From: Escherichia coli | GTDB lineage: Bacteria; Pseudomonadota; Gammaproteobacteria; Enterobacterales; Enterobacteriaceae | Length of the DNA: 64,000 bases | Direction: 5' to 3' (one strand) | Assembly: GCF_002854065.1 (NCBI RefSeq) | Contig: NZ_CP024147.1 | Shown: positions 1 through 64,000 of the stretch, piece after piece | Layout: every line of letters begins with the position of its first letter | How positions within the stretch are numbered: the stretch's first letter is position 1 | Position numbers and translations under genes: made by a program | The notes under the pieces: generated by a model | What the model was told of the DNA's origin: nothing | The model's database searches: none | Seen by the model: only the letters and a program-made list of their open reading frames with translations

Positions 1-472
1 CTTCTTCATCCGGTGATTTATTCGACACTTCAATATCATATTTAAATGAATTGCCAAAAATAGGTGTCTCAGGAAAGTTGACTAATCTACACTCCGTCTT
101 TTGCTGTTGACGTATTAAAAAAGAAGGGAAGATATTTACGAGATCCCAATAATCACGGTGGCGGTATACACGGGGAGAGCAGCCGAATAACTTTTTAAAT
201 TCGCGGCTGAATGACTGCTGTGAATCAAAATGCAAAGAGAGTGCAATATCAAGCATAGATTTCGCGGTGAGCCGGACAAGAATGGCGGCACGACAAAGCC
301 TTCGTTTGCGAATGTATTCTCCCAAAGACACATGCATGAAATTTCGGAACAGAAGCTGGATGTTGCGTCTGCTGTAGCCAGATTTCTGTGCGATATCTTC
401 GATTGAAATAGGGTGCTCAAGATTGCACTCAATCCACTCCAGGAGCTGCTGTAGAATCTTCTGCCTGATCAT
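1..472 (-). CDS. AraC/XylS-family transcriptional regulator, N-terminal MarA/Rob-like HTH part; 3' end lies beyond the window start
   Basis: Minus-strand frame from ATG at 470-472 stays open to position 1 (absent from ORF track because no stop in window). Translation MIRQKILQQLLEWIECNLEHPISIEDIAQKSGYSRRNIQLLFRNF...SQQSFSREFKKLFGCSPRVYRHR has the double helix-turn-helix signature of MarA/SoxS/Rob. Possibly ykgA, not confirmed. Confidence 0.65.
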   Translation of the reverse strand, partial: MIRQKILQQLLEWIECNLEHPISIEDIAQKSGYSRRNIQLLFRNFMHVSLGEYIRKRRLCRAAILVRLTAKSMLDIALSLHFDSQQSFSREFKKLFGCSPRVYRHRDYWDLVNIFPSFLIRQQQKTECRLVNFPETPIFGNSFKYDIEVSNKSPDEE

Positions 473-704
473 CACATTCTCCGTTAATTCTTTGTCATAT
501 CGCACATTTTCGTTATGCCCTGGGCCCTAAGTGTATCAAAAACAGCAAGGCCCAAGGCAAAAGCACTGGTAGCGTCTGCTTCGTTGCCCCGAAAATAGAG
601 AGGTTTCAGTCCTACATTATTAATGAATTTTTTGCATAAGTGATATCAAAATCCACATACTAATTTGAGGTTACGTTTTAACGTAGACTCATTGTTCATG
701 CCTA

Positions 705-1589
705 ATGGAGGGACTGACAGTGGAATTTTCCGTATTAAGTAACAATCTGAAAATGCCGATGATGGGATTTGGTGTTTTTCAGGTTACCGATAAAAACGTG
801 TGCAAACAGTCAGTGTTGAACGCTATCCGCACGGGGTATCGACTCATCGACACTGCAGCGGTATACGGTAATGAAGATGCCGTCGGTGAAGCCGTTCGTG
901 AAGCTATATCCGAAGGTTTATGTACCCGAGAAGAGTTATTTTTAACGTCTAAATTGTGGGTGCAGGATATGTTGAATCAGGATACGGCAGCAGCAGGTAT
1001 TGAAGCATCATTAAAAAAATCGGGACTAGAATACTTCGACCTCTATTTATTGCATCAGGCTATGCGCGATTATTTCAGTGCGTGGCGTGCACTCGAAGAT
1101 GCCTATGAAGAGGGCAAATTAAAAGCGATTGGGGTTTCCAATTTCTATCCTCATGTTCTGGCGAACTTTTGTGAAACGGTAAGAGTTAAACCGATGGTCA
1201 ACCAGGTCGAGTTGCATCCCTATTTTGCCCAACCAGAGGCGCTGGCAACCATGAAGTATTATAACGTACAGCCTGAAGCATGGGCTCCGTTAGGTGGTGG
1301 ACGACATAAACCCTTTGAAAATAATCTGCTTCAGAGTATTGCAGATGCCCATCAAAAATCGATTTCTCAAGTCATTCTGCGTTGGAATATTCAACGGGGA
1401 GTGGTCGTTATTCCGAAATCGACACATCAACAGCGTATCGAAGAAAATTTTGCTATCTGGGATTTCTCACTGACAGAGAAAGAAATGGCACAAATTAGTT
1501 CGCTTGATTTGGGTTATGTTGGGGAGTCGGTAAAACATTTTAATCCTGAATTTGTTCGTGGTTGTCTTGCTGTAAAAATACATGATTGA
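705..1589 (+). CDS. aldo-keto reductase family oxidoreductase (DkgA/DkgB-like), 294 aa
   Basis: ORF track; N-terminal ...LKMPMMGFGVFQ and IDTAAVYGNE motifs typical of AKR superfamily; divergent from the AraC gene. Confidence 0.8.
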   Translation: MEGLTVEFSVLSNNLKMPMMGFGVFQVTDKNVCKQSVLNAIRTGYRLIDTAAVYGNEDAVGEAVREAISEGLCTREELFLTSKLWVQDMLNQDTAAAGIEASLKKSGLEYFDLYLLHQAMRDYFSAWRALEDAYEEGKLKAIGVSNFYPHVLANFCETVRVKPMVNQVELHPYFAQPEALATMKYYNVQPEAWAPLGGGRHKPFENNLLQSIADAHQKSISQVILRWNIQRGVVVIPKSTHQQRIEENFAIWDFSLTEKEMAQISSLDLGYVGESVKHFNPEFVRGCLAVKIHD

Positions 1590-1678
1590 TATTAATCATG
1601 TATTTTACCTGAGACGACAAGAATCTTTTAACAGGGGAGTGATATTGATCTTCACTCTGTCATATCTCCGGTAATATG

Positions 1679-1715
1679 GCGTCAGGCTTCATCATCAGAA
1701 AGGGGGCCTGACGCC
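1679..1715. terminator. perfect 10-bp inverted repeat (ggcgtcaggc / gcctgacgcc) between convergent AKR gene and rclC; putative bidirectional terminator
   Basis: Read directly from sequence; no strong U-tract on either strand, so termination is a guess. Confidence 0.4.
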
Positions 1716-1748
1716 TGAAAAAGTGAACAACAGACAGTGTTCGGATTA

Positions 1749-2351
1749 TCAATATTCAGTTTTTAACGTTGAACTGGATTCATTACTGCGTTGTTTAAGA
1801 ATTTCCCGCGCCGAATCTGCCATTATCATGACAGCACCTGCCAACATCAGAGTATCTTTCAATACCAAGCGACCAGCACCGGATAAATAAGGGAAACCAT
1901 GATGAGCGTCACCCAATGCGGGTACCCATGCCTCCGGGGTGGTGATTAAAAATGAGAGTGTTACCAACGGTGTGGTAAATGCCATCAGCCCTCCCAATAA
2001 ACCTAACCAGCGATTGACAGGATTAGCCAAAACCAGCAGAGCAATAATCACCTCCACGACGCCAAGACCGTTGGAAAAACCATAGGTATTATTGGCCGAT
2101 TGCCATGCCCTTGCTTCTGGTTTGTATTCGCCTTCGTGAGTCAGATACTGTTTATAGTCTTCCGGGTGTTCATAAAAGAACGACATTAGTGGACTGTTTG
2201 CGACGAATGGTGTAATGCTGTCTGCCTCGTAAGGGACAAACTTTAATAACCCAATCCACATAAAAACAATCGCAATACTCAGACGAATCAATGTCAGGCC
2301 AATTTTATCTCCCCGACTTAACAGGTGCAGGTATTTTTCCATTGTGAACAT
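1749..2351 (-). CDS. rclC: RclC, DUF417 inner membrane protein of reactive chlorine resistance operon
   Basis: 200-aa hydrophobic ORF; position downstream of rclA/rclB; recalled similarity to YkgB/RclC. Confidence 0.85.
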   Translation of the reverse strand: MFTMEKYLHLLSRGDKIGLTLIRLSIAIVFMWIGLLKFVPYEADSITPFVANSPLMSFFYEHPEDYKQYLTHEGEYKPEARAWQSANNTYGFSNGLGVVEVIIALLVLANPVNRWLGLLGGLMAFTTPLVTLSFLITTPEAWVPALGDAHHGFPYLSGAGRLVLKDTLMLAGAVMIMADSAREILKQRSNESSSTLKTEY

Positions 2352-2353
2352 CC

Positions 2354-2590
2354 TTATTTATACAATACTGCTGTTGCGGTTGAATTATTATCAATTCGCA
2401 TCGATGTGACTTTCCAGGATGAAGCATTATATTTTCTGGCTATATCAGCAATGGCATCCTCCAGAACTGTCGGTGATGCTGATACTGACGAGACGCTGAT
2501 ATGTTTCAGAATTATTTTATCATCTGCATTGGTGGAAAATGCCATAACGCCAGATAATAGTGTTGCAAATAAAACGGATTTTTTAAACAT
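2354..2590 (-). CDS. rclB: RclB, small periplasmic DUF1471 (YdgH/BhsA/McbA family) protein
   Basis: ORF track 2354..2605; likely start at MFKKSV (2590) giving 78 aa with signal peptide. Confidence 0.8.
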   Translation of the reverse strand: MFKKSVLFATLLSGVMAFSTNADDKIILKHISVSSVSASPTVLEDAIADIARKYNASSWKVTSMRIDNNSTATAVLYK

Positions 2591-2698
2591 ATAAAATACC
2601 ATCAATGAAGTGATTAAGAAGTTATAGAGTAACAGGGAATTAATAAGATTCTTTTCTCTGAGACGCCAGAATATTTGTTCTGGCGTCTGATTTTGAGT

Positions 2699-4024
2699 TT
2701 ATTTGACTAATGAAAATAGATCATTGAGTGATTCGCTCATCGACGGATGAGTAAATATCTGATCGCGTAATATGCTATAAGGCAGCCCGGCATCCATCAC
2801 CATTTTCACTATATTAATCATCTCGTGGGAGTCAACACACAGCAGTGATGCCCCTAATATACGTTGGGTTTTATTATCAACAATCGCTTTTAATACCCCA
2901 CGGGTATCGTTCATCACTCTGGCGCGCGGAATTGCAGCTACAGGCAATGTCACCACCTGAATATCAGCACCACTCTCTCTGGCTTGTTCTTCTGTCATAC
3001 CAACCCTGGACAGGGGCGGTGTCATAAATACGGAATAAGGCACATTTTTCCGATCATCAGTACTACGTTTGCCTTCACCCAGTAACTCATCACGTACAAT
3101 GCGGTAATCATCCAGTGATATGTAAGTAAATTGCAGCCCGCCGGTAACATCTCCCATCGCCCAAATATTGTCTGCGGTGGTATGTAATCGCTTGTCAACG
3201 ACAATTGCCCCGCGCTCGTTTACTGCGATACCGGCATTTTCTGGATGTAACGAAGCGGTAGCCGGTTGACGACCGGAAGCTATTAACAGTGCATCCACCG
3301 CCAGTTGGGCGTGCTCGCTATGCACTTGCACTTGATTTTCATGGTGACAGATTCGCTCCACATGGGCATTGAGGATAATATCGACGCCCTGATCGCGTAA
3401 AATCGTCGCGATATTATCAGCAATATCCCGATCTTCCCGAGGCAAAAACAGCGAAGCTGCTTCTAAAATGGTTACCTTGCTGCCAAAATTAGCGAACATA
3501 GAGGCGAACTCAACGCCAATATATCCGCCGCCCAAAATACCTAAATGCCCAGGCAATTCTTTTAGATTAAGTAATCCGGTGCTGTCATATACACCAGGCG
3601 TGGTGATAATTCCAGGAATTGGCGGAACCACGGTTTGTGCACCAGTATTAATAAAAATTTTCTCGCCATGAATCTCCTGATTTCCCTCAGGCCGATGAAC
3701 ACGCAGGCTATGATTATTGATAAACTCCGCCTGGCCGTTGATCACGTCGATATTGGGCATATCTGCAAGATTATGAAAATTCTTATTACGTAAAAAATTA
3801 ACCACTTCATTTTTACGCTGTATGGCACGGACAAAATCTGTGTGCTGCTGTGCGTCATGAACCAATGTTTTGGTTGGGATGCAGCCGATATTAATACAGG
3901 TCCCGCCATACATTGCATTTGATTGTTCGATGAGAGCCACACGCCAACCTGCTTTTGCCAGCGTGACGGCTAATGTTTTTCCAGCCTTGCCAAAACCAAT
4001 AATCACTGCCTGATATTTATTCAT
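2699..4024 (-). CDS. rclA: RclA, pyridine nucleotide-disulfide (group I flavoprotein) oxidoreductase
   Basis: ORF track 2699..4051; start placed at MNKYQAVIIGFGKAGK (441 aa); FAD-binding GxGxxG and redox-active CINIGC motif visible. Confidence 0.9.
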   Translation of the reverse strand: MNKYQAVIIGFGKAGKTLAVTLAKAGWRVALIEQSNAMYGGTCINIGCIPTKTLVHDAQQHTDFVRAIQRKNEVVNFLRNKNFHNLADMPNIDVINGQAEFINNHSLRVHRPEGNQEIHGEKIFINTGAQTVVPPIPGIITTPGVYDSTGLLNLKELPGHLGILGGGYIGVEFASMFANFGSKVTILEAASLFLPREDRDIADNIATILRDQGVDIILNAHVERICHHENQVQVHSEHAQLAVDALLIASGRQPATASLHPENAGIAVNERGAIVVDKRLHTTADNIWAMGDVTGGLQFTYISLDDYRIVRDELLGEGKRSTDDRKNVPYSVFMTPPLSRVGMTEEQARESGADIQVVTLPVAAIPRARVMNDTRGVLKAIVDNKTQRILGASLLCVDSHEMINIVKMVMDAGLPYSILRDQIFTHPSMSESLNDLFSLVK

Positions 4025-4051
4025 GATGATTTCCTGTCGAAACGCGTTCAT

Positions 4052-4249
4052 TTGACATCATGACTATAGACGCAAAAGAGCAAATAACATTTCTTCACAA
4101 CGCTTGATATTTTGTCTTATCGTCTGGTATTTTCTTTTTCTTAATCAGAATCACAAAACAAAAATCACGATTAACTATTTGATGGTATTAGATTAGTTAT
4201 TTACTAAGATTGTTGGTGTTTGTAATCAAAAACCACTCAGGAGTCTGAT
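4052..4249. promoter_or_regulatory. divergent rclA / rclR promoter region
   Basis: AT-rich 198-bp gap between divergently oriented rclA and rclR. Confidence 0.5.
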
Positions 4250-5104
4250 ATGGATGCCCTTAGCCGTTTGTTGATGCTTAACGCTCCACAAGGAACGATC
4301 GATAAGAATTGCGTGTTAGGAAGTGACTGGCAGCTTCCACATGGTGCCGGGGAATTATCGGTTATTCGTTGGCATGCGTTAACGCAAGGAGCGGCGAAGC
4401 TGGAAATGCCGACGGGAGAGATTTTTACATTACGCCCGGGAAATGTGGTCCTGCTACCACAAAATTCAGCTCATCGCCTGAGTCATGTCGATAATGAATC
4501 GACCTGTATTGTCTGTGGTACTCTTCGGCTGCAACATTCGGCACGTTATTTTTTAACGTCTTTGCCGGAAACGCTGTTTTTAGCACCGGTTAACCACAGC
4601 GTGGAATATAACTGGCTGAGGGAGGCGATCCCGTTTTTACAACAGGAATCCAGATCGGCAATGCCGGGAGTGGATGCACTGTGTAGCCAGATCTGCGCTA
4701 CATTCTTTACCCTCGCGGTGCGTGAGTGGATTGCACAGGTTAATACTGAGAAAAACATTCTCAGTTTGCTTCTGCATCCACGTCTTGGTGCGGTAATACA
4801 GCAAATGCTGGAAATGCCAGGACACGCCTGGACCGTCGAATCGCTGGCCAGCATCGCCCACATGTCCCGGGCAAGTTTTGCCCAGCTTTTCCGTGATGTT
4901 TCCGGAACCACGCCGCTGGCTGTATTAACAAAGTTGCGTCTACAAATAGCGGCCCAGATGTTTTCCCGGGAAATGCTCCCTGTTGTGGTGATCGCTGAGT
5001 CAGTAGGCTATGCCAGTGAATCATCTTTTCACAAGGCGTTTGTCCGCGAGTTTGGTTGTACTCCGGGAGAATATCGGGAAAGGGTCAGACAGCTTGCACC
5101 CTGA
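4250..5104 (+). CDS. rclR: RclR, AraC-family redox-sensing activator of rclABC
   Basis: 284-aa ORF with C-terminal AraC HTH (…SRASFAQLFRDVSGTTP…); divergent from rclA. Confidence 0.9.
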   Translation: MDALSRLLMLNAPQGTIDKNCVLGSDWQLPHGAGELSVIRWHALTQGAAKLEMPTGEIFTLRPGNVVLLPQNSAHRLSHVDNESTCIVCGTLRLQHSARYFLTSLPETLFLAPVNHSVEYNWLREAIPFLQQESRSAMPGVDALCSQICATFFTLAVREWIAQVNTEKNILSLLLHPRLGAVIQQMLEMPGHAWTVESLASIAHMSRASFAQLFRDVSGTTPLAVLTKLRLQIAAQMFSREMLPVVVIAESVGYASESSFHKAFVREFGCTPGEYRERVRQLAP

Positions 5105-5631
5105 ATAAAACCGCCAGAAATCAGGGCAAAGATAATCCGCATTCCGGGAGTTGTGAGCCTTTCAACTATTTCTATTTCCAACGGTGGTTTGGGCTTTATA
5201 TATTTTTTTCTGATGGACTCTTGCTCAGTTTTTAAATAAAAATGCAAACTAAATTGCTTCAATTAAATAAAATCCCGACTATTACTCGATACGTGATTAT
5301 TGTCGGTGATTTTTTTGTACACCATCAGTGTATATCTCAATAACCCCTGAATAAGTAGCTCTGAATAGGTATAAGGGATGTAGCCATTTTTAAATGGATT
5401 TCTTATGCTAAAAATGATCGTCGATTTCCCCATAAAATGTGAGCGATGCCGAAAGAAATAAAATTAGTTATTGCATTTGAAGTTTGGATGAAAGATTATC
5501 ATTTGTCATACAAATGAGGAGTGGTATGTTGCTAGCCAATTAAAAAAGAACGCCATATTTATTGATGATTGCTCCCCCGGTGGGGGGGAAACATCGGGCA
5601 TAAATGGGCATGAAGTAATGGAGTATTAGTT

Positions 5632-6351
5632 GTGAATGTCAATTTCTTTGTCACCTGTATTGGTGACGCCCTGAAATCAAGAATGGCACGAGACTCCGTG
5701 CTGCTACTGGAAAAACTCGGCTGTCGCGTAAATTTCCCGGAGAAACAGGGATGCTGCGGTCAGCCTGCGATCAATAGCGGTTATATCAAAGAAGCTATTC
5801 CAGGGATGAAAAATCTGATCGCCGCACTGGAGGATAACGATGATCCCATTATTTCACCGGCTGGCTCCTGCACCTATGCCGTAAAAAGTTACCCGATGTA
5901 TCTGGCGGATGAACCTGAATGGGCATCACGTGCCGCAAAGGTTGCCGCGCGTATGCAGGATCTCACCTCTTTTATTGTTAATAAATTAGGGGTAGTCGAT
6001 GTAGGTGCCAGTTTGCAAGGGAGAGCGGTGTATCACCCATCTTGTAGCCTGGCCCGTAAGTTGGGGGTGAAGGACGAGCCACTTACGCTGCTGAAAAATG
6101 TGCGTGGACTGGAGCTGTTGACCTTTGCTGAACAGGATACCTGCTGCGGATTTGGCGGCACGTTCTCGGTCAAAATGGCCGAAATATCCGGCGAGATGGT
6201 GAAAGAAAAGGTTGCGCACCTGATGGAAGTCCGCCCTGAGTATTTAATAGGTGCTGACGTGAGTTGCCTGCTGAACATCAGTGGGCGATTACAACGGGAA
6301 GGGCAGAAAGTCAAAGTGATGCATATTGCTGAAGTGTTGATGAGCCGCTGA
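5632..6351 (+). CDS. ykgE: cysteine-rich (CCG domain) Fe-S oxidoreductase subunit, LutA-like
   Basis: 239 aa, GTG start; CCG-domain cysteine motifs (CCGQP, CCGFGG). Confidence 0.85.
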   Translation: MNVNFFVTCIGDALKSRMARDSVLLLEKLGCRVNFPEKQGCCGQPAINSGYIKEAIPGMKNLIAALEDNDDPIISPAGSCTYAVKSYPMYLADEPEWASRAAKVAARMQDLTSFIVNKLGVVDVGASLQGRAVYHPSCSLARKLGVKDEPLTLLKNVRGLELLTFAEQDTCCGFGGTFSVKMAEISGEMVKEKVAHLMEVRPEYLIGADVSCLLNISGRLQREGQKVKVMHIAEVLMSR

Positions 6352-6361
6352 GGATATAAAG

Positions 6362-7789
6362 ATGTCGATCAAAACCAGTAATACAGATTTTAAGACACGC
6401 ATCCGTCAGCAAATTGAAGATCCGATCATGCGCAAAGCGGTGGCAAACGCGCAGCAGCGTATTGGGGCAAATCGGCAAAAAATGGTCGATGAATTGGGGC
6501 ACTGGGAGGAGTGGCGCGATCGGGCCGCCCAGATACGTGATCATGTTCTGAGTAATCTCGACGCTTATCTGTACCAGCTCTCAGAAAAAGTGACGCAAAA
6601 CGGCGGTCACGTCTATTTTGCAAAAACCAAAGAAGACGCTACCCGCTACATTTTACAGGTTGCCCAACGCAAAAATGCCCGGAAGGTGGTGAAATCTAAA
6701 TCGATGGTGACCGAAGAGATTGGTGTCAATCATGTGTTGCAGGATGCTGGCATTCAGGTGATTGAAACCGATCTGGGTGAATATATTCTCCAGCTGGATC
6801 AAGATCCGCCATCTCATGTTGTGGTCCCGGCAATTCATAAAGATCGCCATCAGATCCGTCGAGTGCTACACGAACGTCTGGGCTATGAGGGGTCGGAAAC
6901 GCCTGAAGCAATGACCTTATTCATCCGGCAAAAAATCCGCGAAGATTTCCTCAGTGCTGAAATAGGTATTACCGGCTGTAATTTCGCGGTGGCAGAGACC
7001 GGTTCGGTATGCCTGGTGACCAATGAAGGTAATGCGCGAATGTGTACCACGCTGCCTAAAACGCATATTGCAGTGATGGGAATGGAGCGTATTGCCCCCA
7101 CGTTTGCCGAGGTAGATGTATTGATCACCATGCTGGCGCGCAGTGCCGTTGGTGCACGTTTGACGGGATACAACACCTGGCTGACAGGACCGCGCGAAGC
7201 GGGGCACGTTGATGGTCCTGAAGAGTTTCATCTGGTTATTGTCGATAACGGGCGTTCTGAGGTGCTGGCCTCTGAATTTCGGGATGTGCTGCGCTGTATT
7301 CGCTGCGGGGCTTGTATGAATACTTGTCCGGCATATCGCCATATTGGCGGTCATGGATATGGCTCTATTTATCCAGGGCCAATTGGTGCGGTGATTTCTC
7401 CGCTACTTGGCGGCTATAAAGATTTTAAAGATTTACCCTACGCCTGCTCTTTATGCACAGCTTGTGACAACGTGTGTCCAGTGCGTATTCCGCTGTCAAA
7501 ACTGATTTTGCGTCATCGTCGGGTGATGGCTGAAAAAGGGATCACCGCAAAAGCAGAGCAACGGGCGATAAAAATGTTCGCTTATGCCAATAGTCATCCA
7601 GGATTGTGGAAAGTCGGGATGATGGCCGGCGCTCATGCGGCAAGCTGGTTTATCAATGGCGGCAAAACACCACTCAAATTTGGCGCGATTAGCGACTGGA
7701 TGGAAGCACGCGATCTTCCTGAAGCTGACGGAGAGAGTTTCCGTAGTTGGTTTAAGAAACATCAGGCGCAGGAGAAAAAGAATGGATAA
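6362..7789 (+). CDS. ykgF: LutB-like 4Fe-4S ferredoxin-type oxidoreductase
   Basis: 475 aa; two CxxCxxCxxxCP ferredoxin motifs (CIRCGACMNTCP, CSLCTACDNVCP). Confidence 0.9.
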   Translation: MSIKTSNTDFKTRIRQQIEDPIMRKAVANAQQRIGANRQKMVDELGHWEEWRDRAAQIRDHVLSNLDAYLYQLSEKVTQNGGHVYFAKTKEDATRYILQVAQRKNARKVVKSKSMVTEEIGVNHVLQDAGIQVIETDLGEYILQLDQDPPSHVVVPAIHKDRHQIRRVLHERLGYEGSETPEAMTLFIRQKIREDFLSAEIGITGCNFAVAETGSVCLVTNEGNARMCTTLPKTHIAVMGMERIAPTFAEVDVLITMLARSAVGARLTGYNTWLTGPREAGHVDGPEEFHLVIVDNGRSEVLASEFRDVLRCIRCGACMNTCPAYRHIGGHGYGSIYPGPIGAVISPLLGGYKDFKDLPYACSLCTACDNVCPVRIPLSKLILRHRRVMAEKGITAKAEQRAIKMFAYANSHPGLWKVGMMAGAHAASWFINGGKTPLKFGAISDWMEARDLPEADGESFRSWFKKHQAQEKKNG

Positions 7790-8477
7790 TCGAGGCGAAT
7801 TTTTGAATAACGTTGCTCAGGCACTGGGTCGCCCGCTGCGACTTGAACCGCAAGCAGAAGATGCGCCGCTTAACAACTATGCTAACGAGCGGCTTACCGA
7901 ACTTAACCAACAGCAGCGCTGTGACGCGTTTATTCAGTTTGCCAGCGATGTTATGTTGACGCGCTGTGAACTGACCAGCGAGGCGAAGGCGGCAGAAGCT
8001 GCAATACGACTGTGTAAAGAGCTGGGAGATCAGTCGGTCGTGATTAGCGGTGACACGAGGCTGGAGGAATTAGGGATTAGCGAACGTTTGCAGCAGGAAT
8101 GCAATGCCGTTGTTTGGGATCCGGCGAAAGGTGCCGAGAATATCTCGCAGGCAGAGCAGGCTAAAGTGGGTGTCGTGTATGCTGACTATGGTTTAACCGA
8201 ATCGGGAGGCGTGGTTCTTTTTTCCGCCGCCGAGCGCGGGCGTTCATTGAGCCTGCTCCCGGAATCATCTCTTTTTATCCTGCGTAAAAGCACAATCCTG
8301 CCGCGTGTAGCGCAACTCGCAGAAAAATTGCATCAGAAAGCGCAGGCCGGTGAACGAATGCCGTCATGTATTAACATCATCAGTGGTCCCAGCTCAACGG
8401 CGGACATTGAGCTTATCAAAGTCGTCGGGGTTCATGGTCCGGTGAAAGCGGTGTATCTGATTATTGAGGATTGCTGA
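7782..8477 (+). CDS. ykgG: LutC-like protein (DUF162)
   Basis: ORF track 7635..8477; start placed at ATG 7782 (MDNRGEF), overlapping ykgF stop by 8 nt; 231 aa. Confidence 0.85.
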   Translation: MDNRGEFLNNVAQALGRPLRLEPQAEDAPLNNYANERLTELNQQQRCDAFIQFASDVMLTRCELTSEAKAAEAAIRLCKELGDQSVVISGDTRLEELGISERLQQECNAVVWDPAKGAENISQAEQAKVGVVYADYGLTESGGVVLFSAAERGRSLSLLPESSLFILRKSTILPRVAQLAEKLHQKAQAGERMPSCINIISGPSSTADIELIKVVGVHGPVKAVYLIIEDC

Positions 8478-8582
8478 GAGAGGTATGAAGTCTGGACATA
8501 AACCTGAAGGCGGCATACGAGGTTTGAATAGCGTTAAGGGCAACCTGACTTAACCCCGTTCCGTCATGGTTATGCTCCTCTT

Positions 8583-8623
8583 CTGTAAATATCCTGGCAT
8601 TACTAATGCCAGGATATTTACAG
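8583..8623. terminator. perfect 18-bp-arm palindrome (ctgtaaatatcctggcat / atgccaggatatttacag) between convergent ykgG and ykgH; putative bidirectional terminator
   Basis: Read directly from sequence. Confidence 0.5.
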
Positions 8624-8718
8624 TGAAAAAGACAGGCATCCATTCCTGAAAACGGGTTCCCTTCCCGGTCATTGTCACTTCAGCTTTATACAGGCACTCT
8701 CTATCAGAATGCTGTTTA

Positions 8719-9387
8719 TTACTGCCCAGAGTTTTGTTGGTATTCATCTACCATTTTTTTAACAAGGCAAAACATTACAGAAATTACAATGCTTAGAAAA
8801 AATCCCAGAGCCAGGCAAATGGCAGCAGGGTATTTATTTTTTATTTCTGGTGAGCTTATAGTTACACAGCCATCACCGTTCGGATACAATGACCAGTTCC
8901 TGGTCAGGTATATCATTTTTGTATAAAGCTCACTGTTAATTGCTGAAGGCGTTTGTATCTCATCGAGAACTTGCCTGCCATTATGGTATTCTGACGCATA
9001 CCATTTGATAATAGACGCCTGCACGCGAGATATTTCCGCTTCAGCAGTTGGTAAATCTCTCTTATCTCCTGACCATTCCAGCTTTATTTCTCTGTTCTTG
9101 ACATCTGGGCTGGTGTGAAAAAATGTAGTAATTCGCTGAATAACATCTTCAGTCATTGTGGTCTGACAGGCAAAGTTATTATTGCTATCACAGTTAACAA
9201 GTATGCCTGGCGTTGTCTGGTTTATTTTTAGGCTGTAACTCACTTTTATATTATCTTTATTGATATACAGAAACAACAGCACCATAGCCATACAGATAGC
9301 CATAATAAAAAGGATAACACGAATCTTTTTCTTCAGATAAAATAAAATCTCAATCAGATCGATATCCTGTTTGATTTGTTCATTCAT
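8719..9387 (-). CDS. ykgH: inner membrane protein YkgH
   Basis: 222-aa ORF with one N-terminal and one C-terminal hydrophobic segment. Confidence 0.75.
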   Translation of the reverse strand: MNEQIKQDIDLIEILFYLKKKIRVILFIMAICMAMVLLFLYINKDNIKVSYSLKINQTTPGILVNCDSNNNFACQTTMTEDVIQRITTFFHTSPDVKNREIKLEWSGDKRDLPTAEAEISRVQASIIKWYASEYHNGRQVLDEIQTPSAINSELYTKMIYLTRNWSLYPNGDGCVTISSPEIKNKYPAAICLALGFFLSIVISVMFCLVKKMVDEYQQNSGQ

Positions 9388-9583
9388 AATATATCCAGAA
9401 AATAAAACCTGTCGCAGATAAGGTTGTATTAATAGTCTGTATCAGGAATGTTCGGGGTAAATATCAGCAAAAAACCAGCATCATGAATACTGGATATGAA
9501 GCATGAGAGTTACCCCTATGTTTTATATAACGATTCTGTCCCCATACCTGGAACGGTAACTCTCAATCTGATCGGTTCCTGAG

Positions 9584-11272
9584 TCAGTTCAAATCACGAC
9601 TCATTTTTTTCGCTCTCACCGGCATCCCATTTGCCACATAATATCCCGCCGTGCTCCTCGGCAACGCATCCTTCCCGCGAATCATATCCGCTATTTTCTC
9701 GCCAATCATAATCGTCGTGGCGTTCAAATTGCCGGTGATAATTTGCGGCATAATTGACGCATCCACCACGCGCAGGCCTTCCAGCCCGTGTACGCGGCCT
9801 TCGCCGTCAACCACAGCCATCTCGTCATAACCCATTTTGCAGGTACCGCACGGATGAAACGCGGTTTCGGCGTGGTTACGCACGAACTCATCGAGCTGCT
9901 CATCCGTCTGGCATTCGACACCGGGGCTGATTTCGCGGCCACGATACTGATCCAGCGCCGGTTGATGCATGATCTCGCGGGTGATGCGAATTGCGTCGCG
10001 GAACTCCTGCCAGTCCTGCTCGTGCGACATGTAGTTAAACAGAATCGCCGGATGCTGGTGCGGGTCGCGGGATTTAATCCGCACATGCCCACGGCTTGGC
10101 GAGCGCATCGATCCGACGTGGCACTGGAAGCCGTGCTCTTTCACTGCATTCGAGCCGTTATAGTTAATCGCTACTGGCAGGAAATGGTACTGAATATTCG
10201 GCCACGCAAATTCCTCTCGGCTGCGAATAAATCCGCCTGCTTCAAAGTGGTTGCTGGCACCAACGCCGGTGCCGCCAAACAGCCACTCCGCACCGATTTT
10301 CGGCTGATTCCACCACTGCAGGGCAGGGTAGAGGGAAACCGGTTCTTTGCACTCATATTGCAGATACATCTCCAGATGATCCTGAAGATTTTCGCCGACG
10401 CCGGGTAATTCATGCACCAGCGGAATATCAAACTCCGCCAGCAGTTCAGCGCTACCCACGCCGGAACGTTGCAGGATCTGCGGAGAGGCGATCGCACCTG
10501 CACATAACAGCACCTCTTTATTCGCTGTCGCGCGGGTTGGAATGGTGCTGTCGCCTTCCTGCCACTCGACGCCCACCGCGCGTTTGCCGTCAAAAATGAT
10601 GTGATCGGTCATAGCGTGAGTACGAATGGTCAGGTTAGGGCGCGATTTGGCCTGATCGAGATAACCGCGCGCGGTACTGGCGCGACGGCCCTGCGGCGTG
10701 ACGGTGCGATCCATCGGGCCAAAACCTTCCTGCTGATAGCCGTTGAGATCGTCCGTGCGCGGGTAGCCCGCCTGCACGCCCGCTTCAATCATCGCTTCAA
10801 ACAGCGGATTGACGCCGGGTTTGGAGGTGGTGACGCTCACCGGGCCATCACCGCCGTGATAGTCGTTATCACCAATATCGCGCGTCTCGGCCTTGCGATA
10901 GTAGGGCAGGCAGTCGAGATAGCTCCAGTTCTCCAGGCCGGGTTCTTTCGCCCAGTTGTCGAGATCCAGCGCGTTGCCACGGATGTAGCACATGCCGTTG
11001 ATCAGCGACGATCCACCCAGGCCTTTACCGCGTCCGCACTCCATGCGGCGGTTATTCATAAACGGTTCAGGTTCCGTTTCATAGGCCCAGTTGTAGCGTT
11101 TACCCTGTAGCGGGAATGCCAGGGCAGCGGGCATCTGGGTGCGGAAGTCAAAGCGATAGTCCGGGCCGCCCGCTTCAAGCAGCAGCACGGAGGTATTCGG
11201 ATCTTCAGTCAGACGGGTAGCGAGAACGTTGCCGGCTGAGCCGGCACCAATAATGATGTAGTCAAATTGCAA
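9584..11272 (-). CDS. betA: choline dehydrogenase BetA (GMC oxidoreductase)
   Basis: ORF track 9584..11317; start placed at TTG 11272 ([15 protein letters not shown]) because AGGAGG lies 5 nt upstream and the upstream ATG would overlap betB by 32 nt. Confidence 0.9.
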
Positions 11273-11285
11273 ATAAACCTCCTGG

Positions 11286-12758
11286 TTAGAATATGGACTG
11301 GAATTTAGCCATCTCAACCTGGATGGACTTCACCTGGGTGTAACTCTGGAGCGTCATCACGCCGTTCTCGCGACCAATGCCGGAGTGTTTGTAGCCGCCA
11401 ACGGGCATCTCTACCGGGGATTCGCCCCAGGTGTTGATCCAGCAAATACCCGCTTCCAGCTGATGAATGACGCGATGCGCGCGGTTCAGGTCCGCCGTCA
11501 CGATTCCCGCCGCCAGGCCGTAGTCGGTATCGTTAGCGCGGCGAATGACTTCGTCTTCCGACTCGTAGGTCAGAATGGACATCACTGGCCCGAAGATCTC
11601 TTCACGCACGATGGTCATATCGTCGCTGCAATCGGTGAACACAGTCGGCGCGACCCATGCGCCGTTATCGAGGCCATCGCCTTTCAGTACATCGCCGCCG
11701 CACAGTACGCGCGCGCCTTCCTCTTTGCCTTTGGCGATATAGCGCAGCACGTTATCGCGATGCGGGAAGCTGACCAGCGGGCCGAAGTTAGTTTGCGGAT
11801 CGAAAACGTCGCCCGCGCGAATGCGCTCAACGCGCGCCAGAATCTTTTGTTCAAATGCGGCTTTGCATTTCGCCGGAACGAAGACGCGGGTGCCATTGGT
11901 ACACACCTGACCGGAGCTGAAGAAGTTTGCCATCATGGCGATATCGGCGGCGAGATCGAGATCCGCATCATCGAAAACGATCAGCGGTGATTTACCGCCC
12001 AGTTCCATGGTCACTTCTTTCAGGGAAGAGGCCGCCGAGTTAGCCATCACTTTTTTGCCGCTGGCGACACCGCCGGTAAATGACACTTTGGCAATGCCCG
12101 GATGCTCGGTCAGATATTGCCCGGTCTCCGCGCCCACGCCCGGCAACACGTTAAATACGCCGTCCGGCAGGCCCGCTTCGCTGTAAATTTCAGCCAGCTT
12201 TAACGCGGTAAGCGGGGTGACTTCGCTCGGTTTGAAAATCATTGCGTTGCCTGCCGCCAGCGCCGGGGCGGATTTCCACAGGGCAATCTGGATCGGGTAG
12301 TTCCATGCGCCAATCCCCGCCACCACGCCCAGCGGTTCGCGGCGGGTATAAACAAATGACGTCTCACGCAACGGGATCTGGCTGCCTTCCAGCGCCGGGA
12401 TCAGCCCGGCGTAGTACTCCAGCACGTCCGCACCGGTAACGATATCGACGGTTGAGGTTTCCGAATATGCTTTTCCGGTGTCGAGGGTTTCCAGTTTTGC
12501 GAGTTCGTCATTGCGTTCACGCAGAATATCAACGGCCCGACGCAGAATACGCGAGCGTTCCATAGCGGTCATCGCCGCCCAGATTTTTTGCCCCTGTTGG
12601 GCACTCTTCACGGCGCGATCGACATCCTCACGCCCGGCGGCCTGCACGGTCGCCAGCACGTTACCGTTGGCCGGGTTAATGGTCTCGAAGGTGCGACCGC
12701 TGGTGGCGGAGGTATAACCACCATGTATATAAAGCTGCTGTTCTGCCATTCGGGACAT
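11286..12758 (-). CDS. betB: betaine aldehyde dehydrogenase BetB
   Basis: 490 aa from [10 protein letters not shown]; aldehyde dehydrogenase catalytic motifs ([18 protein letters not shown]). Confidence 0.95.
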
Positions 12759-12771
12759 CACGTCTCCTCGG

Positions 12772-13359
12772 TTAATCGGTGGGTAAATGCTGAGTAATAA
12801 AGTGACGGGTCAGCGAGTGTGCGAGAGGTTTATCCAGCGGTTTGCCGCTCAGTGCCGCGCGCAGCCATAATCCGTCAATCAGCGCGGCAAGGCCGTAGCC
12901 CGCTTCCTGTGCCTGGTGGCGCGGCAATTCGCGGCGAAACTCGCTCACCAGATTCGACAGCAAGCGGCGGCTGCTGACCTGCTGTAAACGATAGAGCATC
13001 GGCTGATGCATACTGCTGGCCCAGAACGCCAGCCAGGCTTTCATCGCCGCACTGCTCACCTGCGTTTCATCGAAGTTTCCGCCAACAATCGCCTGTAATC
13101 GCTGCTCTGCACTGCCCTGCGGAAGTGCATGTAATCGATTCAAAACCGCGTCACGCAGCTGACTGGTGATATCGCGCATGGTTGCTTCCAGCAGACCATT
13201 TTTGTCCCTGAAATAGTGGCTGATGATCCCCGTAGAAACGCCTGCACGGCGGGCGATCTGCGCGATCGTTGCATCGTGCATGCCCACTTCATTTATTGCT
13301 TCCAGTGTGGCGTCGATCAGTTGTCTGCGCCGGATCGACTGCATCCCCAATTTGGGCAT
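12772..13359 (-). CDS. betI: TetR-family repressor BetI
   Basis: 195 aa from [14 protein letters not shown]; TetR N-terminal HTH. Confidence 0.9.
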
Positions 13360-13487
13360 TTTCGCCACTCCATTCATCAGCGTTGTTTATCTATTAAAGC
13401 GGTTATTGATTGGACGTTCAATATAAAATGTGTCTTAATTGTTACGAATTTGATTTTAAATGGTAACAATAACAGTGGGGATACTGG
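13360..13487. promoter_or_regulatory. divergent betIBA / betT promoter-operator region
   Basis: 128-bp gap between divergent betI and betT; expected BetI operator location (established knowledge, site not resolved here). Confidence 0.6.
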
Positions 13488-15521
13488 ATGATAGACCTTT
13501 CACACAGCAGGGAAAAGGACAAAATCAATCCGGTGGTGTTTTACACCTCCGCCGGACTGATTTTGTTGTTTTCCCTGACAACGATCCTGTTTCGCGACTT
13601 CTCGGCCCTGTGGATTGGCCGCACGCTGGACTGGGTTTCTAAAACCTTCGGTTGGTACTATCTGCTGGCGGCAACGCTCTATATTGTCTTTGTGGTCTGT
13701 ATCGCTTGTTCGCGTTTTGGTTCGGTGAAGCTCGGGCCAGAACAATCCAAACCGGAATTCAGCCTGCTGAGTTGGGCGGCAATGCTGTTTGCTGCCGGGA
13801 TCGGTATCGATCTGATGTTCTTTTCCGTAGCCGAACCGGTAACGCAGTATATGCAGCCGCCAGAAGGCGCGGGACAGACGATTGAGGCCGCGCGTCAGGC
13901 GATGGTCTGGACGCTGTTTCACTACGGCTTAACCGGCTGGTCGATGTATGCGCTGATGGGCATGGCGCTCGGATACTTTAGCTATCGTTATAATTTGCCG
14001 CTCACCATCCGCTCGGCACTGTACCCGATCTTCGGTAAACGGATTAACGGGCCGATAGGTCACTCAGTGGATATCGCGGCGGTGATCGGCACTATCTTCG
14101 GTATTGCCACTACGCTCGGTATCGGTGTGGTGCAGCTTAACTATGGCTTGAGCGTACTGTTTGATATTCCCGATTCGATGGCGGCAAAAGCGGCACTGAT
14201 CGCCTTGTCGGTGATAATCGCCACTATCTCGGTGACATCCGGTGTCGATAAGGGCATTCGCGTGTTATCGGAGCTTAATGTCGCGCTGGCGTTGGGATTG
14301 ATCCTGTTCGTGTTGTTTATGGGCGACACTTCGTTCCTGCTTAATGCACTGGTGCTGAATGTTGGCGACTATGTGAATCGCTTTATGGGCATGACGCTCA
14401 ACAGTTTTGCCTTCGACCGTCCAGTTGAGTGGATGAATAACTGGACGCTCTTCTTCTGGGCATGGTGGGTGGCATGGTCGCCGTTTGTCGGCTTGTTCCT
14501 GGCGCGTATCTCGCGTGGGCGTACCATTCGCCAGTTCGTGCTGGGCACGTTGATTATTCCGTTTACCTTCACGCTGTTATGGCTCTCGGTGTTCGGCAAT
14601 AGCGCGCTGTATGAAATCATCCACGGCGGCGCGGCATTTGCCGAGGAAGCGATGGTCCATCCGGAGCGCGGCTTCTACAGCCTGCTGGCGCAGTATCCGG
14701 CGTTTACCTTTAGCGCCTCCGTCGCCACCATTACTGGCCTGCTGTTTTATGTGACCTCGGCGGACTCCGGGGCGCTGGTGCTGGGGAATTTCACCTCGCA
14801 GCTTAAAGATATCAACAGCGACGCCCCCGGCTGGCTGCGCGTCTTCTGGTCGGTGGCGATTGGCCTGCTGACGCTCGGCATGCTGATGACCAACGGGATA
14901 TCCGCGCTGCAAAACACCACGGTGATTATGGGGCTGCCGTTCAGCTTTGTGATCTTCTTCGTGATGGCGGGGTTGTATAAATCTCTGAAGGTAGAAGATT
15001 ACCGCCGTGAAAGTGCCAACCGCGATACCGCACCGCGACCGCTGGGGCTTCAGGATCGCCTGAGCTGGAAAAAACGTCTCTCGCGCCTGATGAATTATCC
15101 GGGCACGCGTTACACTAAACAGATGATGGAGACGGTCTGTTACCCGGCAATGGAAGAAGTGGCGCAGGAGTTGCGGTTGCGCGGCGCGTACGTGGAGCTA
15201 AAAAGCCTGCCGCCGGAAGAGGGACAACAGTTGGGGCATCTGGATTTGTTGGTGCATATGGGCGAAGAGCAAAACTTTGTCTATCAGATTTGGCCGCAGC
15301 AATATTCGGTGCCGGGCTTTACCTACCGCGCACGTAGCGGTAAATCGACTTACTACCGGCTGGAAACTTTCCTGTTAGAAGGCAGCCAGGGCAACGACCT
15401 GATGGACTACAGCAAAGAGCAGGTGATCACCGATATTCTTGACCAGTACGAGCGGCACCTTAACTTTATTCATCTCCATCGTGAAGCGCCGGGCCATAGC
15501 GTGATGTTCCCGGACGCGTGA
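13488..15521 (+). CDS. betT: choline transporter BetT (BCCT family)
   Basis: 677-aa multi-TM ORF with long cytoplasmic C-terminal tail. Confidence 0.95.
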   Translation: MIDLSHSREKDKINPVVFYTSAGLILLFSLTTILFRDFSALWIGRTLDWVSKTFGWYYLLAATLYIVFVVCIACSRFGSVKLGPEQSKPEFSLLSWAAMLFAAGIGIDLMFFSVAEPVTQYMQPPEGAGQTIEAARQAMVWTLFHYGLTGWSMYALMGMALGYFSYRYNLPLTIRSALYPIFGKRINGPIGHSVDIAAVIGTIFGIATTLGIGVVQLNYGLSVLFDIPDSMAAKAALIALSVIIATISVTSGVDKGIRVLSELNVALALGLILFVLFMGDTSFLLNALVLNVGDYVNRFMGMTLNSFAFDRPVEWMNNWTLFFWAWWVAWSPFVGLFLARISRGRTIRQFVLGTLIIPFTFTLLWLSVFGNSALYEIIHGGAAFAEEAMVHPERGFYSLLAQYPAFTFSASVATITGLLFYVTSADSGALVLGNFTSQLKDINSDAPGWLRVFWSVAIGLLTLGMLMTNGISALQNTTVIMGLPFSFVIFFVMAGLYKSLKVEDYRRESANRDTAPRPLGLQDRLSWKKRLSRLMNYPGTRYTKQMMETVCYPAMEEVAQELRLRGAYVELKSLPPEEGQQLGHLDLLVHMGEEQNFVYQIWPQQYSVPGFTYRARSGKSTYYRLETFLLEGSQGNDLMDYSKEQVITDILDQYERHLNFIHLHREAPGHSVMFPDA

Positions 15522-15534
15522 TTGTTATTGCATA

Positions 15535-15571
15535 AAACCGCGCCATGTCTGCATATGGCGCGGTTTCTCTT
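15535..15571 (+). terminator. betT rho-independent terminator candidate (stem aaaccgcgccat / atggcgcggttt followed by T-rich run)
   Basis: Read directly from sequence, 14 nt after betT stop. Confidence 0.6.
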
Positions 15572-16396
15572 ACCTCTTGATACGTTATATCTGTACGGTT
15601 AAGCCCTTAGTATCGATTGATGATTGCCAGGCAACAGATAATAAAAAAGAAAAGAACTATTGAAGCCCAAAACCTACATTTGGACTGTTGTGAATGTTCA
15701 ATAAGCTTAGTCTTATTTAATGTAAATATTGGTGCTAATTTGAAATGACGCTTTATTCATGGGGAACGCGTAGCGCAAATCAACTAAAATCAATGTAACC
15801 GTTTGTTGTTTAAGGTTTAATTGTCTGTGTCTGATATTTTATTGATTGTTTTAAATATTGTTTTTATTGTCATTGTTATAATGTTGGCTATCTATTGCTG
15901 AATGGATTCAGTCTTAAAAGGCAGGTTGTTAAGGGATAGGCATAGAGTAATGACGTGTATGCATAACCAACATCTTTACTCATTATGTCATTGAATGTTG
16001 ACGCTATGTGTTTATGAGGTTGAGGTATTTTCAGTTGATCTGGATTGTTAAATTCATATAATGCGCCTTTACTCATGAGTGGGCATCAATACGTAGTGGG
16101 AAATTATAAATATCGAAATAGTCCAACTACTTCTTTATTACCAAAAATGAGTATCTGAATTTTAATATTGCATTCTTGCGTGATTATCTCCTGAGTTTGA
16201 CTTGTGATTACCTTTTTAAGGTATTTAGCGTAACTGTTTTTGAGCGAGCATCAGAGGTAAAGATAATCTTCTTGATAGTGATGTGGGATGTTATACGAAT
16301 GGCATCGCTAATGTTTATGGTTACCCCTTATGTGTGCTCAGGAATCCACAGGTAATCACTCATACTGAACAGCGATAAAAGATAAAAGGTGTGTTC

Positions 16397-17485
16397 ATGA
16401 ATTCATGTGATTTTCGTGTTTTTCTGCAAGAGTTCGGTACAACGGTTCATTTGTCATTGCCTGGTAGCGTATCCGAGAAAGAACGACTGCTACTCAAGCT
16501 GCTGATGCAGGGAATGTCTGTAACAGAAATATCACAGTACAGAAATCGCAGTGCAAAGACAATTTCACATCAAAAGAAACAGCTCTTTGAGAAACTGGGG
16601 ATTCAGAGCGATATTACTTTCTGGCGCGATATTTTCTTTCAGTACAATCCGGAGATCATATCCGCCACGGGTAGTAATAGTCATAGATATATTAATGATA
16701 ATCACTATCACCATATCGTCACGCCTGAAGCCATCAGTCTGGCGTTGGAAAACCATGAATTCAAACCGTGGATCCAACCGGTTTTCTGCGCGCAGACTGG
16801 GGTACTGACGGGCTGTGAAGTGCTTGTCCGCTGGGAACATCCACAAACGGGAATCATCCCGCCGGATCAGTTTATTCCTCTGGCGGAGTCATCCGGTCTT
16901 ATTGTCATAATGACCCGCCAACTGATGAAACAGACTGCGGATATTCTAATGCCGGTAAAACATTTGCTGCCGGATAATTTCCATATTGGTATCAACGTCT
17001 CGGCGGGTTGTTTTTTGGCCGCGGGATTTGAAAAAGAATGCCTGAACCTGGTCAAGAAATTAGGAAACGATAAAATCAAACTGGTTCTCGAGCTAACGGA
17101 ACGTAACCCTATTCCGGTAACGCCAGAAGCCAGAGCGATATTTGACAGCCTTCATCAGCACAACATTACCTTTGCGCTGGATGACTTTGGTACGGGTTAT
17201 GCGACCTATCGTTATCTGCAGGCGTTTCCGGTCGATTTTATTAAGATCGATAAGTCATTTGTGCAAATGGCGAGTGTCGACGAAATATCCGGTCATATTG
17301 TGGACAATATTGTCGAACTGGCTCGTAAGCCTGGTCTGAGTATCGTGGCGGAAGGGGTAGAAACCCAGGAGCAGGCGGATTTAATGATCGGTAAAGGCGT
17401 TCACTTTTTGCAGGGCTATTTGTACTCTCCGCCAGTACCGGGTAATAAATTTATCTCTGAATGGGTAATGAAAGCAGGTGGTTGA
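16397..17485 (+). CDS. pdeL: c-di-GMP phosphodiesterase PdeL (LuxR-type HTH + EAL domain)
   Basis: ORF track 16391..17485; start at MNSCDF (362 aa); LuxR HTH near N-terminus, EAL-domain motifs (ELTE, DDFGTGY). Confidence 0.9.
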   Translation: MNSCDFRVFLQEFGTTVHLSLPGSVSEKERLLLKLLMQGMSVTEISQYRNRSAKTISHQKKQLFEKLGIQSDITFWRDIFFQYNPEIISATGSNSHRYINDNHYHHIVTPEAISLALENHEFKPWIQPVFCAQTGVLTGCEVLVRWEHPQTGIIPPDQFIPLAESSGLIVIMTRQLMKQTADILMPVKHLLPDNFHIGINVSAGCFLAAGFEKECLNLVKKLGNDKIKLVLELTERNPIPVTPEARAIFDSLHQHNITFALDDFGTGYATYRYLQAFPVDFIKIDKSFVQMASVDEISGHIVDNIVELARKPGLSIVAEGVETQEQADLMIGKGVHFLQGYLYSPPVPGNKFISEWVMKAGG

Positions 17486-17526
17486 TGTAAACCGCTATTC
17501 ACAGCGCATCGGGAGGTTGGCAGCGA

Positions 17527-18459
17527 TTAATTCTCCCGATGCAGTAAATCCTGATAGATCCCCGTTAATATGCCATTTGGCGCAAATTGTTTTTTAATCC
17601 ACTGCGTCACCTGGCCGGTGGCAGAGTGCTGGGTCGCCAGTAACATGCGTGAATCCTGGCGCGGGTTATGGATTTGTCGGGTAACCAGCAGGGATTGCGC
17701 CATCGCCTCACGGACCATGTAATCTGGCAAAAAACCAATCCCTTCACCTAAAATCTGGCACTGACATTTGGTGTTGAAATCTGGCACCAGAATTGACTCC
17801 TGCCCGTGCAGCAACCAGCCCACTTTTTTATTAATCGTATGCGCGGTGTCCTCCACCATAATATTAGGGTAGAGACGCAGTTGGCTTTCGGCGATGGGTT
17901 CCGGCACAAAGGCTAACGGGTGATCCGGGGCGATAGCAAAAGCCCAGCGAATCGCGCCAATCTCCGTGTAATCAATGCCGCCACCGTCCAGCAGCGTGTC
18001 GGGTGCGCCGATAGCGATATTTGCCTGATTATTAATAATCGCATCCCAGACGCCGTTATACACTTCGGTGGTGACGGTAATCTGGCAGGTAGGAAACTGC
18101 TTTTTCAGCACCTGTAATAAGCGTGCGGTGTGTTTGGGCGTATAAAGCAACTGATTAATACAAATGCGCACACGCGCTTCTATGCCCTGCGAAATAGTAT
18201 CGATGCTGCGTTTGATGGCGTGAAAATCATTCAGCAGGTCGGTAGCTTTGCGGAAAAAATAACGCCCGGACTCCGTTAACTCAATGCTGCGGGTACTGCG
18301 AGTGAACAGCACCACATCCAGCCCTGTTTCCATTCGCTTGATGGTGTAGCTAATGGCGGAAGTGGTTAAACCCAACTCTTCTGCGGCTTTACTGAAGCTG
18401 CCAAAACGCGCAGCGGTAGTAAATGCCAACAGATTCTCTTCGGTAAAAATTGAGTTCAT
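17527..18459 (-). CDS. yahB: LysR-family transcriptional regulator YahB
   Basis: 310 aa; N-terminal LysR HTH (FSKAAEELGLTTSAISYTIKRME). Confidence 0.85.
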   Translation of the reverse strand: MNSIFTEENLLAFTTAARFGSFSKAAEELGLTTSAISYTIKRMETGLDVVLFTRSTRSIELTESGRYFFRKATDLLNDFHAIKRSIDTISQGIEARVRICINQLLYTPKHTARLLQVLKKQFPTCQITVTTEVYNGVWDAIINNQANIAIGAPDTLLDGGGIDYTEIGAIRWAFAIAPDHPLAFVPEPIAESQLRLYPNIMVEDTAHTINKKVGWLLHGQESILVPDFNTKCQCQILGEGIGFLPDYMVREAMAQSLLVTRQIHNPRQDSRMLLATQHSATGQVTQWIKKQFAPNGILTGIYQDLLHREN

Positions 18460-18550
18460 TAAACCATTCCCGCCATTATCTAATATGAATTTCTCCAGCT
18501 ATGACTGTAGAGGTATCGGTTAAAGATAGATAATCATTTTTGAATAACTT

Positions 18551-19048
18551 TTAATACCCGTCGCGTTTAGTCGTCGCTTCGCTTAATTTTTGTCCACCAT
18601 ATTCTGAAATTATCCCCACGCAGTTACCCGCCAGAAAACCCAGTAATGTCACCGTCCAGTTCATCCCGCTGGCAAAAAACAGCGTCATGCCGAGAAAGCC
18701 ACCGGGAATAAATGACAGTAACCAGAAACGCCCTTGCCAGACCACCACCGCCGAGAAGGGTACGGTAGTAATTACGCTCGCCCAGAACGCGGACAGTCCA
18801 CTTACAGAGGCCAGCCAACCAGCAGTCAGCGCGGCGAAAAACGCCCACACCATCCCGGAATAATTAACCGCCAGACTTCTGATAAACCCCGATTTACCGC
18901 CGCCTGCGGCATAAAAACTGCAAAAGGCGACGAAGCCAATGGTTCCTAATAATTCCCATCCCTGAGAGAGCCCGACATGTGAAGACACTAACTGCCAAAG
19001 CCCTGCACAAATACCGACGGTGACACCCGTTGCCGTGAGTCCGTTCAT
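18551..19048 (-). CDS. yahC: inner membrane protein YahC
   Basis: 165-aa highly hydrophobic ORF. Confidence 0.75.
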   Translation of the reverse strand: MNGLTATGVTVGICAGLWQLVSSHVGLSQGWELLGTIGFVAFCSFYAAGGGKSGFIRSLAVNYSGMVWAFFAALTAGWLASVSGLSAFWASVITTVPFSAVVVWQGRFWLLSFIPGGFLGMTLFFASGMNWTVTLLGFLAGNCVGIISEYGGQKLSEATTKRDGY

Positions 19049-19305
19049 CTTGTTCCCCTCTGGTTAGACATGGACGAAAGCTACTCTTACATGTGCAGAC
19101 TATAGAGAAATAAAACCTGATTGAGTGAAAGGGTATCGGGTCAAAGAAACAAATATTGCACTACCGCACACTGCGAAAAGATTGTTGAACATTATTCAAC
19201 AAAAAGGCGAAATACGGCGAATTAAATTTAAGCGGGTTCTTTTATCAGATTATCGTTGCTATTCTCAATTCATCGAAAACAGCCACAAAAACCAGGGGAA
19301 TGTGA

Positions 19306-19911
19306 ATGAGTATAAAAAATCTACCTGCCGAATATTTATTGGCTGCACAACAGGGTGATATCGATAAAGTAAAAACCTGCCTTGCGCTGGGTGTCGATAT
19401 TAATACCTGCGATCGTCAGGGGAAAACGGCAATTACGCTGGCAAGTTTATATCAGCAATATGCTTGCGTTCAGGCATTAATTGACGCCGGAGCGGATATT
19501 AATAAACAAGATCATACCTGTTTAAATCCTTTTTTAATTAGCTGTCTGAACGATGATTTAACGCTACTACGAATTATTTTACCGGCTAAACCCGATCTTA
19601 ATTGCGTAACCCGTTTTGGCGGTGTCGGCCTGACGCCTGCCTGTGAAAAAGGCCATTTAAGTATTGTAAAAGAGCTTTTGGCGCATACGGAGATTAACGT
19701 TAACCAGACCAACCATGTAGGCTGGACGCCGCTACTGGAAGCGATTGTGCTTAATGATGGCGGGATTAAACAGCAGGCGATTGTCCAGTTATTGCTGGAA
19801 CACGGTGCCAGCCCGCATCTGACCGATAAATATGGCAAAACGCCGCTGGAACTGGCGCGGGAACGGGGCTTTGAAGAGATTGCGCAGTTGCTGATTGCGG
19901 CAGGCGCATAA
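19306..19911 (+). CDS. yahD: ankyrin-repeat protein YahD
   Basis: 201 aa; repeated ankyrin-like G-TPL--A motifs. Confidence 0.8.
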   Translation: MSIKNLPAEYLLAAQQGDIDKVKTCLALGVDINTCDRQGKTAITLASLYQQYACVQALIDAGADINKQDHTCLNPFLISCLNDDLTLLRIILPAKPDLNCVTRFGGVGLTPACEKGHLSIVKELLAHTEINVNQTNHVGWTPLLEAIVLNDGGIKQQAIVQLLLEHGASPHLTDKYGKTPLELARERGFEEIAQLLIAAGA

Positions 19912-19950
19912 ACCGGGAGGCTTGCTATCAACACACCAGAAAGACGGTGT

Positions 19951-20814
19951 GTGTGGGCGCTAACTGCGGATGCTGATTTTCTGGCGCAGCGGGGGCAAGG
20001 ACAGGTTGAACAGGTCTTTGCCAGAGCGGTAAATATCGCAATCCCGGCTCGCCAGCAGTTGCTGACGCTGCTTTGTGAAGAGTACGACAATGCGCCAAAC
20101 AGTTGTCGGTTGGCACTCACTCACTTTGATGGTCTGTTTCGGCATGGTGATAAGGTTCAGTTTGACGATCAAGGCATTACGGTTGGTCAACATCTTCATA
20201 TAGAGATGAGTCGTTGTCGGCGTTGGCTGTCCCCAACCTTGCAAATGACCGCTGTGAATTTTCACCTTATCGCCTGGCAACAGTGGCACGACATTATTCA
20301 TCAGCACCTGGGGGAAAATGAAACCCTGTTTAATTATCGCGGCGATAATCCGTTTTATCAGGCGTTAAATAAAGAATTACATATTAAACGACGGGCAGTT
20401 ATTCAGACAGTAAACGATAAGCAAAATATCGCCTCAGCGGTCGCCAGTATGATGGGGTTAGGGATTGGCCTTACGCCATCAGCCGACGATTATTTAACAG
20501 GTCTGGCGCTTATTTTATTTATTCCCGGGCATCCGGCGGAAAAATACAAAGAGGAATTTTATCTCGGTCTGCAACGCGGCAGAAATAATACCACATTATT
20601 AAGTGCTATAACGCTGGAAGCCGCATTACAACAACGTTGCCGGGAAAATATTCATCGTTTTATTCACAACATTATTTATGACATCCCTAGGAACGCAACT
20701 CAGGCAATAGAAAAAATTAAACATATTGGCTCCAGTTCCGGCTGCGACATGCTGTATGGCATGGCCGATGGTTGTGCGCTGAGCCAAACCTACGGAGGGA
20801 ATTATGTCAGTTAA
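19951..20814 (+). CDS. yahE: DUF2877 protein YahE (YlbF paralogue)
   Basis: 287-aa ORF; position and length match yahE; overlaps yahF start by 11 nt. Confidence 0.75.
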   Translation: MWALTADADFLAQRGQGQVEQVFARAVNIAIPARQQLLTLLCEEYDNAPNSCRLALTHFDGLFRHGDKVQFDDQGITVGQHLHIEMSRCRRWLSPTLQMTAVNFHLIAWQQWHDIIHQHLGENETLFNYRGDNPFYQALNKELHIKRRAVIQTVNDKQNIASAVASMMGLGIGLTPSADDYLTGLALILFIPGHPAEKYKEEFYLGLQRGRNNTTLLSAITLEAALQQRCRENIHRFIHNIIYDIPRNATQAIEKIKHIGSSSGCDMLYGMADGCALSQTYGGNYVS

Positions 20815-22351
20815 AATAGTCATTAAACCGAATACCTATTTTGATTCTGTCTCACTGATGTCTATCTCCACGCGTGCAAATAAACTCGACGGCGTCGAGC
20901 AGGCATTTGTGGCGATGGCGACCGAAATGAATAAAGGCGTGCTGAAGAATTTAGGACTGCTGACGCCGGAGCTGGAGCAGGCGAAAAACGGCGACCTGAT
21001 GATTGTCATCAATGGTAAATCGGGTGCGGACAATGAGCAGTTGCTGGCGGAGATTGAAGAACTGTTCAACACCAAAGCGCAAAGCGGCTCGCACGAGGCG
21101 CGTTACGCCACTATTGCCAGCGCCAAAAAGCATATCCCGGAAAGTAACCTGGCGGTGATTTCGGTCAACGGTCTGTTTGCCGCTCGCGAAGCGCGTCAGG
21201 CGCTGCAAAACGATCTCAACGTGATGCTGTTTTCCGATAACGTCTCAGTTGAAGATGAACTGGCGCTCAAGCAACTGGCTCACGAAAAAGGGCTGCTGAT
21301 GATGGGGCCAGACTGTGGCACGGCGATTATCAACGGCGCGGCGCTCTGTTTTGGTAACGCCGTGCGTCGCGGCAACATCGGTATTGTTGGCGCATCCGGC
21401 ACCGGCAGCCAGGAGCTGAGCGTCCGCATTCATGAATTTGGTGGCGGCGTTTCACAACTGATTGGCACCGGCGGGCGCGACCTGAGCGAGAAAATCGGCG
21501 GCCTGATGATGCTCGACGCCATCGGGATGCTGGAAAACGATCCGCAAACTGAAATTATCGCGCTGATTTCAAAACCTCCCGCGCCTGCGGTGGCCCGTAA
21601 AGTGCTGGAACGCGCCCGCGCCTGCCGCAAGCCGGTGGTGGTCTGCTTCCTCGGTCGTGGCGAAACGCCGGTTGACGAGCAGGGGCTACAGTTTGCTCGC
21701 GGCAGCAAAGAAGCGGCGCTAAAAGCGGTGATGCTCTCCGGCGTGAAACAGGAAAATCTCGACCTGCATACGCTTAACCAGCCGTTGATTGCGGATGTGC
21801 GTGCGCGTCTGCAACCCCAGCAGAAATACATTCGTGGCCTGTTCTGCGGCGGCACGCTGTGCGACGAAACCATGTTCGCGGTGATGGAAAAACACGGCGA
21901 TGTCTACAGCAACATTCAGCCCGATCCGGAATTCCGCCTGAAAGATATCAACCGCAGCATCAAACACACCTTCCTCGACTTTGGCGATGACGACTTCACC
22001 AACGGCAAGCCGCATCCAATGATTGACCCCACCAACCGCATCAGTCGCTTGATCGAAGAGGCGCGCGATCCAGAAGTGGCGGTGATCGTGATGGATTTTG
22101 TGCTCGGATTTGGATCGCATGAAGATCCGGTCGGCTCCACCATCGAGGCGATCAAAGAAGCGAAAGCGATCGCCGCTGCCGAAGGACGCGAGTTGATCAT
22201 TCTCGCCTATGTGCTGGGTACCGATCTTGATACGCCATCGTTAGAACAACAAAGCCAGATGCTGCTTGATGCCGGAGTGATTCTGGCGAGCAGCAGCACC
22301 AATACCGGATTGCTGGCGCGTGAATTTATCTGCAAAGGGGAGGAAGCCTGA
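20804..22351 (+). CDS. yahF: FdrA-like acyl-CoA synthetase / succinyl-CoA-synthetase-alpha-like protein YahF
   Basis: 515 aa; CoA-binding-like glycine-rich segments. Confidence 0.8.
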   Translation: MSVKIVIKPNTYFDSVSLMSISTRANKLDGVEQAFVAMATEMNKGVLKNLGLLTPELEQAKNGDLMIVINGKSGADNEQLLAEIEELFNTKAQSGSHEARYATIASAKKHIPESNLAVISVNGLFAAREARQALQNDLNVMLFSDNVSVEDELALKQLAHEKGLLMMGPDCGTAIINGAALCFGNAVRRGNIGIVGASGTGSQELSVRIHEFGGGVSQLIGTGGRDLSEKIGGLMMLDAIGMLENDPQTEIIALISKPPAPAVARKVLERARACRKPVVVCFLGRGETPVDEQGLQFARGSKEAALKAVMLSGVKQENLDLHTLNQPLIADVRARLQPQQKYIRGLFCGGTLCDETMFAVMEKHGDVYSNIQPDPEFRLKDINRSIKHTFLDFGDDDFTNGKPHPMIDPTNRISRLIEEARDPEVAVIVMDFVLGFGSHEDPVGSTIEAIKEAKAIAAAEGRELIILAYVLGTDLDTPSLEQQSQMLLDAGVILASSSTNTGLLAREFICKGEEA

Positions 22352-23757
22352 TGAGCCAGTCACTGTTTAGCCAACCATTGAACGTTATTAACGTCGGCAT
22401 CGCCATGTTTAGCGATGACCTGAAAAAGCAGCATGTAGAAGTGACTCAACTCGACTGGACGCCGCCGGGGCAGGGCAATATGCAGGTGGTGCAGGCGCTG
22501 GATAACATTGCCGATTCGCCGCTGGCAGACAAAATCGCCGCCGCTAACCAGCAGGCGCTGGAGCGCATTATCCAGTCGCATCCGGTGCTGATTGGTTTTG
22601 ATCAGGCGATTAACGTGGTGCCGGGCATGACGCCGAAAACCATTCTTCACGCCGGGCCGCCGATCACCTGGGAAAAAATGTGCGGCGCGATGAAAGGCGC
22701 GGTCACCGGAGCGCTGGTGTTCGAAGGACTGGCGAAAGATCTCGACGAGGCGGCTGAACTGGCGGCTTCCGGGGAGATCACCTTCTCGCCGTGTCACGAG
22801 CACGACTGCGTGGGATCGATGGCGGGTGTTACCTCGGCCTCGATGTTTATGCACATCGTAAAAAACAAAACCTACGGCAACATCGCTTATACCAACATGA
22901 GCGAGCAGATGGCGAAGATTTTGCGTATGGGCGCTAACGACCAGAGCGTGATTGACCGCCTGAACTGGATGCGTGATGTGCAGGGACCAATACTGCGCGA
23001 CGCGATGAAAATTATCGGCGAAATCGATCTGCGCTTAATGCTGGCGCAGGCGCTGCATATGGGCGATGAGTGCCATAACCGCAATAACGCCGGGACGACG
23101 CTGCTGATTCAGGCGCTGACGCCGGGGATCATTCAGGCAGGTTATTCCGTCGAGCAACAGCGCGAAGTGTTTGAGTTTGTCGCCAGCAGCGACTACTTCT
23201 CCGGCCCGACGTGGATGGCGATGTGTAAAGCGGCGATGGATGCGGCGCACGGCATCGAATACAGCACCGTGGTCACCACCATGGCGCGTAACGGCGTCGA
23301 GTTCGGCCTGCGGGTCAGCGGATTACCGGGGCAATGGTTTACCGGTCCGGCGCAGCAGGTCATCGGCCCGATGTTTGCCGGTTATAAGCCGGAAGATTCG
23401 GGGCTGGATATCGGCGACAGTGCCATCACCGAAACCTACGGTATTGGCGGATTTGCCATGGCGACCGCGCCTGCAATCGTCGCGCTGGTGGGTGGCACGG
23501 TGGAAGAGGCTATCGATTTCTCCCGTCAGATGCGCGAAATCACCCTTGGCGAAAACCCCAACGTCACCATTCCGCTGCTTGGTTTTATGGGCGTGCCGTT
23601 GGCAATCGACATCACCCGCGTGGGTAGCAGCGGCATTCTGCCGGTGATCAACACCGCCATCGCCCATAAAGATGCGGGCGTCGGCATGATTGGCGCGGGC
23701 ATTGTGCATCCACCTTTTGCCTGCTTCGAGAAAGCCATTCTTGGTTACGGCGTCTGA
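22351..23757 (+). CDS. yahG: DUF1116 protein YahG (YlbE paralogue)
   Basis: 468-aa ORF, start overlaps yahF stop (ATGA). Confidence 0.75.
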   Translation: MSQSLFSQPLNVINVGIAMFSDDLKKQHVEVTQLDWTPPGQGNMQVVQALDNIADSPLADKIAAANQQALERIIQSHPVLIGFDQAINVVPGMTPKTILHAGPPITWEKMCGAMKGAVTGALVFEGLAKDLDEAAELAASGEITFSPCHEHDCVGSMAGVTSASMFMHIVKNKTYGNIAYTNMSEQMAKILRMGANDQSVIDRLNWMRDVQGPILRDAMKIIGEIDLRLMLAQALHMGDECHNRNNAGTTLLIQALTPGIIQAGYSVEQQREVFEFVASSDYFSGPTWMAMCKAAMDAAHGIEYSTVVTTMARNGVEFGLRVSGLPGQWFTGPAQQVIGPMFAGYKPEDSGLDIGDSAITETYGIGGFAMATAPAIVALVGGTVEEAIDFSRQMREITLGENPNVTIPLLGFMGVPLAIDITRVGSSGILPVINTAIAHKDAGVGMIGAGIVHPPFACFEKAILGYGV

Positions 23758-23764
23758 CCTACAT

Positions 23765-23860
23765 GTTCATGCCGGATGCGGCGTGAACGCCTTATCCGGC
23801 CTACGAATGGCGCGAGAATTGTAGGCCTGATAAGCGTAGCGCATCAGGCAGTCTGGCGTT
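23765..23860. repeat. REP (repetitive extragenic palindromic) elements after yahG
   Basis: gccggatgcggcgtgaacgccttatccggcctac and gtaggcctgataagcgtagcgcatcaggca are canonical REP sequences. Confidence 0.85.
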
Positions 23861-23899
23861 GGTCATAACTCCATCACCCTCTGTAGCGGACATAACAAC

Positions 23900-24850
23900 A
23901 TGAAAGAACTTGTGGTCGTTGCCATTGGTGGCAACAGCATTATCAAGGATAACGCCAGCCAGTCGATTGAGCATCAGGCGGAGGCGGTGAAAGCCGTGGC
24001 CGATACGGTGCTGGAAATGCTGGCTTCCGATTACGACATTGTGCTGACCCACGGCAACGGGCCGCAGGTCGGGCTGGATTTACGCCGTGCGGAGATTGCC
24101 CACGAGCGCGAAGGGCTGCCTTTAACGCCGCTGGCGAACTGTGTGGCGGATACGCAAGGCGGCATCGGCTATCTGATCCAACAGGCGCTGAACAACCGAC
24201 TGGCGCGTCACGGTGAGAAAAAAGCCGTCACCGTGGTGACTCAGGTGGAAGTGGATAAAAACGATCCAGGGTTTGCTCATCCCACCAAGCCCATCGGCGC
24301 ATTCTTCAGTGAAAGTCAGCGTGACGAATTACAAAAGGCGAACCCTGACTGGCGTTTTGTTGAAGATGCCGGACGGGGCTATCGCCGCGTGGTCGCCTCG
24401 CCGGAACCGAAACGTATTGTCGAAGCACCGGCCATTAAGGCGCTGATCCAGCAAGGCTTTGTGGTGATTGGCGCGGGCGGTGGTGGTATTCCGGTGGTGC
24501 GCACTGAAGCGGGAGATTACCAAAGCGTGGACGCGGTTATCGACAAAGATCTCTCTACCGCGCTGTTGGCCCGTGAAATTCACGCCGACATTCTGGTGAT
24601 CACCACTGGCGTCGAAAAAGTGTGTATTCATTTTGGCAAACCGCAGCAGCAGGCGCTGGATCGCGTAGATATTGCCACCATGACCCGCTATATGCAGGAA
24701 GGGCATTTCCCGCCTGGCAGCATGTTGCCAAAAATCATCGCGAGCCTGACGTTCCTGGAACAGGGCGGCAAAGAAGTGATTATCACCACGCCGGAATGCC
24801 TGCCCGCGGCGCTGCGCGGTGAAACGGGCACCCATATTATTAAAACGTGA
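23900..24850 (+). CDS. yahI: carbamate kinase-like protein YahI
   Basis: 316 aa; amino-acid kinase family motifs (VVAIGGN, THGNGPQVG). Confidence 0.85.
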   Translation: MKELVVVAIGGNSIIKDNASQSIEHQAEAVKAVADTVLEMLASDYDIVLTHGNGPQVGLDLRRAEIAHEREGLPLTPLANCVADTQGGIGYLIQQALNNRLARHGEKKAVTVVTQVEVDKNDPGFAHPTKPIGAFFSESQRDELQKANPDWRFVEDAGRGYRRVVASPEPKRIVEAPAIKALIQQGFVVIGAGGGGIPVVRTEAGDYQSVDAVIDKDLSTALLAREIHADILVITTGVEKVCIHFGKPQQQALDRVDIATMTRYMQEGHFPPGSMLPKIIASLTFLEQGGKEVIITTPECLPAALRGETGTHIIKT

Positions 24851-24859
24851 GGACGTAAG

Positions 24860-26242
24860 ATGAAAGAAAGCAATAGCCGCCGTGAGTTTTTGAGCCAGAG
24901 CGGTAAGATGGTCACCGCCGCCGCGTTGTTTGGTACGTCTGTGCCGCTCGCCCATGCGGCGGTAGCTGGCAACCTAAACTGCGACGCGAATAACACCATG
25001 AAAATCACTGACCCGCACTACTATCTCGACAACGTGCTGCTGGAAACCGGTTTTGACTACGAAAACGGTGTGGCGGTGTAGACCCGCACGGCGCGCCAGA
25101 CCGTGGAGATTCAGAACGGTAAAATTGTTGCGCTGCGCGAGAACAAGCAGCATCCGGACGCCACGCTGCCGCACTATGACGCTGGCGGTAAGCTGATGCT
25201 GCCCACCACCCGCGACATGCATATTCATCTCGACAAAACCTTTTACGGCGGGCCGTGGCGCTCACTCAATCGTCCGGCTGGCACCACCATTCAGGACATG
25301 ATTAAGCTCGAGCAGAAAATGCTGCCGGAACTGCAACCGTATACTCAGGAACGGGCGGAAAAACTGATCGATTTATTGCAGTCGAAAGGCACTACCATTG
25401 CCCGCAGCCACTGCAATATCGAACCGGTTTCCGGCCTGAAAAATCTGCAAAATTTGCAGGCGGTGCTGGCGCGACGTCAGGCGGGCTTCGAGTGTGAAAT
25501 TGTCGCCTTCCCGCAGCACGGTTTGCTGCTGTCGAAATCGGAACCCTTAATGCGCGAAGCAATGCAGGCAGGGGCGCATTACGTTGGCGGGCTGGACCCA
25601 ACCAGTGTTGATGGCGCGATGGAAAAATCCCTCGACACCATGTTCCAGATTGCGCTGGACTACGACAAAGGCGTCGATATTCACCTGCACGAAACCACTC
25701 CGGCAGGCGTGGCGGCCATCAATTATATGGTTGAAACAGTGGAGAAAACGCCGCAACTGAAGGGCAAACTGACCATCAGCCATGCCTTTGCGCTGGCAAC
25801 ACTCAACGAGCAACAGGTAGATGAACTGGCTAACCGGATGGTGGTGCAGCAAATTTCTATCGCCTCGACGGTGCCGATTGGTACGCTGCATATGCCGCTC
25901 AAACAGTTACACGACAAAGGCGTAAAAGTGATGACTGGCACTGACAGCGTTATCGACCACTGGTCGCCTTATGGTCTGGGCGACATGCTGGAAAAAGCCA
26001 ATCTCTACGCGCAGCTCTATATTCGTCCTAACGAACAGAACCTCTCCCGTTCGCTGTTTCTAGCCACTGGCGATGTATTGCCGCTGAATGAAAAAGGCGA
26101 GCGTGTATGGCCAAAAGCGCAGGATGACGCCAGCTTTGTGCTGGTGGACGCCTCCTGTTCCGCCGAGGCGGTGGCGCGTATCTCGCCGAGAACCGCAACG
26201 TTCCATAAAGGGCAACTGGTGTGGGGGAGTGTGGCAGGTTGA
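24860..26242 (+). pseudogene. yahJ: yahJ, Tat-signal amidohydrolase/deaminase, interrupted by in-frame TAG at 25079-25081
   Basis: ORF 24860..25081 encodes a twin-arginine signal peptide (SRREFLSQSG...AHA); same frame continues after the TAG into the amidohydrolase domain ORF 25103..26242 (HIHLDKT metal-binding motif). Confidence 0.8.
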
Positions 26243-26540
26243 TGCGCATTTGAAACGCCTGCAACGGTGAATAGTAAGAGATTTAAGCCCCAGGGAGTGG
26301 GGCGGGAATGGTTTGCTAATGAATGATCCTGAACTTTATAATCTCCCGGCATAATTTCCAGGGGATTATTTGAGAGAAATACACAAAAGTGAGTTTTAAC
26401 AAAGGTATTTATCAGGCCATAAATGTGACCTGCTTCGGATAAAAAAGATTCAGTATCGAAAAACCAATGATATTCTTGCTGATGGTTACCAACAGTAATT
26501 AAGATGTGATTTGTTTTTCCGTAATCGCGAAAATATTCTC

Positions 26541-26951
26541 ATGACCATAAAAGAAAAAATCTTACAAAAATATCCCCATGCTTCCTTTTGTACTTTTGGC
26601 GATTCTGCAGCGTTGGCCGATCACCTCGCAACGTTGATTGCGACTGGTGTTAAAACAGCTTCCTGTGGTTCGCTGGCAGGATGTATTGAAGACAACGCAT
26701 TTCCGATGATTGGTGAGTATAAGATTGTAGAAAATAGCCGTGGTGAGCCTGTATGTGTTATCAGAGTGATTGGCCTGCATTTACTGCGCTTTTCTGATGT
26801 CACCGCGGAGCTTGCCCGTAAGGAAGGTGAAGGTGACCTCAGTCTTGAATATTGGCGTAATGAACACCGTCGTTTTTTCCAGGCAGAAGGAAGCTATTCA
26901 CCAGAAATGGACGTTATCTTTGAAGAATATGCCCTTATTGACGTTGTGTAG
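26541..26951 (+). CDS. ASCH-domain protein
   Basis: ORF track 26511..26951; start likely MTIKEKI; small beta-barrel ASCH-like sequence; annotation tentative. Confidence 0.55.
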   Translation: MTIKEKILQKYPHASFCTFGDSAALADHLATLIATGVKTASCGSLAGCIEDNAFPMIGEYKIVENSRGEPVCVIRVIGLHLLRFSDVTAELARKEGEGDLSLEYWRNEHRRFFQAEGSYSPEMDVIFEEYALIDVV

Positions 26952-27201
26952 ATAACTATTTATATACGCGAAATAAACTCACACACATAAAATATCGCTA
27001 ATTTTGTTTATTTTGCTATTTTTTACGTGATGAATGTCACACTTATTGTTGCTGCCCGTTTTGTCCATATTTATAACCATATTTTTAATAGCTGCCTGAA
27101 ATAGGGCTGTTTATTCTGCATAAAAATATTCGAAAATTCTTATTCTCTCCAGCGCGCTAATTTGGGCGAACACTTCCTGACTACCCTGCAATGAGGCTGA
27201 A

Positions 27202-28188
27202 ATGATGAATAAACGTTTTGTTATCAATATGGTGTCTTCGCTGTTATTAGGCGCTGCGCTAATTTCTGCGCCGCTCCAGGCAGCGGAAAAAGTCGTGGTG
27301 AATATTTCTAAAGTCGATGGTATGCCGTGGTTTAATCGCATGGGCGAAGGTGTGGTTGAGGCGGGTAAAGCCTTTGGTGTTAATGCGTCACAGGTGGGGC
27401 CTTCAAGTACTGATGCTCCGCAACAGGTTAAAATTATTGAGGATTTAATCGCCCGTAAGGTTAATGCAATTACTATCGTGCCAAACGATGCCAACGTGCT
27501 GGAACCGGTATTCAAAAAAGCGCGAGATGCCGGAATTGTGGTTCTGACCAACGAATCCCCCGGTCAGCCAAGTGCTAACTGGGATATCGAAATCATTGAT
27601 AACGAAAAATTTGCCGCTGAATATGTTGAGCATATGGCGAAACGCATGGGGGGCAAGGGCGGCTATGTGATTTACGTGGGTAGTTTGACCGTGCCGCAGC
27701 ATAACTTATGGGCTGACTTGCTGGTGAAATACCAGAAAGAGCATTACCCGGATATGCATGAAGTTACCCGCCGCATGCCGGTTGCCGAGAGTGTGGATGA
27801 CTCACGTCGTACCACACTGGACCTGATGAAAACCTATCCTGACTTAAAAGCGGTTGTCTCCTTTGGTTCAAACGGTCCGATTGGCGCGGGACGTGCGGTG
27901 AAAGAGAAACGGGCGAAAAATAAAGTCGCAGTCTATGGCATGATGATCCCTTCACAGGCGGCATCACTGATTAAAAGTGGTGATATCACCGAAGGGATTA
28001 CTTACGATCCGGCCTCTGCAGGTTACGCACTCGCAGCCGTCGCCAGCACGTTGCTGAAGGGTGAAGAGATCAAACCTGGATTAGAAATGCAGAATCTGGG
28101 TAAGGCCGACGTAGATATGGATAAGCGAATTATCCGTTTCCATAAGGTATTACTGGTCAACAAAGACAATATCGACTCACTTTATTAA
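27202..28188 (+). CDS. periplasmic sugar-binding protein of ABC transporter (LsrB/RbsB-like type I PBP)
   Basis: 328 aa with signal peptide (…ISAPLQAAEK); C-terminus …LLVNKDNIDSLY resembles LsrB …FNKDNIDKYDF (recall). Confidence 0.8.
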   Translation: MMNKRFVINMVSSLLLGAALISAPLQAAEKVVVNISKVDGMPWFNRMGEGVVEAGKAFGVNASQVGPSSTDAPQQVKIIEDLIARKVNAITIVPNDANVLEPVFKKARDAGIVVLTNESPGQPSANWDIEIIDNEKFAAEYVEHMAKRMGGKGGYVIYVGSLTVPQHNLWADLLVKYQKEHYPDMHEVTRRMPVAESVDDSRRTTLDLMKTYPDLKAVVSFGSNGPIGAGRAVKEKRAKNKVAVYGMMIPSQAASLIKSGDITEGITYDPASAGYALAAVASTLLKGEEIKPGLEMQNLGKADVDMDKRIIRFHKVLLVNKDNIDSLY

Positions 28189-28236
28189 TCCATTTCTTCG
28201 GGGCGAAAGCCCCGATTCTTATTGCCAGGGGATGTT

Positions 28237-29721
28237 ATGGAAACCTTCCTTTCCCTTCGTCATATCAACAAAACGTTTCATGCCACGCGAGCGCTGCGCG
28301 ATGTTTCTCTCGACTTTATGTCGGGTGAAGTGCACTGCCTTGCCGGGCAAAACGGCTGTGGTAAATCGACGTTGATCAAAATTATGTCCGGTGTTTATCG
28401 CCCGGATGAGGGAGCGGAAATTACGCTTGGTGGGAAAAAATGGTCAAAGCTGACACCCGCCGCTTCGGTGGCGCAGGGGATTCAGGTGATTTATCAGGAC
28501 CTCTCTTTATTTCCTAACCTGAGTGTCTGGGAGAATATCGCCGTGAATCACTATCACCACGGTCTGTTTGTTAACCGACGTCGTCTGCGTGAGGTGGCGC
28601 AGGCGGCAATGACCAGTATTAACGTCACATTGCCACTGGATACGCTCGTTTCTGAGCTTTCAATTGCCCGCTGTCAGCTGGTGGCAATTTGCCGTGCACT
28701 GGCGCAGGACGCACGGTTGATCGTGATGGATGAACCAACCGCTTCGCTGACCCATCAGGAAGTGCAAGGGTTATTACAGGTGGTGCATCAATTGCGGGAA
28801 CGCGGGATCTGCGTGGTCTTCGTCAGTCATCGTCTGGAAGAAGTGATGGAAGTTTCCGACCGTATTTCAGTGCTGAAAGATGGTGAGCTGGTCGGGACTT
28901 TTCCGGCTGCAGAGATGACCACAAAACAACTCGGTTTCCTGATGACCGGCCAGGAGTTTGAATATCAGGTGCGAGAGTTGTGGCAGGGAAAATCCAGCAC
29001 CCCGGTGCTGGAGGTGCGTAATTTAAGTCGTCATGGGGAATATCTAAATATTAACTTGCGGGTGGAAGCGGGCGAAGTGGTATCGATTGTTGGCCTGCTT
29101 GGTGCGGGGCGCACGGAATTATGTCTGAGTCTGTTTGGTATGACCCGACCGGATGCTGGCGAGATCCTCATCAACGGCCAGCCGGTTACACTGCATAGTA
29201 ACCAGGACGCCATCCGCCACGGTATTGGTTATGTTTCGGAAGATCGCATGTCGCGCGGTTTGGTGATGGCGCAATCTATTGAAGACAACATCATTAGCAC
29301 TGTTTTTCACAAGGTAAAAGATCGCTTCGGCTTTCTGAGTGAAGCTAAAGTGCGTGACCTGGTGGACAGGCTAATCAAGGCATTGACCATCAAAGTCTCT
29401 GATCCTCATCTCCCGGTGAATACGCTTTCTGGTGGTAACGCGCAGCGAGTATCGATCGCCAAATGGCTGGCGATTGGGCCACGACTGTTGATTCTCGATA
29501 GCCCGACAGTCGGTGTTGATATCGCCAACAAAGCAGGAATATACGGCATTATCAGCGATCTGGCGGCTCATGGCATTGCGGTATTGATGATCTGCGATGA
29601 AATTGAAGAAGCGTGGTATCAAAGCCACCGGATTTTGGTAATGCAAAAAGGTCAGATCACCCATAGCTTCCTGCCTGACAGCAGTTCTCAGGCCAGGATT
29701 GCGGAGGTGGTAAATGGCTGA
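28237..29721 (+). CDS. ABC transporter ATP-binding protein with duplicated ABC domains (RbsA/LsrA-like)
   Basis: ORF track 28222..29721; start at METFLSL; Walker A GQNGCGKST, signature LSGGNAQR, second degenerate ABC domain. Confidence 0.9.
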   Translation: METFLSLRHINKTFHATRALRDVSLDFMSGEVHCLAGQNGCGKSTLIKIMSGVYRPDEGAEITLGGKKWSKLTPAASVAQGIQVIYQDLSLFPNLSVWENIAVNHYHHGLFVNRRRLREVAQAAMTSINVTLPLDTLVSELSIARCQLVAICRALAQDARLIVMDEPTASLTHQEVQGLLQVVHQLRERGICVVFVSHRLEEVMEVSDRISVLKDGELVGTFPAAEMTTKQLGFLMTGQEFEYQVRELWQGKSSTPVLEVRNLSRHGEYLNINLRVEAGEVVSIVGLLGAGRTELCLSLFGMTRPDAGEILINGQPVTLHSNQDAIRHGIGYVSEDRMSRGLVMAQSIEDNIISTVFHKVKDRFGFLSEAKVRDLVDRLIKALTIKVSDPHLPVNTLSGGNAQRVSIAKWLAIGPRLLILDSPTVGVDIANKAGIYGIISDLAAHGIAVLMICDEIEEAWYQSHRILVMQKGQITHSFLPDSSSQARIAEVVNG

Positions 29722-30685
29722 ACTGAAAAAACGCCATGAATTCTGGCTGGCATTACTGATTGTGGTGCTGTTTGTTGGCCTTGCCTGGCGCAGCGACGAG
29801 TTTCTGACATTCGGTAATTTGTACGATCTCGCCAATAACTATGCCATGTTGACTATTCTCGCCTGTGGTTTGTTTGTGGTGTTGATTTCCGGTGGAATTG
29901 ATATTTCGTTTCCAGCAATGACCATCATTGCGCAATACGGCATGGTGCTGTTGCTGCAAAAAATTGGTGGCAACTTCGCTGTCGCGTTTGCACTGGCGGG
30001 CTGCATCGGCATTTTACTTGGCTTAATTAACGCCTTACTGGTTAATCGCCTACGGGTGCCTTCTATCATCATCACTATCTCGACGCTGAATATTTTCTAT
30101 GGCCTGCTGTTATGGTTGAGTAAAGGTGTGTGGCTGTACGACTTTCCGCCGTGGTTTGAGCAGGGGGTTATGTTGTTCAAGTACACCGATGCTGATGGCT
30201 ATGACTATGGCCTTGGTCTGCCGCTGATCGCCATGATTACGGTGGTGCTGCTAACAGCGTTTATCATGAATTTCACCAGTGTAGGGCGCAAAATTTATGC
30301 CCTTGGCGGGAACCGCGAATCAGCCAGTCGCATCGGCTTTAGCGTGCTGAAACTGCAACTTTTCGTCTATGGCTATATGGGATTGATGTCTGGCGCTGCG
30401 GGTGTAGTGCAGTCGTGGACGGTGATGACTGTCGCCCCCGATTCTCTTCTGGGTTATGAGCTGACAGTACTGGCTGCGGTGGTGCTTGGCGGCACTAGTT
30501 TGCTCGGCGGGCGCGGCACGTTAACCGGTACTTTGCTCGGCGTGGTGTTGTTGGCAGTGATGCAAAACGGGCTAAATTTATTGGGAGTCTCGTCTTACTG
30601 GCAAACATTGATCACCGGCATCATCATCGTTGCCAGCATTAGTGCCACGGCGTGGAGTCAGCATCAGAACCGGAGTCTGCTATGA
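29714..30685 (+). CDS. ABC transporter permease (RbsC/LsrC-like)
   Basis: 323-aa multi-TM ORF overlapping ATPase stop. Confidence 0.85.
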   Translation: MAELKKRHEFWLALLIVVLFVGLAWRSDEFLTFGNLYDLANNYAMLTILACGLFVVLISGGIDISFPAMTIIAQYGMVLLLQKIGGNFAVAFALAGCIGILLGLINALLVNRLRVPSIIITISTLNIFYGLLLWLSKGVWLYDFPPWFEQGVMLFKYTDADGYDYGLGLPLIAMITVVLLTAFIMNFTSVGRKIYALGGNRESASRIGFSVLKLQLFVYGYMGLMSGAAGVVQSWTVMTVAPDSLLGYELTVLAAVVLGGTSLLGGRGTLTGTLLGVVLLAVMQNGLNLLGVSSYWQTLITGIIIVASISATAWSQHQNRSLL

Positions 30686-31638
30686 AAAAATCGTGGCGTA
30701 ATAACGTTGAGTTTTACTTGATCGGCCTGCTGGTGCTAACTGTTGCCGCGTTCAGCATTACTATGCCGGAGATTTTCTGGTCGATAAGTAATTTCCAGTC
30801 CGTCGCTTCGCAAATGCCCGTGCTGGGCATTCTGGCGTTGGCTATGGCGGTGACCATGCTTTGCGGTGGCATTAACTTGTCAATTATAGCCACTGCTAAC
30901 GCCTGTTCACTGGTGATGGCGTGGGTGGCGACTCAGTATCCACCGGGTATTGCTACGGTTGTCGCTACGTTACTGGCGGGCGCTGGCGCGGCGGTGATAA
31001 TCGGTTTATGTAACGGCGTATTGATTGCTGGTATTCGAGTGTCGCCAATTCTTGCAACGCTTGGGATGATGACGTTGCTCAAAGGGATAAATATTCTGGT
31101 GACAGGTGGTAGCGCCATTGCCAATTATCCCTCATGGGTGCTGTGGTTGAATCATGCGCAATGGTTCGGTATTCCGCTACCGATGTGGTTGTTTGCCGCA
31201 GTGGCACTGGGGCTGTGGATATTGCTGGAGAAAACGCCGCTCGGTAAAGCCATTTACCTGATTGGGTCTAACGAACGAGCAACACTTTACTCCGGCATTA
31301 ACACTCGTCGGGTGCTGATTTGGGTTTATGTCATTTCCGCCTTGCTTTGTGCGGTAGCGGCATTTTTGATGATGTCGAAACTCAACTCGGCTAAGGCCTC
31401 TTATGGCGAATCGTACTTGCTGGTGTCAATCCTCGCGGCAGTACTCGGCGGGGTTAATCCGGACGGCGGCAGCGGGCGGATAATTGGTATGGTGCTGGCG
31501 CTGTTTCTTCTGCAAATTATTGAAAGCGGCTTCAATATTCTCGGTATAAGCCCCTACCTGACGATGGCCTTATGGGGAACGTTGCTGCTCTGTTTCATTC
31601 AGGCTCGCGGCATGTTGGGGCTGGATCGGGTGGTTTAA
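30682..31638 (+). CDS. ABC transporter permease (RbsC/LsrD-like)
   Basis: ORF track 30652..31638; start at MKKSWRNN (ATGA overlap with upstream permease stop). Confidence 0.85.
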   Translation: MKKSWRNNVEFYLIGLLVLTVAAFSITMPEIFWSISNFQSVASQMPVLGILALAMAVTMLCGGINLSIIATANACSLVMAWVATQYPPGIATVVATLLAGAGAAVIIGLCNGVLIAGIRVSPILATLGMMTLLKGINILVTGGSAIANYPSWVLWLNHAQWFGIPLPMWLFAAVALGLWILLEKTPLGKAIYLIGSNERATLYSGINTRRVLIWVYVISALLCAVAAFLMMSKLNSAKASYGESYLLVSILAAVLGGVNPDGGSGRIIGMVLALFLLQIIESGFNILGISPYLTMALWGTLLLCFIQARGMLGLDRVV

Positions 31639-31724
31639 ATATTGGCTATATTCAATGGACGCGTTTTGCCGCGATGACATATCAGGCGTCGCCAAATACA
31701 CATAGCTAATCAGGAGTAAACACA

Positions 31725-32774
31725 ATGAAGATCAAAGCTGTTGGTGCATATTCCGCTAAACAACCACTTGAACCGATGGATATCACCCGGCGTGAACCGG
31801 GACCGAATGATGTCAAAATCGAAATCGCTTACTGTGGCGTCTGCCATTCCGATCTCCACCAGGTCCGTTCCGAGTGGGCGGGGACGGTTTATCCCTGCGT
31901 GCCGGGTCATGAAATTGTGGGGCGTGTGGTAGCCGTTGGTGATCAGGTAAAAAAATATGCGCCGGGCGATCTGGTCGGTGTCGGCTGCATTGTCGACAGT
32001 TGTAAGCATTGCGAAGAGTGTGAAGACGGGCTGGAAAACTACTGTGATCACATGACCGGCACCTATAACTCGCCAACGCCGGACGAACCGGGCCATACTC
32101 TGGGCGGCTACTCACAACAGATCGTCGTTCATGAGCGATATGTTCTGCGTATTCGTCACCCGCAAGAGCAGCTGGCGGCGGTGGCTCCTTTGTTGTGTGC
32201 AGGGATCACCACGTACTCGCCGCTACGTTACTGGCAGGCCGGGCCGGGTAAAAAAGTGGGCGTGGTCGGCATCGGCGGTCTGGGACATATGGGGATTAAG
32301 CTGGCCCACGCGATGGGGGCACATGTGGTGGCATTTACCACTTCTGAGGCAAAACGCGAAGCGGCAAAAGCCCTGGGGGCCGATGAAGTTGTTAACTCAC
32401 GCAATGCCGATGAGATGGCGGCTCATCTGAAGAGTTTCGATTTCATTTTGAATACAGTAGCTGCGCCACATAATCTCGACGATTTTACCACCTTGCTGAA
32501 GCGTGATGGCACCATGACGCTGGTTGGTGCGCCTGCGACACCGCATAAATCGCCGGAAGTTTTCAACCTGATCATGAAACGCCGTGCGATAGCCGGTTCT
32601 ATGATTGGCGGCATTCCAGAAACTCAGGAGATGCTCGATTTTTGCGCCGAACATGGCATCGTGGCTGATATAGAGATGATTCGGGCCGATCAAATTAATG
32701 AAGCCTATGAGCGAATGCTGCGCGGTGATGTGAAATATCGTTTTGTTATCGATAATCGCACACTAACAGACTGA
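31725..32774 (+). CDS. yahK: NADPH-dependent aldehyde reductase YahK (zinc-type alcohol dehydrogenase)
   Basis: 349 aa; Zn-ADH motifs GHEIVG, CGVCHSD, GIGGLGH. Confidence 0.9.
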   Translation: MKIKAVGAYSAKQPLEPMDITRREPGPNDVKIEIAYCGVCHSDLHQVRSEWAGTVYPCVPGHEIVGRVVAVGDQVKKYAPGDLVGVGCIVDSCKHCEECEDGLENYCDHMTGTYNSPTPDEPGHTLGGYSQQIVVHERYVLRIRHPQEQLAAVAPLLCAGITTYSPLRYWQAGPGKKVGVVGIGGLGHMGIKLAHAMGAHVVAFTTSEAKREAAKALGADEVVNSRNADEMAAHLKSFDFILNTVAAPHNLDDFTTLLKRDGTMTLVGAPATPHKSPEVFNLIMKRRAIAGSMIGGIPETQEMLDFCAEHGIVADIEMIRADQINEAYERMLRGDVKYRFVIDNRTLTD

Positions 32775-32812
32775 AAAAATTAATAAATACCCTGTGATTT
32801 AACATATTAACT

Positions 32813-32849
32813 TCGCTCTCCACTTAACTTTTTAGTTAAGGAGAGCGAA
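32813..32849 (+). terminator. imperfect inverted repeat after yahK (cgctctcc...ggagagcg); putative terminator
   Basis: Read from sequence; no clear U-tract. Confidence 0.35.
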
Positions 32850-33528
32850 ATAATATCAAAGTAGCAGTAAAACCTATAACGTAAATTCAAATTGTTAAAT
32901 TAACTCCCTCCAGTACACAATACTTCTCACGTTAGTTATGAGCGATTTCTGATAGTGCCTGGTTTAATTAGAGCTTTATTATCTGCGACGTTTATTTTTA
33001 TTTAAGAGAGATCGCGATGATATCATTAAAAGCTCCGCGCAATAATTTGATGCCATATACGCAACAAAGCATACTTAATACGGTTAAAAACAATCAGTTA
33101 CCAGAGGATATCAAAAGCTCCCTGGTTTCCTGTGTCGATATATTCAAGGTTTTGATTAAACAATATTATGATTATCCTTATGATTGTCGTGATGATTTAG
33201 TCGATGACGACAAACTCATTCATCTCATGGCTGCCGTACGAGACTGTGAGTGGTCAGACGATAACGCACTCACCATAAATGTGCAGTTTAATGATTTCCC
33301 TGGATTTTATGACTGGATGGATTACCCTGATCACCCGGTTAAGTTTGTTTTTCGCATACTTGAAAATCAAAAAGGGACAGTTTGGGTATATGACCAGGAT
33401 GATGCGTTTCTTGATATTAAAGCAAATGTGCAGGCTGGACGCTTTACCGGGCTTAAGAAATTAGTGCAGTTTATCAATTCAGTGCGAACAGATTGCAAAT
33501 GTATTCTTCTTGAACACCATATGCCTTT

Positions 33529-33533
33529 GCTGA
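33529..33533. repeat. IS2 target-site duplication, left copy (GCTGA)
   Basis: Identical 5-mer immediately flanks both IS2 termini. Confidence 0.85.
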
Positions 33534-33544
33534 TGGATTTGCCC

Positions 33545-34450
33545 CTATATTTCCAGACATCTGTTATCACTTAACCCATTACAAGCCCGCTGCCGCAGAT
33601 ATTCCCGTGGCGAGCGATAACCCAGCGCACTATGCGGATGCCATTCGTTATAATGCTCGAACGCCTCTGCAAGGTTCTTTGCTGCCGTTAACCCGTCTGG
33701 TTTGGGCATGATACTGATGTAGTCACGCTTTATCGTTTTCACGAAGCTCTCTGCTATTCCGTTACTCTCCGGACTCCGCACCGCCGTGTTCTTCGGTTCA
33801 AGTCCCAACATCCGGGCGAACTGGCGTGTTTCATTAGCCCGGTAGCATGAACCATTATCCGTCAGCCACTCCACTGGAGACGACGGAAGATCGTTGCCGA
33901 AGCGGCGTTCCACCGCTCCCAGCATGACGTCCTGTACTGTTTCACTGTTGAAGCCGCCGGTAGTGACCGCCCAGTGCAGTGCCTCACGATCACAGCAGTC
34001 CAGCGCGAACGTGACACGCAGTCTCTCTCCGTTATCACAGCAGAACTCGAACCCGTCAGAGCACCATCGCTGATTGCTTTCTTTCACGGCCACTCTGCCT
34101 GTATGTGCCCGTTTCGATGGCGGTACAGCAGGTTTTCGCTCAAGCAACAGCGCATTCTGGCGCATGATCCGGTAAACACGTTTGGCATTGATCGCAGGCA
34201 TACCATCAAGTTCTGCCTGTCTGCGAAGCAGCGCCCATACCCGACGATAACCATACGTGGGCAGCTCTCCGATAACATGGTGTATACGGAGAAGCACATC
34301 CGTATCATCAGTGTGACGACTGCGGCGGCCATCCATCCAGTCATCGGTTCGTCTGAGAATGACGTGCAACTGCGCACGCGACACCCGGAGACAACGGCTG
34401 ACTAAGCTTACTCCCCATCCCCGGGCAATAAGGGCGCGTGCGCTATCCAC
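33545..34450 (-). CDS. insD: IS2 transposase OrfB (InsD), DDE integrase domain
   Basis: 301-aa ORF inside the IS2 element with IS3-family transposase catalytic domain. Confidence 0.9.
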
Positions 34451-34773
34451 TTTTTTGCCCGTCCATATTCAACGGCTTCTTTGAGGAGTTCATTTTCCAT
34501 CGTTTTCTTGCCGAGCAGGCGCTGGAGTTCTTTAATCTGCTTCATGGCGGCAGCAAGTTCAGAGGCAGGAACAACCTGTTCTCCGGCGGCGACAGCAGTA
34601 AGACTTCCTTCCTGGTATTGCTTACGCCAGAGAAATAACTGGCTGGCTGCTACACCATGTTGCCGGGCAACGAGGGAGACCGTCATCCCCGGTTCAAAGC
34701 TCTGCTGAACAATTGCGATCTTTTCCTGTGTGGTACGCCGTCTGCGTTTCTCCGGCCCTAAGACATCAATCAT
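34408..34773 (-). CDS. insC: IS2 OrfA (InsC), HTH transposase N-terminal protein
   Basis: ORF track 34408..34818; start at [18 protein letters not shown] (121 aa); overlaps insD in -1 frame as expected for IS3-family frameshift. Confidence 0.9.
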
Positions 34774-34864
34774 CTGTTCTCCAATGACTAGTCTAAAAAC
34801 TAGTATTAAGACTATCACTTATTTAAGTGATATTGGTTGTCTGGAGATTCAGGGGGCCAGTCTA

Positions 34865-34869
34865 GCTGA
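34865..34869. repeat. IS2 target-site duplication, right copy (GCTGA)
   Basis: See left copy. Confidence 0.85.
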
Positions 34870-35580
34870 GACTTTTCCCTAAAGGGAAAGAGTGTATGCA
34901 TGTGGAAAAATGGCTTCGCGAAATGTCGTCTATTCCGGAGACAGACGCGCCCATTAAGCAGGCGCTTGCGCATGGATTATTATTACACTTAAAAAATATC
35001 TACCCTGTTTTTCCTGAATCACTGGTGATGTTATTGCTCTCTGTTCTGGACGTAAAAACATACAGAGATGATGCACGATTAAATGAATGGATATCTAATA
35101 GAGTGCAGGAATTAGGTGACAGATATTATCCTGTAAATAAGCACGTTAAAATTCGCTACACTCTTTAGTTCAGAAAGGGTTCCACCTGCAAGTTGTTATT
35201 CCACCAGAGAGTGAATCGCAATGCAGGTAATCATTTCATCTGTATATCTGTATGCCAACTGGCATTCCATCTCTTTTTTCGCCGATATTTTGTTGTGATC
35301 GGCGACACTTCGCTTAAAAAAGCACCAGTAGTGGTTTCGCAGCCATGCGGTGTATAAAAAATGATCTCATGCAGATGTTTTGTGAATGTGTGGGTTGACA
35401 TTCATATGAAAAAAATCATAATTCCATCATGTTTGTGTGGGGTCTTTTCTGTATCTTACGCATCGCACTCAAGCCTGACAGAAAATATGCTGTAAGGCTC
35501 ATATCAAAAACCGCCATTAGCTCATCAGGAAGAGCAGACGACAACCAGGATTGTTGTATGGTACGGGGTTCGAGGCCTCG

Positions 35581-35826
35581 ATGGCGGTCCAACTTTTCAA
35601 AACTCTTCTGAATCAGATCCCCTTATTATCATCCCTGCAAAGTGGAACATTGCCATTGTTTGGCTATTCAGGACGGGTCAGACCAATGAAAAAAGCCCAC
35701 ACAGGGGAGAGTGGGCTGAAATGGGAAGCTAAAGACTCAAGTAAACTTATCGGAAATAAGGACCACGCATTACGGGGGCTATCATCGCCGATGGTCGGGA
35801 TTCGGCAAATCAGGTTGATTACGTAG
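35581..35826 (+). CDS. yahM: small uncharacterised protein YahM
   Basis: ORF track 35551..35826; start guessed at MAVQLFK (81 aa); identification from position and length recall only. Confidence 0.5.
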   Translation: MAVQLFKTLLNQIPLLSSLQSGTLPLFGYSGRVRPMKKAHTGESGLKWEAKDSSKLIGNKDHALRGLSSPMVGIRQIRLIT

Positions 35827-35842
35827 AGAGTAAATTATCTGC

Positions 35843-36514
35843 TCACCGCTGCGTCACCCCTTCGTAAATCAGGCGTAGCGCGAATACACCAATAATTGCA
35901 CCAATAACCCGACTGGCAACGCGTTGCATACGCCCATAAGCATGACGCACAGCGGGCAAAGAAAACGCCTGACTAAGAAAAACTCGCCAGATAATTGATG
36001 CGAGCACAATCCCCGCCCAGGCCATTAAACGTGCCCATGTTGGTGTTTCGGCATTTAATGTTACTGAGAAAATACTAATAAAAAATAAAACGGTTTGTGG
36101 GTTAGAGAGATCGGTAATTAATCCACGGCGAAAAAAGACATACCAGGGGGCGTTAATCGGTTGTTGTAGTGTGCTCATTTGCGGTGTTGACTGGCGGCGC
36201 ATGCTGCACCACGCAAACCATAAGAGATAAGCGCCGCCGACGATTCTGATAAGCGAAAAAATCTCCTCACACTGCGTAATTAGCGTTGCAAGACCAAACA
36301 AACCCAACCCGGAATAAAATGCATCGCCCAGCGCCACGCCCAGTCCGGTCAGCACTCCTGCGCGTCGACCGGAAGCCAGGCTGGTTTGTACTACCACAAA
36401 AAGATTGGCTCCCGGATTAAAAAAAGTAATCACGAACAGTCCTACGGTCAGGTAAACGGCATGCAAAGGATCCATAGTGATTTCATCCATAAATAAGTGA
36501 ACTAACTGCATCAT
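35843..36514 (-). CDS. yahN: LysE/RhtB-family amino-acid exporter YahN
   Basis: 223-aa multi-TM ORF. Confidence 0.8.
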   Translation of the reverse strand: MMQLVHLFMDEITMDPLHAVYLTVGLFVITFFNPGANLFVVVQTSLASGRRAGVLTGLGVALGDAFYSGLGLFGLATLITQCEEIFSLIRIVGGAYLLWFAWCSMRRQSTPQMSTLQQPINAPWYVFFRRGLITDLSNPQTVLFFISIFSVTLNAETPTWARLMAWAGIVLASIIWRVFLSQAFSLPAVRHAYGRMQRVASRVIGAIIGVFALRLIYEGVTQR

Positions 36515-36660
36515 ATTTCTACCAAAAATAATCGGGTGCGAGAGAGATCACAAAGTGTCTTATTTCCGGTTACTGGCGTTTATGCCCTGACTGAACTAAT
36601 TATTAATCAACCCAATAATGTCGGTGGGTGATAGTGTGATAACAACTCTGGAGCCGTAAT

Positions 36661-36936
36661 ATGAAAATAATCTCTAAAATGTTAGTCGGTGCGTTAGCGT
36701 TTGCCGTTACCAATGTCTATGCCGCTGAATTGATGACCAAAGCGGAATTTGAAAAAGTTGAATCGCAGTATGAAAAAATAGGTGATATTTCAACCAGTAA
36801 TGAAATGTCGACTGCAGATGCAAAAGAAGATTTAATCAAAAAAGCCGATGAAAAAGGGGCTGATGTGTTGGTACTGACCTCCGGTCAAACTGACAATAAG
36901 ATCCACGGCACGGCGGATATTTATAAGAAGAAGTAA
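36661..36936 (+). CDS. yahO: periplasmic DUF1471 (YdgH/BhsA/McbA family) protein YahO
   Basis: 91 aa with signal peptide (…NVYAAE). Confidence 0.8.
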
Positions 36937-37033
36937 TTCTGAATCCTATGTAAACATCCCCGATGCGTAAGTTTATCGGTGATCATCTATTGAAATTTAT
37001 GCCGGATAAAGCGTTCGCTCTGCATTCGGCAGT

Positions 37034-38620
37034 TCAGCTTTTCAGCCGCCGCCAGAACGTCGTCCGGCTGATGCCTAAATAATTCGCCGCTGCTGTTTTA
37101 TCGCCATTAAATTTCTCCAGTGCCTGTTGTGGTGTCAGCAAGCGTGGAGCGGGAATTTTCGCCGACTCGCGCGCCAGTTCCGGCAGTAGCAGCTGCAAAA
37201 ACTGCGGCGTTAAATCCGGCGTCGGTTCCACACTTAAAAACAGCGCCAGTCGCTCCATCATATTGCGCAGTTCTCGAATATTGCCCGGCCAGTCGTAGCG
37301 CAGCAGCACAGTTTCACTTGCCTGTAACCCCTGGCGTAATGCAGCAGAAAATGGGGCGGAGAGCGCCGCCAGAGACACTTTCAAAAAACTTTCCGCCAGT
37401 GGCAGAATATCTGCCACCCGCTCGCGCAGTGGTGGCAATTGCAGACGCAAAATACTCAGCCGATAAAACAGATCACGGCGAAAACGTCCTTGCTGCATAT
37501 CTTCTTCCAGATTGCAGTGAGTGGCGCTAATGACCCGTACATCTACCGGAACAGGCTGATGCCCGCCGACGCGGGTGACCTCTTTTTCTTCCAGCACCCG
37601 TAACAGGCGAGTCTGCAAAGGTAGCGGCATTTCGCCAATCTCATCCAGAAACAGCGTACCGCCGTGGGCAATTTCGAACAGCCCGGCGCGACCTCCGCGT
37701 CGCGAGCCGGTAAACGCCCCTTCCTCATAGCCAAACAGCTCCGATTCCAGCAGCGATTCGGCTATCGCCCCGCAGTTGACGGCAACAAACGGATGCGACT
37801 TTTTGCCCTGTCGCGCATCGTGGCGGGCAAAATATTCCCGATGAATCGCCTGGGCCGCCAGCTCTTTGCCCGTCCCCGTTTCCCCCTCAATCAACACCGC
37901 TGCACTGGAGCGGGCATACAGCAAAATAGTCTGCCGTACTTGTTCCATCGGTGGTGATTGACCGAGCATATCGCCCAGCACGTAACGAGTACGCAGGGCG
38001 TTACGGGTAGCATCGTGAGTGTTATGGCGTAACGACATGCGCGTCATATCCCGCGCATCGCTGAACGCCTGGCGCACGGTGGCGGCGGAATAGATAAAAA
38101 TTCCGGTCATTCCGGCTTCTTCTGCCAGATCGGTAATCAGCCCCGCACCGACCACCGCTTCGGTGCCGTTAGCTTTTAGCTCGTTAATCTGCCCGCGTGC
38201 GTCTTCTTCGGTAATGTAGCTACGTTGGTCGAGGCGCAAATTAAAGGTTTTTTGAAACGCCACCAGTGCCGGAATAGTTTCCTGATAAGTGACAACGCCG
38301 ATAGAAGAGGTGAGTTTTCCGGCTTTTGACAGTGCCTGTAACACATCGTAGCCGCTCGGTTTAATCAAAATAACTGGTACTGACAGGCGGCTTTTCAGGT
38401 ACGCGCCGTTAGAGCCAGCAGCGATGATGGCGTCACAGCGTTCGTTTGCCAGTTTCTTGCGGATGTAGGTCACTGCTTTTTCAAAGCCAAGCTGAATAGG
38501 GGTAATGTTCGCCAGGTGATCAAACTCGAGGCTGATATCGCGAAACAGCTCGAACAGGCGCGTTACAGATACCGTCCAGATAACCGGTTTGTCGTCATTA
38601 AGCCGTGGTGGATGTGCCAT
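37034..38620 (-). CDS. prpR: sigma-54-dependent activator of propionate catabolism PrpR
   Basis: ORF track 37034..38632; start at MAHPPRL (528 aa); AAA+ sigma-54 interaction motifs ([14 protein letters not shown]) and C-terminal Fis-type HTH. Confidence 0.9.
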
Positions 38621-38806
38621 AGCGCACCGCAAAGTTAAGAAACCGAATATTGGGTTTAGCCTTGTTTCATAATTGTTGCAATGAAACGCGGTGAAACATT
38701 GCCTGAAACGTTAACTGAAACGCATATTTGCGGATTAGTTCATGATTTTATCTCTAACAAATTGAAATTAAAGATTTAATTTTATTAAGGCAATTGTGGC
38801 ACACCC

Positions 38807-38822
38807 CTTGCTTTGTGATTAT
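38807..38822 (+). promoter_or_regulatory. sigma-54 promoter of prpBCDE (TGGCAC-N5-TTGC)
   Basis: tggcacaccccttgct matches the -24 GG / -12 GC consensus exactly, 37 bp upstream of prpB start. Confidence 0.8.
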
Positions 38823-38858
38823 CAACGCAAATAACAAGTTGATAACAAAGGATGGGCT

Positions 38859-39749
38859 ATGTCTCTACACTCTCCAGGTAAAGCGTTTCGCGCTGCACTA
38901 AGCAAAGAAACCCCGTTGCAAATTGTTGGCACCATCAACGCTAACCATGCGCTGCTGGCGCAGCGTGCCGGATATCAGGCAATTTATCTCTCCGGCGGTG
39001 GCGTGGCGGCAGGGTCGCTGGGGCTGCCCGATCTCGGTATTTCTACTCTTGATGACGTGTTGACAGATATTCGCCGTATCACCGACGTTTGTTCGCTGCC
39101 GCTGCTGGTGGATGCGGATATCGGTTTTGGTTCTTCGGCCTTTAACGTGGCGCGCACCGTGAAATCGATGATTAAAGCTGGTGCGGCAGGATTGCATATT
39201 GAAGATCAGGTTGGTGCGAAACGCTGCGGTCATCGTCCGAATAAAGCGATCGTCTCGAAAGAGGAGATGGTGGATCGGATCCGTGCGGCGGTGGATGCGA
39301 AAACCGATCCTGATTTTGTGATCATGGCGCGCACCGATGCGCTGGCGGTAGAGGGGCTGGATGCGGCGATCGAGCGTGCGCAGGCCTATGTTGAAGCGGG
39401 TGCCGAGATGTTGTTCCCGGAGGCGATTACCGAACTCGCCATGTACCGCCAGTTTGCCGATGCGGTGCAGGTGCCAATCCTCGCCAACATTACCGAATTT
39501 GGCGCCACGCCGCTGTTTACCACCGACGAATTACGCAGCGCTCATGTCGCGATGGCGCTGTACCCGCTTTCAGCGTTTCGCGCCATGAACCGCGCCGCCG
39601 AACATGTCTACAACGTCCTGCGCCAGGAAGGCACGCAGAAAAGCGTCATCGACACCATGCAGACCCGCAACGAGCTGTACGAAAGCATCAACTACTACCA
39701 GTACGAAGAGAAGCTCGACGACCTGTTTGCCCGTAGCCAGGCGAAATAA
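38859..39749 (+). CDS. prpB: 2-methylisocitrate lyase PrpB
   Basis: 296 aa; PEP mutase/isocitrate lyase family motifs. Confidence 0.95.
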
Positions 39750-39769
39750 AAAACGCCCGTTGGTTGTAT

Positions 39770-39860
39770 TCGACAACCGATGCCTGATGCGCCGCTGACG
39801 CGACTTATCAGGCCTACGGGGTGAACTGTAGGTCGGATAAGACGCATGGCGTCGCATCCG
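39770..39860. repeat. REP elements between prpB and prpC
   Basis: gcctgatgcgccgctgacgcgacttatcaggcctac and tgtaggtcggataagacgcatggcgtcgcatccgac REP-type palindromes. Confidence 0.8.
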
Positions 39861-39904
39861 ACAACAATCTCGACCCTACAAATGATAACAATGACGAGGA
39901 CAAT

Positions 39905-41073
39905 ATGAGCGACACAACGATCCTGCAAAACAGTACCCATGTCATTAAACCGAAAAAATCTGTGGCGCTTTCTGGCGTTCCGGCGGGCAATACGGCGCTC
40001 TGCACCGTGGGTAAAAGTGGCAATGACTTGCATTACCGTGGCTACGATATTCTTGATCTGGCGGAACATTGCGAATTTGAAGAAGTGGCGCATCTGCTGA
40101 TCCACGGCAAACTGCCGACCCGTGACGAACTCGCCGCCTACAAAACGAAACTGAAAGCCCTGCGCGGTTTACCGGCTAACGTGCGTACCGTGCTGGAAGC
40201 CTTACCGGCGGGTCACACCCGATGGATGTTATGCGCACCGGCGTTTCCGCGCTCGGCTGCACGCTGCCAGAAAAAGAGGGGCATACCGTCTCTGGCGCGC
40301 GGGATATTGCCGACAAACTGCTGGCGTCACTTAGCTCGATTCTTCTCTACTGGTATCACTACAGCCATAACGGCGAACGCATCCAGCCGGAAACCGATGA
40401 CGACTCCATCGGCGGTCACTTCCTGCATCTGCTGCACGGCGAAAAGCCGTCGCAAAGCTGGGAAAAGGCGATGCATATTTCGCTGGTGCTGTACGCCGAA
40501 CACGAGTTTAACGCTTCCACCTTTACCAGTCGGGTGATTGCGGGCACCGGCTCTGATATGTATTCCGCGATTATTGGCGCGATTGGCGCACTGCGCGGGC
40601 CGAAACACGGCGGGGCGAATGAAGTGTCGCTGGAGATCCAGCAACGCTACGAAACGCCAGACGAAGCCGAAGCAGATATCCGCAAGCGCGTGGAAAACAA
40701 AGAAGTGGTCATTGGTTTTGGGCATCCGGTTTATACCATCGCCGACCCGCGCCACCAGGTGATTAAACGTGTGGCGAAGCAGCTCTCGCAGGAAGGCGGC
40801 TCGCTGAAGATGTACAACATCGCCGATCGCCTGGAAACGGTGATGTGGGAGAGCAAAAAGATGTTCCCCAATCTCGACTGGTTCTCCGCTGTTTCCTACA
40901 ACATGATGGGCGTTCCCACCGAGATGTTCACACCACTGTTTGTTATCGCTCGCGTCACCGGCTGGGCGGCGCACATTATCGAACAACGTCAGGACAACAA
41001 AATTATCCGTCCTTCCGCCAATTATGTTGGACCGGAAGACCGCCAGTTTGTCGCGCTGGATAAGCGCCAGTAA
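39905..41073 (+). pseudogene. prpC: prpC (2-methylcitrate synthase) with -1 frameshift near 40205-40215
   Basis: Frame from ATG 39905 (MSDTTILQNSTHVIKPKK…) leaves the citrate-synthase sequence after …VLEALPA and stops at 40537; remainder ([13 protein letters not shown]… to KRQ) is in the -1 frame (ORF 40222..41073). Confidence 0.8.
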
Positions 41074-41106
41074 ACCTCTACGAATAACAATAAGGAAACG
41101 TACCCA

Positions 41107-42558
41107 ATGTCAGCTCAAATCAACAACATCCGCCCGGAATTTGATCGTGAAATCGTTGATATCGTCGATTACGTGATGAACTACGAAATCAGCTCCAAAG
41201 TGGCCTACGACACCGCACATTACTGCCTGCTCGACACGCTCGGCTGCGGTCTTGAAGCTCTCGAATACCCGGCCTGTAAAAAACTGCTGGGGCCAATTGT
41301 CCCCGGCACCGTCGTACCTAACGGCGTGCGCGTCCCCGGAACTCAGTTCCAGCTCGACCCCGTCCAGGCGGCATTTAACATCGGCGCGATGATCCGTTGG
41401 CTCGATTTCAACGATACCTGGCTGGCGGCGGAGTGGGGGCATCCTTCCGACAACCTCGGCGGCATTCTGGCAACGGCAGACTGGCTTTCGCGCAACGCGG
41501 TCGCCAGCGGCAAAGCGCCGTTGACCATGAAACAGGTGCTGACCGGAATGATTAAAGCCCATGAAATTCAGGGCTGCATCGCGCTGGAAAACTCCTTTAA
41601 CCGCGTCGGCCTCGACCACGTTCTGTTAGTGAAAGTGGCTTCCACCGCCGTGGTCGCCGAAATACTTGGCCTGACCCGCGAGGAAATTCTCAACGCTGTT
41701 TCGCTGGCGTGGGTGGACGGTCAGTCGCTGCGCACCTATCGCCATGCGCCGAACACCGGCACGCGTAAATCCTGGGCGGCGGGCGATGCCACTTCCCGCG
41801 CGGTACGTCTGGCACTGATGGCGAAAACGGGCGAAATGGGTTACCCGTCAGCCCTGACTGCGCCTGGGTGGGGCTTCTACGACGTCTCCTTTAAAGGTGA
41901 GTCGTTCCGCTTCCAGCGTCCGTACGGTTCTTACGTGATGGAAAATGTGCTGTTCAAAATCTCCTTCCCGGCGGAGTTCCACTCCCAGACGGCAGTTGAA
42001 GCGGCGATGACGCTCTATGAACAGATGCAGGCAGCAGGCAAAACGGCGGCGGATATCGAAAAAGTGACCATTCGCACCCACGAAGCCTGTATTCGCATCA
42101 TCGACAAAAAAGGGCCGCTCAATAACCCAGCAGACCGCGATCACTGCATTCAGTACATGGTGGCGATCCCGCTGCTATTCGGGCGCTTAACGGCGGCAGA
42201 TTACGAGGGCAACGTTGCGCAAGATAAACGCATTGACGCCCTGCGCGAGAAGATCAATTGCTTTGAAGATCCGTCATTTACCGCTGACTACCACGACCCG
42301 GAAAAACGCGCTATTGCCAATGCCATAACCCTTGAGTTCACCGACGGCACGCGCTTTGAAGAAGTGGTGGTGGAGTACCCCATTGGTCATGCTCGCCGCC
42401 GTCAGGATGGCATTCCGAAGCTGGTCGATAAATTCAAAATCAATCTCGCGCGCCAGTTCCCGACTCGCCAGCAGCAGCGCATTCTGGAGGTTTCTCTCGA
42501 CAGAACTCGCCTGGAACAGATGCCGGTCAATGAGTATCTCGACCTGTACGTCATTTAA
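41107..42558 (+). CDS. prpD: 2-methylcitrate dehydratase PrpD
   Basis: 483-aa ORF, MmgE/PrpD family. Confidence 0.95.
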
Positions 42559-42597
42559 GCAAACAGCGGTAAGGCGTAATTTCAACAGGAGAGCATT

Positions 42598-64000: not shown

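Follow-up and report, generated by a model that had tools for sequence, protein, structure and literature searches.

The 875-bp gap upstream of pdeL in Escherichia coli: very probably the regulatory region and leader of pdeL, at a locus with two diverged haplotypes

Background

The pdeL (yahA) promoter of Escherichia coli reportedly carries a Cra site, described by Shimada et al. in 2005, and work of the Schnetz laboratory is said to have dealt with the repression of this gene by H-NS; Reinders et al. reportedly characterised the promoter region in 2015 as well. In K-12, ChIP-chip found FIS, H-NS and IHF bound at the pdeL regulatory region, where RNA polymerase was retained. Transcription of K-12 pdeL requires Cra, PdeL and the boxes of both proteins, and is strongly derepressed when H-NS is missing (Reinders et al., bioRxiv 10.1101/2021.10.01.462762). 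According to the same work, H-NS and PdeL compete at a distal, Cra-independent PdeL box (CIB), and when c-di-GMP is low, tetramers of PdeL are proposed to link CIB with a Cra-dependent PdeL box (CDB) and to counter silencing in this way.

We have analysed the corresponding region in a stretch of 64,000 nucleotides of E. coli DNA (NCBI RefSeq assembly GCF_002854065.1, contig NZ_CP024147.1), hereafter "the window". The K-12 promoter belongs to this very locus: its elements are the same, they follow one another in unchanged order, and its leader is about 98% identical. The K-12 allele nevertheless differs from ours by a stretch (15722-15950) that is about 10% diverged, and its allele class, judged by bands of whole-gap identity, is a minority of the genomes that lack ehaA at this site.

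Results

Location, length and composition of the gap

The gap lies at 15522-16396 (875 bp), between two genes carried by the same strand:

13488-15521, + strand: betT, 677 aa
ATG at 16397, + strand: pdeL (formerly yahA), 362 aa, c-di-GMP phosphodiesterase gene

The initial annotation had placed an 875-bp gap upstream of pdeL, and its limits are exact, with the betT stop at 15521 and the pdeL ATG at 16397. It had also described this gap as unusually long and as strongly AT-rich with oligo-A/T tracts. The length stands: in E. coli XJ34, whose counterpart is 100% identical and which we used for the ranking (outside the gap XJ34 is not base-for-base collinear with the window), it ranks second in length among the 49 intergenic gaps of the RefSeq annotation, for which the median is 102 bp. 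The AT-richness stands too, the gap having 34.9% GC (31% in its distal part) against 51.4% for the whole window, and this low GC content extends over several hundred bp, as expected of H-NS-silenced DNA. However, the remaining gaps of the window have 31-43% GC, so that 35% is inside the usual range, and the tracts are at chance level, with 16 runs of at least four A or T against 13.6 +/- 3.2 in shuffles. What is unusual in this gap is its length, not its composition.

The sole longer gap in the XJ34 annotation is codB–prpE. The window contains seven tandem copies of naRNA4 (Rfam RF02564; REP325-type) at 44582-45221 on the + strand, in units of 76-78 nt each with a period of about 94 nt, and these seven copies probably fill the codB–prpE gap. 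They are the only Rfam elements found in the whole window at gathering thresholds, and they lie outside the gap studied here.

Distal elements and operator

The upstream half of the gap contains the following elements:

15534..15571, + strand: betT intrinsic terminator hairpin (AAACCGCGCCAT / ATGGCGCGGTTT), a perfect 12-nt inverted repeat, then a T-rich tail
15697..15719, unstranded: CIB, the distal Cra-independent PdeL box, TTCAATAAGCTTAGTCTTATTTA, palindrome AATAAG-N6-CTTATT
15827..15901, + strand: yahV small ORF, MSDILLIVLNIVFIVIVIMLAIYC, GTG start, 24 codons, hydrophobic, positional equivalent of K-12 b4730
15897..15926, unstranded: Cra box GCTGAATGGATTCAGT (15897-15912) and the adjoining Cra-dependent PdeL box CDB, matching the K-12 CB+CDB EMSA oligo 4695
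15970..16004, unstranded: conserved block ACATCTTTACTCATTATGTCATTGAATGTTGACGC, between the Cra box and the -35

The betT terminator has a predicted RNA fold of -22.5 kcal/mol (z = -6.0). CIB could be placed because the supplement of Reinders et al. (bioRxiv 10.1101/2021.10.01.462762) gives, with its legend, the limits of an EMSA fragment (primers 4991 and 4997, 66 bp) that reaches 10 bp upstream and 33 bp downstream of the box. Its centre is about 360 bp upstream of the start site; 22 of its 23 bases are identical to K-12, its half-sites are kept in all four lineages without ehaA, and its pattern is unique within the 64 kb (0.01 expected). The Cra box, centred at about -163 relative to the start site, is identical to that of K-12 at 16 of 16 positions and is invariant in every lineage and in both haplotypes, wherever the stretch is available. 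Only 8 of the 13 bases of CDB, on the other hand, are those of K-12. The block at 15970..16004 is nearly invariant over the four lineages without ehaA. The IHF and Fis sites of Reinders et al. are upstream of the promoter, between CIB and CDB, an interval that differs from that of the block.

Two side observations concern this region. The 10-mer CTTTACTCAT occurs both in the conserved block (15974-15983) and at the transcription start (16067-16076); we rejected this repetition as a signal, since by our estimate it is about what chance would give in AT-rich DNA of such length. An information-theory scan had predicted a cluster of Fur sites 510 bp upstream of the pdeL start, at position 331085 of K-12 U00096.2 (about 15887 in the window), and a second cluster, inside the pdeL gene, was confirmed by gel shift (PMC2189734). 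The predicted upstream cluster overlaps the 3' end of yahV and the Cra box.

Promoter and transcription starts

Start sites were taken from the + strand entries of the Cappable-seq table of K-12 MG1655 (PMC4782308, Additional file 1) and mapped from U00096.2 onto the window:

16026..16067, + strand: core sigma-70 promoter, -35 TTGATC (16035-16040), 16-bp spacer, -10 TATAAT (16057-16062)
16068, + strand: main start, U00096.2 331267, score 8.9
16154, + strand: weaker start, U00096.2 331353, score 4.8
16304, + strand: weaker start, U00096.2 331503, score 3.6

The core promoter agrees with the consensus at 10 of 12 positions, its two hexamers are identical to those of K-12, and it is kept in both haplotypes and in 4-5 Escherichia lineages. 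The RNA polymerase recruitment fragment of Reinders et al., which runs from the Cra box to primer 4283 (reverse complement CATATAATGCGCCTTTGCTC), covers this same promoter. The main K-12 start is 6 nt after TATAAT and 328 nt upstream of the pdeL ATG at 331595, a position for the ATG that agrees with the -510 offset given for 331085 (PMC2189734). Using the conserved -10 hexamer, we had predicted this start at 331268 before seeing the start data, one base off the position found. The K-12 table lists no + strand start between the betT stop and 331267. For the allele of the window we infer a start at 16068 from promoter hexamers identical to those of K-12, in which it was mapped. The suggestion of the initial annotation that the gap could hold a leader is thus borne out, with a 5' UTR of 329 nt, and the start-site map does not reduce to a single proximal promoter: the main promoter is distal, and two weaker starts lie inside the leader.

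The sole GATC (Dam site) of the gap is inside the -35 TTGATC (16035-16040). This hexamer is TTGATT in other Escherichia lineages and in the ehaA-type haplotype. When dam is mutated in K-12, pdeL ranks among the five genes with the strongest down-regulation, at a log2FC of -3.08 (PMC11741368); a direct effect of methylation on the pdeL promoter is possible.

The leader

The transcript from the main start would begin with the following features:

16068..16396, + strand: pdeL 5' UTR, 329 nt, from the main transcription start to the pdeL ATG
16070..16153, + strand: candidate stem-loop at the 5' end of the leader, 32-nt arms, 72% complementarity, -18.5 kcal/mol, z = -2.4
16265..16385, + strand: conserved 3' part of the leader, identity 0.876 vs 0.747 at pdeL four-fold sites in the deepest pair, p = 4e-4
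16299-16355, + strand: 18-codon ORF MASLMFMVTPYVCSGIHR, stop position shared by four lineages
16386..16399, + strand: Shine-Dalgarno and pdeL start codon (AAGGTGTGTTCATG), AAGG at 16386, the exact point where homology with the ehaA-type haplotype resumes (nhmmer)

Of the 3779 matching E. coli records, 3774 have the leader at 95% identity or more, and it is present as a single copy; within E. coli, no paralogous copies were found outside the pdeL locus, apart from candidate matches at nine plasmid places. As a whole, it folds no better than shuffled sequences (z = -0.6). Just two parts fold better than their shuffles by minimum free energy, namely the betT terminator (z = -6) and, to a weak degree, the 5' stem-loop (z = -2.4). 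The pairs of this stem-loop are retained in a four-sequence alignment with one compensatory change only, and we regard it as a weak candidate.

A cis-regulatory RNA, including a c-di-GMP riboswitch, was considered and rejected, there being neither a covariance-model match nor a better-than-shuffle fold with covariation. An Rfam scan of 15300-16700 at E <= 10 returned three sub-threshold matches, which we attribute to chance, and no riboswitch family.

Conservation within Escherichia

Full-length LuxR-EAL orthologues of pdeL were searched for outside Escherichia and none was found, the Citrobacter matches covering the EAL domain only (47-48% identity). Since full-length pdeL was found only in Escherichia, a conservation plot across Enterobacteriaceae is impossible, and we have instead compared lineages within the genus, taking the four-fold degenerate sites of pdeL as a neutral benchmark. 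The gap without ehaA is also present in Escherichia sp. E1V33 (about 91% identity) and in the lineage of 'E. coli' SCPM-O-B-8794 (about 83%), with betT not adjacent in either. In deep pairs, apart from the Cra box and the half-sites of the PdeL box, only the core promoter (16026-16078; p = 0.001-0.015) and the 3' leader (16265-16385) exceed the benchmark, and pdeL four-fold sites change more slowly than either the distal region or the 5' leader. This pattern fits a gap constrained, over most of its 875 bp, in composition rather than in sequence.

Among E. coli records, 1642 have a whole-gap identity of 90-95% because the differences cluster at 15722-15950. The two allele classes of the gap have recombined in strain NCTC9082. 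An IS1 element has entered the leader of strain Ec-U4-19 (L006 3231-3998), 148-156 bp ahead of the pdeL start codon, where 9 bp of the target (window 16241-16249) are duplicated. Another is found in strain E66 (L005 ~4250-5000), in the stretch that separates the Cra box from the -35 (window 15961), and this strain has lost the bet operon. By its position, either insertion would uncouple pdeL from its native control.

A second haplotype with ehaA at the same slot

At least 80% of the ehaA-less gap is present in 3650 of 5426 complete E. coli genomes. The spacer of a different arrangement is found in 1399-1402 of the 5426 (about 26%), including O157:H7, in which the slot between betT and pdeL is occupied by a 573-bp spacer, ehaA (3984 bp) and a further 141 bp before pdeL. 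In O157:H7, ehaA is the autotransporter/adhesin gene of O-island 15 (PMC8565820). E. whittamii has an intact ehaA type; in E. albertii, ehaA has decayed to about 700 bp of fragments, with its last 114 codons kept. In E. whittamii (L010 3260-3326), the last ~25 nt of betT and its terminator stand upstream of the ehaA spacer, and tblastn detected no betT in the 8 kb upstream; this betT end looks like the remnant of a lost bet operon.

The segment over which the two haplotypes are diverged starts about 40 bp downstream of the betT stop and ends near codon 110 of pdeL. Ahead of the ribosome-binding site of pdeL, they have in common only the betT terminator, which is the sole shared stretch of at least 30 bases, the Cra box (17/17) and the core promoter TATTTTnAGTTGATnTG ... 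ATnCATATAATGCG, and Cra box and promoter block are 133 bp or 131 bp apart, depending on the haplotype. Within the first ~330 nt of pdeL, four-fold identity between haplotypes is 0.55-0.59, whichever species are compared. The rest of the window's pdeL is 98% identical to that of O157; in 99-nt windows against O157, the first ~330 nt (window 16397-16730; L004 10699-11030) are 72-93% identical and the rest 99-100%. Between E. albertii and O157, four-fold identity is 0.81 in this first segment and 0.50 in the rest of the gene, which suggests, from the sequences compared, that the 5' segment of pdeL has been exchanged between species.

The ehaA-type spacer contains its own PdeL-box-like palindrome, AATAAG-N6-CTTAT, between the Cra box and the -35 (L004 6207-6223; EDL933 379307-379323 = AATAAGACGATTCTTAT), conserved in E. 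whittamii and with one mismatch in E. albertii. We also set the EDL933 starts of Table S5 of PMC10469882 against the genome sequence. For ehaA, that table gives a start at 379500 (9 nt downstream of the conserved TATAAT) in exponential salt, stationary M9 and stationary salt cultures, and minor starts at 379540 and 379718; for pdeL it gives a start at 383685 in all eight conditions, 174 nt before the pdeL ATG (PMC10469882). The last codons of ehaA contain a perfect TATAAT, and the pdeL start follows it at a distance of 7 nt (383673-383685 region; L053 4573-4585). The 174-nt leader that follows contains an 11-12-bp hairpin 3' of the ehaA stop (L004 10579-10611; EDL933 383739-383771), and the 3' end of ehaA that is kept in E. 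albertii covers this pdeL promoter, whose -10 there is TATAAC. From these positions it follows that in ehaA-type strains the promoter next to the Cra box serves ehaA, and that pdeL uses another promoter.

Discussion

We think that the gap very probably comprises the full cis-regulatory region of pdeL together with its leader, in the version that E. coli strains without ehaA carry. The interpretation of the initial annotation is in essence right, and was already known from the K-12 literature; its proposal of an extended region silenced by nucleoid proteins, in particular, agrees with the published binding of H-NS, Fis and IHF in K-12 and with derepression in the absence of hns. Because the regulatory elements are conserved, the K-12 mechanism can be extended to the allele of the window as follows. 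Transcription of betT would end at its strong hairpin terminator, beyond which comes the 31% GC stretch with CIB and yahV. H-NS, together with Fis and IHF, would coat the AT-rich DNA and keep the promoter silent; Cra on its box would permit PdeL to bind alongside. At low c-di-GMP, PdeL tetramers would then bridge both boxes, displace H-NS and recruit RNA polymerase, and the expected outcome is positive autoregulation with a switch-like output. The near-consensus sigma-70 promoter would fire at about 16068, producing a 329-nt, AT-rich untranslated leader up to the pdeL ribosome-binding site. All functional data come from K-12, and as the upstream half is about 10% diverged from it and no more than 8 of the 13 positions of CDB agree, binding affinities and the behaviour of the switch may not be the same in the window.

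The length of the gap has other conceivable explanations, among them that it is mainly an evolutionary scar: an ancestral ehaA between the promoter and pdeL would have been lost or replaced, the ehaA promoter fused to pdeL, and the leader would be a functionless left-over or foreign DNA. We find this rather unlikely, but it has points in its favour, since the ehaA arrangement is present in 1399-1402 of 5426 E. coli genomes and in E. whittamii, and in decayed form (fragments of ~700 bp) in E. albertii, the Cra box and core promoter stand upstream of ehaA at nearly the same spacing (133 vs 131 bp), and the EDL933 start 9 nt after that TATAAT is assigned to ehaA. However, traces of ehaA were sought in the leader by four methods (blastn at word size 7, tblastx, Smith-Waterman scored against shuffled sequences, and nhmmer using a profile built from the ehaA–pdeL spacers of four species), which matched only the Shine-Dalgarno and the coding start. 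Neither ehaA itself nor its 5' UTR or 3' spacer has detectable similarity to the leader, and the lack of residual similarity from promoter to Shine-Dalgarno speaks against a remnant of ehaA or OI-15. Contrary to what one would expect of junk, moreover, the 3' leader is above the neutral benchmark and at least 95% identical across E. coli. Finally, both types occur in several Escherichia lineages, E1V33 and SCPM-O-B-8794 being without ehaA, and either direction of change is conceivable. The same 3' leader could instead be read as an element of post-transcriptional control, that is, a target of an sRNA or of an RNA-binding protein, or else a uORF of 18 codons whose translation sets that of pdeL. 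In favour of such a role, the deepest pair shows this part to be more conserved than the four-fold sites of pdeL (p = 4e-4), it lies downstream of the starts at 16068 and 16154, and the stop position of the ORF is retained in four lineages. We nonetheless judge this role unlikely: 16265-16385 folds at the level of its shuffles (z = +0.2), a compensatory change is seen in just 1 of the 77 predicted pairs (RNAalifold, four lineages), and the best Rfam match in 15300-16700 is far from threshold (19 bits vs a gathering score of 38.9). As for the 18-codon ORF (16299-16355), no purifying selection was detected on it, its substitutions being mostly nonsynonymous; its ATG is ACG in E1V33, and it has no clear ribosome-binding site upstream. 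The conservation of the 3' leader would be accounted for equally well by a constraint at the DNA level, for instance from a downstream element for H-NS or from the weak promoter at 16304.

That the gap owes its length to an additional gene, either an independent sRNA gene or yahV as a functional small-protein gene, seems highly improbable to us. The initial annotation had allowed for a small RNA, for which we found no support: we rejected an independent sRNA gene given the lack of a near-threshold Rfam match, of a promoter and terminator pair (the only terminator being that of betT) and of any 3' end listed in the Term-seq tables that we consulted. It had also seen no convincing ORF. This part needs a partial correction, in that yahV, which is annotated in K-12, is intact in the window at the K-12 position with its 24 codons, and roles in the osmotic stress response and in motility have been proposed for it from a co-occurrence analysis (PMC9976479). 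It is, at the same time, poorly conserved and behaves little like a gene under purifying selection. YahV of the window shares 17 of 24 residues with K-12 and differs at 7, all 8 nucleotide differences being nonsynonymous; neither Escherichia sp. E1V33 nor SCPM-O-B-8794 keeps the frame intact, and the ORF is absent from the ehaA-type haplotype. It is without annotation in XJ34, and a collection of 15 billion proteins contains the K-12 form of the peptide and lacks the exact form of the window. Within the gap, the K-12 Cappable-seq data list no + strand start upstream of yahV, which sits in the PdeL/Cra operator region. As yahV is flanked by the two PdeL boxes, a function at the DNA level may have shaped its sequence.

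Conclusions

As it was first described, the finding contains little that is new, the region being a known H-NS-silenced, Cra/PdeL-activated promoter with a long leader. What we believe to be new here is the recognition of two deeply diverged haplotypes at the betT–pdeL slot, of a promoter common to pdeL and ehaA, and of another promoter for pdeL where ehaA is present, a modest but testable addition. A broader reading, which we hold to be about as probable as its contrary on these sequence comparisons and mapped starts, is that the K-12 "pdeL promoter" is one state of an old two-state locus. In strains of the ehaA type, the same Cra box, a PdeL-box palindrome and the core promoter would drive ehaA, so that Cra, PdeL and c-di-GMP would control an adhesin and PdeL autoregulation would be weak or absent, and the boundary near codon 110 of pdeL would keep the N-terminal region of PdeL linked to the operator layout. 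Among the papers searched, none on E. coli tied ehaA to Cra, pdeL or yahA. Conclusions drawn from the PdeL switch of K-12 may not hold for the ~26% of E. coli genomes that have ehaA at this site. The comparison predicts that EhaA is under the control of Cra, PdeL and H-NS; if true, central-carbon flux and c-di-GMP would be linked to adhesion in EHEC.

Among described loci, O-island 15 has a related layout, with the difference that its palindrome is centred at about -122, whereas that of the ehaA-less type is 360 bp upstream. The gap also resembles other H-NS-silenced promoters (bgl, proU, csgD and similar), which likewise have AT-rich DNA on both sides of the start, are silenced by H-NS and are relieved by a specific DNA-binding activator. 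Unlike these, pdeL has its own gene product as anti-silencer, a c-di-GMP-sensing enzyme that needs Cra as a partner.

What the first reader, a model, noticed from the sequence alone, without database searches (positions are those of the whole stretch)
19951..26242. yahEFG-yahI-yahJ: paralogue of the allantoin-linked fdrA/ylbE/ylbF/carbamate-kinase module, with a Tat-exported amidohydrolase
YahF (FdrA-like), YahG (DUF1116), YahE (DUF2877) and YahI (carbamate kinase-like) mirror the gene set next to the allantoin cluster that is proposed to act as an oxamate carbamoyltransferase plus ATP-yielding carbamate kinase. Here it is joined to an amidohydrolase with a twin-arginine signal peptide (YahJ), and to an ankyrin-repeat protein, a LysR regulator and a membrane protein upstream. 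The substrate of this putative carbamoyl/ureido catabolic module is not established.
Basis: partly seen in the sequence, partly recalled or inferred. Interest (0 to 1): 0.5.

Follow-up and report, generated by a model that had tools for sequence, protein, structure and literature searches.

The report
Decayed carbamoyl-to-ATP operon of E. coli
This is the E. coli yahDEFG-yahIJ operon, a worn-down copy (importer gene lost, one enzyme gene broken in this strain) of a widespread but uncharacterised gene cluster that probably makes ATP by splitting a carbamoyl group off an unidentified nitrogen-rich compound.

Summary
Paralogy to AllH/AllF/AllG/AllK is real (25-46% identity), and YahB is 39% identical to AllS.

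Three corrections. First, in this window yahJ is a pseudogene (CAG→TAG at codon 74), and yahG has a 12-bp in-frame deletion absent from its two closest relatives. Second, AllFGH activity was demonstrated in 2024, not merely proposed. Third, Yah is not a local duplicate of All. It is a separate cluster conserved across phyla: YahG is 72-79% identical in Brevibacillus, Janthinobacterium, Bosea and Pasteurella, against 46% to AllG.

The recurring core of that cluster is an ankyrin protein, FdrA-like YahF, DUF1116 YahG, a carbamate kinase and a 515-aa UraA-fold permease. DUF2877 is usually present, and a ring deaminase is often present (Tat-exported YahJ or a guanine-deaminase-like enzyme).

The E. 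coli chromosomal form has lost the permease; REP elements fill the gap. Complete copies sit on IS-flanked IncF plasmids.

Most likely mechanism: ureide phosphorolysis to carbamoyl phosphate, then ATP. The substrate is unknown. This is a variant of a known kind, of moderate interest.

The parts
17527..18459 (-). yahB, a LysR-type regulator and the closest paralogue of AllS
   Evidence: 310-aa ORF. Best NCBIfam hits are AllS at 268 bits (below the 372 cut-off) and PunR at 239 bits. 39% identical to K-12 AllS, E 6e-73. Orthologues lie divergently next to yahD in 58 of 68 surveyed loci.
18551..19048 (-). yahC, a DUF1097 membrane protein and a lineage-specific addition
   Evidence: Pfam DUF1097, 1.4e-26. 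Found only in the 10 Escherichia/Kluyvera/Klebsiella/Raoultella/Pseudocitrobacter-type loci, which are exactly the loci that lack the permease.
19176..19275 (+). Conserved control region upstream of yahD. It holds a dyad TTGTTGAA-N5-TTCAACAA (19182-19202), a box GGCGAAT-N5-TTTAAGCGGG (about 19216-19236) and an extended -10-like TGcTATTCT (19257-19265), 40 nt before the yahD ATG.
   Evidence: Sequence read. The same blocks are conserved at 80% or more in 60 loci from many genera whose surrounding intergenic sequence has diverged. Assigning it as the YahB operator and promoter is an inference.
19306..19911 (+). yahD, an ankyrin-repeat protein; first gene of the operon and the signature component of Yah-type clusters
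   Evidence: NCBIfam ankyrin matches and PDB ankyrin matches. Orthologues are 55-67% identical in Brevibacillus, Janthinobacterium and Pasteurella, and an Ank-TPR fusion takes its place in Bosea, Bacillus and Photobacterium.
19951..20814 (+). yahE, DUF2877/AllH-family subunit
20804..22351 (+). yahF, an FdrA/AllF-like subunit related to the succinyl-CoA-synthetase alpha chain
   Evidence: NCBIfam FdrA, 493 bits against a 433 cut-off. 39% identical to AllF. Matches PDB 3dmy (FdrA) at 4e-83. Lacks the 40-aa C-terminal tail of AllF.
22351..23757 (+). yahG, DUF1116/AllG-family subunit, with a 12-bp in-frame deletion between 23743 and 23744
   Evidence: Pfam AllG, 6.8e-89. 46% identical to AllG. Matches PDB 3clq at 1.5e-195. 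Residues 12-53 are homologous to the C-terminal 42 residues of AllF. Deletion shown.
23758..23899 (.). REP-element spacer (the 'yahH' position), occupying the place where other genera carry the 515-aa permease gene
   Evidence: REP sequences read. Weak Rfam naRNA4 (REP-derived) match at 23765-23801. This repeat accounts for the median of 31 matching places per genome. The permease lies between yahG and yahI in 44 of 54 surveyed clusters. The K-12 spacer is 421 nt.
23900..24850 (+). yahI, carbamate kinase family
   Evidence: NCBIfam NF009007, 650 bits against a 266 cut-off. The arcC equivalog scores 348 bits, just under its 358 cut-off. 38% identical to AllK/YbcF.
24860..26242 (+). yahJ pseudogene: a Tat-signal amidohydrolase of the CodA/AtzC branch, with a premature TAG at 25079-25081
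   Evidence: Translation; TAG against CAG. With Q74 restored it scores 713 bits on NCBIfam PRK06846 (cut-off 447). Nearest solved relatives are AtzC-like enzymes (1e-43, 4e-28) and cytosine deaminase (1e-15 to 4e-19). The RR-x-FL motif is invariant in 11 orthologues.

Best explanation
The locus is yahB/yahC divergent from the yahDEFG-(REP)-yahIJ operon. It is the E. coli representative of a widely distributed 'Yah-type' gene cluster.

Proposed working of the complete cluster, as found in Citrobacter, Enterobacter, Serratia, Providencia, Aeromonas, Pasteurella, Janthinobacterium, Bosea, Brevibacillus, Bacillus and on E. coli IncF plasmids:
1. A dedicated 515-aa UraA-fold permease, often accompanied by an NCS1 permease, moves an N-rich heterocycle or ureide.
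2. Where present, a ring-amine deaminase converts an amino/imino precursor to the oxo/ureide form. This is YahJ exported by Tat to the periplasm in Gram-negatives, or a cytoplasmic YahJ-like or guanine-deaminase-like CDA-fold enzyme elsewhere.
3. YahF and YahG, usually with YahE and probably with the ankyrin protein YahD, phosphorolyse the carbamoyl group to carbamoyl phosphate, as their homologues AllF/G/H do with oxalurate.
4. YahI (carbamate kinase) converts carbamoyl phosphate plus ADP to ATP, NH3 and CO2.
5. YahB, an AllS-like LysR protein, activates transcription at the conserved dyad and promoter in front of yahD.

What is shown: homology, gene order, conservation, the signal peptide and the lesions. 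What is inferred: the chemistry, the role of YahD and the regulation. The substrate is unknown. The leading guess is a purine-breakdown ureide of the oxalurate/parabanate type or an imino analogue of one.

The E. coli chromosomal form is derived, because the permease gene has been replaced by REP elements. In this window the pathway has decayed further (yahJ nonsense codon, yahG four-codon deletion), so at least the periplasmic step is dead here.
For: - Homology to the biochemically proven AllFGH/AllK set (PMC11326118; PMC9843812).
- Compact gene spacing consistent with an operon: yahE/yahF overlap by 11 nt, yahF/yahG share ATGA, and yahI and yahJ are 9 nt apart. The literature treats yahDEFGIJ as an operon (PMC4765031).
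- In 68 species-level loci anchored on YahJ, 54 carry yahD-[E]-F-G-...-I directly upstream, and 44 of those include the permease.
- Six loci anchored on the permease, from different classes and phyla, all carry F and G; five of the six also carry a carbamate kinase, and all six carry an ankyrin or Ank-TPR protein.
- Yah-type proteins are far closer to each other across phyla than to All proteins: YahG 72-79% against 46%, YahF 61-72% against 36%, YahI 46-64% against 33-40%, YahB 61-71% against 34-37%.
- Deaminases of two unrelated folds occupy the same clusters. YahJ is of the CodA/AtzC type. The CDA-fold enzyme is closest to B. subtilis guanine deaminase, 6e-31.
- The regulators are of the AllS-like LysR or PucR type, which are the purine/allantoin regulator families.
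- The Tat motif is invariant in 11 orthologues.
- A conserved dyad and promoter lie upstream of yahD in 60 loci.
- The permease model has pLDDT 83 and matches UraA, SVCT1, SLC26Dg, BicA and AZG structures.
Against: - No activity, expression condition or phenotype links YahEFG to any carbamoyl compound.
- In K-12, deleting allF, allG or allFGH abolishes oxamate formation although yahEFG is intact. YahEFG is therefore either silent under those conditions or does not use oxalurate.
- The permease fold does not discriminate nucleobases from anions: NAT/AzgA and SLC26 structures score alike at 12-17% identity, and the family has no Pfam or NCBIfam model.
- YahE is poorly conserved and missing from 14 clusters, although AllH is needed for full AllFGH activity.
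- The Photobacterium locus has no carbamate kinase next to F and G, and the Enterococcus-like locus lacks both an adjacent kinase and an ankyrin gene.
- A periplasmic deaminase feeding a cytoplasmic enzyme needs an importer, which E. coli chromosomes lack.
Confidence: 0.6

Rival explanations
1. YahEFG is simply a second oxamic transcarbamylase. It would use the same substrate as AllFGH (oxalurate), dedicated to oxalurate or parabanate taken up from outside rather than made from allantoin. This is a specific case of the main explanation.
For: - Same three families plus a carbamate kinase.
- Regulators of purine/allantoin type.
- An oxalurate catabolic pathway with its own carbamate kinase, and an oxamate transcarbamylase induced by parabanic acid, were described biochemically in streptococci/enterococci (references cited in PMC6022934).
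- The solved DUF1116 structure 3clq is about 75% identical to YahG. Its attribution to Enterococcus faecalis rests on memory only.
- UraA-fold relatives include oxalate, fumarate and bicarbonate carriers.
- Partial rescue of a ΔallFGH strain by allGH alone (16%) or allFG alone (7%) could reflect YahF or YahE standing in.
Against: - A K-12 ΔallFGH strain makes no oxamate.
- YahG and AllG are only 46% identical, while Yah-type proteins stay above 70% across phyla, which suggests a distinct conserved specificity.
- Oxalurate needs no deaminase, yet deaminases of two folds recur in the clusters.
- The locus 100% identical to 3clq has no carbamate kinase or ankyrin gene adjacent.
Confidence: 0.2
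2. In E. coli, and certainly in this strain, the operon is an evolutionary remnant with little or no present function.
For: - The permease was lost from the whole E. coli-type lineage and its place is filled by REP elements.
- The window carries the yahJ nonsense codon and the yahG deletion.
- A sister strain has IS1 between yahE and yahF.
- yahJ is absent from about 18% of complete genomes.
- No function is reported, and the genes are listed among the uncharacterised y-ome.
- No rescue of ΔallFGH.
Against: - The ORFs are intact and about 97% conserved in most E. coli. The YahJ 90% cluster has 7,034 member sequences, and 4,471 of 5,426 genomes carry the yahJ segment.
- The control region upstream of yahD is conserved.
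- A ΔyahJ mutant is mildly outcompeted in a mouse ExPEC model (CI 0.70, p 0.02; PMC7549933).
- Ribosome footprints were reported in the yahG-yahI spacer of EHEC.
Confidence: 0.25
3. YahF is an acyl-CoA synthetase, as its database name says, and the cluster activates or degrades an organic acid through a CoA thioester.
For: YahF contains CoA_binding and Ligase_CoA domains and matches succinyl-CoA synthetase alpha chains at 6e-17 and weaker. NCBI annotates it 'acyl-CoA synthetase FdrA'.
Against: - The homologous AllF, with AllG and AllH, is a transcarbamylase in vitro.
- A carbamate kinase gene lies next to F/G in the surveyed enteric clusters, the IncF-plasmid copy and five of the six permease-anchored clusters.
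- No beta-subunit/ATP-grasp partner and no thioester-metabolising genes were seen in the loci.
Confidence: 0.05

Closest known systems
AllF-AllG-AllH oxamic transcarbamylase plus AllK carbamate kinase of E. coli (allFGHK operon; PMC11326118, PMC9843812)
   Same: The same three protein families plus a carbamate kinase, encoded adjacently. The regulator is a paralogue of AllS. The presumed chemistry is the same: an acyl-ureide plus phosphate gives carbamoyl phosphate, which yields ATP.
   Different: - A separate orthologous group (46% against more than 70% identity).
- Gene order is E-F-G...I instead of F-G-H-K.
- About 42-50 residues that form the AllF C-terminus sit at the N-terminus of YahG.
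- An ankyrin protein, a dedicated permease and often a deaminase belong to the cluster.
- No upstream allantoin enzymes are present.
- DUF2877 is dispensable in some genera.
- The substrate is unknown.
Arginine deiminase and agmatine deiminase pathways (ArcABCD, AguABCD)
   Same: The same logic: an imine/amine hydrolase makes a ureido compound, a catabolic transcarbamylase makes carbamoyl phosphate, carbamate kinase makes ATP, and a dedicated transporter serves the pathway.
   Different: The transcarbamylase is not of the OTC/ATC fold. The hydrolase is an amidohydrolase-superfamily or CDA-fold deaminase, not a guanidino-modifying deiminase. The hydrolase is periplasmic in Gram-negatives. The transporter belongs to another superfamily.
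Cytosine deaminase CodA and N-isopropylammelide isopropylaminohydrolase AtzC (amidohydrolase superfamily)
   Same: YahJ shares their family (PDB matches 1e-43 to 1e-15) and the HxH metal motif. Both remove an exocyclic amine from a six-membered N-heterocycle.
   Different: YahJ has a conserved Tat signal and about 50 extra N-terminal residues, and belongs to its own NCBIfam subfamily (PRK06846). Its substrate is unknown. It is a pseudogene in this window.
Oxalurate catabolic pathway of Streptococcus (Enterococcus) faecalis, with its own carbamate kinase (Vander Wauven et al. 1986; Tigier and Grisolia 1965; cited in PMC6022934)
   Same: An ATP-yielding breakdown of an external ureide through a transcarbamylase and a carbamate kinase, independent of allantoin degradation.
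   Different: The genes were never identified in the sources I could read. The link to Yah-type F/G proteins (3clq-like locus) is only a lead.
Third FdrA/DUF1116/DUF2877 + carbamate kinase module of ExPEC (tkt1 island / GR29; PMC3349570, PMC12928451)
   Same: The same transcarbamylase-like triad plus a kinase, joined to a hydrolase and a nucleobase-family permease.
   Different: Its front-end enzyme is a RutB-like isochorismatase-family hydrolase and its permease is NCS1/CodB-like. No ankyrin gene is listed.

Membership tests
AllFGH-type (non-OTC) carbamoyltransferase with linked carbamate kinase | Adjacent genes for an FdrA-like protein, a DUF1116/AllG protein and a DUF2877/AllH protein | tested here: met
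   NCBIfam FdrA 493 bits, above the 433 cut-off. Pfam AllG 6.8e-89. Pfam AllH 2.2e-28. Pairwise E-values 5e-103, 3e-120 and 1e-10.
AllFGH-type (non-OTC) carbamoyltransferase with linked carbamate kinase | Carbamate kinase gene in the same transcription unit | tested here: met
   yahI lies 142 nt after yahG on the same strand. It scores 650 bits on NF009007 (cut-off 266), though it falls under the arcC equivalog cut-off (348 against 358). Co-transcription itself was not tested.
AllFGH-type (non-OTC) carbamoyltransferase with linked carbamate kinase | Orthology to AllF/AllG/AllH (same subgroup, hence the same substrate oxalurate) | tested here: not met
   Yah proteins from five phylogenetically distant hosts are 61-79% identical to E. 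coli YahF/G but only 35-48% identical to AllF/G. The F/G gene boundary also differs.
AllFGH-type (non-OTC) carbamoyltransferase with linked carbamate kinase | Catalysis of ureide + phosphate <-> carbamoyl phosphate + amide | not testable with these tools
   Needs an enzyme assay. Published data show only that chromosomal yahEFG does not replace allFGH during anaerobic growth on allantoin.
Tat (twin-arginine) exported proteins | N-terminal S/T-R-R-x-F-L motif, a hydrophobic region and an A-x-A cleavage site | tested here: met
   The N-terminus reads MKESNSRREFLSQSGKMVTAAALFGTSVPLAHA. RR-x-FL is invariant in 11 orthologues from different genera. YahJ is listed as a predicted Tat substrate in PMC7549933.
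Tat (twin-arginine) exported proteins | An intact passenger protein behind the signal | tested here: not met
   TAG at codon 74 in this window. Only a 73-residue product would carry the signal.
CodA/AtzC branch of the amidohydrolase superfamily | Family-level sequence match, including the HxH metal-binding motif | tested here: met
   With Q74 restored, PRK06846 scores 713 bits (cut-off 447). PDB matches: AtzC-like 1e-43 and CodA 1e-15 to 4e-19. HIHLD is invariant.
CodA/AtzC branch of the amidohydrolase superfamily | Deaminase activity on a defined heterocycle | not testable with these tools
   No assay is possible. The cytosine deaminase NCBIfam models score far below their cut-offs (101 against 438, 83 against 483), so YahJ is not CodA.
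Deiminase-type ATP-yielding pathways (ADI / AgDI) | Transcarbamylase of the OTC/ATC fold | tested here: not met
   No OTC/ATC-family match for any protein of the locus in NCBIfam or Pfam. The resemblance is functional only.
NCS2/AzgA nucleobase permeases (for the permease of complete Yah clusters; absent from the window) | Match to the Xan_ur_permease / AzgA family models | tested here: inconclusive
   No Pfam, NCBIfam or PDB sequence match. Only 1 of 20 distant relatives matches Xan_ur_permease, and 1 matches a SulP-like family. The fold matches NAT, AzgA and SLC26 carriers about equally. hhalign against GhxQ gives probability 8%.

The most novel reading that the evidence does not exclude
The Yah-type cluster encodes a previously undescribed, horizontally mobile, ATP-yielding pathway for a nitrogen-rich heterocycle or ureide. 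A plausible source is oxidative damage to purines: parabanate, oxalurate and their imino analogues, or biuret- and triazine-like compounds. In this reading an ankyrin-repeat protein is an obligatory partner of a non-canonical transcarbamylase, and a periplasmic (Tat) deaminase prepares the substrate. E. coli K-12 would be a poor model for it because it has lost the importer.
Probability: 0.3. Interest if true: 0.7.

Novelty: new variant of a known kind. Interest (0 to 1): 0.5.

Why it matters
Six to eight E. coli 'y' genes, and their relatives in many gut, soil and pathogenic bacteria, still have no assigned function. The comparison shows that they belong to a coherent cluster conserved across phyla, built around the recently discovered AllFGH type of transcarbamylase and a carbamate kinase. 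That points to a way of gaining ATP and ammonia from a nitrogen-rich compound without respiration.

The work also explains why studying K-12 has been unproductive: its copy lacks the importer. Better experimental systems are Citrobacter or Enterobacter, or the IS-flanked IncF-plasmid copy.

The constant presence of an ankyrin-repeat protein in a bacterial catabolic enzyme cluster is unusual and could be tested directly. For this particular strain, the result is that the pathway is partly dead.

Tried and rejected
- Subfamily of the permease. Sequence searches of Pfam, NCBIfam and the PDB found nothing. hhalign against GhxQ and XanQ was weak. Foldseek could not separate nucleobase carriers from anion carriers. 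Pfam on 20 distant relatives was uninformative. I therefore do not rely on the database name 'xanthine permease'.
- Hidden RNA elements or internal signals. Rfam at relaxed threshold found only a REP-derived sub-threshold match. The promoter/terminator consensus scan found fewer sites than the shuffled controls and none on the + strand inside the operon.
- Mapping the classical enterococcal oxalurate pathway onto a Yah-type cluster. It remains a lead only.
- Literature on YahB. It was among the ChIP-exo candidates, but no targets are given in the text I could read.
- The idea that yahEFG is a recent E. coli duplication of allFGH. Rejected by the cross-phylum identities.
- The 3,074 of 5,426 genomes covering at least 80% of the region is a lower bound. 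REP matches exhausted the 40-piece limit in 1,958 records, so I used the yahJ-specific query instead (4,471 of 5,426).

Full report
**What is in the window**

The stated interval runs exactly from the GTG start of yahE (19951) to the stop of yahJ (26242). The ORF list gives yahE 19951-20814, yahF 20804-22351, yahG 22351-23757, yahI 23900-24850 and a yahJ frame at 24860-26242, all on the + strand. Upstream are yahD (19306-19911, +), yahC (18551-19048, -) and yahB (17527-18459, -).

The DNA is 97% identical to most E. coli genomes and 99.7-99.8% identical to two strains, 100416 and CUWW06. These carry the annotations yahE / fdrA / yahG / yahI / yahJ.

Family assignments were confirmed directly:
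- YahE matches Pfam AllH (DUF2877), 2.2e-28.
- YahG matches Pfam AllG (DUF1116), 6.8e-89.
- YahC matches DUF1097.
- YahF matches NCBIfam FdrA at 493 bits (cut-off 433).
- YahI matches the carbamate kinase subfamily at 650 bits (cut-off 266).
- YahJ matches amidohydrolase subfamily PRK06846 at 713 bits (cut-off 447).

The gene junctions are tight. yahE and yahF overlap by 11 nt, yahF and yahG share ATGA, and yahI and yahJ are 9 nt apart.

**Lesions specific to this sequence**

- Translating 24860-26242 shows an in-frame stop at codon 74 (GVAV*TRT). The codon is TAG where E. albertii and Pseudocitrobacter have CAG.
- An 81-nt probe around the stop matches exactly in only 2 of 5,426 complete genomes. 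Both annotate yahJ as a pseudogene with an internal stop, while 4,471 genomes carry the segment.
- The longest ORF left (25103-26242, GTG) lacks the signal peptide and about 81 residues.
- yahG is 468 aa rather than 472 aa because of a 12-bp in-frame deletion. Even the two closest strains lack this deletion.
- CUWW06 additionally has IS1 between yahE and yahF.

**Paralogy with the allantoin cluster**

Against K-12 proteins:

| Pair | Identity | E-value |
|---|---|---|
| YahF / AllF | 39% | 5e-103 |
| YahG / AllG | 46% | 3e-120 |
| YahE / AllH | 25% | 1e-10 |
| YahI / AllK (YbcF) | 38% | 1e-57 |

. AllS is also the best NCBIfam match of YahB, followed by PunR, both below their cut-offs.

The boundary between the F and G genes differs between the two systems. 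The last 42 residues of AllF align with residues 12-53 of YahG (E 4e-8). The same holds in every Yah-type locus examined. That fits a physical association of the F and G proteins.

AllFGH is no longer hypothetical. Purified AllF-AllG-AllH has oxamic transcarbamylase activity, and AllK is a catabolic carbamate kinase (PMC11326118, PMC9843812). Neither paper mentions the yah genes.

**Yah is a separate cluster conserved across phyla**

I anchored a scan of one genome per species on an alignment of YahJ orthologues and annotated the 80 loci by local BLAST. Of the 68 loci with enough upstream DNA:

| Loci | Architecture |
|---|---|
| 30 | yahB \| yahD-E-F-G-permease-I-J |
| 14 | the same without yahE (Enterobacter, Leclercia, Lelliottia, Silvania, Huaxiibacter, Zophobihabitans; Aeromonas likewise) |
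| 10 | the E. coli form: yahC present, permease absent (Escherichia, Pseudocitrobacter, Kluyvera, Raoultella, Klebsiella) |
| 4 | only yahB \| yahD-yahJ (Cedecea, Erwinia and others) |
| 10 | yahJ alone (Xenorhabdus, Shewanella, Labrys and others) |

The 'permease' is a 515-aa membrane protein, 83-88% identical across these genera. It sits exactly where E. coli has the REP-filled 'yahH' spacer.

Anchoring on that permease instead gave clusters in distant hosts:
- Brevibacillus: PucR | Ank-E-F-G-NCS1-CK-CDA deaminase-permease.
- Bacillus: the same parts with an Ank-TPR fusion, plus a cytoplasmic YahJ homologue.
- Janthinobacterium: Ank-E-F-G-permease-CK-LysR, with no deaminase.
- Bosea: PucR | permease-AnkTPR-E-F-G-CK, with a cytoplasmic YahJ-like enzyme alongside.
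- Pasteurella: permease | Ank-E-F-G-CK-LysR-YahJ, where YahJ has an SRRHFL signal.
- Photobacterium: permease-AnkTPR-F-G-AstE-like-NCS1, with no carbamate kinase next to F and G.

Identities to the E. coli proteins are 72-79% for YahG, 61-72% for YahF, 55-67% for YahD, 46-64% for YahI and 61-71% for YahB. Against the All counterparts they are only 33-48%. Yah is therefore an orthologous system of its own. Its hallmark is the ankyrin protein, which the all cluster lacks.

The cluster is also mobile. 142 of 5,426 E. coli genomes carry the permease gene, mostly on plasmids. On IncF plasmid pMTY1886 the set LysR | Ank-E-F-G-permease-CK is flanked by IS elements and has no yahJ. ExPEC strains have a third, differently equipped module.

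**The accessory parts**

- *YahJ.* Its nearest solved relatives are AtzC-like enzymes (1e-43, 4e-28) and cytosine deaminase (1e-15 to 4e-19). The RR-x-FL motif and the HIHLD metal motif are invariant in 11 genera.
- *The Firmicute deaminase.* This CDA-fold enzyme is closest to B. subtilis guanine deaminase (6e-31). Two unrelated deaminase folds in the same cluster argue that this step is a ring deamination.
- *The permease.* It has no Pfam, NCBIfam or PDB sequence match. Its AF2 model (pLDDT 83) shows the 7+7 UraA fold. It matches SVCT1, UraA, AZG, SLC26Dg and BicA about equally, at 12-17% identity. In a library of 1.84 billion representatives the tight family collapses into one 50%-identity cluster, with 448 relatives at E ≤ 1e-30. 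Those relatives are also essentially unclassified. The database name 'xanthine permease' is therefore not evidence of substrate.
- *YahE.* It has a confident model but no known structural neighbour.
- *Solved relatives.* YahF corresponds to PDB 3dmy, and YahG to 3clq at about 75% identity.

**Regulation**

The 100 nt before yahD are conserved in 60 loci. They contain a dyad TTGTTGAA-N5-TTCAACAA (19182-19202), a GATGAAT-N5-TTTAAGCGGAT box and an extended -10-like TGcTATTCT (19257-19265). I read this as the YahB operator and an activator-dependent promoter, which is an inference. No consensus sigma-70 promoter or terminator lies on the + strand inside the operon. The yahG-yahI spacer is a REP pair. 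An EHEC ribosome-profiling paper treats yahDEFGIJ as one operon.

**Mechanism and its limits**

The best-supported reading is an ATP-yielding 'carbamoyl harvest'. It is organised like the arginine and agmatine deiminase pathways but uses the AllFGH-type enzyme. The steps would be uptake, optional deamination, phosphorolysis to carbamoyl phosphate by YahF/G (with E and D), and ATP formation by YahI.

Published data add two points:
- K-12 ΔallF, ΔallG and ΔallFGH strains make no oxamate, so chromosomal yahEFG does not replace allFGH under those conditions.
- allGH alone and allFG alone restore 16% and 7% of oxamate in the ΔallFGH strain, and a ΔallH strain keeps 1.2 mM. That could reflect YahF or YahE standing in. 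This is my inference; the authors do not discuss it.

The substrate cannot be named from sequence. The regulator types (AllS-like, PucR), the NCS1 allantoin-like permease and the deaminases point to a purine- or pyrimidine-derived heterocycle or ureide. Oxalurate/parabanate and biuret- or triazine-like compounds are candidates. Comammox MAGs place allFGHK next to triuret/biuret genes, and old enterococcal biochemistry describes an oxalurate pathway with its own carbamate kinase.

A ΔyahJ ExPEC mutant is mildly attenuated in mice (CI 0.70).

**Verdict**

The locus is a decayed member of a distinct, widespread and partly plasmid-borne variant of the AllFGH/carbamate-kinase system. It has an ankyrin partner and a lost importer, and its substrate is still unknown.

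Noticed in passing
window 26541-31640: An ASCH-domain gene and a four-gene sugar-type ABC transporter lie between yahJ and yahK. The binding protein (27202-28188) resembles RhaS/LsrB. In K-12, yahK follows yahJ after 376 nt, so this is a strain-variable insertion of about 4.9 kb.
   Followed up: partly
window 23758-23899 (K-12: L098 9745-10165): The yahG-yahI spacer is 142 nt here but 421 nt in K-12, where it is annotated as yahH. It consists of REP elements and gives a sub-threshold Rfam naRNA4 match. It occupies the slot of the permease gene found in other genera.
   Followed up: yes
window 22384-22509 versus L002 22220-22345: The C-terminal 42 residues of AllF are homologous to residues 12-53 of YahG. 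The F/G gene boundary has therefore shifted by about 50 codons between the All and Yah systems, and this holds in every Yah-type locus checked.
   Followed up: yes
L091 (E. coli plasmid pMTY1886_IncF, NZ_CP128971.1) 4116-12549: A complete Yah-type cluster with the permease but without yahJ sits between IS1, IS3, ISL3 and IS100 elements on an IncF plasmid. 142 of 5,426 E. coli genomes carry this permease gene, with 106 of the matching places on plasmids.
   Followed up: partly
L003 (strain CUWW06) 2420-3117: An IS1 element is inserted between yahE and yahF in one of the two strains that share the yahJ nonsense mutation. This is further sign of decay in this lineage.
   Followed up: no
L094 4451-5614, L095 10571-11839, L089 10685-11917: Proteins with no recorded Pfam match in the Bacillus and Photobacterium clusters are ankyrin+TPR fusions. 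They are 53-54% identical to the Bosea protein, and their N-terminal halves are 37-39% identical to YahD.
   Followed up: partly
L093 9751-11155: In the contig whose product is 100% identical to PDB 3clq, the DUF1116 gene is split by a frameshift into 77-aa and 384-aa ORFs. A 393-aa membrane protein of another family follows, and no carbamate kinase or ankyrin gene is adjacent.
   Followed up: partly
published data, PMC11326118 Tables 1 and 3: In a ΔallFGH strain, plasmids carrying only allGH or only allFG restore 16% and 7% of oxamate, and a ΔallH strain keeps 1.2 mM. Cross-assembly with YahF or YahE would explain this, but the authors do not discuss it.
   Followed up: no
L079 (Zophobihabitans entericus) 3317-5770: The open frame containing the YahF homologue is about 818 codons long, and no separate yahE was detected. 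This may be a YahE-YahF fusion, or just an extended upstream frame.
   Followed up: no
window about 44000-51400: By synteny with strain 100416, the window also carries codBA (cytosine permease and deaminase) and cynRTSX (cyanase, which yields carbamate). The cyn and lac ORFs were seen at 48042-57771; codBA was placed by synteny only. No functional link to yah was tested.
   Followed up: no

Follow-up and report, generated by a model that had tools for sequence, protein, structure and literature searches.

The closest described counterpart of the locus analysed here is YahJ of Escherichia coli K-12 (b0324), a predicted Tat-exported, metal-dependent amidohydrolase or deaminase, the gene for which occupies the same chromosomal site, following yahI. 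YahJ was included among the predicted Tat substrates in one study (PMC3027627), and its signal peptide was tabulated in another, where it was likewise regarded as a predicted Tat substrate (PMC7549933). Relatives with solved structures are the AtzC-like N-isopropylammelide isopropylaminohydrolase 6nbo (E = 1.8e-43 versus YahJ) and the cytosine deaminases 4r7w (E = 2.4e-19) and 1k6w (CodA). Judged from sequence, these proteins share the amidohydrolase-superfamily fold with YahJ; their HxH motifs align with that of YahJ, and an N-terminal beta-sandwich segment precedes this motif in each of them. In contrast to YahJ, however, they are cytoplasmic and lack a signal peptide, whereas YahJ has about 60 extra N-terminal residues that comprise the signal peptide and an extension.

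With these systems as a reference, we analysed the yahJ locus in a 64,000-nucleotide stretch of E. coli DNA, hereafter referred to as the window. The yahJ pseudogene spans positions 24860..26242 on the plus strand, which corresponds to 460 codons when codon 74 is read as Gln. Besides the stop, the window protein is 99% identical to K-12 YahJ, from which it differs by N38T, D42E, N86D and Q97L, and with which it shares the HxH motif and an identical 33-residue Tat signal peptide. At the nucleotide level the two alleles are 96.2% identical, and codon 74 is CAG in K-12 as opposed to TAG in the window. We consider it very probable that this TAG represents a genuine, vertically inherited nonsense mutation (25079 C>T, Q74*) and, with it, a null allele of yahJ in one rare E. 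coli lineage. The null status of the allele is strongly argued for by the DNA sequence.

The amber codon and its position in YahJ

Codon 74 of yahJ is a TAG at positions 25079-25081, in frame with the ATG at 24860. The base calls are T at 25079, A at 25080 and G at 25081, and the local reading is GGT GTG GCG GTG TAG ACC CGC ACG. The open reading frame from ATG 24860 comprises 73 codons (MKESNSRREF...YENGVAV*) and, past the stop, the yahJ frame reads on as TRTARQTVEIQNGK and remains open until the TGA at 26240-26242. The sequence-only reading had placed the TAG at this site, directly after YENGVAV and with the frame open beyond it, and both its coordinates and the flanking peptides proved to be exact. 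It had also given Gln as the residue at this codon in K-12 and had proposed an alignment with the yahJ alleles of other strains. Indeed, a base-by-base comparison with K-12 MG1655 showed that codon 74 is CAG in this strain, and the wider comparison returned CAG in K-12 and XJ34 and TAG in five other sequences. XJ34 carries the nearest intact yahJ allele, which is 99.7% identical to that of the window; the two differ at 4 of 1383 nucleotides, namely at 24870, 24926, 24937 and 25079, the last being the C/T difference in codon 74. Since both K-12 and XJ34 have CAG, the lesion is one C>T transition at 25079 (Q74*), which creates a premature amber stop at codon 74 (CAG>TAG; 25079..25081, plus strand). 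Thus, a premature in-frame stop has taken the place of a sense codon that the closest intact orthologues retain, as is characteristic of a nonsense pseudogene. The TAG site does not lie in a Dcm (CCWGG) context in the window sequence.

The native start of yahJ is preceded by a Shine-Dalgarno sequence GAGGA (24849..24853, plus strand) with an anti-Shine-Dalgarno pairing of -6.2 kcal/mol, a value near the 5th percentile of the window background, and this sequence overlaps the yahI stop codon (TGA 24848-24850). Residues 1-33, MKESNSRREFLSQSGKMVTAAALFGTSVPLAHA (24860..24958, plus strand), are identical to the YahJ signal peptide listed in Table 2 of PMC7549933. By eye, a twin-arginine motif SRREFLS of the S/T-R-R-x-F-L-K type was recognised at residues 6-12 (24875-24895, plus strand), and the translation further contains the hydrophobic stretch MVTAAALFGTSVPL and the AxA-type sequence AHA-A at residues 31-34, with a predicted signal-peptide cleavage between residues 33 and 34. 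Neither the full-length protein nor the 73-residue fragment matched a curated Tat model (Pfam TAT_signal, TIGR01409 type) at E<=0.1, but such very short models often miss genuine signals.

For the domain searches we used the restored protein in which codon 74 is Gln. The NCBIfam model PRK06846 scored 713.5 bits (cutoff 447) over residues 49-459, a match that takes in profile positions 2-410 of 412, and Pfam Amidohydro_3 matched residues 162-438 with 69 bits (cutoff 29.7). Pfam Amidohydro_1 matched residues 113-378 with 30 bits (cutoff 25). The HxH metal-binding motif of the YahJ/PRK06846 subfamily is present as H121-I122-H123 (CAT ATT CAT; 25220..25228, plus strand) at the end of barrel strand 1, where it aligns with HTHLD of 6nbo and HIHLD of 4r7w. 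The stop is located 40 residues beyond the Tat cleavage site, 47 residues before the HxH motif and some 25 residues into the PRK06846 match. In placing the N-terminal segment relative to PDB entries, we used only weak, mutually consistent amidohydrolase alignments; designed 'Pizza' beta-propeller proteins, which were the top PDB hits of this segment, were rejected as chance repeat matches. Residues 11-397 of 4r7w align to YahJ 76-451, residues 7-67 of 3sfw align to YahJ 69-130, and position 13 of PRK05985 is opposite YahJ residue 75, such that YahJ residues ~69-76 lie opposite positions 7-11 of the solved cytoplasmic relatives. By these alignments, the stop is situated within the conserved enzyme region, just inside the predicted shared fold and not in a linker.

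This position refines the earlier suggestion that the amber codon separates the Tat signal peptide from the amidohydrolase domain. The suggestion holds in substance, but the stop does not mark a domain boundary as it lies 25 residues within PRK06846. That the signal peptide and the catalytic domain can no longer be joined in one polypeptide without readthrough was also correctly anticipated, with the Amidohydro_1 region and the HxH histidines 121 and 123 all following the stop. Because the amber codon 74 interrupts the region covered by PRK06846, the frame of this YahJ/PRK06846 homologue is not continuous, and the window locus is a pseudogene of the subfamily and not a functional member.

With regard to the gene products, ribosomes that initiate at ATG 24860 encounter a stop after 73 codons. 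The only abundant product would be a 73-residue fragment composed of the 33-residue Tat signal peptide and 40 residues of the N-terminal subdomain, which would be devoid of catalytic residues and would probably be degraded. The remaining 386 codons, which specify the entire metal-binding barrel and what is left of the N-terminal subdomain, would stay essentially untranslated, and the lineage would consequently lack periplasmic YahJ activity.

Occurrence of the amber allele

When positions 24860-26242 were used as a megablast query for 5,426 complete E. coli genomes, 5,042 gave a match to yahJ, annotated as 'amidohydrolase family protein'. The TAG was read as DNA in six sequences: the window, the genomes of strains 100416 and CUWW06, and the metagenome contigs L007 (ENA), L008 (JGI) and L010 (ENA). 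Strain 100416 was obtained from human stool in the Gambia and CUWW06 from wastewater in Thailand, and the yahJ genes of both are 100% identical to that of the window over 1383 nucleotides, including the TAG. The public PGAP annotation labels them as 'amidohydrolase family protein, pseudo, internal stop' (ACU5SM_RS19225 in 100416 and ACNHKQ_RS05755 in CUWW06). While the gene itself is identical in the window and these two sister genomes, the flanking regions differ in insertion sequences and in a few single-nucleotide polymorphisms (SNPs) and indels.

An exact-sequence look-up in public contigs (NCBI, ENA, JGI and Logan) recorded the exact 73-residue fragment on 103 contigs, a figure that may count a few wild-type fragments at contig ends, as is the case for four of the five contigs with the related fragment P0015. 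The 379-residue remainder was recorded on 88 public contigs. The 23 longest fragment-bearing contigs were read and found to have common neighbour genes, the 379-residue open reading frame among them. Of the 4,351 complete E. coli genomes with a match, only 2 have the exact TAG-containing 63-mer. Since this SNP is present in only 2 of ~4,350 complete genomes, the T at 25079 can serve as a clean lineage marker. The same records carry a warning for annotation: pipelines without a pseudogene model split yahJ into a 73-residue 'YahJ' and a 379-residue 'amidohydrolase', and the approximately 100 pairs of this kind in public databases should not be taken as two genes.

Conceivably, the TAG could be an error of sequencing or assembly in a strain that truly has CAG, and the private indels of the window (the 1-bp deletion in prpC at ~40212 and the 12-bp deletion in yahG) could hint at an imperfect assembly. 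However, the same base is found in five other independently produced sequences that were read as DNA, the 73-residue product is on record for approximately 100 contigs, and the change at 25079 is a substitution, unlike the indel-type errors seen elsewhere in the window. In view of the identical T in these five further sequences we rejected a sequencing error, to which we assign practically no probability.

The window is distinct from both sister genomes. It lacks both IS1 elements of CUWW06 as well as the IS1 of 100416, and its 12-bp yahG deletion, its 1-bp prpC deletion and an IS2-type insertion in yahL are absent from the two sisters. At the same time, the window differs from the sister genomes by only 12 SNPs per 39.8 kb and 20 SNPs per 40.6 kb. 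Because the insertion sequence content and the private indels differ, the window is a third strain, distinct from 100416 and CUWW06. With the TAG variant found in independent isolates, Q74* is inherited and fixed within one rare circulating E. coli lineage.

We also considered a second, independent origin of the stop, suggested by fragment P0015, which likewise ends at V73 in another N-terminal background. This was rejected: among the P0015 contigs, L010 carries the same TAG allele and the other four represent wild-type yahJ cut off by the contig end, such that these five contigs give no evidence for recurrence of a stop at codon 74. In L010 (487-1869; ERZ18534393 NODE_2686), which has a coverage of ~90x according to the assembler, as given in the contig name, 12 differences are clustered within the first 118 nucleotides of yahJ and only one is found thereafter. 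Apart from this 5′ end and the one SNP of L010, yahJ does not differ among the TAG sequences read. L010 thus has a TAG allele whose 5′ end was swapped by recombination, which shows that enough time has passed for the circulating null allele to undergo recombination.

Restart, readthrough and recoding

Downstream of the TAG, the list of open reading frames contains a yahJ frame of 379 codons that starts at the GTG of codon 82 (25103..26242, plus strand) and is called as a separate 'amidohydrolase'. This GTG is the first start-type codon in frame after the stop. It is only 21 nucleotides away, which is within the range over which terminating ribosomes can restart, as known from nonsense mutants of lacI and T4 rIIB. 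Furthermore, the downstream frame is fully intact with a dN/dS of 0.014 versus K-12, and an in-frame ATG at 25196 (codon 113) is accompanied by the moderate Shine-Dalgarno-like sequence GGCGGTAAG (-6.1 kcal/mol). Restart at GTG 25103 or ATG 25196 could therefore be envisaged to yield a cytoplasmic amidohydrolase with a retained or changed function. However, Shine-Dalgarno pairing at GTG 25103 amounts to -1.7 kcal/mol, which is no better than the median of the window background (-2.2 kcal/mol; the native ATG has -6.2 kcal/mol), and the GTG sits within a predicted local hairpin, being paired in the local fold. A product starting at V82 would lack the residues that align to positions 1 to ~20 of the cytoplasmic relatives, and one starting at M113 would be without the N-terminal half of its beta-sandwich subdomain. 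That the downstream frame is intact carries no information in this respect: with a strain divergence of only ~3-5 x 10^-4 per site, 1.2 kb should by now have gained fewer than one further change. In addition, the operon has been damaged further in the lineage, by the IS1 between yahE and fdrA in CUWW06 and by the four-codon deletion in yahG of the window.

We therefore regard a functional restart product as improbable. GTG 25103 is without Shine-Dalgarno support, and an open reading frame finder reports it simply because no other start-type codon comes earlier after the stop; the frame at 25103..26242 is probably translated to no useful extent, while some internal initiation at ATG 25196 is conceivable. 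The sequence-only reading had stated that any product restarted at GTG 25103 would be cytoplasmic, with which we agree, but such a product would also miss the mature residues 34-81. Still more doubtful is the idea of a relocation, in which a signal-less amidohydrolase would have been kept in the cytoplasm beside the carbamoyltransferase-like YahE/F/G and the carbamate kinase YahI, and the pathway would have been rewired so that substrates are processed in the cytoplasm instead of the periplasm.

A full-length, exported and useful YahJ could, in principle, also be produced by readthrough of the UAG, either via a suppressor tRNA or via leaky termination. The original residue was Gln and supE inserts Gln at UAG, by which the wild-type protein would be restored; moreover, there are reports of amber suppressors in natural coliforms. 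To the contrary, the two tRNA-Gln(CUG) genes of CUWW06 have retained the normal CTG anticodon, and no suppressor tRNA is present in the window. An exact supE-type tRNA was found in 155 genomes and, among the matches listed (60), all were K-12 laboratory derivatives. On the basis of the tRNA-Gln cluster fetched from the sister genome CUWW06, in which both CUG tRNAs are wild type, we rejected supE suppression in this strain; the checks for suppressors covered this genome, where supE is absent, and the window, where none was found. E. coli generally shows very little basal readthrough of UAG, and a low level of natural readthrough may occur at this site as well. Readthrough to a useful amount of exported protein is, in our judgement, highly improbable.

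Programmed recoding would require a different distribution of the stop. Because the stop is not conserved across orthologues, occurring in 2 of 4,351 complete genomes, programmed recoding was excluded. Selenocysteine insertion is excluded by the codon, which is UAG and not UGA, and no pyrrolysine machinery is known from E. coli. Rescue of the gene product is thus unlikely, and the inherited null allele remains the preferred explanation for the interrupted yahJ frame.

Gene loss and the yah neighbourhood

Compared with K-12, the window yahJ has a dS of 0.16 and a dN of 0.004, giving a dN/dS of 0.023 (0.014 downstream of the stop), and the neighbouring yahI has a dN/dS of 0.027 at a dS of 0.21. 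Since the dN/dS of yahJ versus K-12 is 0.023, the gene was under strong purifying selection until recently, with no later decay. The mutation is recent relative to the age of the allele because no further damage has accumulated in yahJ, yet it predates the split of the sampled strains. The yahJ allele of the window is unusually divergent: an allele with a match of at least 99% to that of the window is present in only 4 of ~5,040 complete genomes, the next best match being 96.3%, which suggests that the yahI-yahJ segment is an old or imported haplotype.

The Q74* allele is in line with a general pattern of repeated loss of yahJ, an accessory gene, in E. coli. Other truncated versions of yahJ (P0007, P0012 and P0013) look like frameshifts that are independent of Q74*, P0002 diverges abruptly beyond approximately residue 98 of YahJ, strain E423 carries an ISApl1 insertion in yahJ, and no yahJ match was obtained in 384 of the 5,426 complete E. 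coli genomes. Repeated loss of this kind is what would normally be expected of an accessory gene that is dispensable. It could nevertheless be argued that a genuine null allele became fixed by adaptive loss in the niche of the lineage instead of by drift, as the allele has spread across continents (the Gambia and Thailand) and recurs in further ENA and JGI samples, and yahJ has been inactivated independently several times, by frameshifts, by an insertion sequence or by absence. Hitch-hiking in a successful clone would account for the spread equally well, and a yahJ deletion in one ExPEC strain caused a slight drop in fitness in mice, the sole recorded phenotype, with a competitive index of 0.70 (PMC7549933), which in that setting is a cost and not a benefit. 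Adaptive loss is, in our view, unlikely. We conclude that Q74* is an ordinary lineage-specific nonsense pseudogene that has already been annotated. Beyond such bookkeeping it has little consequence, the lineage being predicted to lack, in all probability, the periplasmic YahJ amidohydrolase. Nonetheless, the TAG allele represents a natural knockout that can be compared with the intact near-twin XJ34 in the search for the YahJ substrate.

YahJ is encoded by the last gene of the same-strand run yahE-fdrA(yahF)-yahG-yahI-yahJ. The upstream genes yahE (19951-20814), fdrA/yahF (20804-22351), yahG (22351-23757) and yahI (23900-24850), all on the plus strand, are open in the window. At the 3′ end of yahG, a 12-bp in-frame deletion at 23743/23744 (GCTGGTGCGAAC missing) reduces YahG from 472 to 468 amino acids; this four-codon deletion is private to the window among the seven sequences compared, which are K-12, XJ34, 100416, CUWW06, two metagenome contigs and the window itself. 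CUWW06 has two extra IS1 elements, one downstream of betT and the other between yahE and fdrA. Damage to the operon outside yahJ has thus begun independently in different strains of the lineage.

The products of the upstream genes contain Pfam domains of the AllF_N/CoA-ligase, AllG and carbamate-kinase type AA_kinase families, and the AllFGH oxamic transcarbamylase and its carbamate kinase belong to the same families (PMC11326118, PMC9843812). By their domains, the upstream yah genes are probably paralogues of those for AllF/AllG/AllH-type carbamoyltransferase subunits and a carbamate kinase; the papers on allFGH and ybcF contain no mention of these yah paralogues (PMC11326118, PMC9843812). 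We infer that the yah cluster may degrade some carbamoyl or ureido compound with YahJ as an exported hydrolase, in which case this step would be lost in the lineage. A scan for plus-strand terminator-like sites after yahJ found none, and one promoter-like site precedes the next gene. In K-12 yahK follows directly after yahJ, whereas the yahJ-yahK interval of the window (26541 to ~31700) contains a gene for an ASCH-domain protein and then four genes for an ABC transporter, which encode an 'autoinducer 2'-type substrate-binding protein, an ATPase and two permeases.

Several further observations were made in the window. Within yahL, a 1,331-bp insertion at 33534-34864 has the terminal inverted repeats TGGATTTGCCCCTATATTTCCAGACA ... 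TCTGGAGATTCAGGGGGCCAGTCTA and is flanked by a 5-bp target duplication GCTGA; from these ends and its length, we take this element to be of the IS2 type. It is missing in both sister genomes, and 100416 instead has an IS1 that replaces yahL. Just 5′ of yahM, ARAGORN reported an 81-nucleotide tRNA-Ser(GGA) at 35511-35591 (plus strand) with a good T-arm GGTTCGAGGCCTC. No Rfam tRNA reached the gathering score in this interval and the PGAP annotation of the sister genomes has no tRNA there; the call is probably spurious or reflects a tRNA-like remnant.

In prpC, encoding 2-methylcitrate synthase, a 1-bp deletion at about 40212 (CCGGCGG-GTCAC versus CCGGCGGCGTCAC in both sister genomes) is private to the window. 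The gene is consequently frameshifted into overlapping open reading frames at 39821-40537 and 40222-41073, and the deletion is either a true mutation or an assembly error. By contrast, codB is intact in the window, whereas codB of CUWW06 (39183-40442, equivalent to 45377-46636 of the window) has an internal stop due to a C>T change at the window-equivalent position 45689. This codB stop and the IS1 copies of CUWW06, set against the intact codB of the window, show members of the lineage acquiring separate inactivating lesions in this region. Lastly, the prpE-codB interval contains seven tandem naRNA4/CssrE elements, a REP-type array, at 44582-45221 (plus strand) with a spacing of ~94 nucleotides, and all seven copies exceed the Rfam gathering score.

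Follow-up and report, generated by a model that had tools for sequence, protein, structure and literature searches.

The block between yahJ and yahK in the 64,000-nucleotide stretch of Escherichia coli DNA analysed here (hereafter the window) contains aauABCD (27202–31638), the operon of the published importer Aau; the block is thus already known. Overall, we hold with a probability of about 0.93 that this Aau operon has the published function, would be controlled directly by AraC at an I1–I2-type site through ancestral wiring, stands beside an independent ASCH-domain gene, and forms part of an old locus deleted in K-12. Aau ('accessory L-arabinose uptake') is an ABC importer encoded by Z0415-9 in O-island 17 (Cottam et al., Nat Commun 2024, PMC11127945; 2025, PMC12307932). 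Since both papers together already give a structure, binding affinities, the regulation and results in vivo, the finding as stated adds nothing new. What goes beyond these papers is a predicted CRP plus AraC tandem site, a linkage to araC or araBA in many other genera, and a two-deletion allele shared among strains.

The aauABCD operon and its published biology

The interval from the nucleotide after the yahJ stop codon to that before the yahK start is exactly 26243–31724, and ORF calling found five genes in it, all on the plus strand (Table 1). The ASCH-domain gene and the four importer genes are therefore present where the preliminary description placed them. The overlaps that it ascribed to the importer genes exist between aauB and aauC (8 nt) and between aauC and aauD (4 nt), whereas aauA and aauB are separated by 48 nt. 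The ASCH-domain gene and aauA lie 250 nt apart, yahK begins 86 bp past aauD, and RefSeq starts aauA at the second Met (27205). Within the block, neither the ORFs nor NCBIfam profiles nor the RefSeq annotation revealed a regulator, kinase or isomerase gene, in agreement with the same description.

Table 1 Features of the block and of the K-12-type allele (window coordinates).
Feature	Position	Strand	Remarks
First missing segment, K-12/CFT073/E2348-69 allele	26304-26901		takes out most of the ASCH-domain gene
Sigma-70-like promoter match TTGCTA-18-TATAAT	26313-26342	+	~200 bp upstream of the ASCH-domain gene
ASCH-domain gene	26541-26951	+	136 aa; Pfam PF04266
Predicted CRP site CGTGATGAATGTCACA	27026-27041	+	9/10 core positions match; the I1-like half-site follows after 11 bp
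Second missing segment, K-12-type allele	27046-31566		takes away the predicted AraC site, aauA, aauB, aauC and most of aauD; ends accurate to ~10 bp
Predicted AraC activator site	27053-27090	+	I1-like + I2-like direct repeats, 21 bp apart
I1-like half-site TGCCCGTTTTGTCCATA	27053-27069	+	4-bp gap before the I2-like half-site
I2-like half-site TAACCATATTTTTAATA	27074-27090	+	second direct repeat of the predicted AraC site
aauA (Z0415), periplasmic solute-binding protein	27202-28188	+	328 aa
aauB (Z0416-7), fused two-domain ABC ATPase	28237-29721	+	494 aa, intact
aauC (Z0418), permease	29714-30685	+	323 aa
aauD (Z0419), permease	30682-31638	+	318 aa

The earlier assignment to a CUT2-type importer was borne out by NCBIfam alignments, in which AauA aligned with RhaS/LsrB/RbsB models, AauB end to end with the double ATPases AraG, XylG, RbsA and LsrA, and AauC and AauD with RbsC, AraH and LsrCD. 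The layout, too, is that of CUT2, with two ABC domains in a single polypeptide, two homologous permeases of ~320 aa, and a cluster-B type binding protein. The best NCBIfam matches of AauB were AraG/YtfR/XylG-type double ATPases, covered at full length but all below equivalog cut-offs. In a PDB search, AauA matched 9I1M_A over its full length with 327 of 328 residues identical (713 bits), the sole difference being D200 here for V in 9I1M, at a position outside the ligand pocket. The identity to the Klebsiella structure 3D02 was of the 94% class, and a literature search on that structure found nothing. Compared with an O157:H7 copy, AauB differs at three amino acids, AauC is identical, and AauD differs at one. 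The present locus agrees with published Aau (Z0415-Z0419) in its place, its gene order and its neighbours yahJ and yahK, with the same set of binding protein, fused ATPase and two permeases, the same lack of an adjoining kinase or regulator, and the same absence of the segment from K-12 (OI-17). It differs in that aauB is free of internal stops here, whereas a copy from a laboratory strain is interrupted by a premature stop codon (position 259; PMC11127945).

The preliminary description had regarded substrate and control as open and had named orthology to a characterised transporter as an outcome that would count against it; the binding protein is the ortholog of such a transporter, AauA of PDB 9I1M, for which affinities and AraC-dependent induction have been published (PMC11127945, PMC12307932). 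By isothermal titration calorimetry (ITC), AauA binds D-ribulose with a Kd of 1.98 μM and L-arabinose with one of 598 μM, and in the crystal α-D-ribulose is sandwiched by Trp43 and His167 (PMC12307932). All six published D-ribulose contacts (K37, W43, E118, H167, E196 and S223) are kept in the present AauA. Imported D-ribulose requires AraB (L-ribulokinase), which phosphorylates it for entry into the pentose phosphate pathway (PMC12307932). In competition in the mouse gut, Aau gives EHEC an advantage of ~100-fold, and its presence is correlated with that of the LEE island (PMC11127945). For the gut, the assignment of a physiological substrate is based on two papers from one laboratory (PMC11127945, PMC12307932). 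According to the published experiments, AauA captures α-D-ribulose in the periplasm while binding L-arabinose weakly, the permeases AauC and AauD together with the double ATPase AauB import the sugar, and D-ribulose, once inside, is phosphorylated by AraB and passed to the pentose phosphate pathway. Since induction depends on AraC and phosphorylation on AraB, the regulator and the kinase act in trans, from araC and araB elsewhere on the chromosome.

A predicted AraC/CRP promoter of aau

A reporter comprising ~300 bp upstream of Z0415 responded to L-arabinose as the only inducer, and this response was abolished in ΔaraC and restored by araC in trans (PMC11127945). D-Ribulose is no inducer of aau (Cottam et al. 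2024/2025, PMC11127945, PMC12307932). The transcription of aau requires AraC together with L-arabinose. Inside the reporter region, we found a predicted AraC activator site of the I1–I2 type preceded by a predicted CRP site (Table 1). A search for single AraC half-sites (TAGC-N7-TCCATA, ≤2 mismatches) was uninformative, with 27 matches against 44 expected in the window and no significance on its own, and a tandem score with 21-bp spacing was used in its place. The tandem site upstream of aauA scored 15/20, and only two such sites occur on both strands of the 64-kb window (P ~0.002–0.005 per 300 bp). The CRP-site match is one of only three with ≤1 mismatch in the 64 kb, and in the promoters of many orthologues a GTGA-N6-TCACA-like element keeps this distance to the I1-like site.

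The order of CRP, I1 and I2 is the same as in the K-12 araBAD promoter, and both promoters have 17-bp direct-repeat half-sites 21 bp apart. The two differ in the predicted gap between CRP and I1, which is 11 bp at aau and 13 bp at araBAD, and in the A-box of the I1-like site of aau, which is degenerate, with TGCC where TAGC is expected. In a promoter/terminator scan of 26200–27300, no terminator appeared, and the sequence past the I2-like site was free of sigma-70 matches. From these sequence features we infer that AraC may act directly at the tandem site, just downstream of CRP, as it does in the araBAD promoter; the papers give genetic dependence only, to which the present prediction adds a concrete cis-element for the AraC/CRP control of aau.

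Probable loss from K-12 and homologues in other genera

As the preliminary description stated, the block is absent from K-12: MG1655 matches only the flanks and two short remnants, whereas at least 80% of window positions 25800–32200 is held by 2209 of 5426 complete E. coli genomes. K-12 retains 26151–26303 and 26902–26973, with remnants of the promoter and of the 3′ ends of the ASCH-domain gene and aauD. The remnant ending in '...ATCACACTTA', half of the CRP site, is joined to the window from 31567 onward, leaving the last 72 nt of aauD as an annotated pseudogene fragment. The deletion junctions are identical in K-12, CFT073 and E2348/69, strains of phylogroups A and B2. Moreover, a divergent Escherichia genome, with flanks of 87–90% nucleotide identity, has the locus in the same place, at 90% identity. 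Judging from the shared two-deletion scar, the 'island' would be a long-standing Escherichia locus, which K-12 and many phylogroup A/B2 strains appear to have lost via one allele; this is evidence that the O-island was ancestral and was deleted from K-12 rather than inserted in O157. A mobile element was considered for the block and rejected, as neither an integrase, a tRNA nor flanking repeats were found in it and the K-12 scars favour deletion.

In 24 species loci, the transporter has an AraC equivalog (366.9 bits against a cut-off of 208) ≤5 kb away, directly upstream in 20 of them, and araB/araA or araFGH adjoin the transporter in Providencia, Budviciaceae and Chelonobacter. The contact residues KWEHES were invariant in 79 of 79 homologues. 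Because clustering of the flanking genes put AraB orthologues and Rbl-type pentulose kinases together, they were split by identity to E. coli AraB, which was 60–72% for true AraB orthologues and 24–27% for the Rbl-type kinases.

The Rbl system of Citrobacter rodentium (RblABCD-RblK-RblI; ROD_24811-61) has the same four-gene transporter, with ~60% identity to Aau and D-ribulose as its ligand, and all 20 of the Rbl-type homologues that were compared keep the six ligand contacts of Aau. Rbl-type loci differ from Aau in having their own FGGY pentulose kinase (TIGR01315, 703 bits) and KpsF-like isomerase (SIS protein) directly downstream; in the present locus, aauD is followed by yahK, with no dedicated FGGY D-ribulokinase or KpsF-like isomerase. 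Unlike Aau, Rbl is induced by D-ribulose metabolism and not by L-arabinose. The promoters differ likewise, a plus-strand tandem scoring ≥14 upstream of the binding-protein gene being present in 51 of 58 Aau-type species loci and in only 1 of 20 Rbl-type loci. The AraC wiring of Aau would thus appear to be ancestral to the transporter family. We lean, by a small degree, toward the broader reading that Aau-type transporters are an ancestral, direct AraC/CRP regulon in γ-proteobacteria and that the E. coli locus was inherited vertically, with its AraC wiring kept once it had parted from the ara genes, and was later lost through one two-deletion allele, rather than acquired as an EHEC island, because the predicted CRP–I1–I2 promoter is conserved, linkage to araC, araBA or araFGH is frequent, and the D-ribulose pocket is invariant. 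If so, aau is no horizontally gained 'pathogenicity island' of EHEC that hijacked the arabinose machinery.

Alternative substrates and the ASCH-domain neighbour

RefSeq (PGAP) names AauA an 'autoinducer 2 ABC transporter substrate-binding protein', and the preliminary description took LsrB as its closest relative and raised a furanose or AI-2-like ligand, so that the operon might be a second AI-2 uptake system importing the quorum signal as furanosyl R-THMF. Six AI-2-binding residues of LsrB (K35, D116, D166, Q167, P220 and A222) are reportedly conserved, as attributed to Pereira et al. 2009. Upon alignment with LsrB 5GTA, AauA keeps K35 and shows D116E, D166Q, Q167H, P220F and A222S, so that one of six is identical, although its contact residues do fall in LsrB's alignment columns. 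The kinship with LsrB proved only approximate: NCBIfam gave AauA 136.7 bits with the RhaS rhamnose-binding model TIGR02637 (cut-off, 342) and 111.4 bits with the LsrB equivalog (cut-off, 384), both far under the cut-offs, and LsrB structures, though among the nearer characterised PDB relatives (80–88 bits, the best at 88), ranked after 9I1M, 3D02 and 5BRA. No lsrK, lsrR, lsrF or lsrG was found in 22000–36000. LsrB/LsrACD (PDB 1TJY, 5GTA) thus share with Aau the binding-protein fold, the CUT2 layout and the binding-site columns, their ligand being a substituted furanose, but differ in five of six contacts, in gene context and in regulation, which for aau is by L-arabinose and AraC. The guess of a furanose came close, the crystal ligand being α-D-ribulose, a five-membered-ring ketose chemically near R-THMF; AI-2 was not among the ligands tested in the Aau papers, and the crystal structure and ITC establish micromolar D-ribulose binding (PMC12307932). 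We consider AI-2 uptake highly improbable and the RefSeq name misleading. The original 2024 reading, in which Aau is primarily an L-arabinose scavenger and D-ribulose binding is incidental, is unlikely as well, if less so. It accords with the exclusive induction by L-arabinose via AraC, with the partial rescue of ΔaraE growth on L-arabinose by Aau overexpression (PMC11127945), and with the orthologues that lie within ara clusters beside araC, araBA or araFGH in several genera. Against it, the affinity of AauA for L-arabinose is >200-fold weaker (PMC12307932), deletion of aau causes no growth defect on L-arabinose (PMC11127945), and Rbl-type homologues, D-ribulose-specific in C. rodentium, have the same six contacts.

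A joint module of the ASCH-domain gene and the transporter, for example taking up an N-acylated or otherwise modified compound for processing by an ASCH amidohydrolase, is likewise very hard to credit. In its favour, the two lie side by side in one orientation and are both missing from the K-12 allele, N4-acylcytosine/cytidine amidohydrolases are known among ASCH proteins, YqfB being an example (PMC6972931; preprint 10.64898/2026.02.27.708502), and yahJ upstream encodes a cytosine-deaminase-like amidohydrolase by NCBIfam. However, the 250-bp gap between them contains the predicted AraC/CRP promoter, the GC content is ~40% in the ASCH-domain gene and ~50% in aau, two separate deletions removed them in K-12, and Z0415-9 alone suffices for the published Aau phenotypes. 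Moreover, among 79 loci from species other than E. coli, none had an ASCH homologue close to the transporter, the linkage being confined to Escherichia. The ASCH-domain gene is therefore a separate transcription unit and an independent neighbour of Aau, and its treatment as one unit with the importer finds no support.

The ASCH-domain protein (RefSeq product, 'ASCH domain-containing protein') matched PF04266 over residues 27–133 (E 3.5e-22), and its PDB relatives, 1T62 and 3S9X, have no assigned function. Scans of NCBIfam, PADLOC and PHROG yielded no family for it, and the last two thus give no hint of a role in defence or in phages. The sigma-70-like match upstream (Table 1) fits 10 of 12 consensus positions and is the only one in 26200–27300, although shuffled sequences gave a mean of 2.6, making it weak evidence alone; it is possibly the predicted promoter of the ASCH-domain gene itself. 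YqfB-type N4-acylcytidine amidohydrolases have Lys, Thr and Glu as catalytic residues, together with the Arg of a GKTxxxxR octapeptide. As read from the sequence, residues G36-V-K38-T39-A-S-C-G43 contain the Lys and Thr of the ASCH octapeptide with Gly at its Arg position, and G36-V-K38-T39 resembles the GKT part of that octapeptide (preprint 10.64898/2026.02.27.708502).

Gene content and identity of the yahJ-yahK block

The interval between the yahJ stop codon (26242) and the yahK start codon (31725) is filled by five co-directional genes on the + strand (ORF listing), and the arrangement given in the preliminary description, an ASCH-domain gene plus genes for a binding protein, a double ATPase, and two permeases, was confirmed by ORFs, Pfam, and NCBIfam. 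The overlaps between genes claimed there hold for the ATPase/permease and permease/permease junctions only; the ASCH gene and the binding-protein gene are set apart by an AT-rich gap of 250 bp. All four transporter proteins aligned end to end with components of CUT2 sugar importers in NCBIfam; all of the scores fell well short of the equivalog cut-offs. ORF listing and NCBIfam revealed no gene for a regulator, kinase, or isomerase within the block, as had been noted before.

Features of the yahJ-yahK interval (window coordinates)
Feature	Position	Strand	Length	Sequence	Remarks
ASCH-domain gene	26541-26951	+	136 aa		Pfam PF04266, E 3.5e-22
Predicted CRP site	27026-27041			CGTGATGAATGTCACA	9/10 CRP core positions
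Predicted AraC half-site, I1-like	27053-27069			TGCCCGTTTTGTCCATA	11 bp downstream of predicted CRP site
Predicted AraC half-site, I2-like	27074-27090			TAACCATATTTTTAATA	4-bp gap after I1-like half-site
aauA, binding protein	27202-28188	+	328 aa		aligns with RhaS/LsrB/RbsB models (NCBIfam)
aauB, double ATPase	28237-29721	+	494 aa		aligns with AraG/YtfR/XylG/LsrA (NCBIfam)
aauC, permease	29714-30685	+	323 aa		aligns with AraH/RbsC/LsrCD (NCBIfam)
aauD, permease	30682-31638	+	318 aa		aligns with AraH/RbsC/LsrCD (NCBIfam)

The four-gene transporter is the already known Aau D-ribulose/L-arabinose importer, described as Z0415-Z0419 of O-island 17 (PMC12307932, PMC11127945). Indeed, the binding protein is identical at 327 of 328 residues to chain A of PDB 9I1M, which is AauA (Cottam et al., Nat Commun 2025; PMC12307932), and is also very close to the Klebsiella pneumoniae structural-genomics entry 3D02; all six residues contacting alpha-D-ribulose in the AauA crystal (K37, W43, E118, H167, E196, and S223; PMC12307932) are present. 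AauA binds D-ribulose with a Kd of 1.98 uM, as against 598 uM for L-arabinose (PMC12307932). L-Arabinose is the sole inducer of the aau promoter, and induction is lost in a delta-araC mutant and restored in trans (PMC11127945). D-Ribulose is phosphorylated by AraB, and its use is restricted to the presence of L-arabinose because AraC must turn on both Aau and AraB (PMC12307932). Aau carriers have a strong competitive edge in the mouse gut (PMC11127945, PMC12307932). The aauB gene, which carries a premature stop in one laboratory strain (PMC11127945), is intact in the window. Since the binding protein is orthologous to that of a characterised transporter, with published ligand and AraC control, the earlier view of substrate and control as open was wrong; part of the anatomy stands, and the central claim of an uncharacterised system falls. 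Our additions to the published work are modest, namely a predicted site for CRP and AraC upstream of aauA, the linkage of the transporter to ara clusters in other genera, and deletion-scar evidence bearing on the origin of O-island 17.

Relation of AauA to LsrB

A closest resemblance to LsrB had also been noted, which holds only roughly; the second AI-2-like uptake system considered possible from it was not supported. AauA scored 111 bits against the NCBIfam LsrB model (cut-off, 384) and higher against the RhaS model, its similarity to LsrB structures was moderate (80-88 bits), and no lsr genes were found near the aau locus in the window. The AI-2 residues of LsrB, reportedly K35, D116, D166, Q167, P220, and A222 from work of Pereira et al. 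in 2009, were mapped through a HMMER alignment of AauA to LsrB 5GTA; only K35 is identical (1/6), the others being replaced by E, Q, H, F, and S, respectively. The AauA ligand contacts occupy the same alignment columns as those of LsrB, and thus the pocket is homologous to that of LsrB but re-specified. Weak AI-2 binding is a small residual possibility. PGAP/RefSeq labels AauA (27205-28188; e.g. WP_001042108.1) 'autoinducer 2 ABC transporter substrate-binding protein'; this product name is misleading, in view of the score below the LsrB cut-off, the five differing signature residues, and the solved D-ribulose complex.

Predicted AraC control and orthologous loci

In the Aau papers (PMC11127945, PMC12307932), AraC dependence is genetic, and an AraC binding site, EMSA, and CRP analysis are absent. 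The predicted CRP site upstream of aauA is one of three CRP-core matches of that quality in the 64 kb. The I1-like and I2-like elements, likened to araI1 and araI2 of K-12 araBAD, are 17-bp direct repeats with a spacing of 21 bp, matching the AraC pattern TAGC-N7-TCCATA at 8/10 and 7/10 positions, compared with 10 and 7 for araI1 and araI2 themselves. A tandem score of >=15 occurs twice in the whole window on both strands and in 0.2-0.5% of 300-bp segments (shuffled or sampled).

When one genome per species was scanned, the four-gene transporter turned up at 79 further loci, with AauA identities of 90-92% in Klebsiella, Franconibacter, and Mangrovibacter and 65-87% in Yersinia, Providencia, Budviciaceae, Pasteurellaceae, Aeromonas, and Vibrio. 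A third group, at ~60% identity, shares the architecture of the D-ribulose locus of Citrobacter rodentium (RblABCD-RblK-RblI): genes for an FGGY pentulose kinase (TIGR01315, 703 bits) and for a KpsF-like SIS protein come directly after the transporter genes. Of the 58 Aau-type loci, 51 have a + strand AraC-like tandem (score >=14) upstream of the gene for the binding protein, in contrast to 1 of 20 Rbl-type loci, and many of the Aau-type tandems are preceded at a similar distance by a GTGA-N6-TCACA-like element. Moreover, an AraC equivalog (366.9 bits; cut-off, 208) is encoded within 5 kb in 24 loci, directly upstream in 20, with the arrangements araB ... araFGH-araC-aauABCD in Budviciaceae, aauABCD-araC-araBA in Providencia, and araC-aauABCD-araB in Chelonobacter and Testudinibacter. 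None of the six ligand-contacting residues varies among the 79 homologues. Taken together, the tandem sites, the ara-gene linkage, and the invariant contacts suggest that AraC control of the Aau-type transporters looks direct and ancestral, rather than a recent 'hijack'.

In Pasteurellaceae (L041-L060, ~6900-13000), the gene after araC-aauABCD encodes an FGGY kinase of 532 aa. This kinase resembles xylulokinase only weakly (123 bits; cut-off, 380), is not an AraB orthologue, and is possibly a separate ketopentose kinase devoted to the Aau-type transporter. SFEK01000152.1 (4748 bp), from a 'Bacteroidales bacterium' MAG bin, encodes proteins 99-100% identical to E. coli aauABCD and is almost certainly a mis-binned E. 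coli contig.

Origin of the K-12 allele and the ASCH gene

Of 5426 complete E. coli genomes searched by megablast with window 25800-32200, 2209 contain the full block, O157:H7 among them, whereas K-12 MG1655, CFT073, and E2348/69 gave three separate matches that cover only ~19% of the query. The K-12 annotation has a 75-bp pseudogene fragment immediately upstream of yahK. By direct comparison, K-12 keeps window 26151-26303, 72 bp from the 3' end of the ASCH gene (26902-26973), a decayed downstream intergenic piece terminating in a '...TCACACTTA' element, and the sequence from 31567 on, with the final 72 nt of aauD. These remnants make K-12 a two-deletion derivative lacking 26304-26901 and about 27046-31566; CFT073 and E2348/69 (phylogroup B2) share its junctions. 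In SCPM-O-B-8794, deposited as E. coli with flanking core genes 87-90% identical to the window, the ASCH 3' remnant, promoter region, aauABCD, and yahK lie at the same place with 90% identity, which indicates, as far as sequence comparison goes, that the aau locus is old and vertically inherited in Escherichia. Thus, the block is absent from K-12 as previously stated, remnants apart, but is not an inserted island.

The ASCH gene is a unit separate from aau, an independent neighbour, in view of the promoter gap, its GC content (~40%, vs ~50% for aau), the absence of an ASCH gene near the transporter at any non-Escherichia locus scanned, and its removal in K-12 by a separate deletion. Its protein matched no NCBIfam, PADLOC, or PHROG family, and its closest solved relatives, 1T62 and 3S9X, are both uncharacterised. 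ASCH proteins such as YqfB are N4-acylcytidine amidohydrolases (PMC6972931), and tRNA ac4C deacetylation by 19 ASCH proteins has been described (2026 preprint 10.64898/2026.02.27.708502). In the window protein, the Lys and Thr of the 'GKT' motif are present and the Arg is missing; an activity like that of YqfB is possible.

Some further differences were seen nearby. In SCPM-O-B-8794 (L030 1-8000 vs window 617-26852), window ~17585 is joined directly to ~26852, and hence the segment up to yahJ, including the ASCH 5' part, is missing, yet aauABCD and yahK are kept. The window yahJ (24860-26242) has an in-frame TAG at 25079-25081, where K-12 and O157:H7 have CAG (Gln74); this Tat-signal amidohydrolase gene is probably a pseudogene in the source strain, or restarts at 25103. 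For yahK of E2348/69 (L085 1164-1888), the annotated start lies 46 nt downstream of that in K-12 (L001 2318) and CFT073, with nearly identical upstream sequence, probably an annotation difference. Downstream of yahK, overlapping ORFs of 136 and 301 aa (33545-34818, - strand) resemble an IS3-family orfA/orfB transposase pair and adjoin a low-GC 185-aa ORF (33017-33574).

Follow-up and report, generated by a model that had tools for sequence, protein, structure and literature searches.

In the stretch of Escherichia coli DNA analysed here (64,000 nucleotides of contig NZ_CP024147.1, assembly GCF_002854065.1; hereafter the window), the gene yahL is split by an insertion sequence. The locus raises the question of what this element is, how recently it arrived, whether it affects the neighbouring genes and whether yahL is a preferred target. 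YahL, which is uncharacterised, occurs only in E. coli and Shigella, and its gene was put forward as a qPCR marker specific to the two (PMC11057252). An earlier note, made from the letters of the window, had described a recent and still mobile IS2 insertion in yahL and had thought an outward effect on transcription toward yahM conceivable.

Materials and Methods

The element was read directly and by script, and was compared by megablast with 5,426 complete E. coli genomes. For an IS2 in the ISfinder sense, identity to a reference copy should lie well above 90-95% across the full ~1331 bp; IS2A of K-12 served as this reference. Insertions around yahL were searched in the same 5,426 genomes with chimeric queries composed of 400 bp of flank, IS2 and 400 bp of flank, with the IS in both orientations. 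Nineteen loci were mapped, namely the 11 in the orientation of the window and those 8 of the 33 in the opposite orientation that lie within the yahL flanks. Identical chimeric queries were used for two other regions. The regional counts are genomes, without collapsing by clone.

Results

Identity of the inserted element

The duplication, the element and the second duplication together span 33529-34869, and the element itself is exactly 1331 bp long (Table 1). It shares 1330/1331 bases with IS2A of K-12 MG1655 (NC_000913.3 381260-382590, annotated 'insertion sequence:IS2A'), an identity well above the 90-95% range. The sole mismatch, at IS position 606 (C vs A in K-12), is synonymous (CCC vs CCA, both Pro). 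Many RefSeq copies annotated 'IS3-like element IS2 family transposase' are 100% identical to the window copy over the full length. In 4,058 of the 5,426 genomes a copy spans 80% or more of the element, and IS2 occupies a median of 4 places per genome.

Table 1. Features of the insertion and its surroundings, in window positions
Feature	Position	Strand	Basis or remark
IS2 element, complete, 1331 bp	33534..34864	- (transposase genes)	Full-length 100% identity to annotated IS2 copies; 1330/1331 vs K-12 IS2A
IRR, right inverted repeat, donor end, 41 bp	33534..33574	-	End alignment; role per PMC3299598
Outward -35 TGGAAA within IRR, part of Pjunc in the minicircle	complement of 33550-33555	leftward	Junction reconstruction
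IRL, left inverted repeat, recipient end, 42 bp, upstream of orfA, abuts yahL 3' part	34823..34864	-	Sequence read; PMC3299598
orfA (InsC/InsA), 121 aa, helix-turn-helix repressor	34773 (ATG) to 34408 (stop), 34408..34773	-	Pfam HTH_Tnp_1; NCBIfam
orfB (InsD), 301 aa as ORF, DDE catalytic core from HTH_21, rve, rve_3	33545..34450	-	ORF list, Pfam, NCBIfam
A6G (A AAA AAG) programmed -1 frameshift window	34450..34456	-	Computed in-frame position; PMC3299598
Left target-site duplication GCTGA	33529..33533		yahL nt 513-517; single copy in CUWW06
Right target-site duplication GCTGA	34865..34869		Sequence read, script, CUWW06 comparison
yahL 5' fragment, nt 1-517, 172 native codons	33017..33533	+	ORF list, YahL reconstruction, CUWW06 annotation
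yahL 3' fragment, nt 518-816 including stop codon	34870..35168	+	ORF list, reconstruction
Promoter-like site TTGACA-16-CATAAT, 11/12 matches, sigma70-type near-consensus, outside IS2	35395..35422	+	Promoter scan
xtpA	35429-35611	+	K-12 annotation; overlaps yahM start
yahM	35581-35826	+	K-12 annotation

The inverted repeats of IS2 are known to measure 42 bp (IRL) and 41 bp (IRR) (PMC3299598). On the plus strand the element starts with TGGATTTGCCCC... (IRR, 41 bp) and closes with the reverse complement of TAGACTGGCCCCC... (IRL, 42 bp); the outermost letters are TGGATTTGCCCCTATATTTCCAGACA at the start and the reverse complement of TAGACTGGCCCCCTGAATCTCCAGACA at the finish. Read directly, IRL starts 5'-TAGACTGG... 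and IRR finishes ...CAAATCCA-3'. The two ends form an imperfect inverted repeat, and their alignment has 31 matches and one gap.

Both transposase genes are intact. OrfA matched the Pfam family HTH_Tnp_1 (E = 1.9e-19) and OrfB matched rve (1.1e-18), rve_3 (1.8e-18) and HTH_21 (4.5e-11). The A6G motif, described as the frameshift window of IS2 (PMC3299598), lies in the orfA frame as GCA AAA AAG, and a -1 shift at this point was computed to give a 409-aa OrfAB fusion transposase. Other RefSeq IS2 copies carry a matching 1229-nt 'programmed frameshift' CDS. In NCBIfam the fusion protein scored 723.9 bits with 'IS2 transposase TnpB' (cut-off 597); the scores with 'IS2 repressor TnpA' and with transpos_IS3 (IS3-family transposase) were 238.8 bits (cut-off 229) and 279.5 bits (cut-off 160). 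The element thus has the marks of the IS3 family, with overlapping orfA (frame 0) and orfB (frame -1), the A6G motif, a helix-turn-helix in OrfA and a DDE rve domain (RNase H-fold) in OrfB.

These results agree with the complete IS2 described by the earlier note in length, in both termini and in both ORFs; a mismatch of termini or length to IS2 was looked for by alignment with the reference and was not seen. Every defining feature of IS2 that a sequence can test was found and nothing contradicts the identification: the element is a canonical IS2 (IS3 family, IS2 group).

The disrupted gene

The insertion point lies after nt 517 of the 816 nt of yahL. Both copies of GCTGA are exact and the uninterrupted site in strain CUWW06 holds one, so that the perfect 5-bp duplication reported before was present on re-examination. 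Excision of IS2 and one GCTGA by script gives back an open 816-nt frame for the 271-aa YahL, confirming that yahL is interrupted. The 5' frame continues into IS2, where it stops at 33574 after 13 IS-encoded residues, and forms a 185-aa ORF (33017-33574). In the 3' fragment, an internal ATG at 34896 opens a 90-aa ORF.

No Pfam or NCBIfam family matched YahL or YahM above the cut-off. A function assignment was dropped for both proteins, the sole match being a sub-threshold one to SDH_protease (E = 0.002). We infer that the knockout most likely has no effect, or almost none, on fitness.

Repeats commonly mislead assemblers, and IS2 is present in E. coli in several copies; the junctions might accordingly have been created by an IS2 read pile-up misplaced in yahL. 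However, they are base-exact, and the 5 bp perfectly duplicated at them occur once at the empty site. A misjoin would not yield such a structure, and the probability of an assembly artefact is practically negligible.

Origin of the insertion

The complete genome nearest to the window by its flanks is that of CUWW06 (NZ_CP182139.1), with 99.9% identity vs 98.1% for the runner-up. Positions 256-64000 of the window are collinear with this genome, with ~19 mismatches across ~62.6 kb. CUWW06 has an intact 271-aa yahL and an empty site with a single GCTGA. The two BLAST pieces of the window on CUWW06 overlap by exactly these 5 bp (window 33533 falls on position 35620 and window 34865 on position 35616 of the CUWW06 locus, L004), which directly proves an empty site and a true target duplication rather than a chance repeat. 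The IS content of the two differs at four points: three IS1 are found only in CUWW06 (at ~1105, 15980 and 20810 in window positions), and IS2 only in the window.

The junction of the window was found in none of the 5,426 genomes searched. The site at nt 513-517 was unused in 11/11 same-orientation RefSeq genomes with IS2 near yahL and in the 8 mapped insertions of opposite orientation (of 33; those inside the yahL flanks). Because the site is empty in CUWW06 and no junction is shared, the insertion is younger than the split from CUWW06 and private to its lineage. The insertion is therefore recent, as had been proposed: neither the nearest relative nor any of the complete genomes searched has it. 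The earlier note had also called it the sole IS of the window, and this was confirmed. Positions 256-64000 match CUWW06 DNA annotated with ordinary genes and without IS in the shared parts, and local BLAST detected no second IS2 and no IS1 or IS5-type copy in the window (positions 1-255 were covered by BLAST alone).

The copy is apparently functional. From its sequence identity, its intact ends and ORFs and its absence in the nearest relative, it can reasonably be inferred that it is still mobile. Transcription of yahL enters IS2 antisense to the transposase, which could dampen its mobility.

Transcription across the insertion site

The earlier note had the 3'-proximal end of IS2 facing the downstream part of yahL and yahM. 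This orientation proved to be reversed: orfA and orfB lie on the minus strand, and it is IRL that faces the 3' part of yahL and xtpA/yahM. IRR abuts the 5' part of yahL, and its -35 points leftward, antisense into the yahL 5' fragment. The promoter-like site at 35395-35422 lies directly upstream of xtpA, 530 bp downstream of IS2. Since xtpA and yahM have this site of their own, their expression is probably independent of yahL transcription.

We considered whether the element might serve the 3' part of yahL, xtpA and yahM as a mobile promoter or a regulatory switch. Such a role has precedents, because the outward -35 of IS2 sits in IRR and builds fusion promoters at ampC, acrEF and neo (PMC9330008). 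In the window, however, IRR faces away from xtpA/yahM, and no usable -10 was found at its flank at spacings of 16 to 18 bp, where the candidates are just TCAGCA, CAGCAA and AGCAAA. The arrangement of the ampC/acrEF type, a -35 placed 16-18 bp from a usable -10 and directed toward a gene, is absent. As for IRL, which does face these genes, we know of no outward promoter in this end of IS2. The promoter scan gave no site at either IS2 junction, and between 34400 and 34900, which takes in the IRL-proximal part of IS2, it gave nothing promoter-like on the plus strand; xtpA/yahM have their own 11/12 site. Junction inspection and the scan together revealed neither a fusion promoter at the IRR/flank nor an outward promoter at IRL. 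It is therefore highly improbable that the element acts as a mobile promoter, and activation toward yahM, the effect that had been thought conceivable, is not supported. The insertion could also be polar, cutting xtpA and yahM off from transcription begun in or upstream of yahL; any phenotype would then arise via reduced xtpA/yahM expression and not via the loss of YahL. In genomic SELEX, the sigma28, sigmaE and sigma32 holoenzymes bound inside yahL (27-, 18- and 5.6-fold), with yahM listed downstream as the possible target (PMC5493296), and the peak, at ~nt 261 of yahL, precedes the insertion point at nt 517. However, the binding was measured in vitro on AT-rich fragments of 200-300 bp, and the authors took the analysis of intragenic peaks no further (PMC5493296). 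With a near-consensus sigma70-type site directly upstream of xtpA, polarity is unlikely. On the reading that we consider very probable, a canonical IS2 has knocked out yahL and provides no promoter for the neighbouring genes.

IS2 around yahL in other genomes

Another 44 genomes have IS2 or a 96% variant of it within or close to yahL, 11 in the orientation of the window and 33 in the opposite one. The first 12 IS2 insertions near yahL were all transposase-antisense, but this orientation bias was an ascertainment artefact: the search had joined same-strand pieces only, and the query with the flipped IS found the 33 opposite insertions. All of the mapped IS2 and IS2-like loci (19/19) are separate events, with both orientations represented, and 18/19 have perfect 5-bp duplications. 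No target consensus was evident among the 20 duplicated pentamers. The mapped positions extend from ~75 nt upstream of yahL through nt 30-764 of the gene and on to the yahN-yahO spacer.

In RefSeq genomes, IS2 or an IS2-like element has inserted independently at least 13 more times inside the 816-bp yahL ORF. The insertions of TK3896 and MB20 are 1 bp apart, and the pentamer TTAGG at yahL nt 760-764 was used by 5283 and PSS-16 in opposite orientations and by different IS2 alleles. The DNA outside the ORF is hit just as often, namely ahead of yahL, in the gap between it and yahM, and in the yahN-yahO spacer. The region has other lesions as well: the yahL of DETEC-C31 contains an internal stop, and IS1, ISKpn26 and ISApl1 lie nearby.

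The GC content of yahL and its surroundings is 33-43%, vs 50-57% in neighbouring genes. The 44 genomes (11 + 33) with IS2 at yahL (45% GC over the sampled 3.9 kb) were compared with the numbers that identical chimeric queries gave elsewhere. In prpC-prpD-prpE (centred on 42000; 57% GC) no genome had an IS2 in either orientation (0 + 0), and in the non-coding betT-pdeL spacer (centred on 15900; 36-39% GC in the core) the count was 101 (77 + 24). About 15 per 3.9-kb frame would be expected if the 19,709 chromosomal IS2 matches were independent and uniformly spread. A hot spot specific to yahL was rejected, since betT-pdeL gives more insertions and the GC-rich prpCDE gives none. The contrast between these three regions indicates that the recurrence of IS2 is regional and tracks base composition.

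It might be argued that the insertion is adaptive, that the loss of YahL is favoured, and that the many independent events in yahL are due to parallel selection, not to a preferred target or to neutrality. The 13 or more other insertions within the ORF, the two events at the same TTAGG in opposite orientations, the two others 1 bp apart and the further lesions in and near yahL would all fit such selection. On the other hand, insertions are just as frequent outside the ORF, and the non-coding AT-rich betT-pdeL spacer is an even more frequent target, as a regional, compositional effect would predict. Moreover, IS2 is missing from the vicinity of yahL in the great majority of the 5,426 genomes, and the conservation of YahL suffices for its use as a signature marker of E. 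coli/Shigella (PMC11057252). Selection for the loss of YahL is therefore quite unlikely. Targets of IS2 tend to lie near intrinsically curved DNA (PMC3299598). The regional recurrence is consistent with this preference, although milder selection against insertions in AT-rich DNA could explain it just as well. It is possible, but in our judgement doubtful, that yahK-yahO and betT-pdeL are true IS2 landing zones, targeted by DNA curvature or by the binding of H-NS-type nucleoid proteins rather than merely tolerant of insertions, down to single sites such as TTAGG.

Discussion

The element, its ends, the duplication and the target add nothing to what is already known of IS2, and the locus represents a textbook insertion. 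From the IS2 literature, the element would have entered by the copy-out/paste-in route of the IS3 family. In step I, IRR would be cleaved and joined beside IRL to form a figure-of-eight, which would then give rise to a minicircle, in which the abutting ends create the strong promoter Pjunc. When IRR of the window copy was abutted to IRL with a 1-bp spacer, the reconstructed junction read TGGAAA-17-TAGACT, in agreement with the 17-bp spacing rule for Pjunc (PMC3299598). OrfAB would then integrate the circle with staggered cuts 5 bp apart, giving the GCTGA duplication. The target was nt 513-517 of the AT-rich gene yahL, struck after the lineage had split from its closest sequenced relative. The outcome is a YahL cut to 172 native residues plus 13 IS-encoded ones, with no promoter provided for the neighbours. 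The event is one of the many independent IS2 insertions that build up in AT-rich islands of this part of the chromosome.

The insertion marks the strain-specific loss of a gene whose function is unknown, and its value is mainly one of bookkeeping. If typed, the exact junction can serve as a lineage marker for the clone. The earlier note had suggested PCR across yahL in related isolates to date the insertion. However, the size of such a product can neither date nor trace it, because independent IS2 events are common there (at least 13 others in the 5,426 genomes), and the junction sequence is needed. The 112-bp yahL qPCR amplicon (34941-35052) is intact in the window. In TK3896 and MB20 the IS2 lies inside this amplicon, so that a small fraction of strains would be missed by yahL qPCR.

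The regional recurrence is a modest by-product of the IS2 analysis. The counts of 0 at prpCDE and of 44 and 101 at yahL and betT-pdeL are a tidy illustration of regional IS2 bias and introduce no new principle. If the landing zones were real, natural E. coli genomes would already hold a usable map of IS2 target choice, and yahL, which has been put forward as a qPCR marker for all E. coli/Shigella, would be a systematically fragile target.

Compared with other IS2 insertions in yahL, that of the window stands on its own. The copies in CAVP773, MIN12, B7A, TK3896, 5283, 582, DEC5B and LH85-a have 99.5-100% identity and a perfect 5-bp duplication each, but they differ in position (yahL nt 89 to 764), pentamer and orientation, and none is at the GCTGA site. 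IS2A of K-12 resembles the window copy in length, in the 42-/41-bp IRL/IRR, in orfA/orfB, in the A6G window and in the 5-bp target duplication. The two are distinguished by the one synonymous base and by the insertion site, K-12 yahL being free of IS2. An IS2-like isoform (WP_089541817.1 / WP_085959875.1, RefSeq 'IS3 family transposase') is ~95.8% identical, with the same 1331 bp, architecture and 5-bp duplications, and it also strikes the yahK-yahO region (PI12, SW070912, MB20, PSS-16, ETEC1739, EC05 and others). The window copy is the canonical allele, with ~4% nucleotide divergence from this isoform.

The model elements of the IS3 family, IS911 and IS3, share with IS2 the copy-out/paste-in route via a figure-of-eight and a minicircle with a transient junction promoter, as well as OrfA and OrfAB produced via -1 frameshifting and a DDE (rve) transposase (PMC3299598). 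IS2 differs from them in that IRR alone is able to act as the step I donor, in that IRL ends in TA-3' and not in CA-3', and in that its target duplications are 5 bp long vs 3-4 bp.

Results and Discussion

IS2 recurs in the neighborhood of yahL. Among 5,426 complete E. coli genomes, 44 carry IS2 or a 96%-identical variant in or near this gene (yahK-yahO, window 32700-37000). We mapped the insertions of 19 of these 44 genomes (loci L001-L003 and L006-L021), and all 19 are independent events, spread over different positions. Both orientations are represented, perfect 5-bp duplications flank 18 of the 19, and the pentamer TTAGG at yahL nt 760-764 received two separate insertions. The yahK-yahO region also holds IS1, ISKpn26 and ISApl1 insertions.

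The same test found IS2 or IS2-like elements in 101 genomes (77 + 24) in the betT-pdeL intergenic region (window 15500-16300, 36-39% GC), a count of genomes that takes clonal groups in full; the matches there have several distinct spans. It found IS2 in none of the genomes at prpCDE, a GC-rich control (window about 42000). The nearest complete genome, CUWW06, carries IS1 at the same betT-pdeL spot. It has three IS1B copies, none of which is present in the window; counting the window's own IS2, the two sequences are four IS events apart, while substitutions number only about 19 over 62.6 kb.

The variant is a 1331-bp element with about 95.8% identity to canonical IS2, found at L010, L011, L012, L013 and L018-L021. 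It is widespread, shares its target region with canonical IS2 and is probably an IS2 isoform; RefSeq names it only 'IS3 family transposase' (WP_089541817.1, WP_085959875.1). In strain PSS-08-1, the 3' end of yahJ and the entire yahK are replaced by the IS2-like element, an arrangement suggestive of an adjacent deletion mediated by the IS.

Features located in the window and in related loci
Feature	Sequence	Position	Corresponding window position	Remark
IS2 variant, example copy	L021	933-2263		
IS2-like element	L013 (PSS-08-1)	1501-2831		no matching duplication (CAATC vs ATCTG)
IS1B no. 1	L004 (CUWW06)	856-1622	about 1105	in aldo/keto reductase gene
IS1B no. 2	L004 (CUWW06)	about 16511-17270	about 15980	betT-pdeL spacer
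IS1B no. 3	L004 (CUWW06)	about 22113-22880	about 20810	yahE/fdrA interval
yahJ	L004 (CUWW06)	26947-28329		pseudogene with internal stop by annotation
codB	L004 (CUWW06)	46129-47388		pseudogene with internal stop by annotation
Tandem array, prpE-codB intergenic	window	44509-45224		7.6 copies of 94-bp unit, 93% matches

Insertions in yahL bear on diagnostics, as a YahL qPCR amplicon has been published for detecting E. coli/Shigella (PMC11057252). In the window this amplicon (yahL nt 589-700) is whole at 34941-35052, downstream of IS2, and both primers match exactly. TK3896 and MB20 have IS2 inserted within it, at nt 646-651, which would abolish amplification; the 756-bp Sanger amplicon would gain 1336 bp in the strain of the window.

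Genomic SELEX detected strong in-vitro RNA polymerase binding inside yahL (sigma28 27-fold, sigmaE 18-fold, sigma32 5.6-fold), with the peak at about nt 261 of the K-12 gene, old coordinate 343660 (PMC5493296). The window equivalent is about 33280. This signal may reflect a real internal promoter, or it may be non-specific binding to AT-rich DNA. Downstream, in the region of window 35395-35611, a near-consensus promoter-like site (TTGACA-16-CATAAT) is followed by a 60-aa ORF, the counterpart of K-12 xtpA (b4845), which overlaps the yahM start. Because the site ends 6-7 nt upstream of the ATG, the arrangement suggests an xtpA transcript that is leaderless or has a very short leader.

The prpE-codB array is built from a unit of REP-like palindromic sequences (GCCTGATGCGACGC..., ...GGTCGGATAAGGCGC). 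Its copies are about 93% alike and can be aligned to CUWW06 in several registers, and the array looks like a BIME-type cluster.

Follow-up and report, generated by a model that had tools for sequence, protein, structure and literature searches.

A prpC frameshift, either young or artefactual, downstream of an intact sigma-54/PrpR control region in Escherichia coli

How should an operon be read if its promoter and its activator gene are whole and the gene for the enzyme that makes the activator's ligand is broken? The prp locus of an Escherichia coli genome raises this question. We analyzed a 64-kb stretch of DNA (the window), which the annotations of near-identical strains identify as the yah-prp-cod-cyn-lac region of the E. 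coli chromosome. A sequence-only reading had flagged positions 38621–38858 of the window, where it saw an exact sigma-54 promoter element and an intact prpR upstream of a frameshifted prpC. We are confident that this is a canonical divergent prp control region in which all of the DNA elements and prpR are intact, that the prpC lesion would be expected to silence the operon, and that this lesion is either young or an artefact.

The interval 38621–38858 is the entire 238-bp spacer between prpR and prpB. By coordinates and the list of open reading frames, the prpR start codon lies at 38620–38618 on the minus strand, and the ATG of prpB is at 38859. Within this spacer, TGGCACaccccTTGC is located at 38797–38811. 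The full -24/-12 promoter of prpBCDE occupies 38797–38812 on the plus strand and reads TGGCAC-acccc-TTGCT (TGGCACACCCCTTGCT). Its GG (38798–38799) and its GC (38810–38811) are spaced by exactly 10 bp, and the core has no mismatches. The element ends 47 bp 5' of the prpB ATG, and the divergent gene prpR encodes a Sigma54_activat protein.

Could this element be a chance match and not a promoter? TGGCAC-N5-TTGC matches the window just once, at 38797–38811 on the plus strand, facing prpB. Without its context, the bare motif is weak evidence and is not significant: 0.27 occurrences are expected by chance per 64-kb window, and 25 of 100 shuffled sequences had at least one match. A match within the 238-bp spacer in the correct orientation is expected just ~5e-4 times, as calculated from the window-wide rate. 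Furthermore, the sigma-54 ChIP-seq map of K-12 lists the very same 17-mer, GTGGCACACCCCTTGCT, as site OS01 ahead of prpB (PMC4591121), and a gSELEX experiment with RpoN holoenzyme gave a peak within the prpR/prpB spacer (PMC8743547). We assigned the promoter because of its placement and orientation beside the activator gene, the bound K-12 17-mer, and its conservation across genera (described below). Against this evidence, a chance occurrence is already refuted and has next to no probability. Given the identical site in K-12, Esigma54 is predicted to bind at 38797–38812 in this strain as well.

Scanning for half-sites identified the PrpR enhancer (UAS) at 38664–38721. It has five TGAAAC/GTTTCA half-sites: GTTTCA at 38664–38669, and TGAAAC at 38682–38687, 38692–38697, 38704–38709, and 38716–38721. 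These lie 76–133 bp upstream of the -24 element and match the published PrpR enhancer consensus, CGTTTCATGAAACG (PMC4987338 Table 1). To survey conservation, we took the 400 bp that precede prpB in each of 80 species-level prpB loci and scored them for TGGCA[CT]-N5-T[TC]GC and for at least two half-sites, and the two features co-occur in 60 of the 80 loci. Another 12 loci (Acinetobacter, Pseudomonas, and others) have neither a sigma-54 element nor a PrpR homologue; 11 of these have no half-sites, and the twelfth (L084) has one. An alignment of 13 enterobacterial species has two conserved islands, the enhancer and the -24/-12 element, and the remainder is divergent and variable in length. The enhancer is the most conserved block of this alignment, and T197–A201 and T208–T212 at the sigma-54 element are invariant. 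As for close relatives, strains 100416 and CUWW06 have exactly this spacer. There are five substitutions relative to K-12, all of them outside the -24/-12 core and the enhancer half-sites. Judged by its sequence, the architecture of the spacer is the known one, and all of it is present here.

Between the enhancer and the promoter lies an AT-rich stretch (38741–38796; 65–90% A+T in 20-bp bins), which is presumed to be the IHF bending region. It contains IHF-like matches (one mismatch to WATCAANNNNTTR) at 38755–38767, 38766–38778, and 38769–38781, and neither its sequence nor its length is conserved between genera. The sole perfect match to the IHF consensus is on the minus strand at 38832–38844, downstream of the -12 element. 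The AT-rich stretch is a candidate location for an IHF site. We dropped the placement of CRP and IHF sites by consensus, which gave just matches with one or two mismatches. The best CRP-like site (38814–38829, two mismatches) was rejected: it relies on a rare GA allele that is absent from K-12. Scanning the spacer with a sigma-70 pattern for PprpR gave one minus-strand match (38845 to 38818), a result that shuffled sequences equal.

The GA allele is at 38817–38818, immediately 3' of the -12 element, where K-12 has CT. The 61-mer around it was found in 5 of 4,882 records. On the minus strand, the allele changes the hexamer GATAAA to GATAAT, a possible -10 box for prpR, and it also generates a CRP-like TGTGA half-site. 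The -10 box of prpR is mentioned in the literature as differing between strains (PMC7360682), a difference that may or may not be this one. Next to this allele, between the -12 element and the Shine-Dalgarno sequence, is a perfect 8-bp inverted repeat (TTATCAAC-N11-GTTGATAA, 38819–38845). It encloses the perfect IHF consensus match on the minus strand and is kept in Escherichia, Citrobacter, and Kluyvera, but not in Salmonella.

Transcription of prpB is predicted to start near 38823, as deduced from the spacing to the -12 element and from the "distance 36" that is given for the K-12 site. The putative 5' UTR of prpB (38823–38858, plus strand) includes the Shine-Dalgarno sequence AGGA at 38849–38852. 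It has no significant RNA structure (z = 0.38), and there are no Rfam matches in the prpR-prpB spacer. Because the RNA fold is not significant, a protein site at the DNA level seems more likely than an RNA structure as an explanation for the inverted repeat.

The activator gene is also whole. prpR (37034–38620, minus strand) encodes a sigma-54 enhancer-binding protein of 528 amino acids, which scores well above the cutoffs of two NCBIfam equivalogs (NF011953, 1000.3 bits versus a cutoff of 703; TIGR02329, 881.4 bits versus 499.2). Its Pfam domains are in the order PrpR_N (36–196), Sigma54_activat (219–393), AAA_lid_14 (399–462), and HTH_8 (498–527). The GAFTGS loop (identified by eye), the Walker B motif LFLDE, and RRDLFYR are all present. 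At the DNA level, prpR does not differ from strains 100416 and CUWW06; relative to K-12, the protein has seven amino acid differences. Divergent from prpR, the genes are in the order prpB-prpC-prpD-prpE, in agreement with K-12 and with the annotations of the relatives. Three of these, all on the plus strand, are intact: prpB (38859–39749), which encodes 2-methylisocitrate lyase (296 amino acids; NF008455, 560.2 bits versus a cutoff of 353); prpD (41107–42558), which encodes 2-methylcitrate dehydratase (483 amino acids); and prpE (42598–44484), which encodes propionyl-CoA synthetase (628 amino acids). Beyond prpE, between it and codB, a 94-bp REP-type unit is repeated 7.6 times in tandem (44509–45224), in an array that the relatives also have. 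Seven of these copies match the nucleoid-associated noncoding RNA family naRNA4 of Rfam (RF02564) above the gathering score.

The exception is prpC (39905–41073, plus strand), the gene for 2-methylcitrate synthase. Compared with K-12 and with the two near-clonal strains, the gene has lost a C between 40211 and 40212, at codon 103, so that GCGGCG becomes GCGGG (in context, CCGGCGGCGTCAC becomes CCGGCGGGTCAC). The frameshifted product has 210 amino acids, of which 102 are native and 108 are out of frame, and it ends at a stop codon at 40535–40537. The Pfam domain Citrate_synt is split, with model positions 2–91 in one frame and 88–357 in another, and both fragments fall under the cutoff of NF009006 (150.1 and 543.4 bits versus 550). 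As translated, the deletion is predicted to remove most of the catalytic domain of the enzyme. Re-inserting the C gives a PrpC of 389 amino acids that has two amino acid differences from K-12 and whose DNA is identical to that of CUWW06, and we found no second lesion in the gene. Overall, the sequence-only reading was right about the sigma-54 element in the flagged interval, about the intact prpR, and about the frameshift in prpC. Upstream of prpC, the spacer from prpB (39750–39904) is 155 bp of REP-like sequence here, versus 439 bp in K-12. Variation in the number of repeats in this spacer has been reported (PMC7360682), and a query across it was covered at 80% or more in only 3,455 of 5,222 records.

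What would the loss of PrpC do to the promoter? Propionate does not induce the operon directly: it is turned by PrpE and PrpC into 2-methylcitrate, which is the co-activator of PrpR, and induction of prp also needs sigma-54, IHF, and CRP (PMC5566544, PMC4987338). In the proposed mechanism, PrpR, which is transcribed leftward, would bind the TGAAAC/GTTTCA enhancer at 38664–38721, and the DNA would bend across the AT-rich spacer. PrpR with 2-methylcitrate bound would then spend ATP to open the closed complex of sigma-54 at 38797–38811, and the opened complex would drive prpBCDE. The prpC lesion would eliminate both one step of the pathway and the synthesis of the inducer, so that PprpB would stay at its basal level and prpB, prpD, and prpE would be effectively silent. 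In other words, because PrpC makes the co-activator of PrpR, losing PrpC should render an intact promoter uninducible. The regulatory circuit is whole in sequence and probably broken in function. Past the premature stop, 536 nucleotides are left untranslated, which could further lower prpD and prpE through Rho-dependent polarity. On the other hand, the citrate synthase GltA can produce some 2-methylcitrate from propionyl-CoA, so induction may be lowered and not abolished.

We then asked if the deletion is found in other sequences, and a search of about 5,200 complete E. coli genomes gave no second case. No gapless match to the 61-mer across the site was found among 4,709 records. When we used a 220-base query across the site, every sampled match among 5,212 records spans 221 bases. 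The metagenome_contigs collection has no copy of a 25-mer that spans the deletion, and the frameshift products of 210 and 238 amino acids are absent from a collection of 15 billion proteins. This protein collection does contain exact copies of the C-terminal prpC fragment of 283 amino acids, which we rejected as evidence of a shared break. The contigs with this fragment are from diverse lineages (96–99% identity to the window), and they start at that codon or after a scaffold gap. The only internal case (L086) carries the intact GCGGCG. Also, no break was found at the start of this fragment in the sampled matches to complete genomes (5,212 records). We take the common start of these fragments to be a by-product of exact-sequence look-up and not a hot spot.

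The nearest relatives have the intact gene. CUWW06 (NZ_CP182139.1) differs from the window by 19 SNPs in 61.7 kb; over 26 kb, CUWW06 differs by 6 SNPs and 100416 (NZ_CM128593.1) by 14–15 SNPs. Both strains are annotated with an intact prpC (WP_001285909.1), which is otherwise base-identical to prpC of the window. Over ~62 kb and with IS elements set aside, there are just two small indels relative to CUWW06 besides that in prpC: a change at a G7/G8 homopolymer and an in-frame change of 12 bp. The homopolymer is a G-run at 5582, between rclR and ykgE; its length differs by one base from CUWW06, and apart from prpC the window has no further indel of this size. The 12-bp change, at 23743, shortens the 3' end of yahG in frame, relative to both near-clonal relatives. 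prpC is the sole gene in the window that is frameshifted relative to these strains, and the rest of the assembly is clean.

These near-identical genomes differ mainly in their IS elements. In the window, an IS2 of 1,331 bp lies in yahL (33534–34864), with a 5-bp target duplication (GCTGA), and it is missing from both of the nearest relatives. No complete E. coli genome shares the exact IS2/yahL junction, and a few carry IS2 elsewhere in yahL; the junction was dropped as a marker for the clone, as it is in no other complete genome. Conversely, three IS1 copies of CUWW06 are absent from the window, at about 1100, 15989, and 20810. Another gene with a lesion is yahJ (24860–26242), which has an internal stop at codon 74. 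As this stop is common to 100416 and CUWW06, yahJ is an older, lineage-wide pseudogene, unlike the lesion in prpC.

Given these results, either the prpC lesion arose very recently or one base was miscalled. If the frameshift arose during sequencing or assembly, then the prp locus is functional and inducible; we consider this quite possible, although short of probable. As would fit an error, the deletion is in no other public sequence that we searched and prpC is otherwise identical to the intact allele. There is also a precedent, in that acs, cobB, and prpE seemed frameshifted in a different E. coli assembly and Sanger resequencing showed these frameshifts to be errors (PMC7360682), and the other 1-bp difference, at 5582, is at an error-prone type of site. 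However, the C that is missing from prpC was outside any homopolymer, and over ~62 kb prpC is alone in having a frameshift that the relatives lack. The reality of the deletion is beyond the reach of a single assembly; the non-homopolymer site and the clean assembly favour a real mutation.

A real deletion might also have been selected, with the loss of PrpC being adaptive (for example, by sparing the cost or toxicity of intermediates of the 2-methylcitrate cycle in a propionate-rich gut). One lesion in the enzyme that makes the inducer suffices to shut the operon, and the lineage has lost other genes nearby (the internal stop in yahJ, which is shared with the relatives, and IS2 in yahL). We nevertheless rate selection as improbable: this particular deletion (as opposed to other lesions in prpC) recurs in no complete genome that was searched, both of the nearest relatives retain an intact prpC, and a lone event in one genome is indistinguishable from drift. 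It is far less plausible still that this is an old and decaying pseudo-operon whose prpR and promoter are retained for another role. Nothing speaks for this beyond the intact prpR and spacer; against it, prpB, prpD, and prpE are whole and the frameshift is the sole lesion of prpC. The intactness itself is uninformative. The window diverges from its nearest relative (CUWW06) by 3.1e-4 per site, so since the split just 0.56 neutral substitutions are expected in prpR and the spacer together, and the probability of seeing none is 0.57.

This calculation bears on the interpretation that the sequence-only reading had given. It took the intact prpR and promoter as a sign that the regulatory side is maintained, and this does not hold up: with a probability of 0.57 that no substitution would occur, their intactness is expected by chance and is no evidence of maintenance. 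The regulatory side is maintained in the sense that its sequence is whole; functionally it should be broken, as PrpC is the source of the inducer. Similarly, "recent inactivation" fits a deletion that was seen nowhere else and whose relatives are intact, but a base-calling error fits equally well. As for a reporter fusion to the prp promoter with propionate induction, which had been suggested as a check, even a sound promoter would test negative in this strain; prpC in trans or a prpC+ host would be needed.

If the deletion is real, then we predict that this strain cannot use propionate via the 2-methylcitrate cycle and that PprpB is not induced. Propionate-inducible expression (of the pPro type) or propionate biosensing would fail in this host. 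A real and recent deletion would also be a natural one-hit silencing of the sigma-54/PrpR circuit and of four genes. Selection where propionate is abundant may have favoured it, and inserting one base would undo it; we consider this extended scenario unlikely. The significance of the lesion is mostly limited to annotation. A frameshift that is in a single assembly needs confirmation before the gene is labeled as a pseudogene, and if a lesion is this young, then intact neighbouring genes are uninformative about selection.

The promoter, the enhancer, the activator, and the dependence on 2-methylcitrate are already known and are textbook material for E. coli and Salmonella. The prpR-PprpB-prpBCDE regulon of K-12 and Salmonella enterica shares its gene order and the 238-bp length of its spacer with this locus, and the -24/-12 17-mer and the enhancer half-sites are identical. 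Relative to K-12, what differs here are the five substitutions in the spacer (including the rare GA at 38817–38818), the 155-bp spacer between prpB and prpC, and the frameshifted prpC. The strains 100416 and CUWW06 are closer yet: their prpR, spacer, prpB, and prpD are identical to those of the window and their prpC is one base apart. They differ in that they carry the missing C and in their IS elements, with IS1 copies there and the IS2 in yahL only in the window. More broadly, PrpR resembles NorR, FhlA, and RtcR, whose AAA+ domain is kept inactive and is released when the N-terminal domain binds a small-molecule signal (PMC4987338). Unlike in those circuits, the ligand of PrpR comes from an enzyme under PrpR control, PrpC. 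Because the operon makes the ligand of its own activator, a lesion in one of its structural genes feeds back on its regulation.

Follow-up and report, generated by a model that had tools for sequence, protein, structure and literature searches.

In Escherichia coli and Salmonella, 2-methylcitrate synthase ("citrate synthase II", family NF009006) is encoded by prpC within the prpBCDE operon, and the regulatory gene prpR lies divergent from it. The structure of Salmonella PrpC has been solved (3O8J) and is matched over residues 1-388 by the intact relative of the gene studied here. In enterobacteria, PrpR activates prpBCDE only with 2-methylcitrate, and propionate itself is not the inducer; PrpE and PrpC convert propionate to 2-methylcitrate, which then serves the activator (PMC5566544). 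Gene, operon, regulator, and pathway are textbook material, and the finding described here is a private frameshift allele of this well-known gene. We conclude that prpC in this strain is probably a very young pseudogene, formed when codon 103 lost one C in a real event private to the strain.

The prp locus and the frameshift in prpC

The window, by which we mean the whole 64-kb stretch of DNA that was analyzed, is a segment of the E. coli chromosome that holds rcl-ykg-bet-yah, prpR/prpBCDE, codBA, cynRTSX, lacAYZI, and mhp, as established by near-identity to annotated complete genomes. It keeps the locus and gene order of the known systems, with prpR divergent from prpB-prpC-prpD-prpE and a sigma-54 promoter consensus at the operon. 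The features of the locus are as follows.

37034..38620, minus strand: prpR, sigma-54-dependent activator of the prp operon; intact, 528 aa; NF011953, 1000.3 bits against a cut-off of 703
38797..38811, plus strand: sigma-54 (−24/−12) promoter consensus TGGCACaccccTTGC, upstream of prpB; the sole match in the window, predicted by consensus
38859..39749, plus strand: prpB, 2-methylisocitrate lyase; intact, 296 aa; NF008455, 560.2 bits against a cut-off of 353
39905..41073, plus strand: prpC, 2-methylcitrate synthase, frameshifted; between prpB and prpD
41107..42558, plus strand: prpD, 2-methylcitrate dehydratase; intact, 483 aa; NF006943, 918.3 bits against a cut-off of 575
42598..44484, plus strand: prpE, propionate--CoA ligase; intact, 628 aa; TIGR02316, 1301.2 bits against a cut-off of 827.4

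The operon does not hold four intact enzyme genes, since prpC is frameshifted; prpB, prpD, and prpE are intact. The closest complete genome is CUWW06 (NZ_CP182139.1). Over the 64 kb, 17 substitutions separate it from the window (a count that sets aside two mismatches at an IS1 junction), together with three indels and differences in IS content. In the alignment of the two, prpR shows zero differences.

The spacers around these genes carry arrays of REP/BIME-type palindromic repeats, at 39750-39900 between prpB and prpC and at 44500-45230 between prpE and codB. The latter repeats a unit of about 94 bp some 7-8 times, with a similarity of roughly 90-94% between copies, and gives rise to spurious repeated open reading frames on both strands. 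The prpB-prpC spacer measures 155 nt in the window against 439 nt in a K-12-type strain (L001).

Read from its ATG at 39905, prpC runs for 210 codons to a TGA at 40535-40537, as both the sequence and the list of open reading frames show. A second, free-standing reading frame in the −1 register extends from an ATG at 40222 (Met107) to 41073 and encodes 283 aa (...KRQ). The gene therefore divides into the parts listed below.

39905..40211, plus strand: 5' part of prpC in the native frame, codons 1-102 (MSDTT...VLEALPA) and the first G of codon 103
40211..40212, plus strand: the lesion, one C absent between these two positions; CCGGCGGCGTCAC in the relatives, CCGGCGGGTCAC in the window
40212..40537, plus strand: out-of-frame part of the original frame, 108 junk codons (...PLPVG) with the TGA at 40535-40537, from the list of open reading frames
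40212..41073, plus strand: 3' part of prpC in the −1 frame, native codons 104-389; zero nucleotide differences from the intact CUWW06 allele

Alignment to CUWW06 places the lesion precisely, the window reading GGCGGGT where the intact allele reads GGCGGCGT. In codon terms, GCG GCG TCA has become GCG G-GT CA through loss of the C. Aligned strains 100416 and XJ34 carry GC at this site as well, as CUWW06 does. Over the whole gene, which lies at the orthologous position, the comparison with CUWW06 returns one gap and zero substitutions, so that its intact prpC (protein WP_001285909.1) is identical to the nucleotide sequence of the window save for the one missing base. The first-pass annotation had placed the break in 40195-40225, most closely at 40208-40212, with the frame native through ...VLEALPA and the remainder in the −1 frame, and the sequence, the reading frames, and the alignment all bear this out. 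Its description of a single-base frameshift in an otherwise intact operon likewise holds, given a missing C located by alignment to the relatives, four flanking prp genes of full length whose scores exceed the curated cut-offs, and a sigma-54 consensus in place. It had further proposed a comparison with prpC of related strains, in which the window proves one C short of CUWW06, 100416, and XJ34, and had taken the intact gene to be a single 389-codon frame; inserting the C in the sequence restores it.

Measured against the E. coli and Salmonella gene, the window prpC lacks the C of codon 103, has lost the single 389-codon frame, and is left with two pieces that both fall below the family cut-off. 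The 2-methylcitrate synthase equivalog model NF009006 has a curated cut-off of 550 bits, and membership needs one polypeptide over the whole model. The N-terminal piece matches profile positions 2-91 with 150.1 bits and the C-terminal piece positions 95-376 with 543.4 bits, and neither qualifies as a PrpC equivalog. The His/His/Asp motifs, which we take to be the catalytic residues of the citrate-synthase fold, are found only in the −1-frame reading frame and are missing from the product of the native start. The lesion appears recent, because the rest of prpC shows zero secondary decay, as do prpB, prpD, and prpE.

The frameshift might in principle be bypassed, either by programmed −1 frameshifting or transcriptional slippage or because the two pieces act as a split enzyme. 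The arrangement of the frames would allow for this, as neither the 0 nor the −1 frame meets a stop codon in the 355 nt from 40180 to 40534, and a −1 slip there would give a near-full-length product. The elements that such mechanisms use are missing, however: 40180-40534 holds no slippery heptamer of the form X XXY YYZ, no homopolymer longer than 6 occurs anywhere in prpC, and no Shine-Dalgarno-like sequence precedes the ATG at 40222, where the upstream sequence is AAGCCTTACCGGCGGGTCACACCCG. Termination-reinitiation coupling at that ATG is not available either, since the upstream frame ends 315 nt after it, and the relatives do not share the two-frame arrangement, those examined having a single 1170-nt frame. 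With neither slippery heptamer, long homopolymer, nor Shine-Dalgarno, all three forms of bypass were rejected. To judge from the sequence, it is very unlikely that prpC is read by programmed frameshifting or that its pieces form a functional split enzyme, and the chance that any form of bypass operates is close to nil.

Distribution of the allele

The deletion allele of prpC is private to this strain. A 121-nt query centered on the lesion has no exact match among the 5,426 complete RefSeq E. coli genomes, of which 5,210 contain the region; the best match reaches 99.2%, or 121/122 with one gap. A search with full-length prpC recovers at least 80% of the gene from 5,209 genomes. Of the full-length matches, 39 were taken at even steps along the ranked list, and each measures 1170 nt, one more than the 1169 nt of the window. 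The frameshifted product, from either possible start, finds no exact match in a collection of 15 billion proteins, and neither the 100,044 GTDB species representatives nor the JGI metagenome contigs contain the exact 33-mer across the deletion. The gene as such is wholly absent from about 4% of complete E. coli genomes.

Two candidate sources of further occurrences were considered and rejected. The first was a set of 23 contigs that encode the exact 283-aa C-terminal reading frame; an exact-match look-up selects such contigs by construction, and they do not support the allele. One of them (L004) carries an intact GGCGGCG, with a gap of scaffold Ns upstream, and the others listed start within three bases of a contig end, their first bases having been inspected in one case (L005). 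The second was a shared lineage allele among other PrpC proteins with a −1 shift and a length of about 210 aa, which a homology search with the frameshifted product returned; each is shifted elsewhere, and none after ALPA.

These public proteins resemble the product described here in size and ending. A group of E. coli-type PrpC sequences (P0001-P0012) carries −1 frameshifts and mostly ends at the same out-of-frame stop as the window prpC, at about 210 aa, but the shift positions of these and of other disrupted alleles (for example P0027, P0028, P0031, and P0055) all differ from that of the window. The other public frameshifts arose separately or are errors, and do not go back to a single allele shared by a lineage. 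Public assemblies also hold many PrpC proteins that were truncated, frameshifted, or deleted internally in independent events (P0027, P0028, P0031, P0038, P0055, P0062, and P0051), and the disrupted set includes K-12-type alleles along with a Salmonella Typhi allele with an internal deletion. One protein (P0015) leaves and regains the frame repeatedly along its length and resembles the product of an error-rich assembly; artefactual prpC frameshifts do occur in databases, as these repeated shifts indicate.

Mutation or assembly error

An allele known from one assembly raises the question of whether the missing C is instead a sequencing, assembly, or polishing error, in which case prpC of the strain would be an intact gene of 389 codons and its methylcitrate cycle would work. 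Several observations are consistent with an error. The allele is in no other assembly searched, it differs from the closest intact allele by a single base, and a private allele without secondary decay is also what a consensus error would look like. The context of the lesion is G+C-rich (GGCGGCG), and such a context can lose a base to Sanger compressions or polishing mistakes. Public assemblies, moreover, hold many scattered and unrelated −1 frameshifts in prpC, among them the seemingly error-ridden P0015.

The nature of the lost base and the state of the surrounding assembly point the other way. A homopolymer-length error miscounts a run that exists in the true sequence, but the intact GGCGGCGT has a lone C between Gs and no homopolymer at this site, and the GGG run seen in the window is the product of the deletion. 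The deletion is accordingly no homopolymer-length change. Differences were polarized against CUWW06, 100416, and XJ34, and over the 61,408 positions covered in common the window carries eight private small changes in total relative to these three relatives. The prpC deletion is the sole private 1-bp indel among them, and there is no private homopolymer-length change in the window over the same positions. A G7 versus G6 polymorphism at 5582 finds the window siding with two of the three relatives. Similar indels are thus not scattered through the compared 61,408 positions, and on these two counts the assembly looks clean. Finally, the same region holds disruptive mutations that are real, namely an IS2 with its target-site duplication, a 12-bp deletion, and nonsense alleles shared with relatives.

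A real mutation is favored because the site has no homopolymer, the assembly looks clean, and the lineage carries other private lesions as well as older nonsense alleles shared with independent assemblies; an error in the consensus is a doubtful reading, although one with some weight. The first-pass annotation had noted a GCGGG run near the lesion and had judged a homopolymer-associated error equally possible. The run is indeed present in the window, but it was created by the deletion, and with GGCGGCG in the intact allele and zero private homopolymer-length changes over 61 kb, error is the less likely reading. A frameshift can lie beside a G run without being a homopolymer artefact, as the relatives show here that the run itself arose from the deletion.

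The window has further lesions of its own. An IS2 element lies on the minus strand in yahL (33534-34864; orfA of 136 aa, orfB of 301 aa), flanked by a 5-bp target duplication, GCTGA, at 33529-33533 and 34865-34869. None of the three closest complete genomes has this IS2, which is therefore private to the window lineage, and an insertion with its target duplication cannot be an artefact. Near its 3' end (23743/23744), yahG has a private in-frame deletion of 12 bp that reads GCTGGTGCGAAC in the relatives and shortens YahG from 472 to 468 aa. Two other genes carry one internal stop codon each: yahJ, an amidohydrolase gene (24860-26242, plus strand), in common with CUWW06 and 100416, and the gene for a GlxA-family regulator adjoining lacI (57799-58752, minus strand), shared with CUWW06 only. 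Because their stops are shared with independent assemblies, both are real, older pseudogenes of the lineage. Together with yahL and prpC, they bring the disrupted genes in 64 kb to four.

The closest relative has private lesions of its own. In CUWW06 (L002/L003), a C>T change creates a TAG stop in codB (window position 45689), G7 has become G6 upstream of ykgE (5582), and there are three private IS1 copies, one at the yahE/fdrA junction, one downstream of betT, and one inside an aldo/keto reductase gene. None of these private lesions is present in the window. Tip-specific gene loss is common in this clade, and in a lineage that accumulates unpurged, mildly deleterious changes, one more loss-of-function allele is unsurprising.

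The six private SNPs of the window (13492, 20689, 32229, 60050, 62038, and 63501) are all G:C>A:T transitions, and five are non-synonymous (betT T2I, yahE G247R, yahK H169Y, mhpA P451L, and mhpC E63K). The proportion, 6/6 in the window against 14/33 of the SNPs private to the sister strains (Fisher p = 0.012), could reflect a biased mutational process such as deamination, alkylation, or long storage, or could be chance, six being too few to carry weight. On a further reading, the loss of prpC is real and has a particular cause: it was selected, as it stops the formation of growth-inhibitory 2-methylcitrate or silences the operon in a propionate-rich habitat, or it was part of a G:C>A:T-biased burst of mutation. 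A burst would suggest a mutagenized strain, a long-stored strain, or a deamination-type mutator defect. We consider this reading improbable.

Consequences for propionate metabolism

If prpC has been lost by a real deletion, as we favor, translation from the native start would yield 102 native residues followed by 108 nonsense residues. This product is predicted to be inactive because the catalytic motifs lie only in the −1 frame, and that frame lacks a separate ribosome-binding site; from family knowledge one would expect no active 2-methylcitrate synthase. The 2-methylcitrate cycle would then be blocked at its committed step and, by the established enterobacterial pathway, growth on propionate would not be expected. 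Any 2-methylcitrate would come only from a side activity of the housekeeping citrate synthase.

The loss is expected to reach the other genes through the regulator. Because PrpR needs the 2-methylcitrate made by PrpC, the whole operon, prpE included, should stay uninduced; a prpC null would be short of co-activator, with prpB, prpD, and prpE left uninduced, and would not run a futile PrpE-only pathway. This runs counter to the earlier expectation that PrpE still makes propionyl-CoA, as prpE depends on the same activation by PrpR with 2-methylcitrate (PMC5566544). Propionyl-CoA would probably come mainly from other enzymes. The regulatory consequence is carried over from the Salmonella and E. 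coli K-12 literature and should apply here by analogy. In Pseudomonas aeruginosa, propionate reportedly becomes growth-inhibitory when propionate catabolism is disrupted (PMC9765439), and a similar sensitivity is plausible in this strain by the same kind of analogy.

Polarity on the downstream genes may add to these effects. The premature stop lies about 536-569 nt upstream of prpD, and the 569 untranslated nt that follow it are C-poor relative to G until about 40850; the C/G ratio rises to 1.3-1.5 only over roughly the final 250 nt. This base composition is suggestive at most. Both prpD and prpE may be subject to Rho-dependent polarity, which would be of little consequence once the committed step is lost.

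A real deletion would mean that the strain should not use propionate and is probably more sensitive to it, and that prpC is to be annotated as one pseudogene and not as two genes. The importance of the allele goes little beyond the annotation and phenotyping of one strain, and no new biology is implied.

A deliberate counterpart of this genotype is found in engineered strains. In the polyketide host BAP1, prpRBCD has reportedly been deleted and prpE placed under a T7 promoter so that propionyl-CoA accumulates. Knock-outs of this type and the window have in common that PrpC is lost and prpE is retained. They differ in the control of what remains: prpE of the engineered strains is driven by a foreign promoter, whereas prpE of the window still depends on PrpR and 2-methylcitrate and should therefore not be induced.
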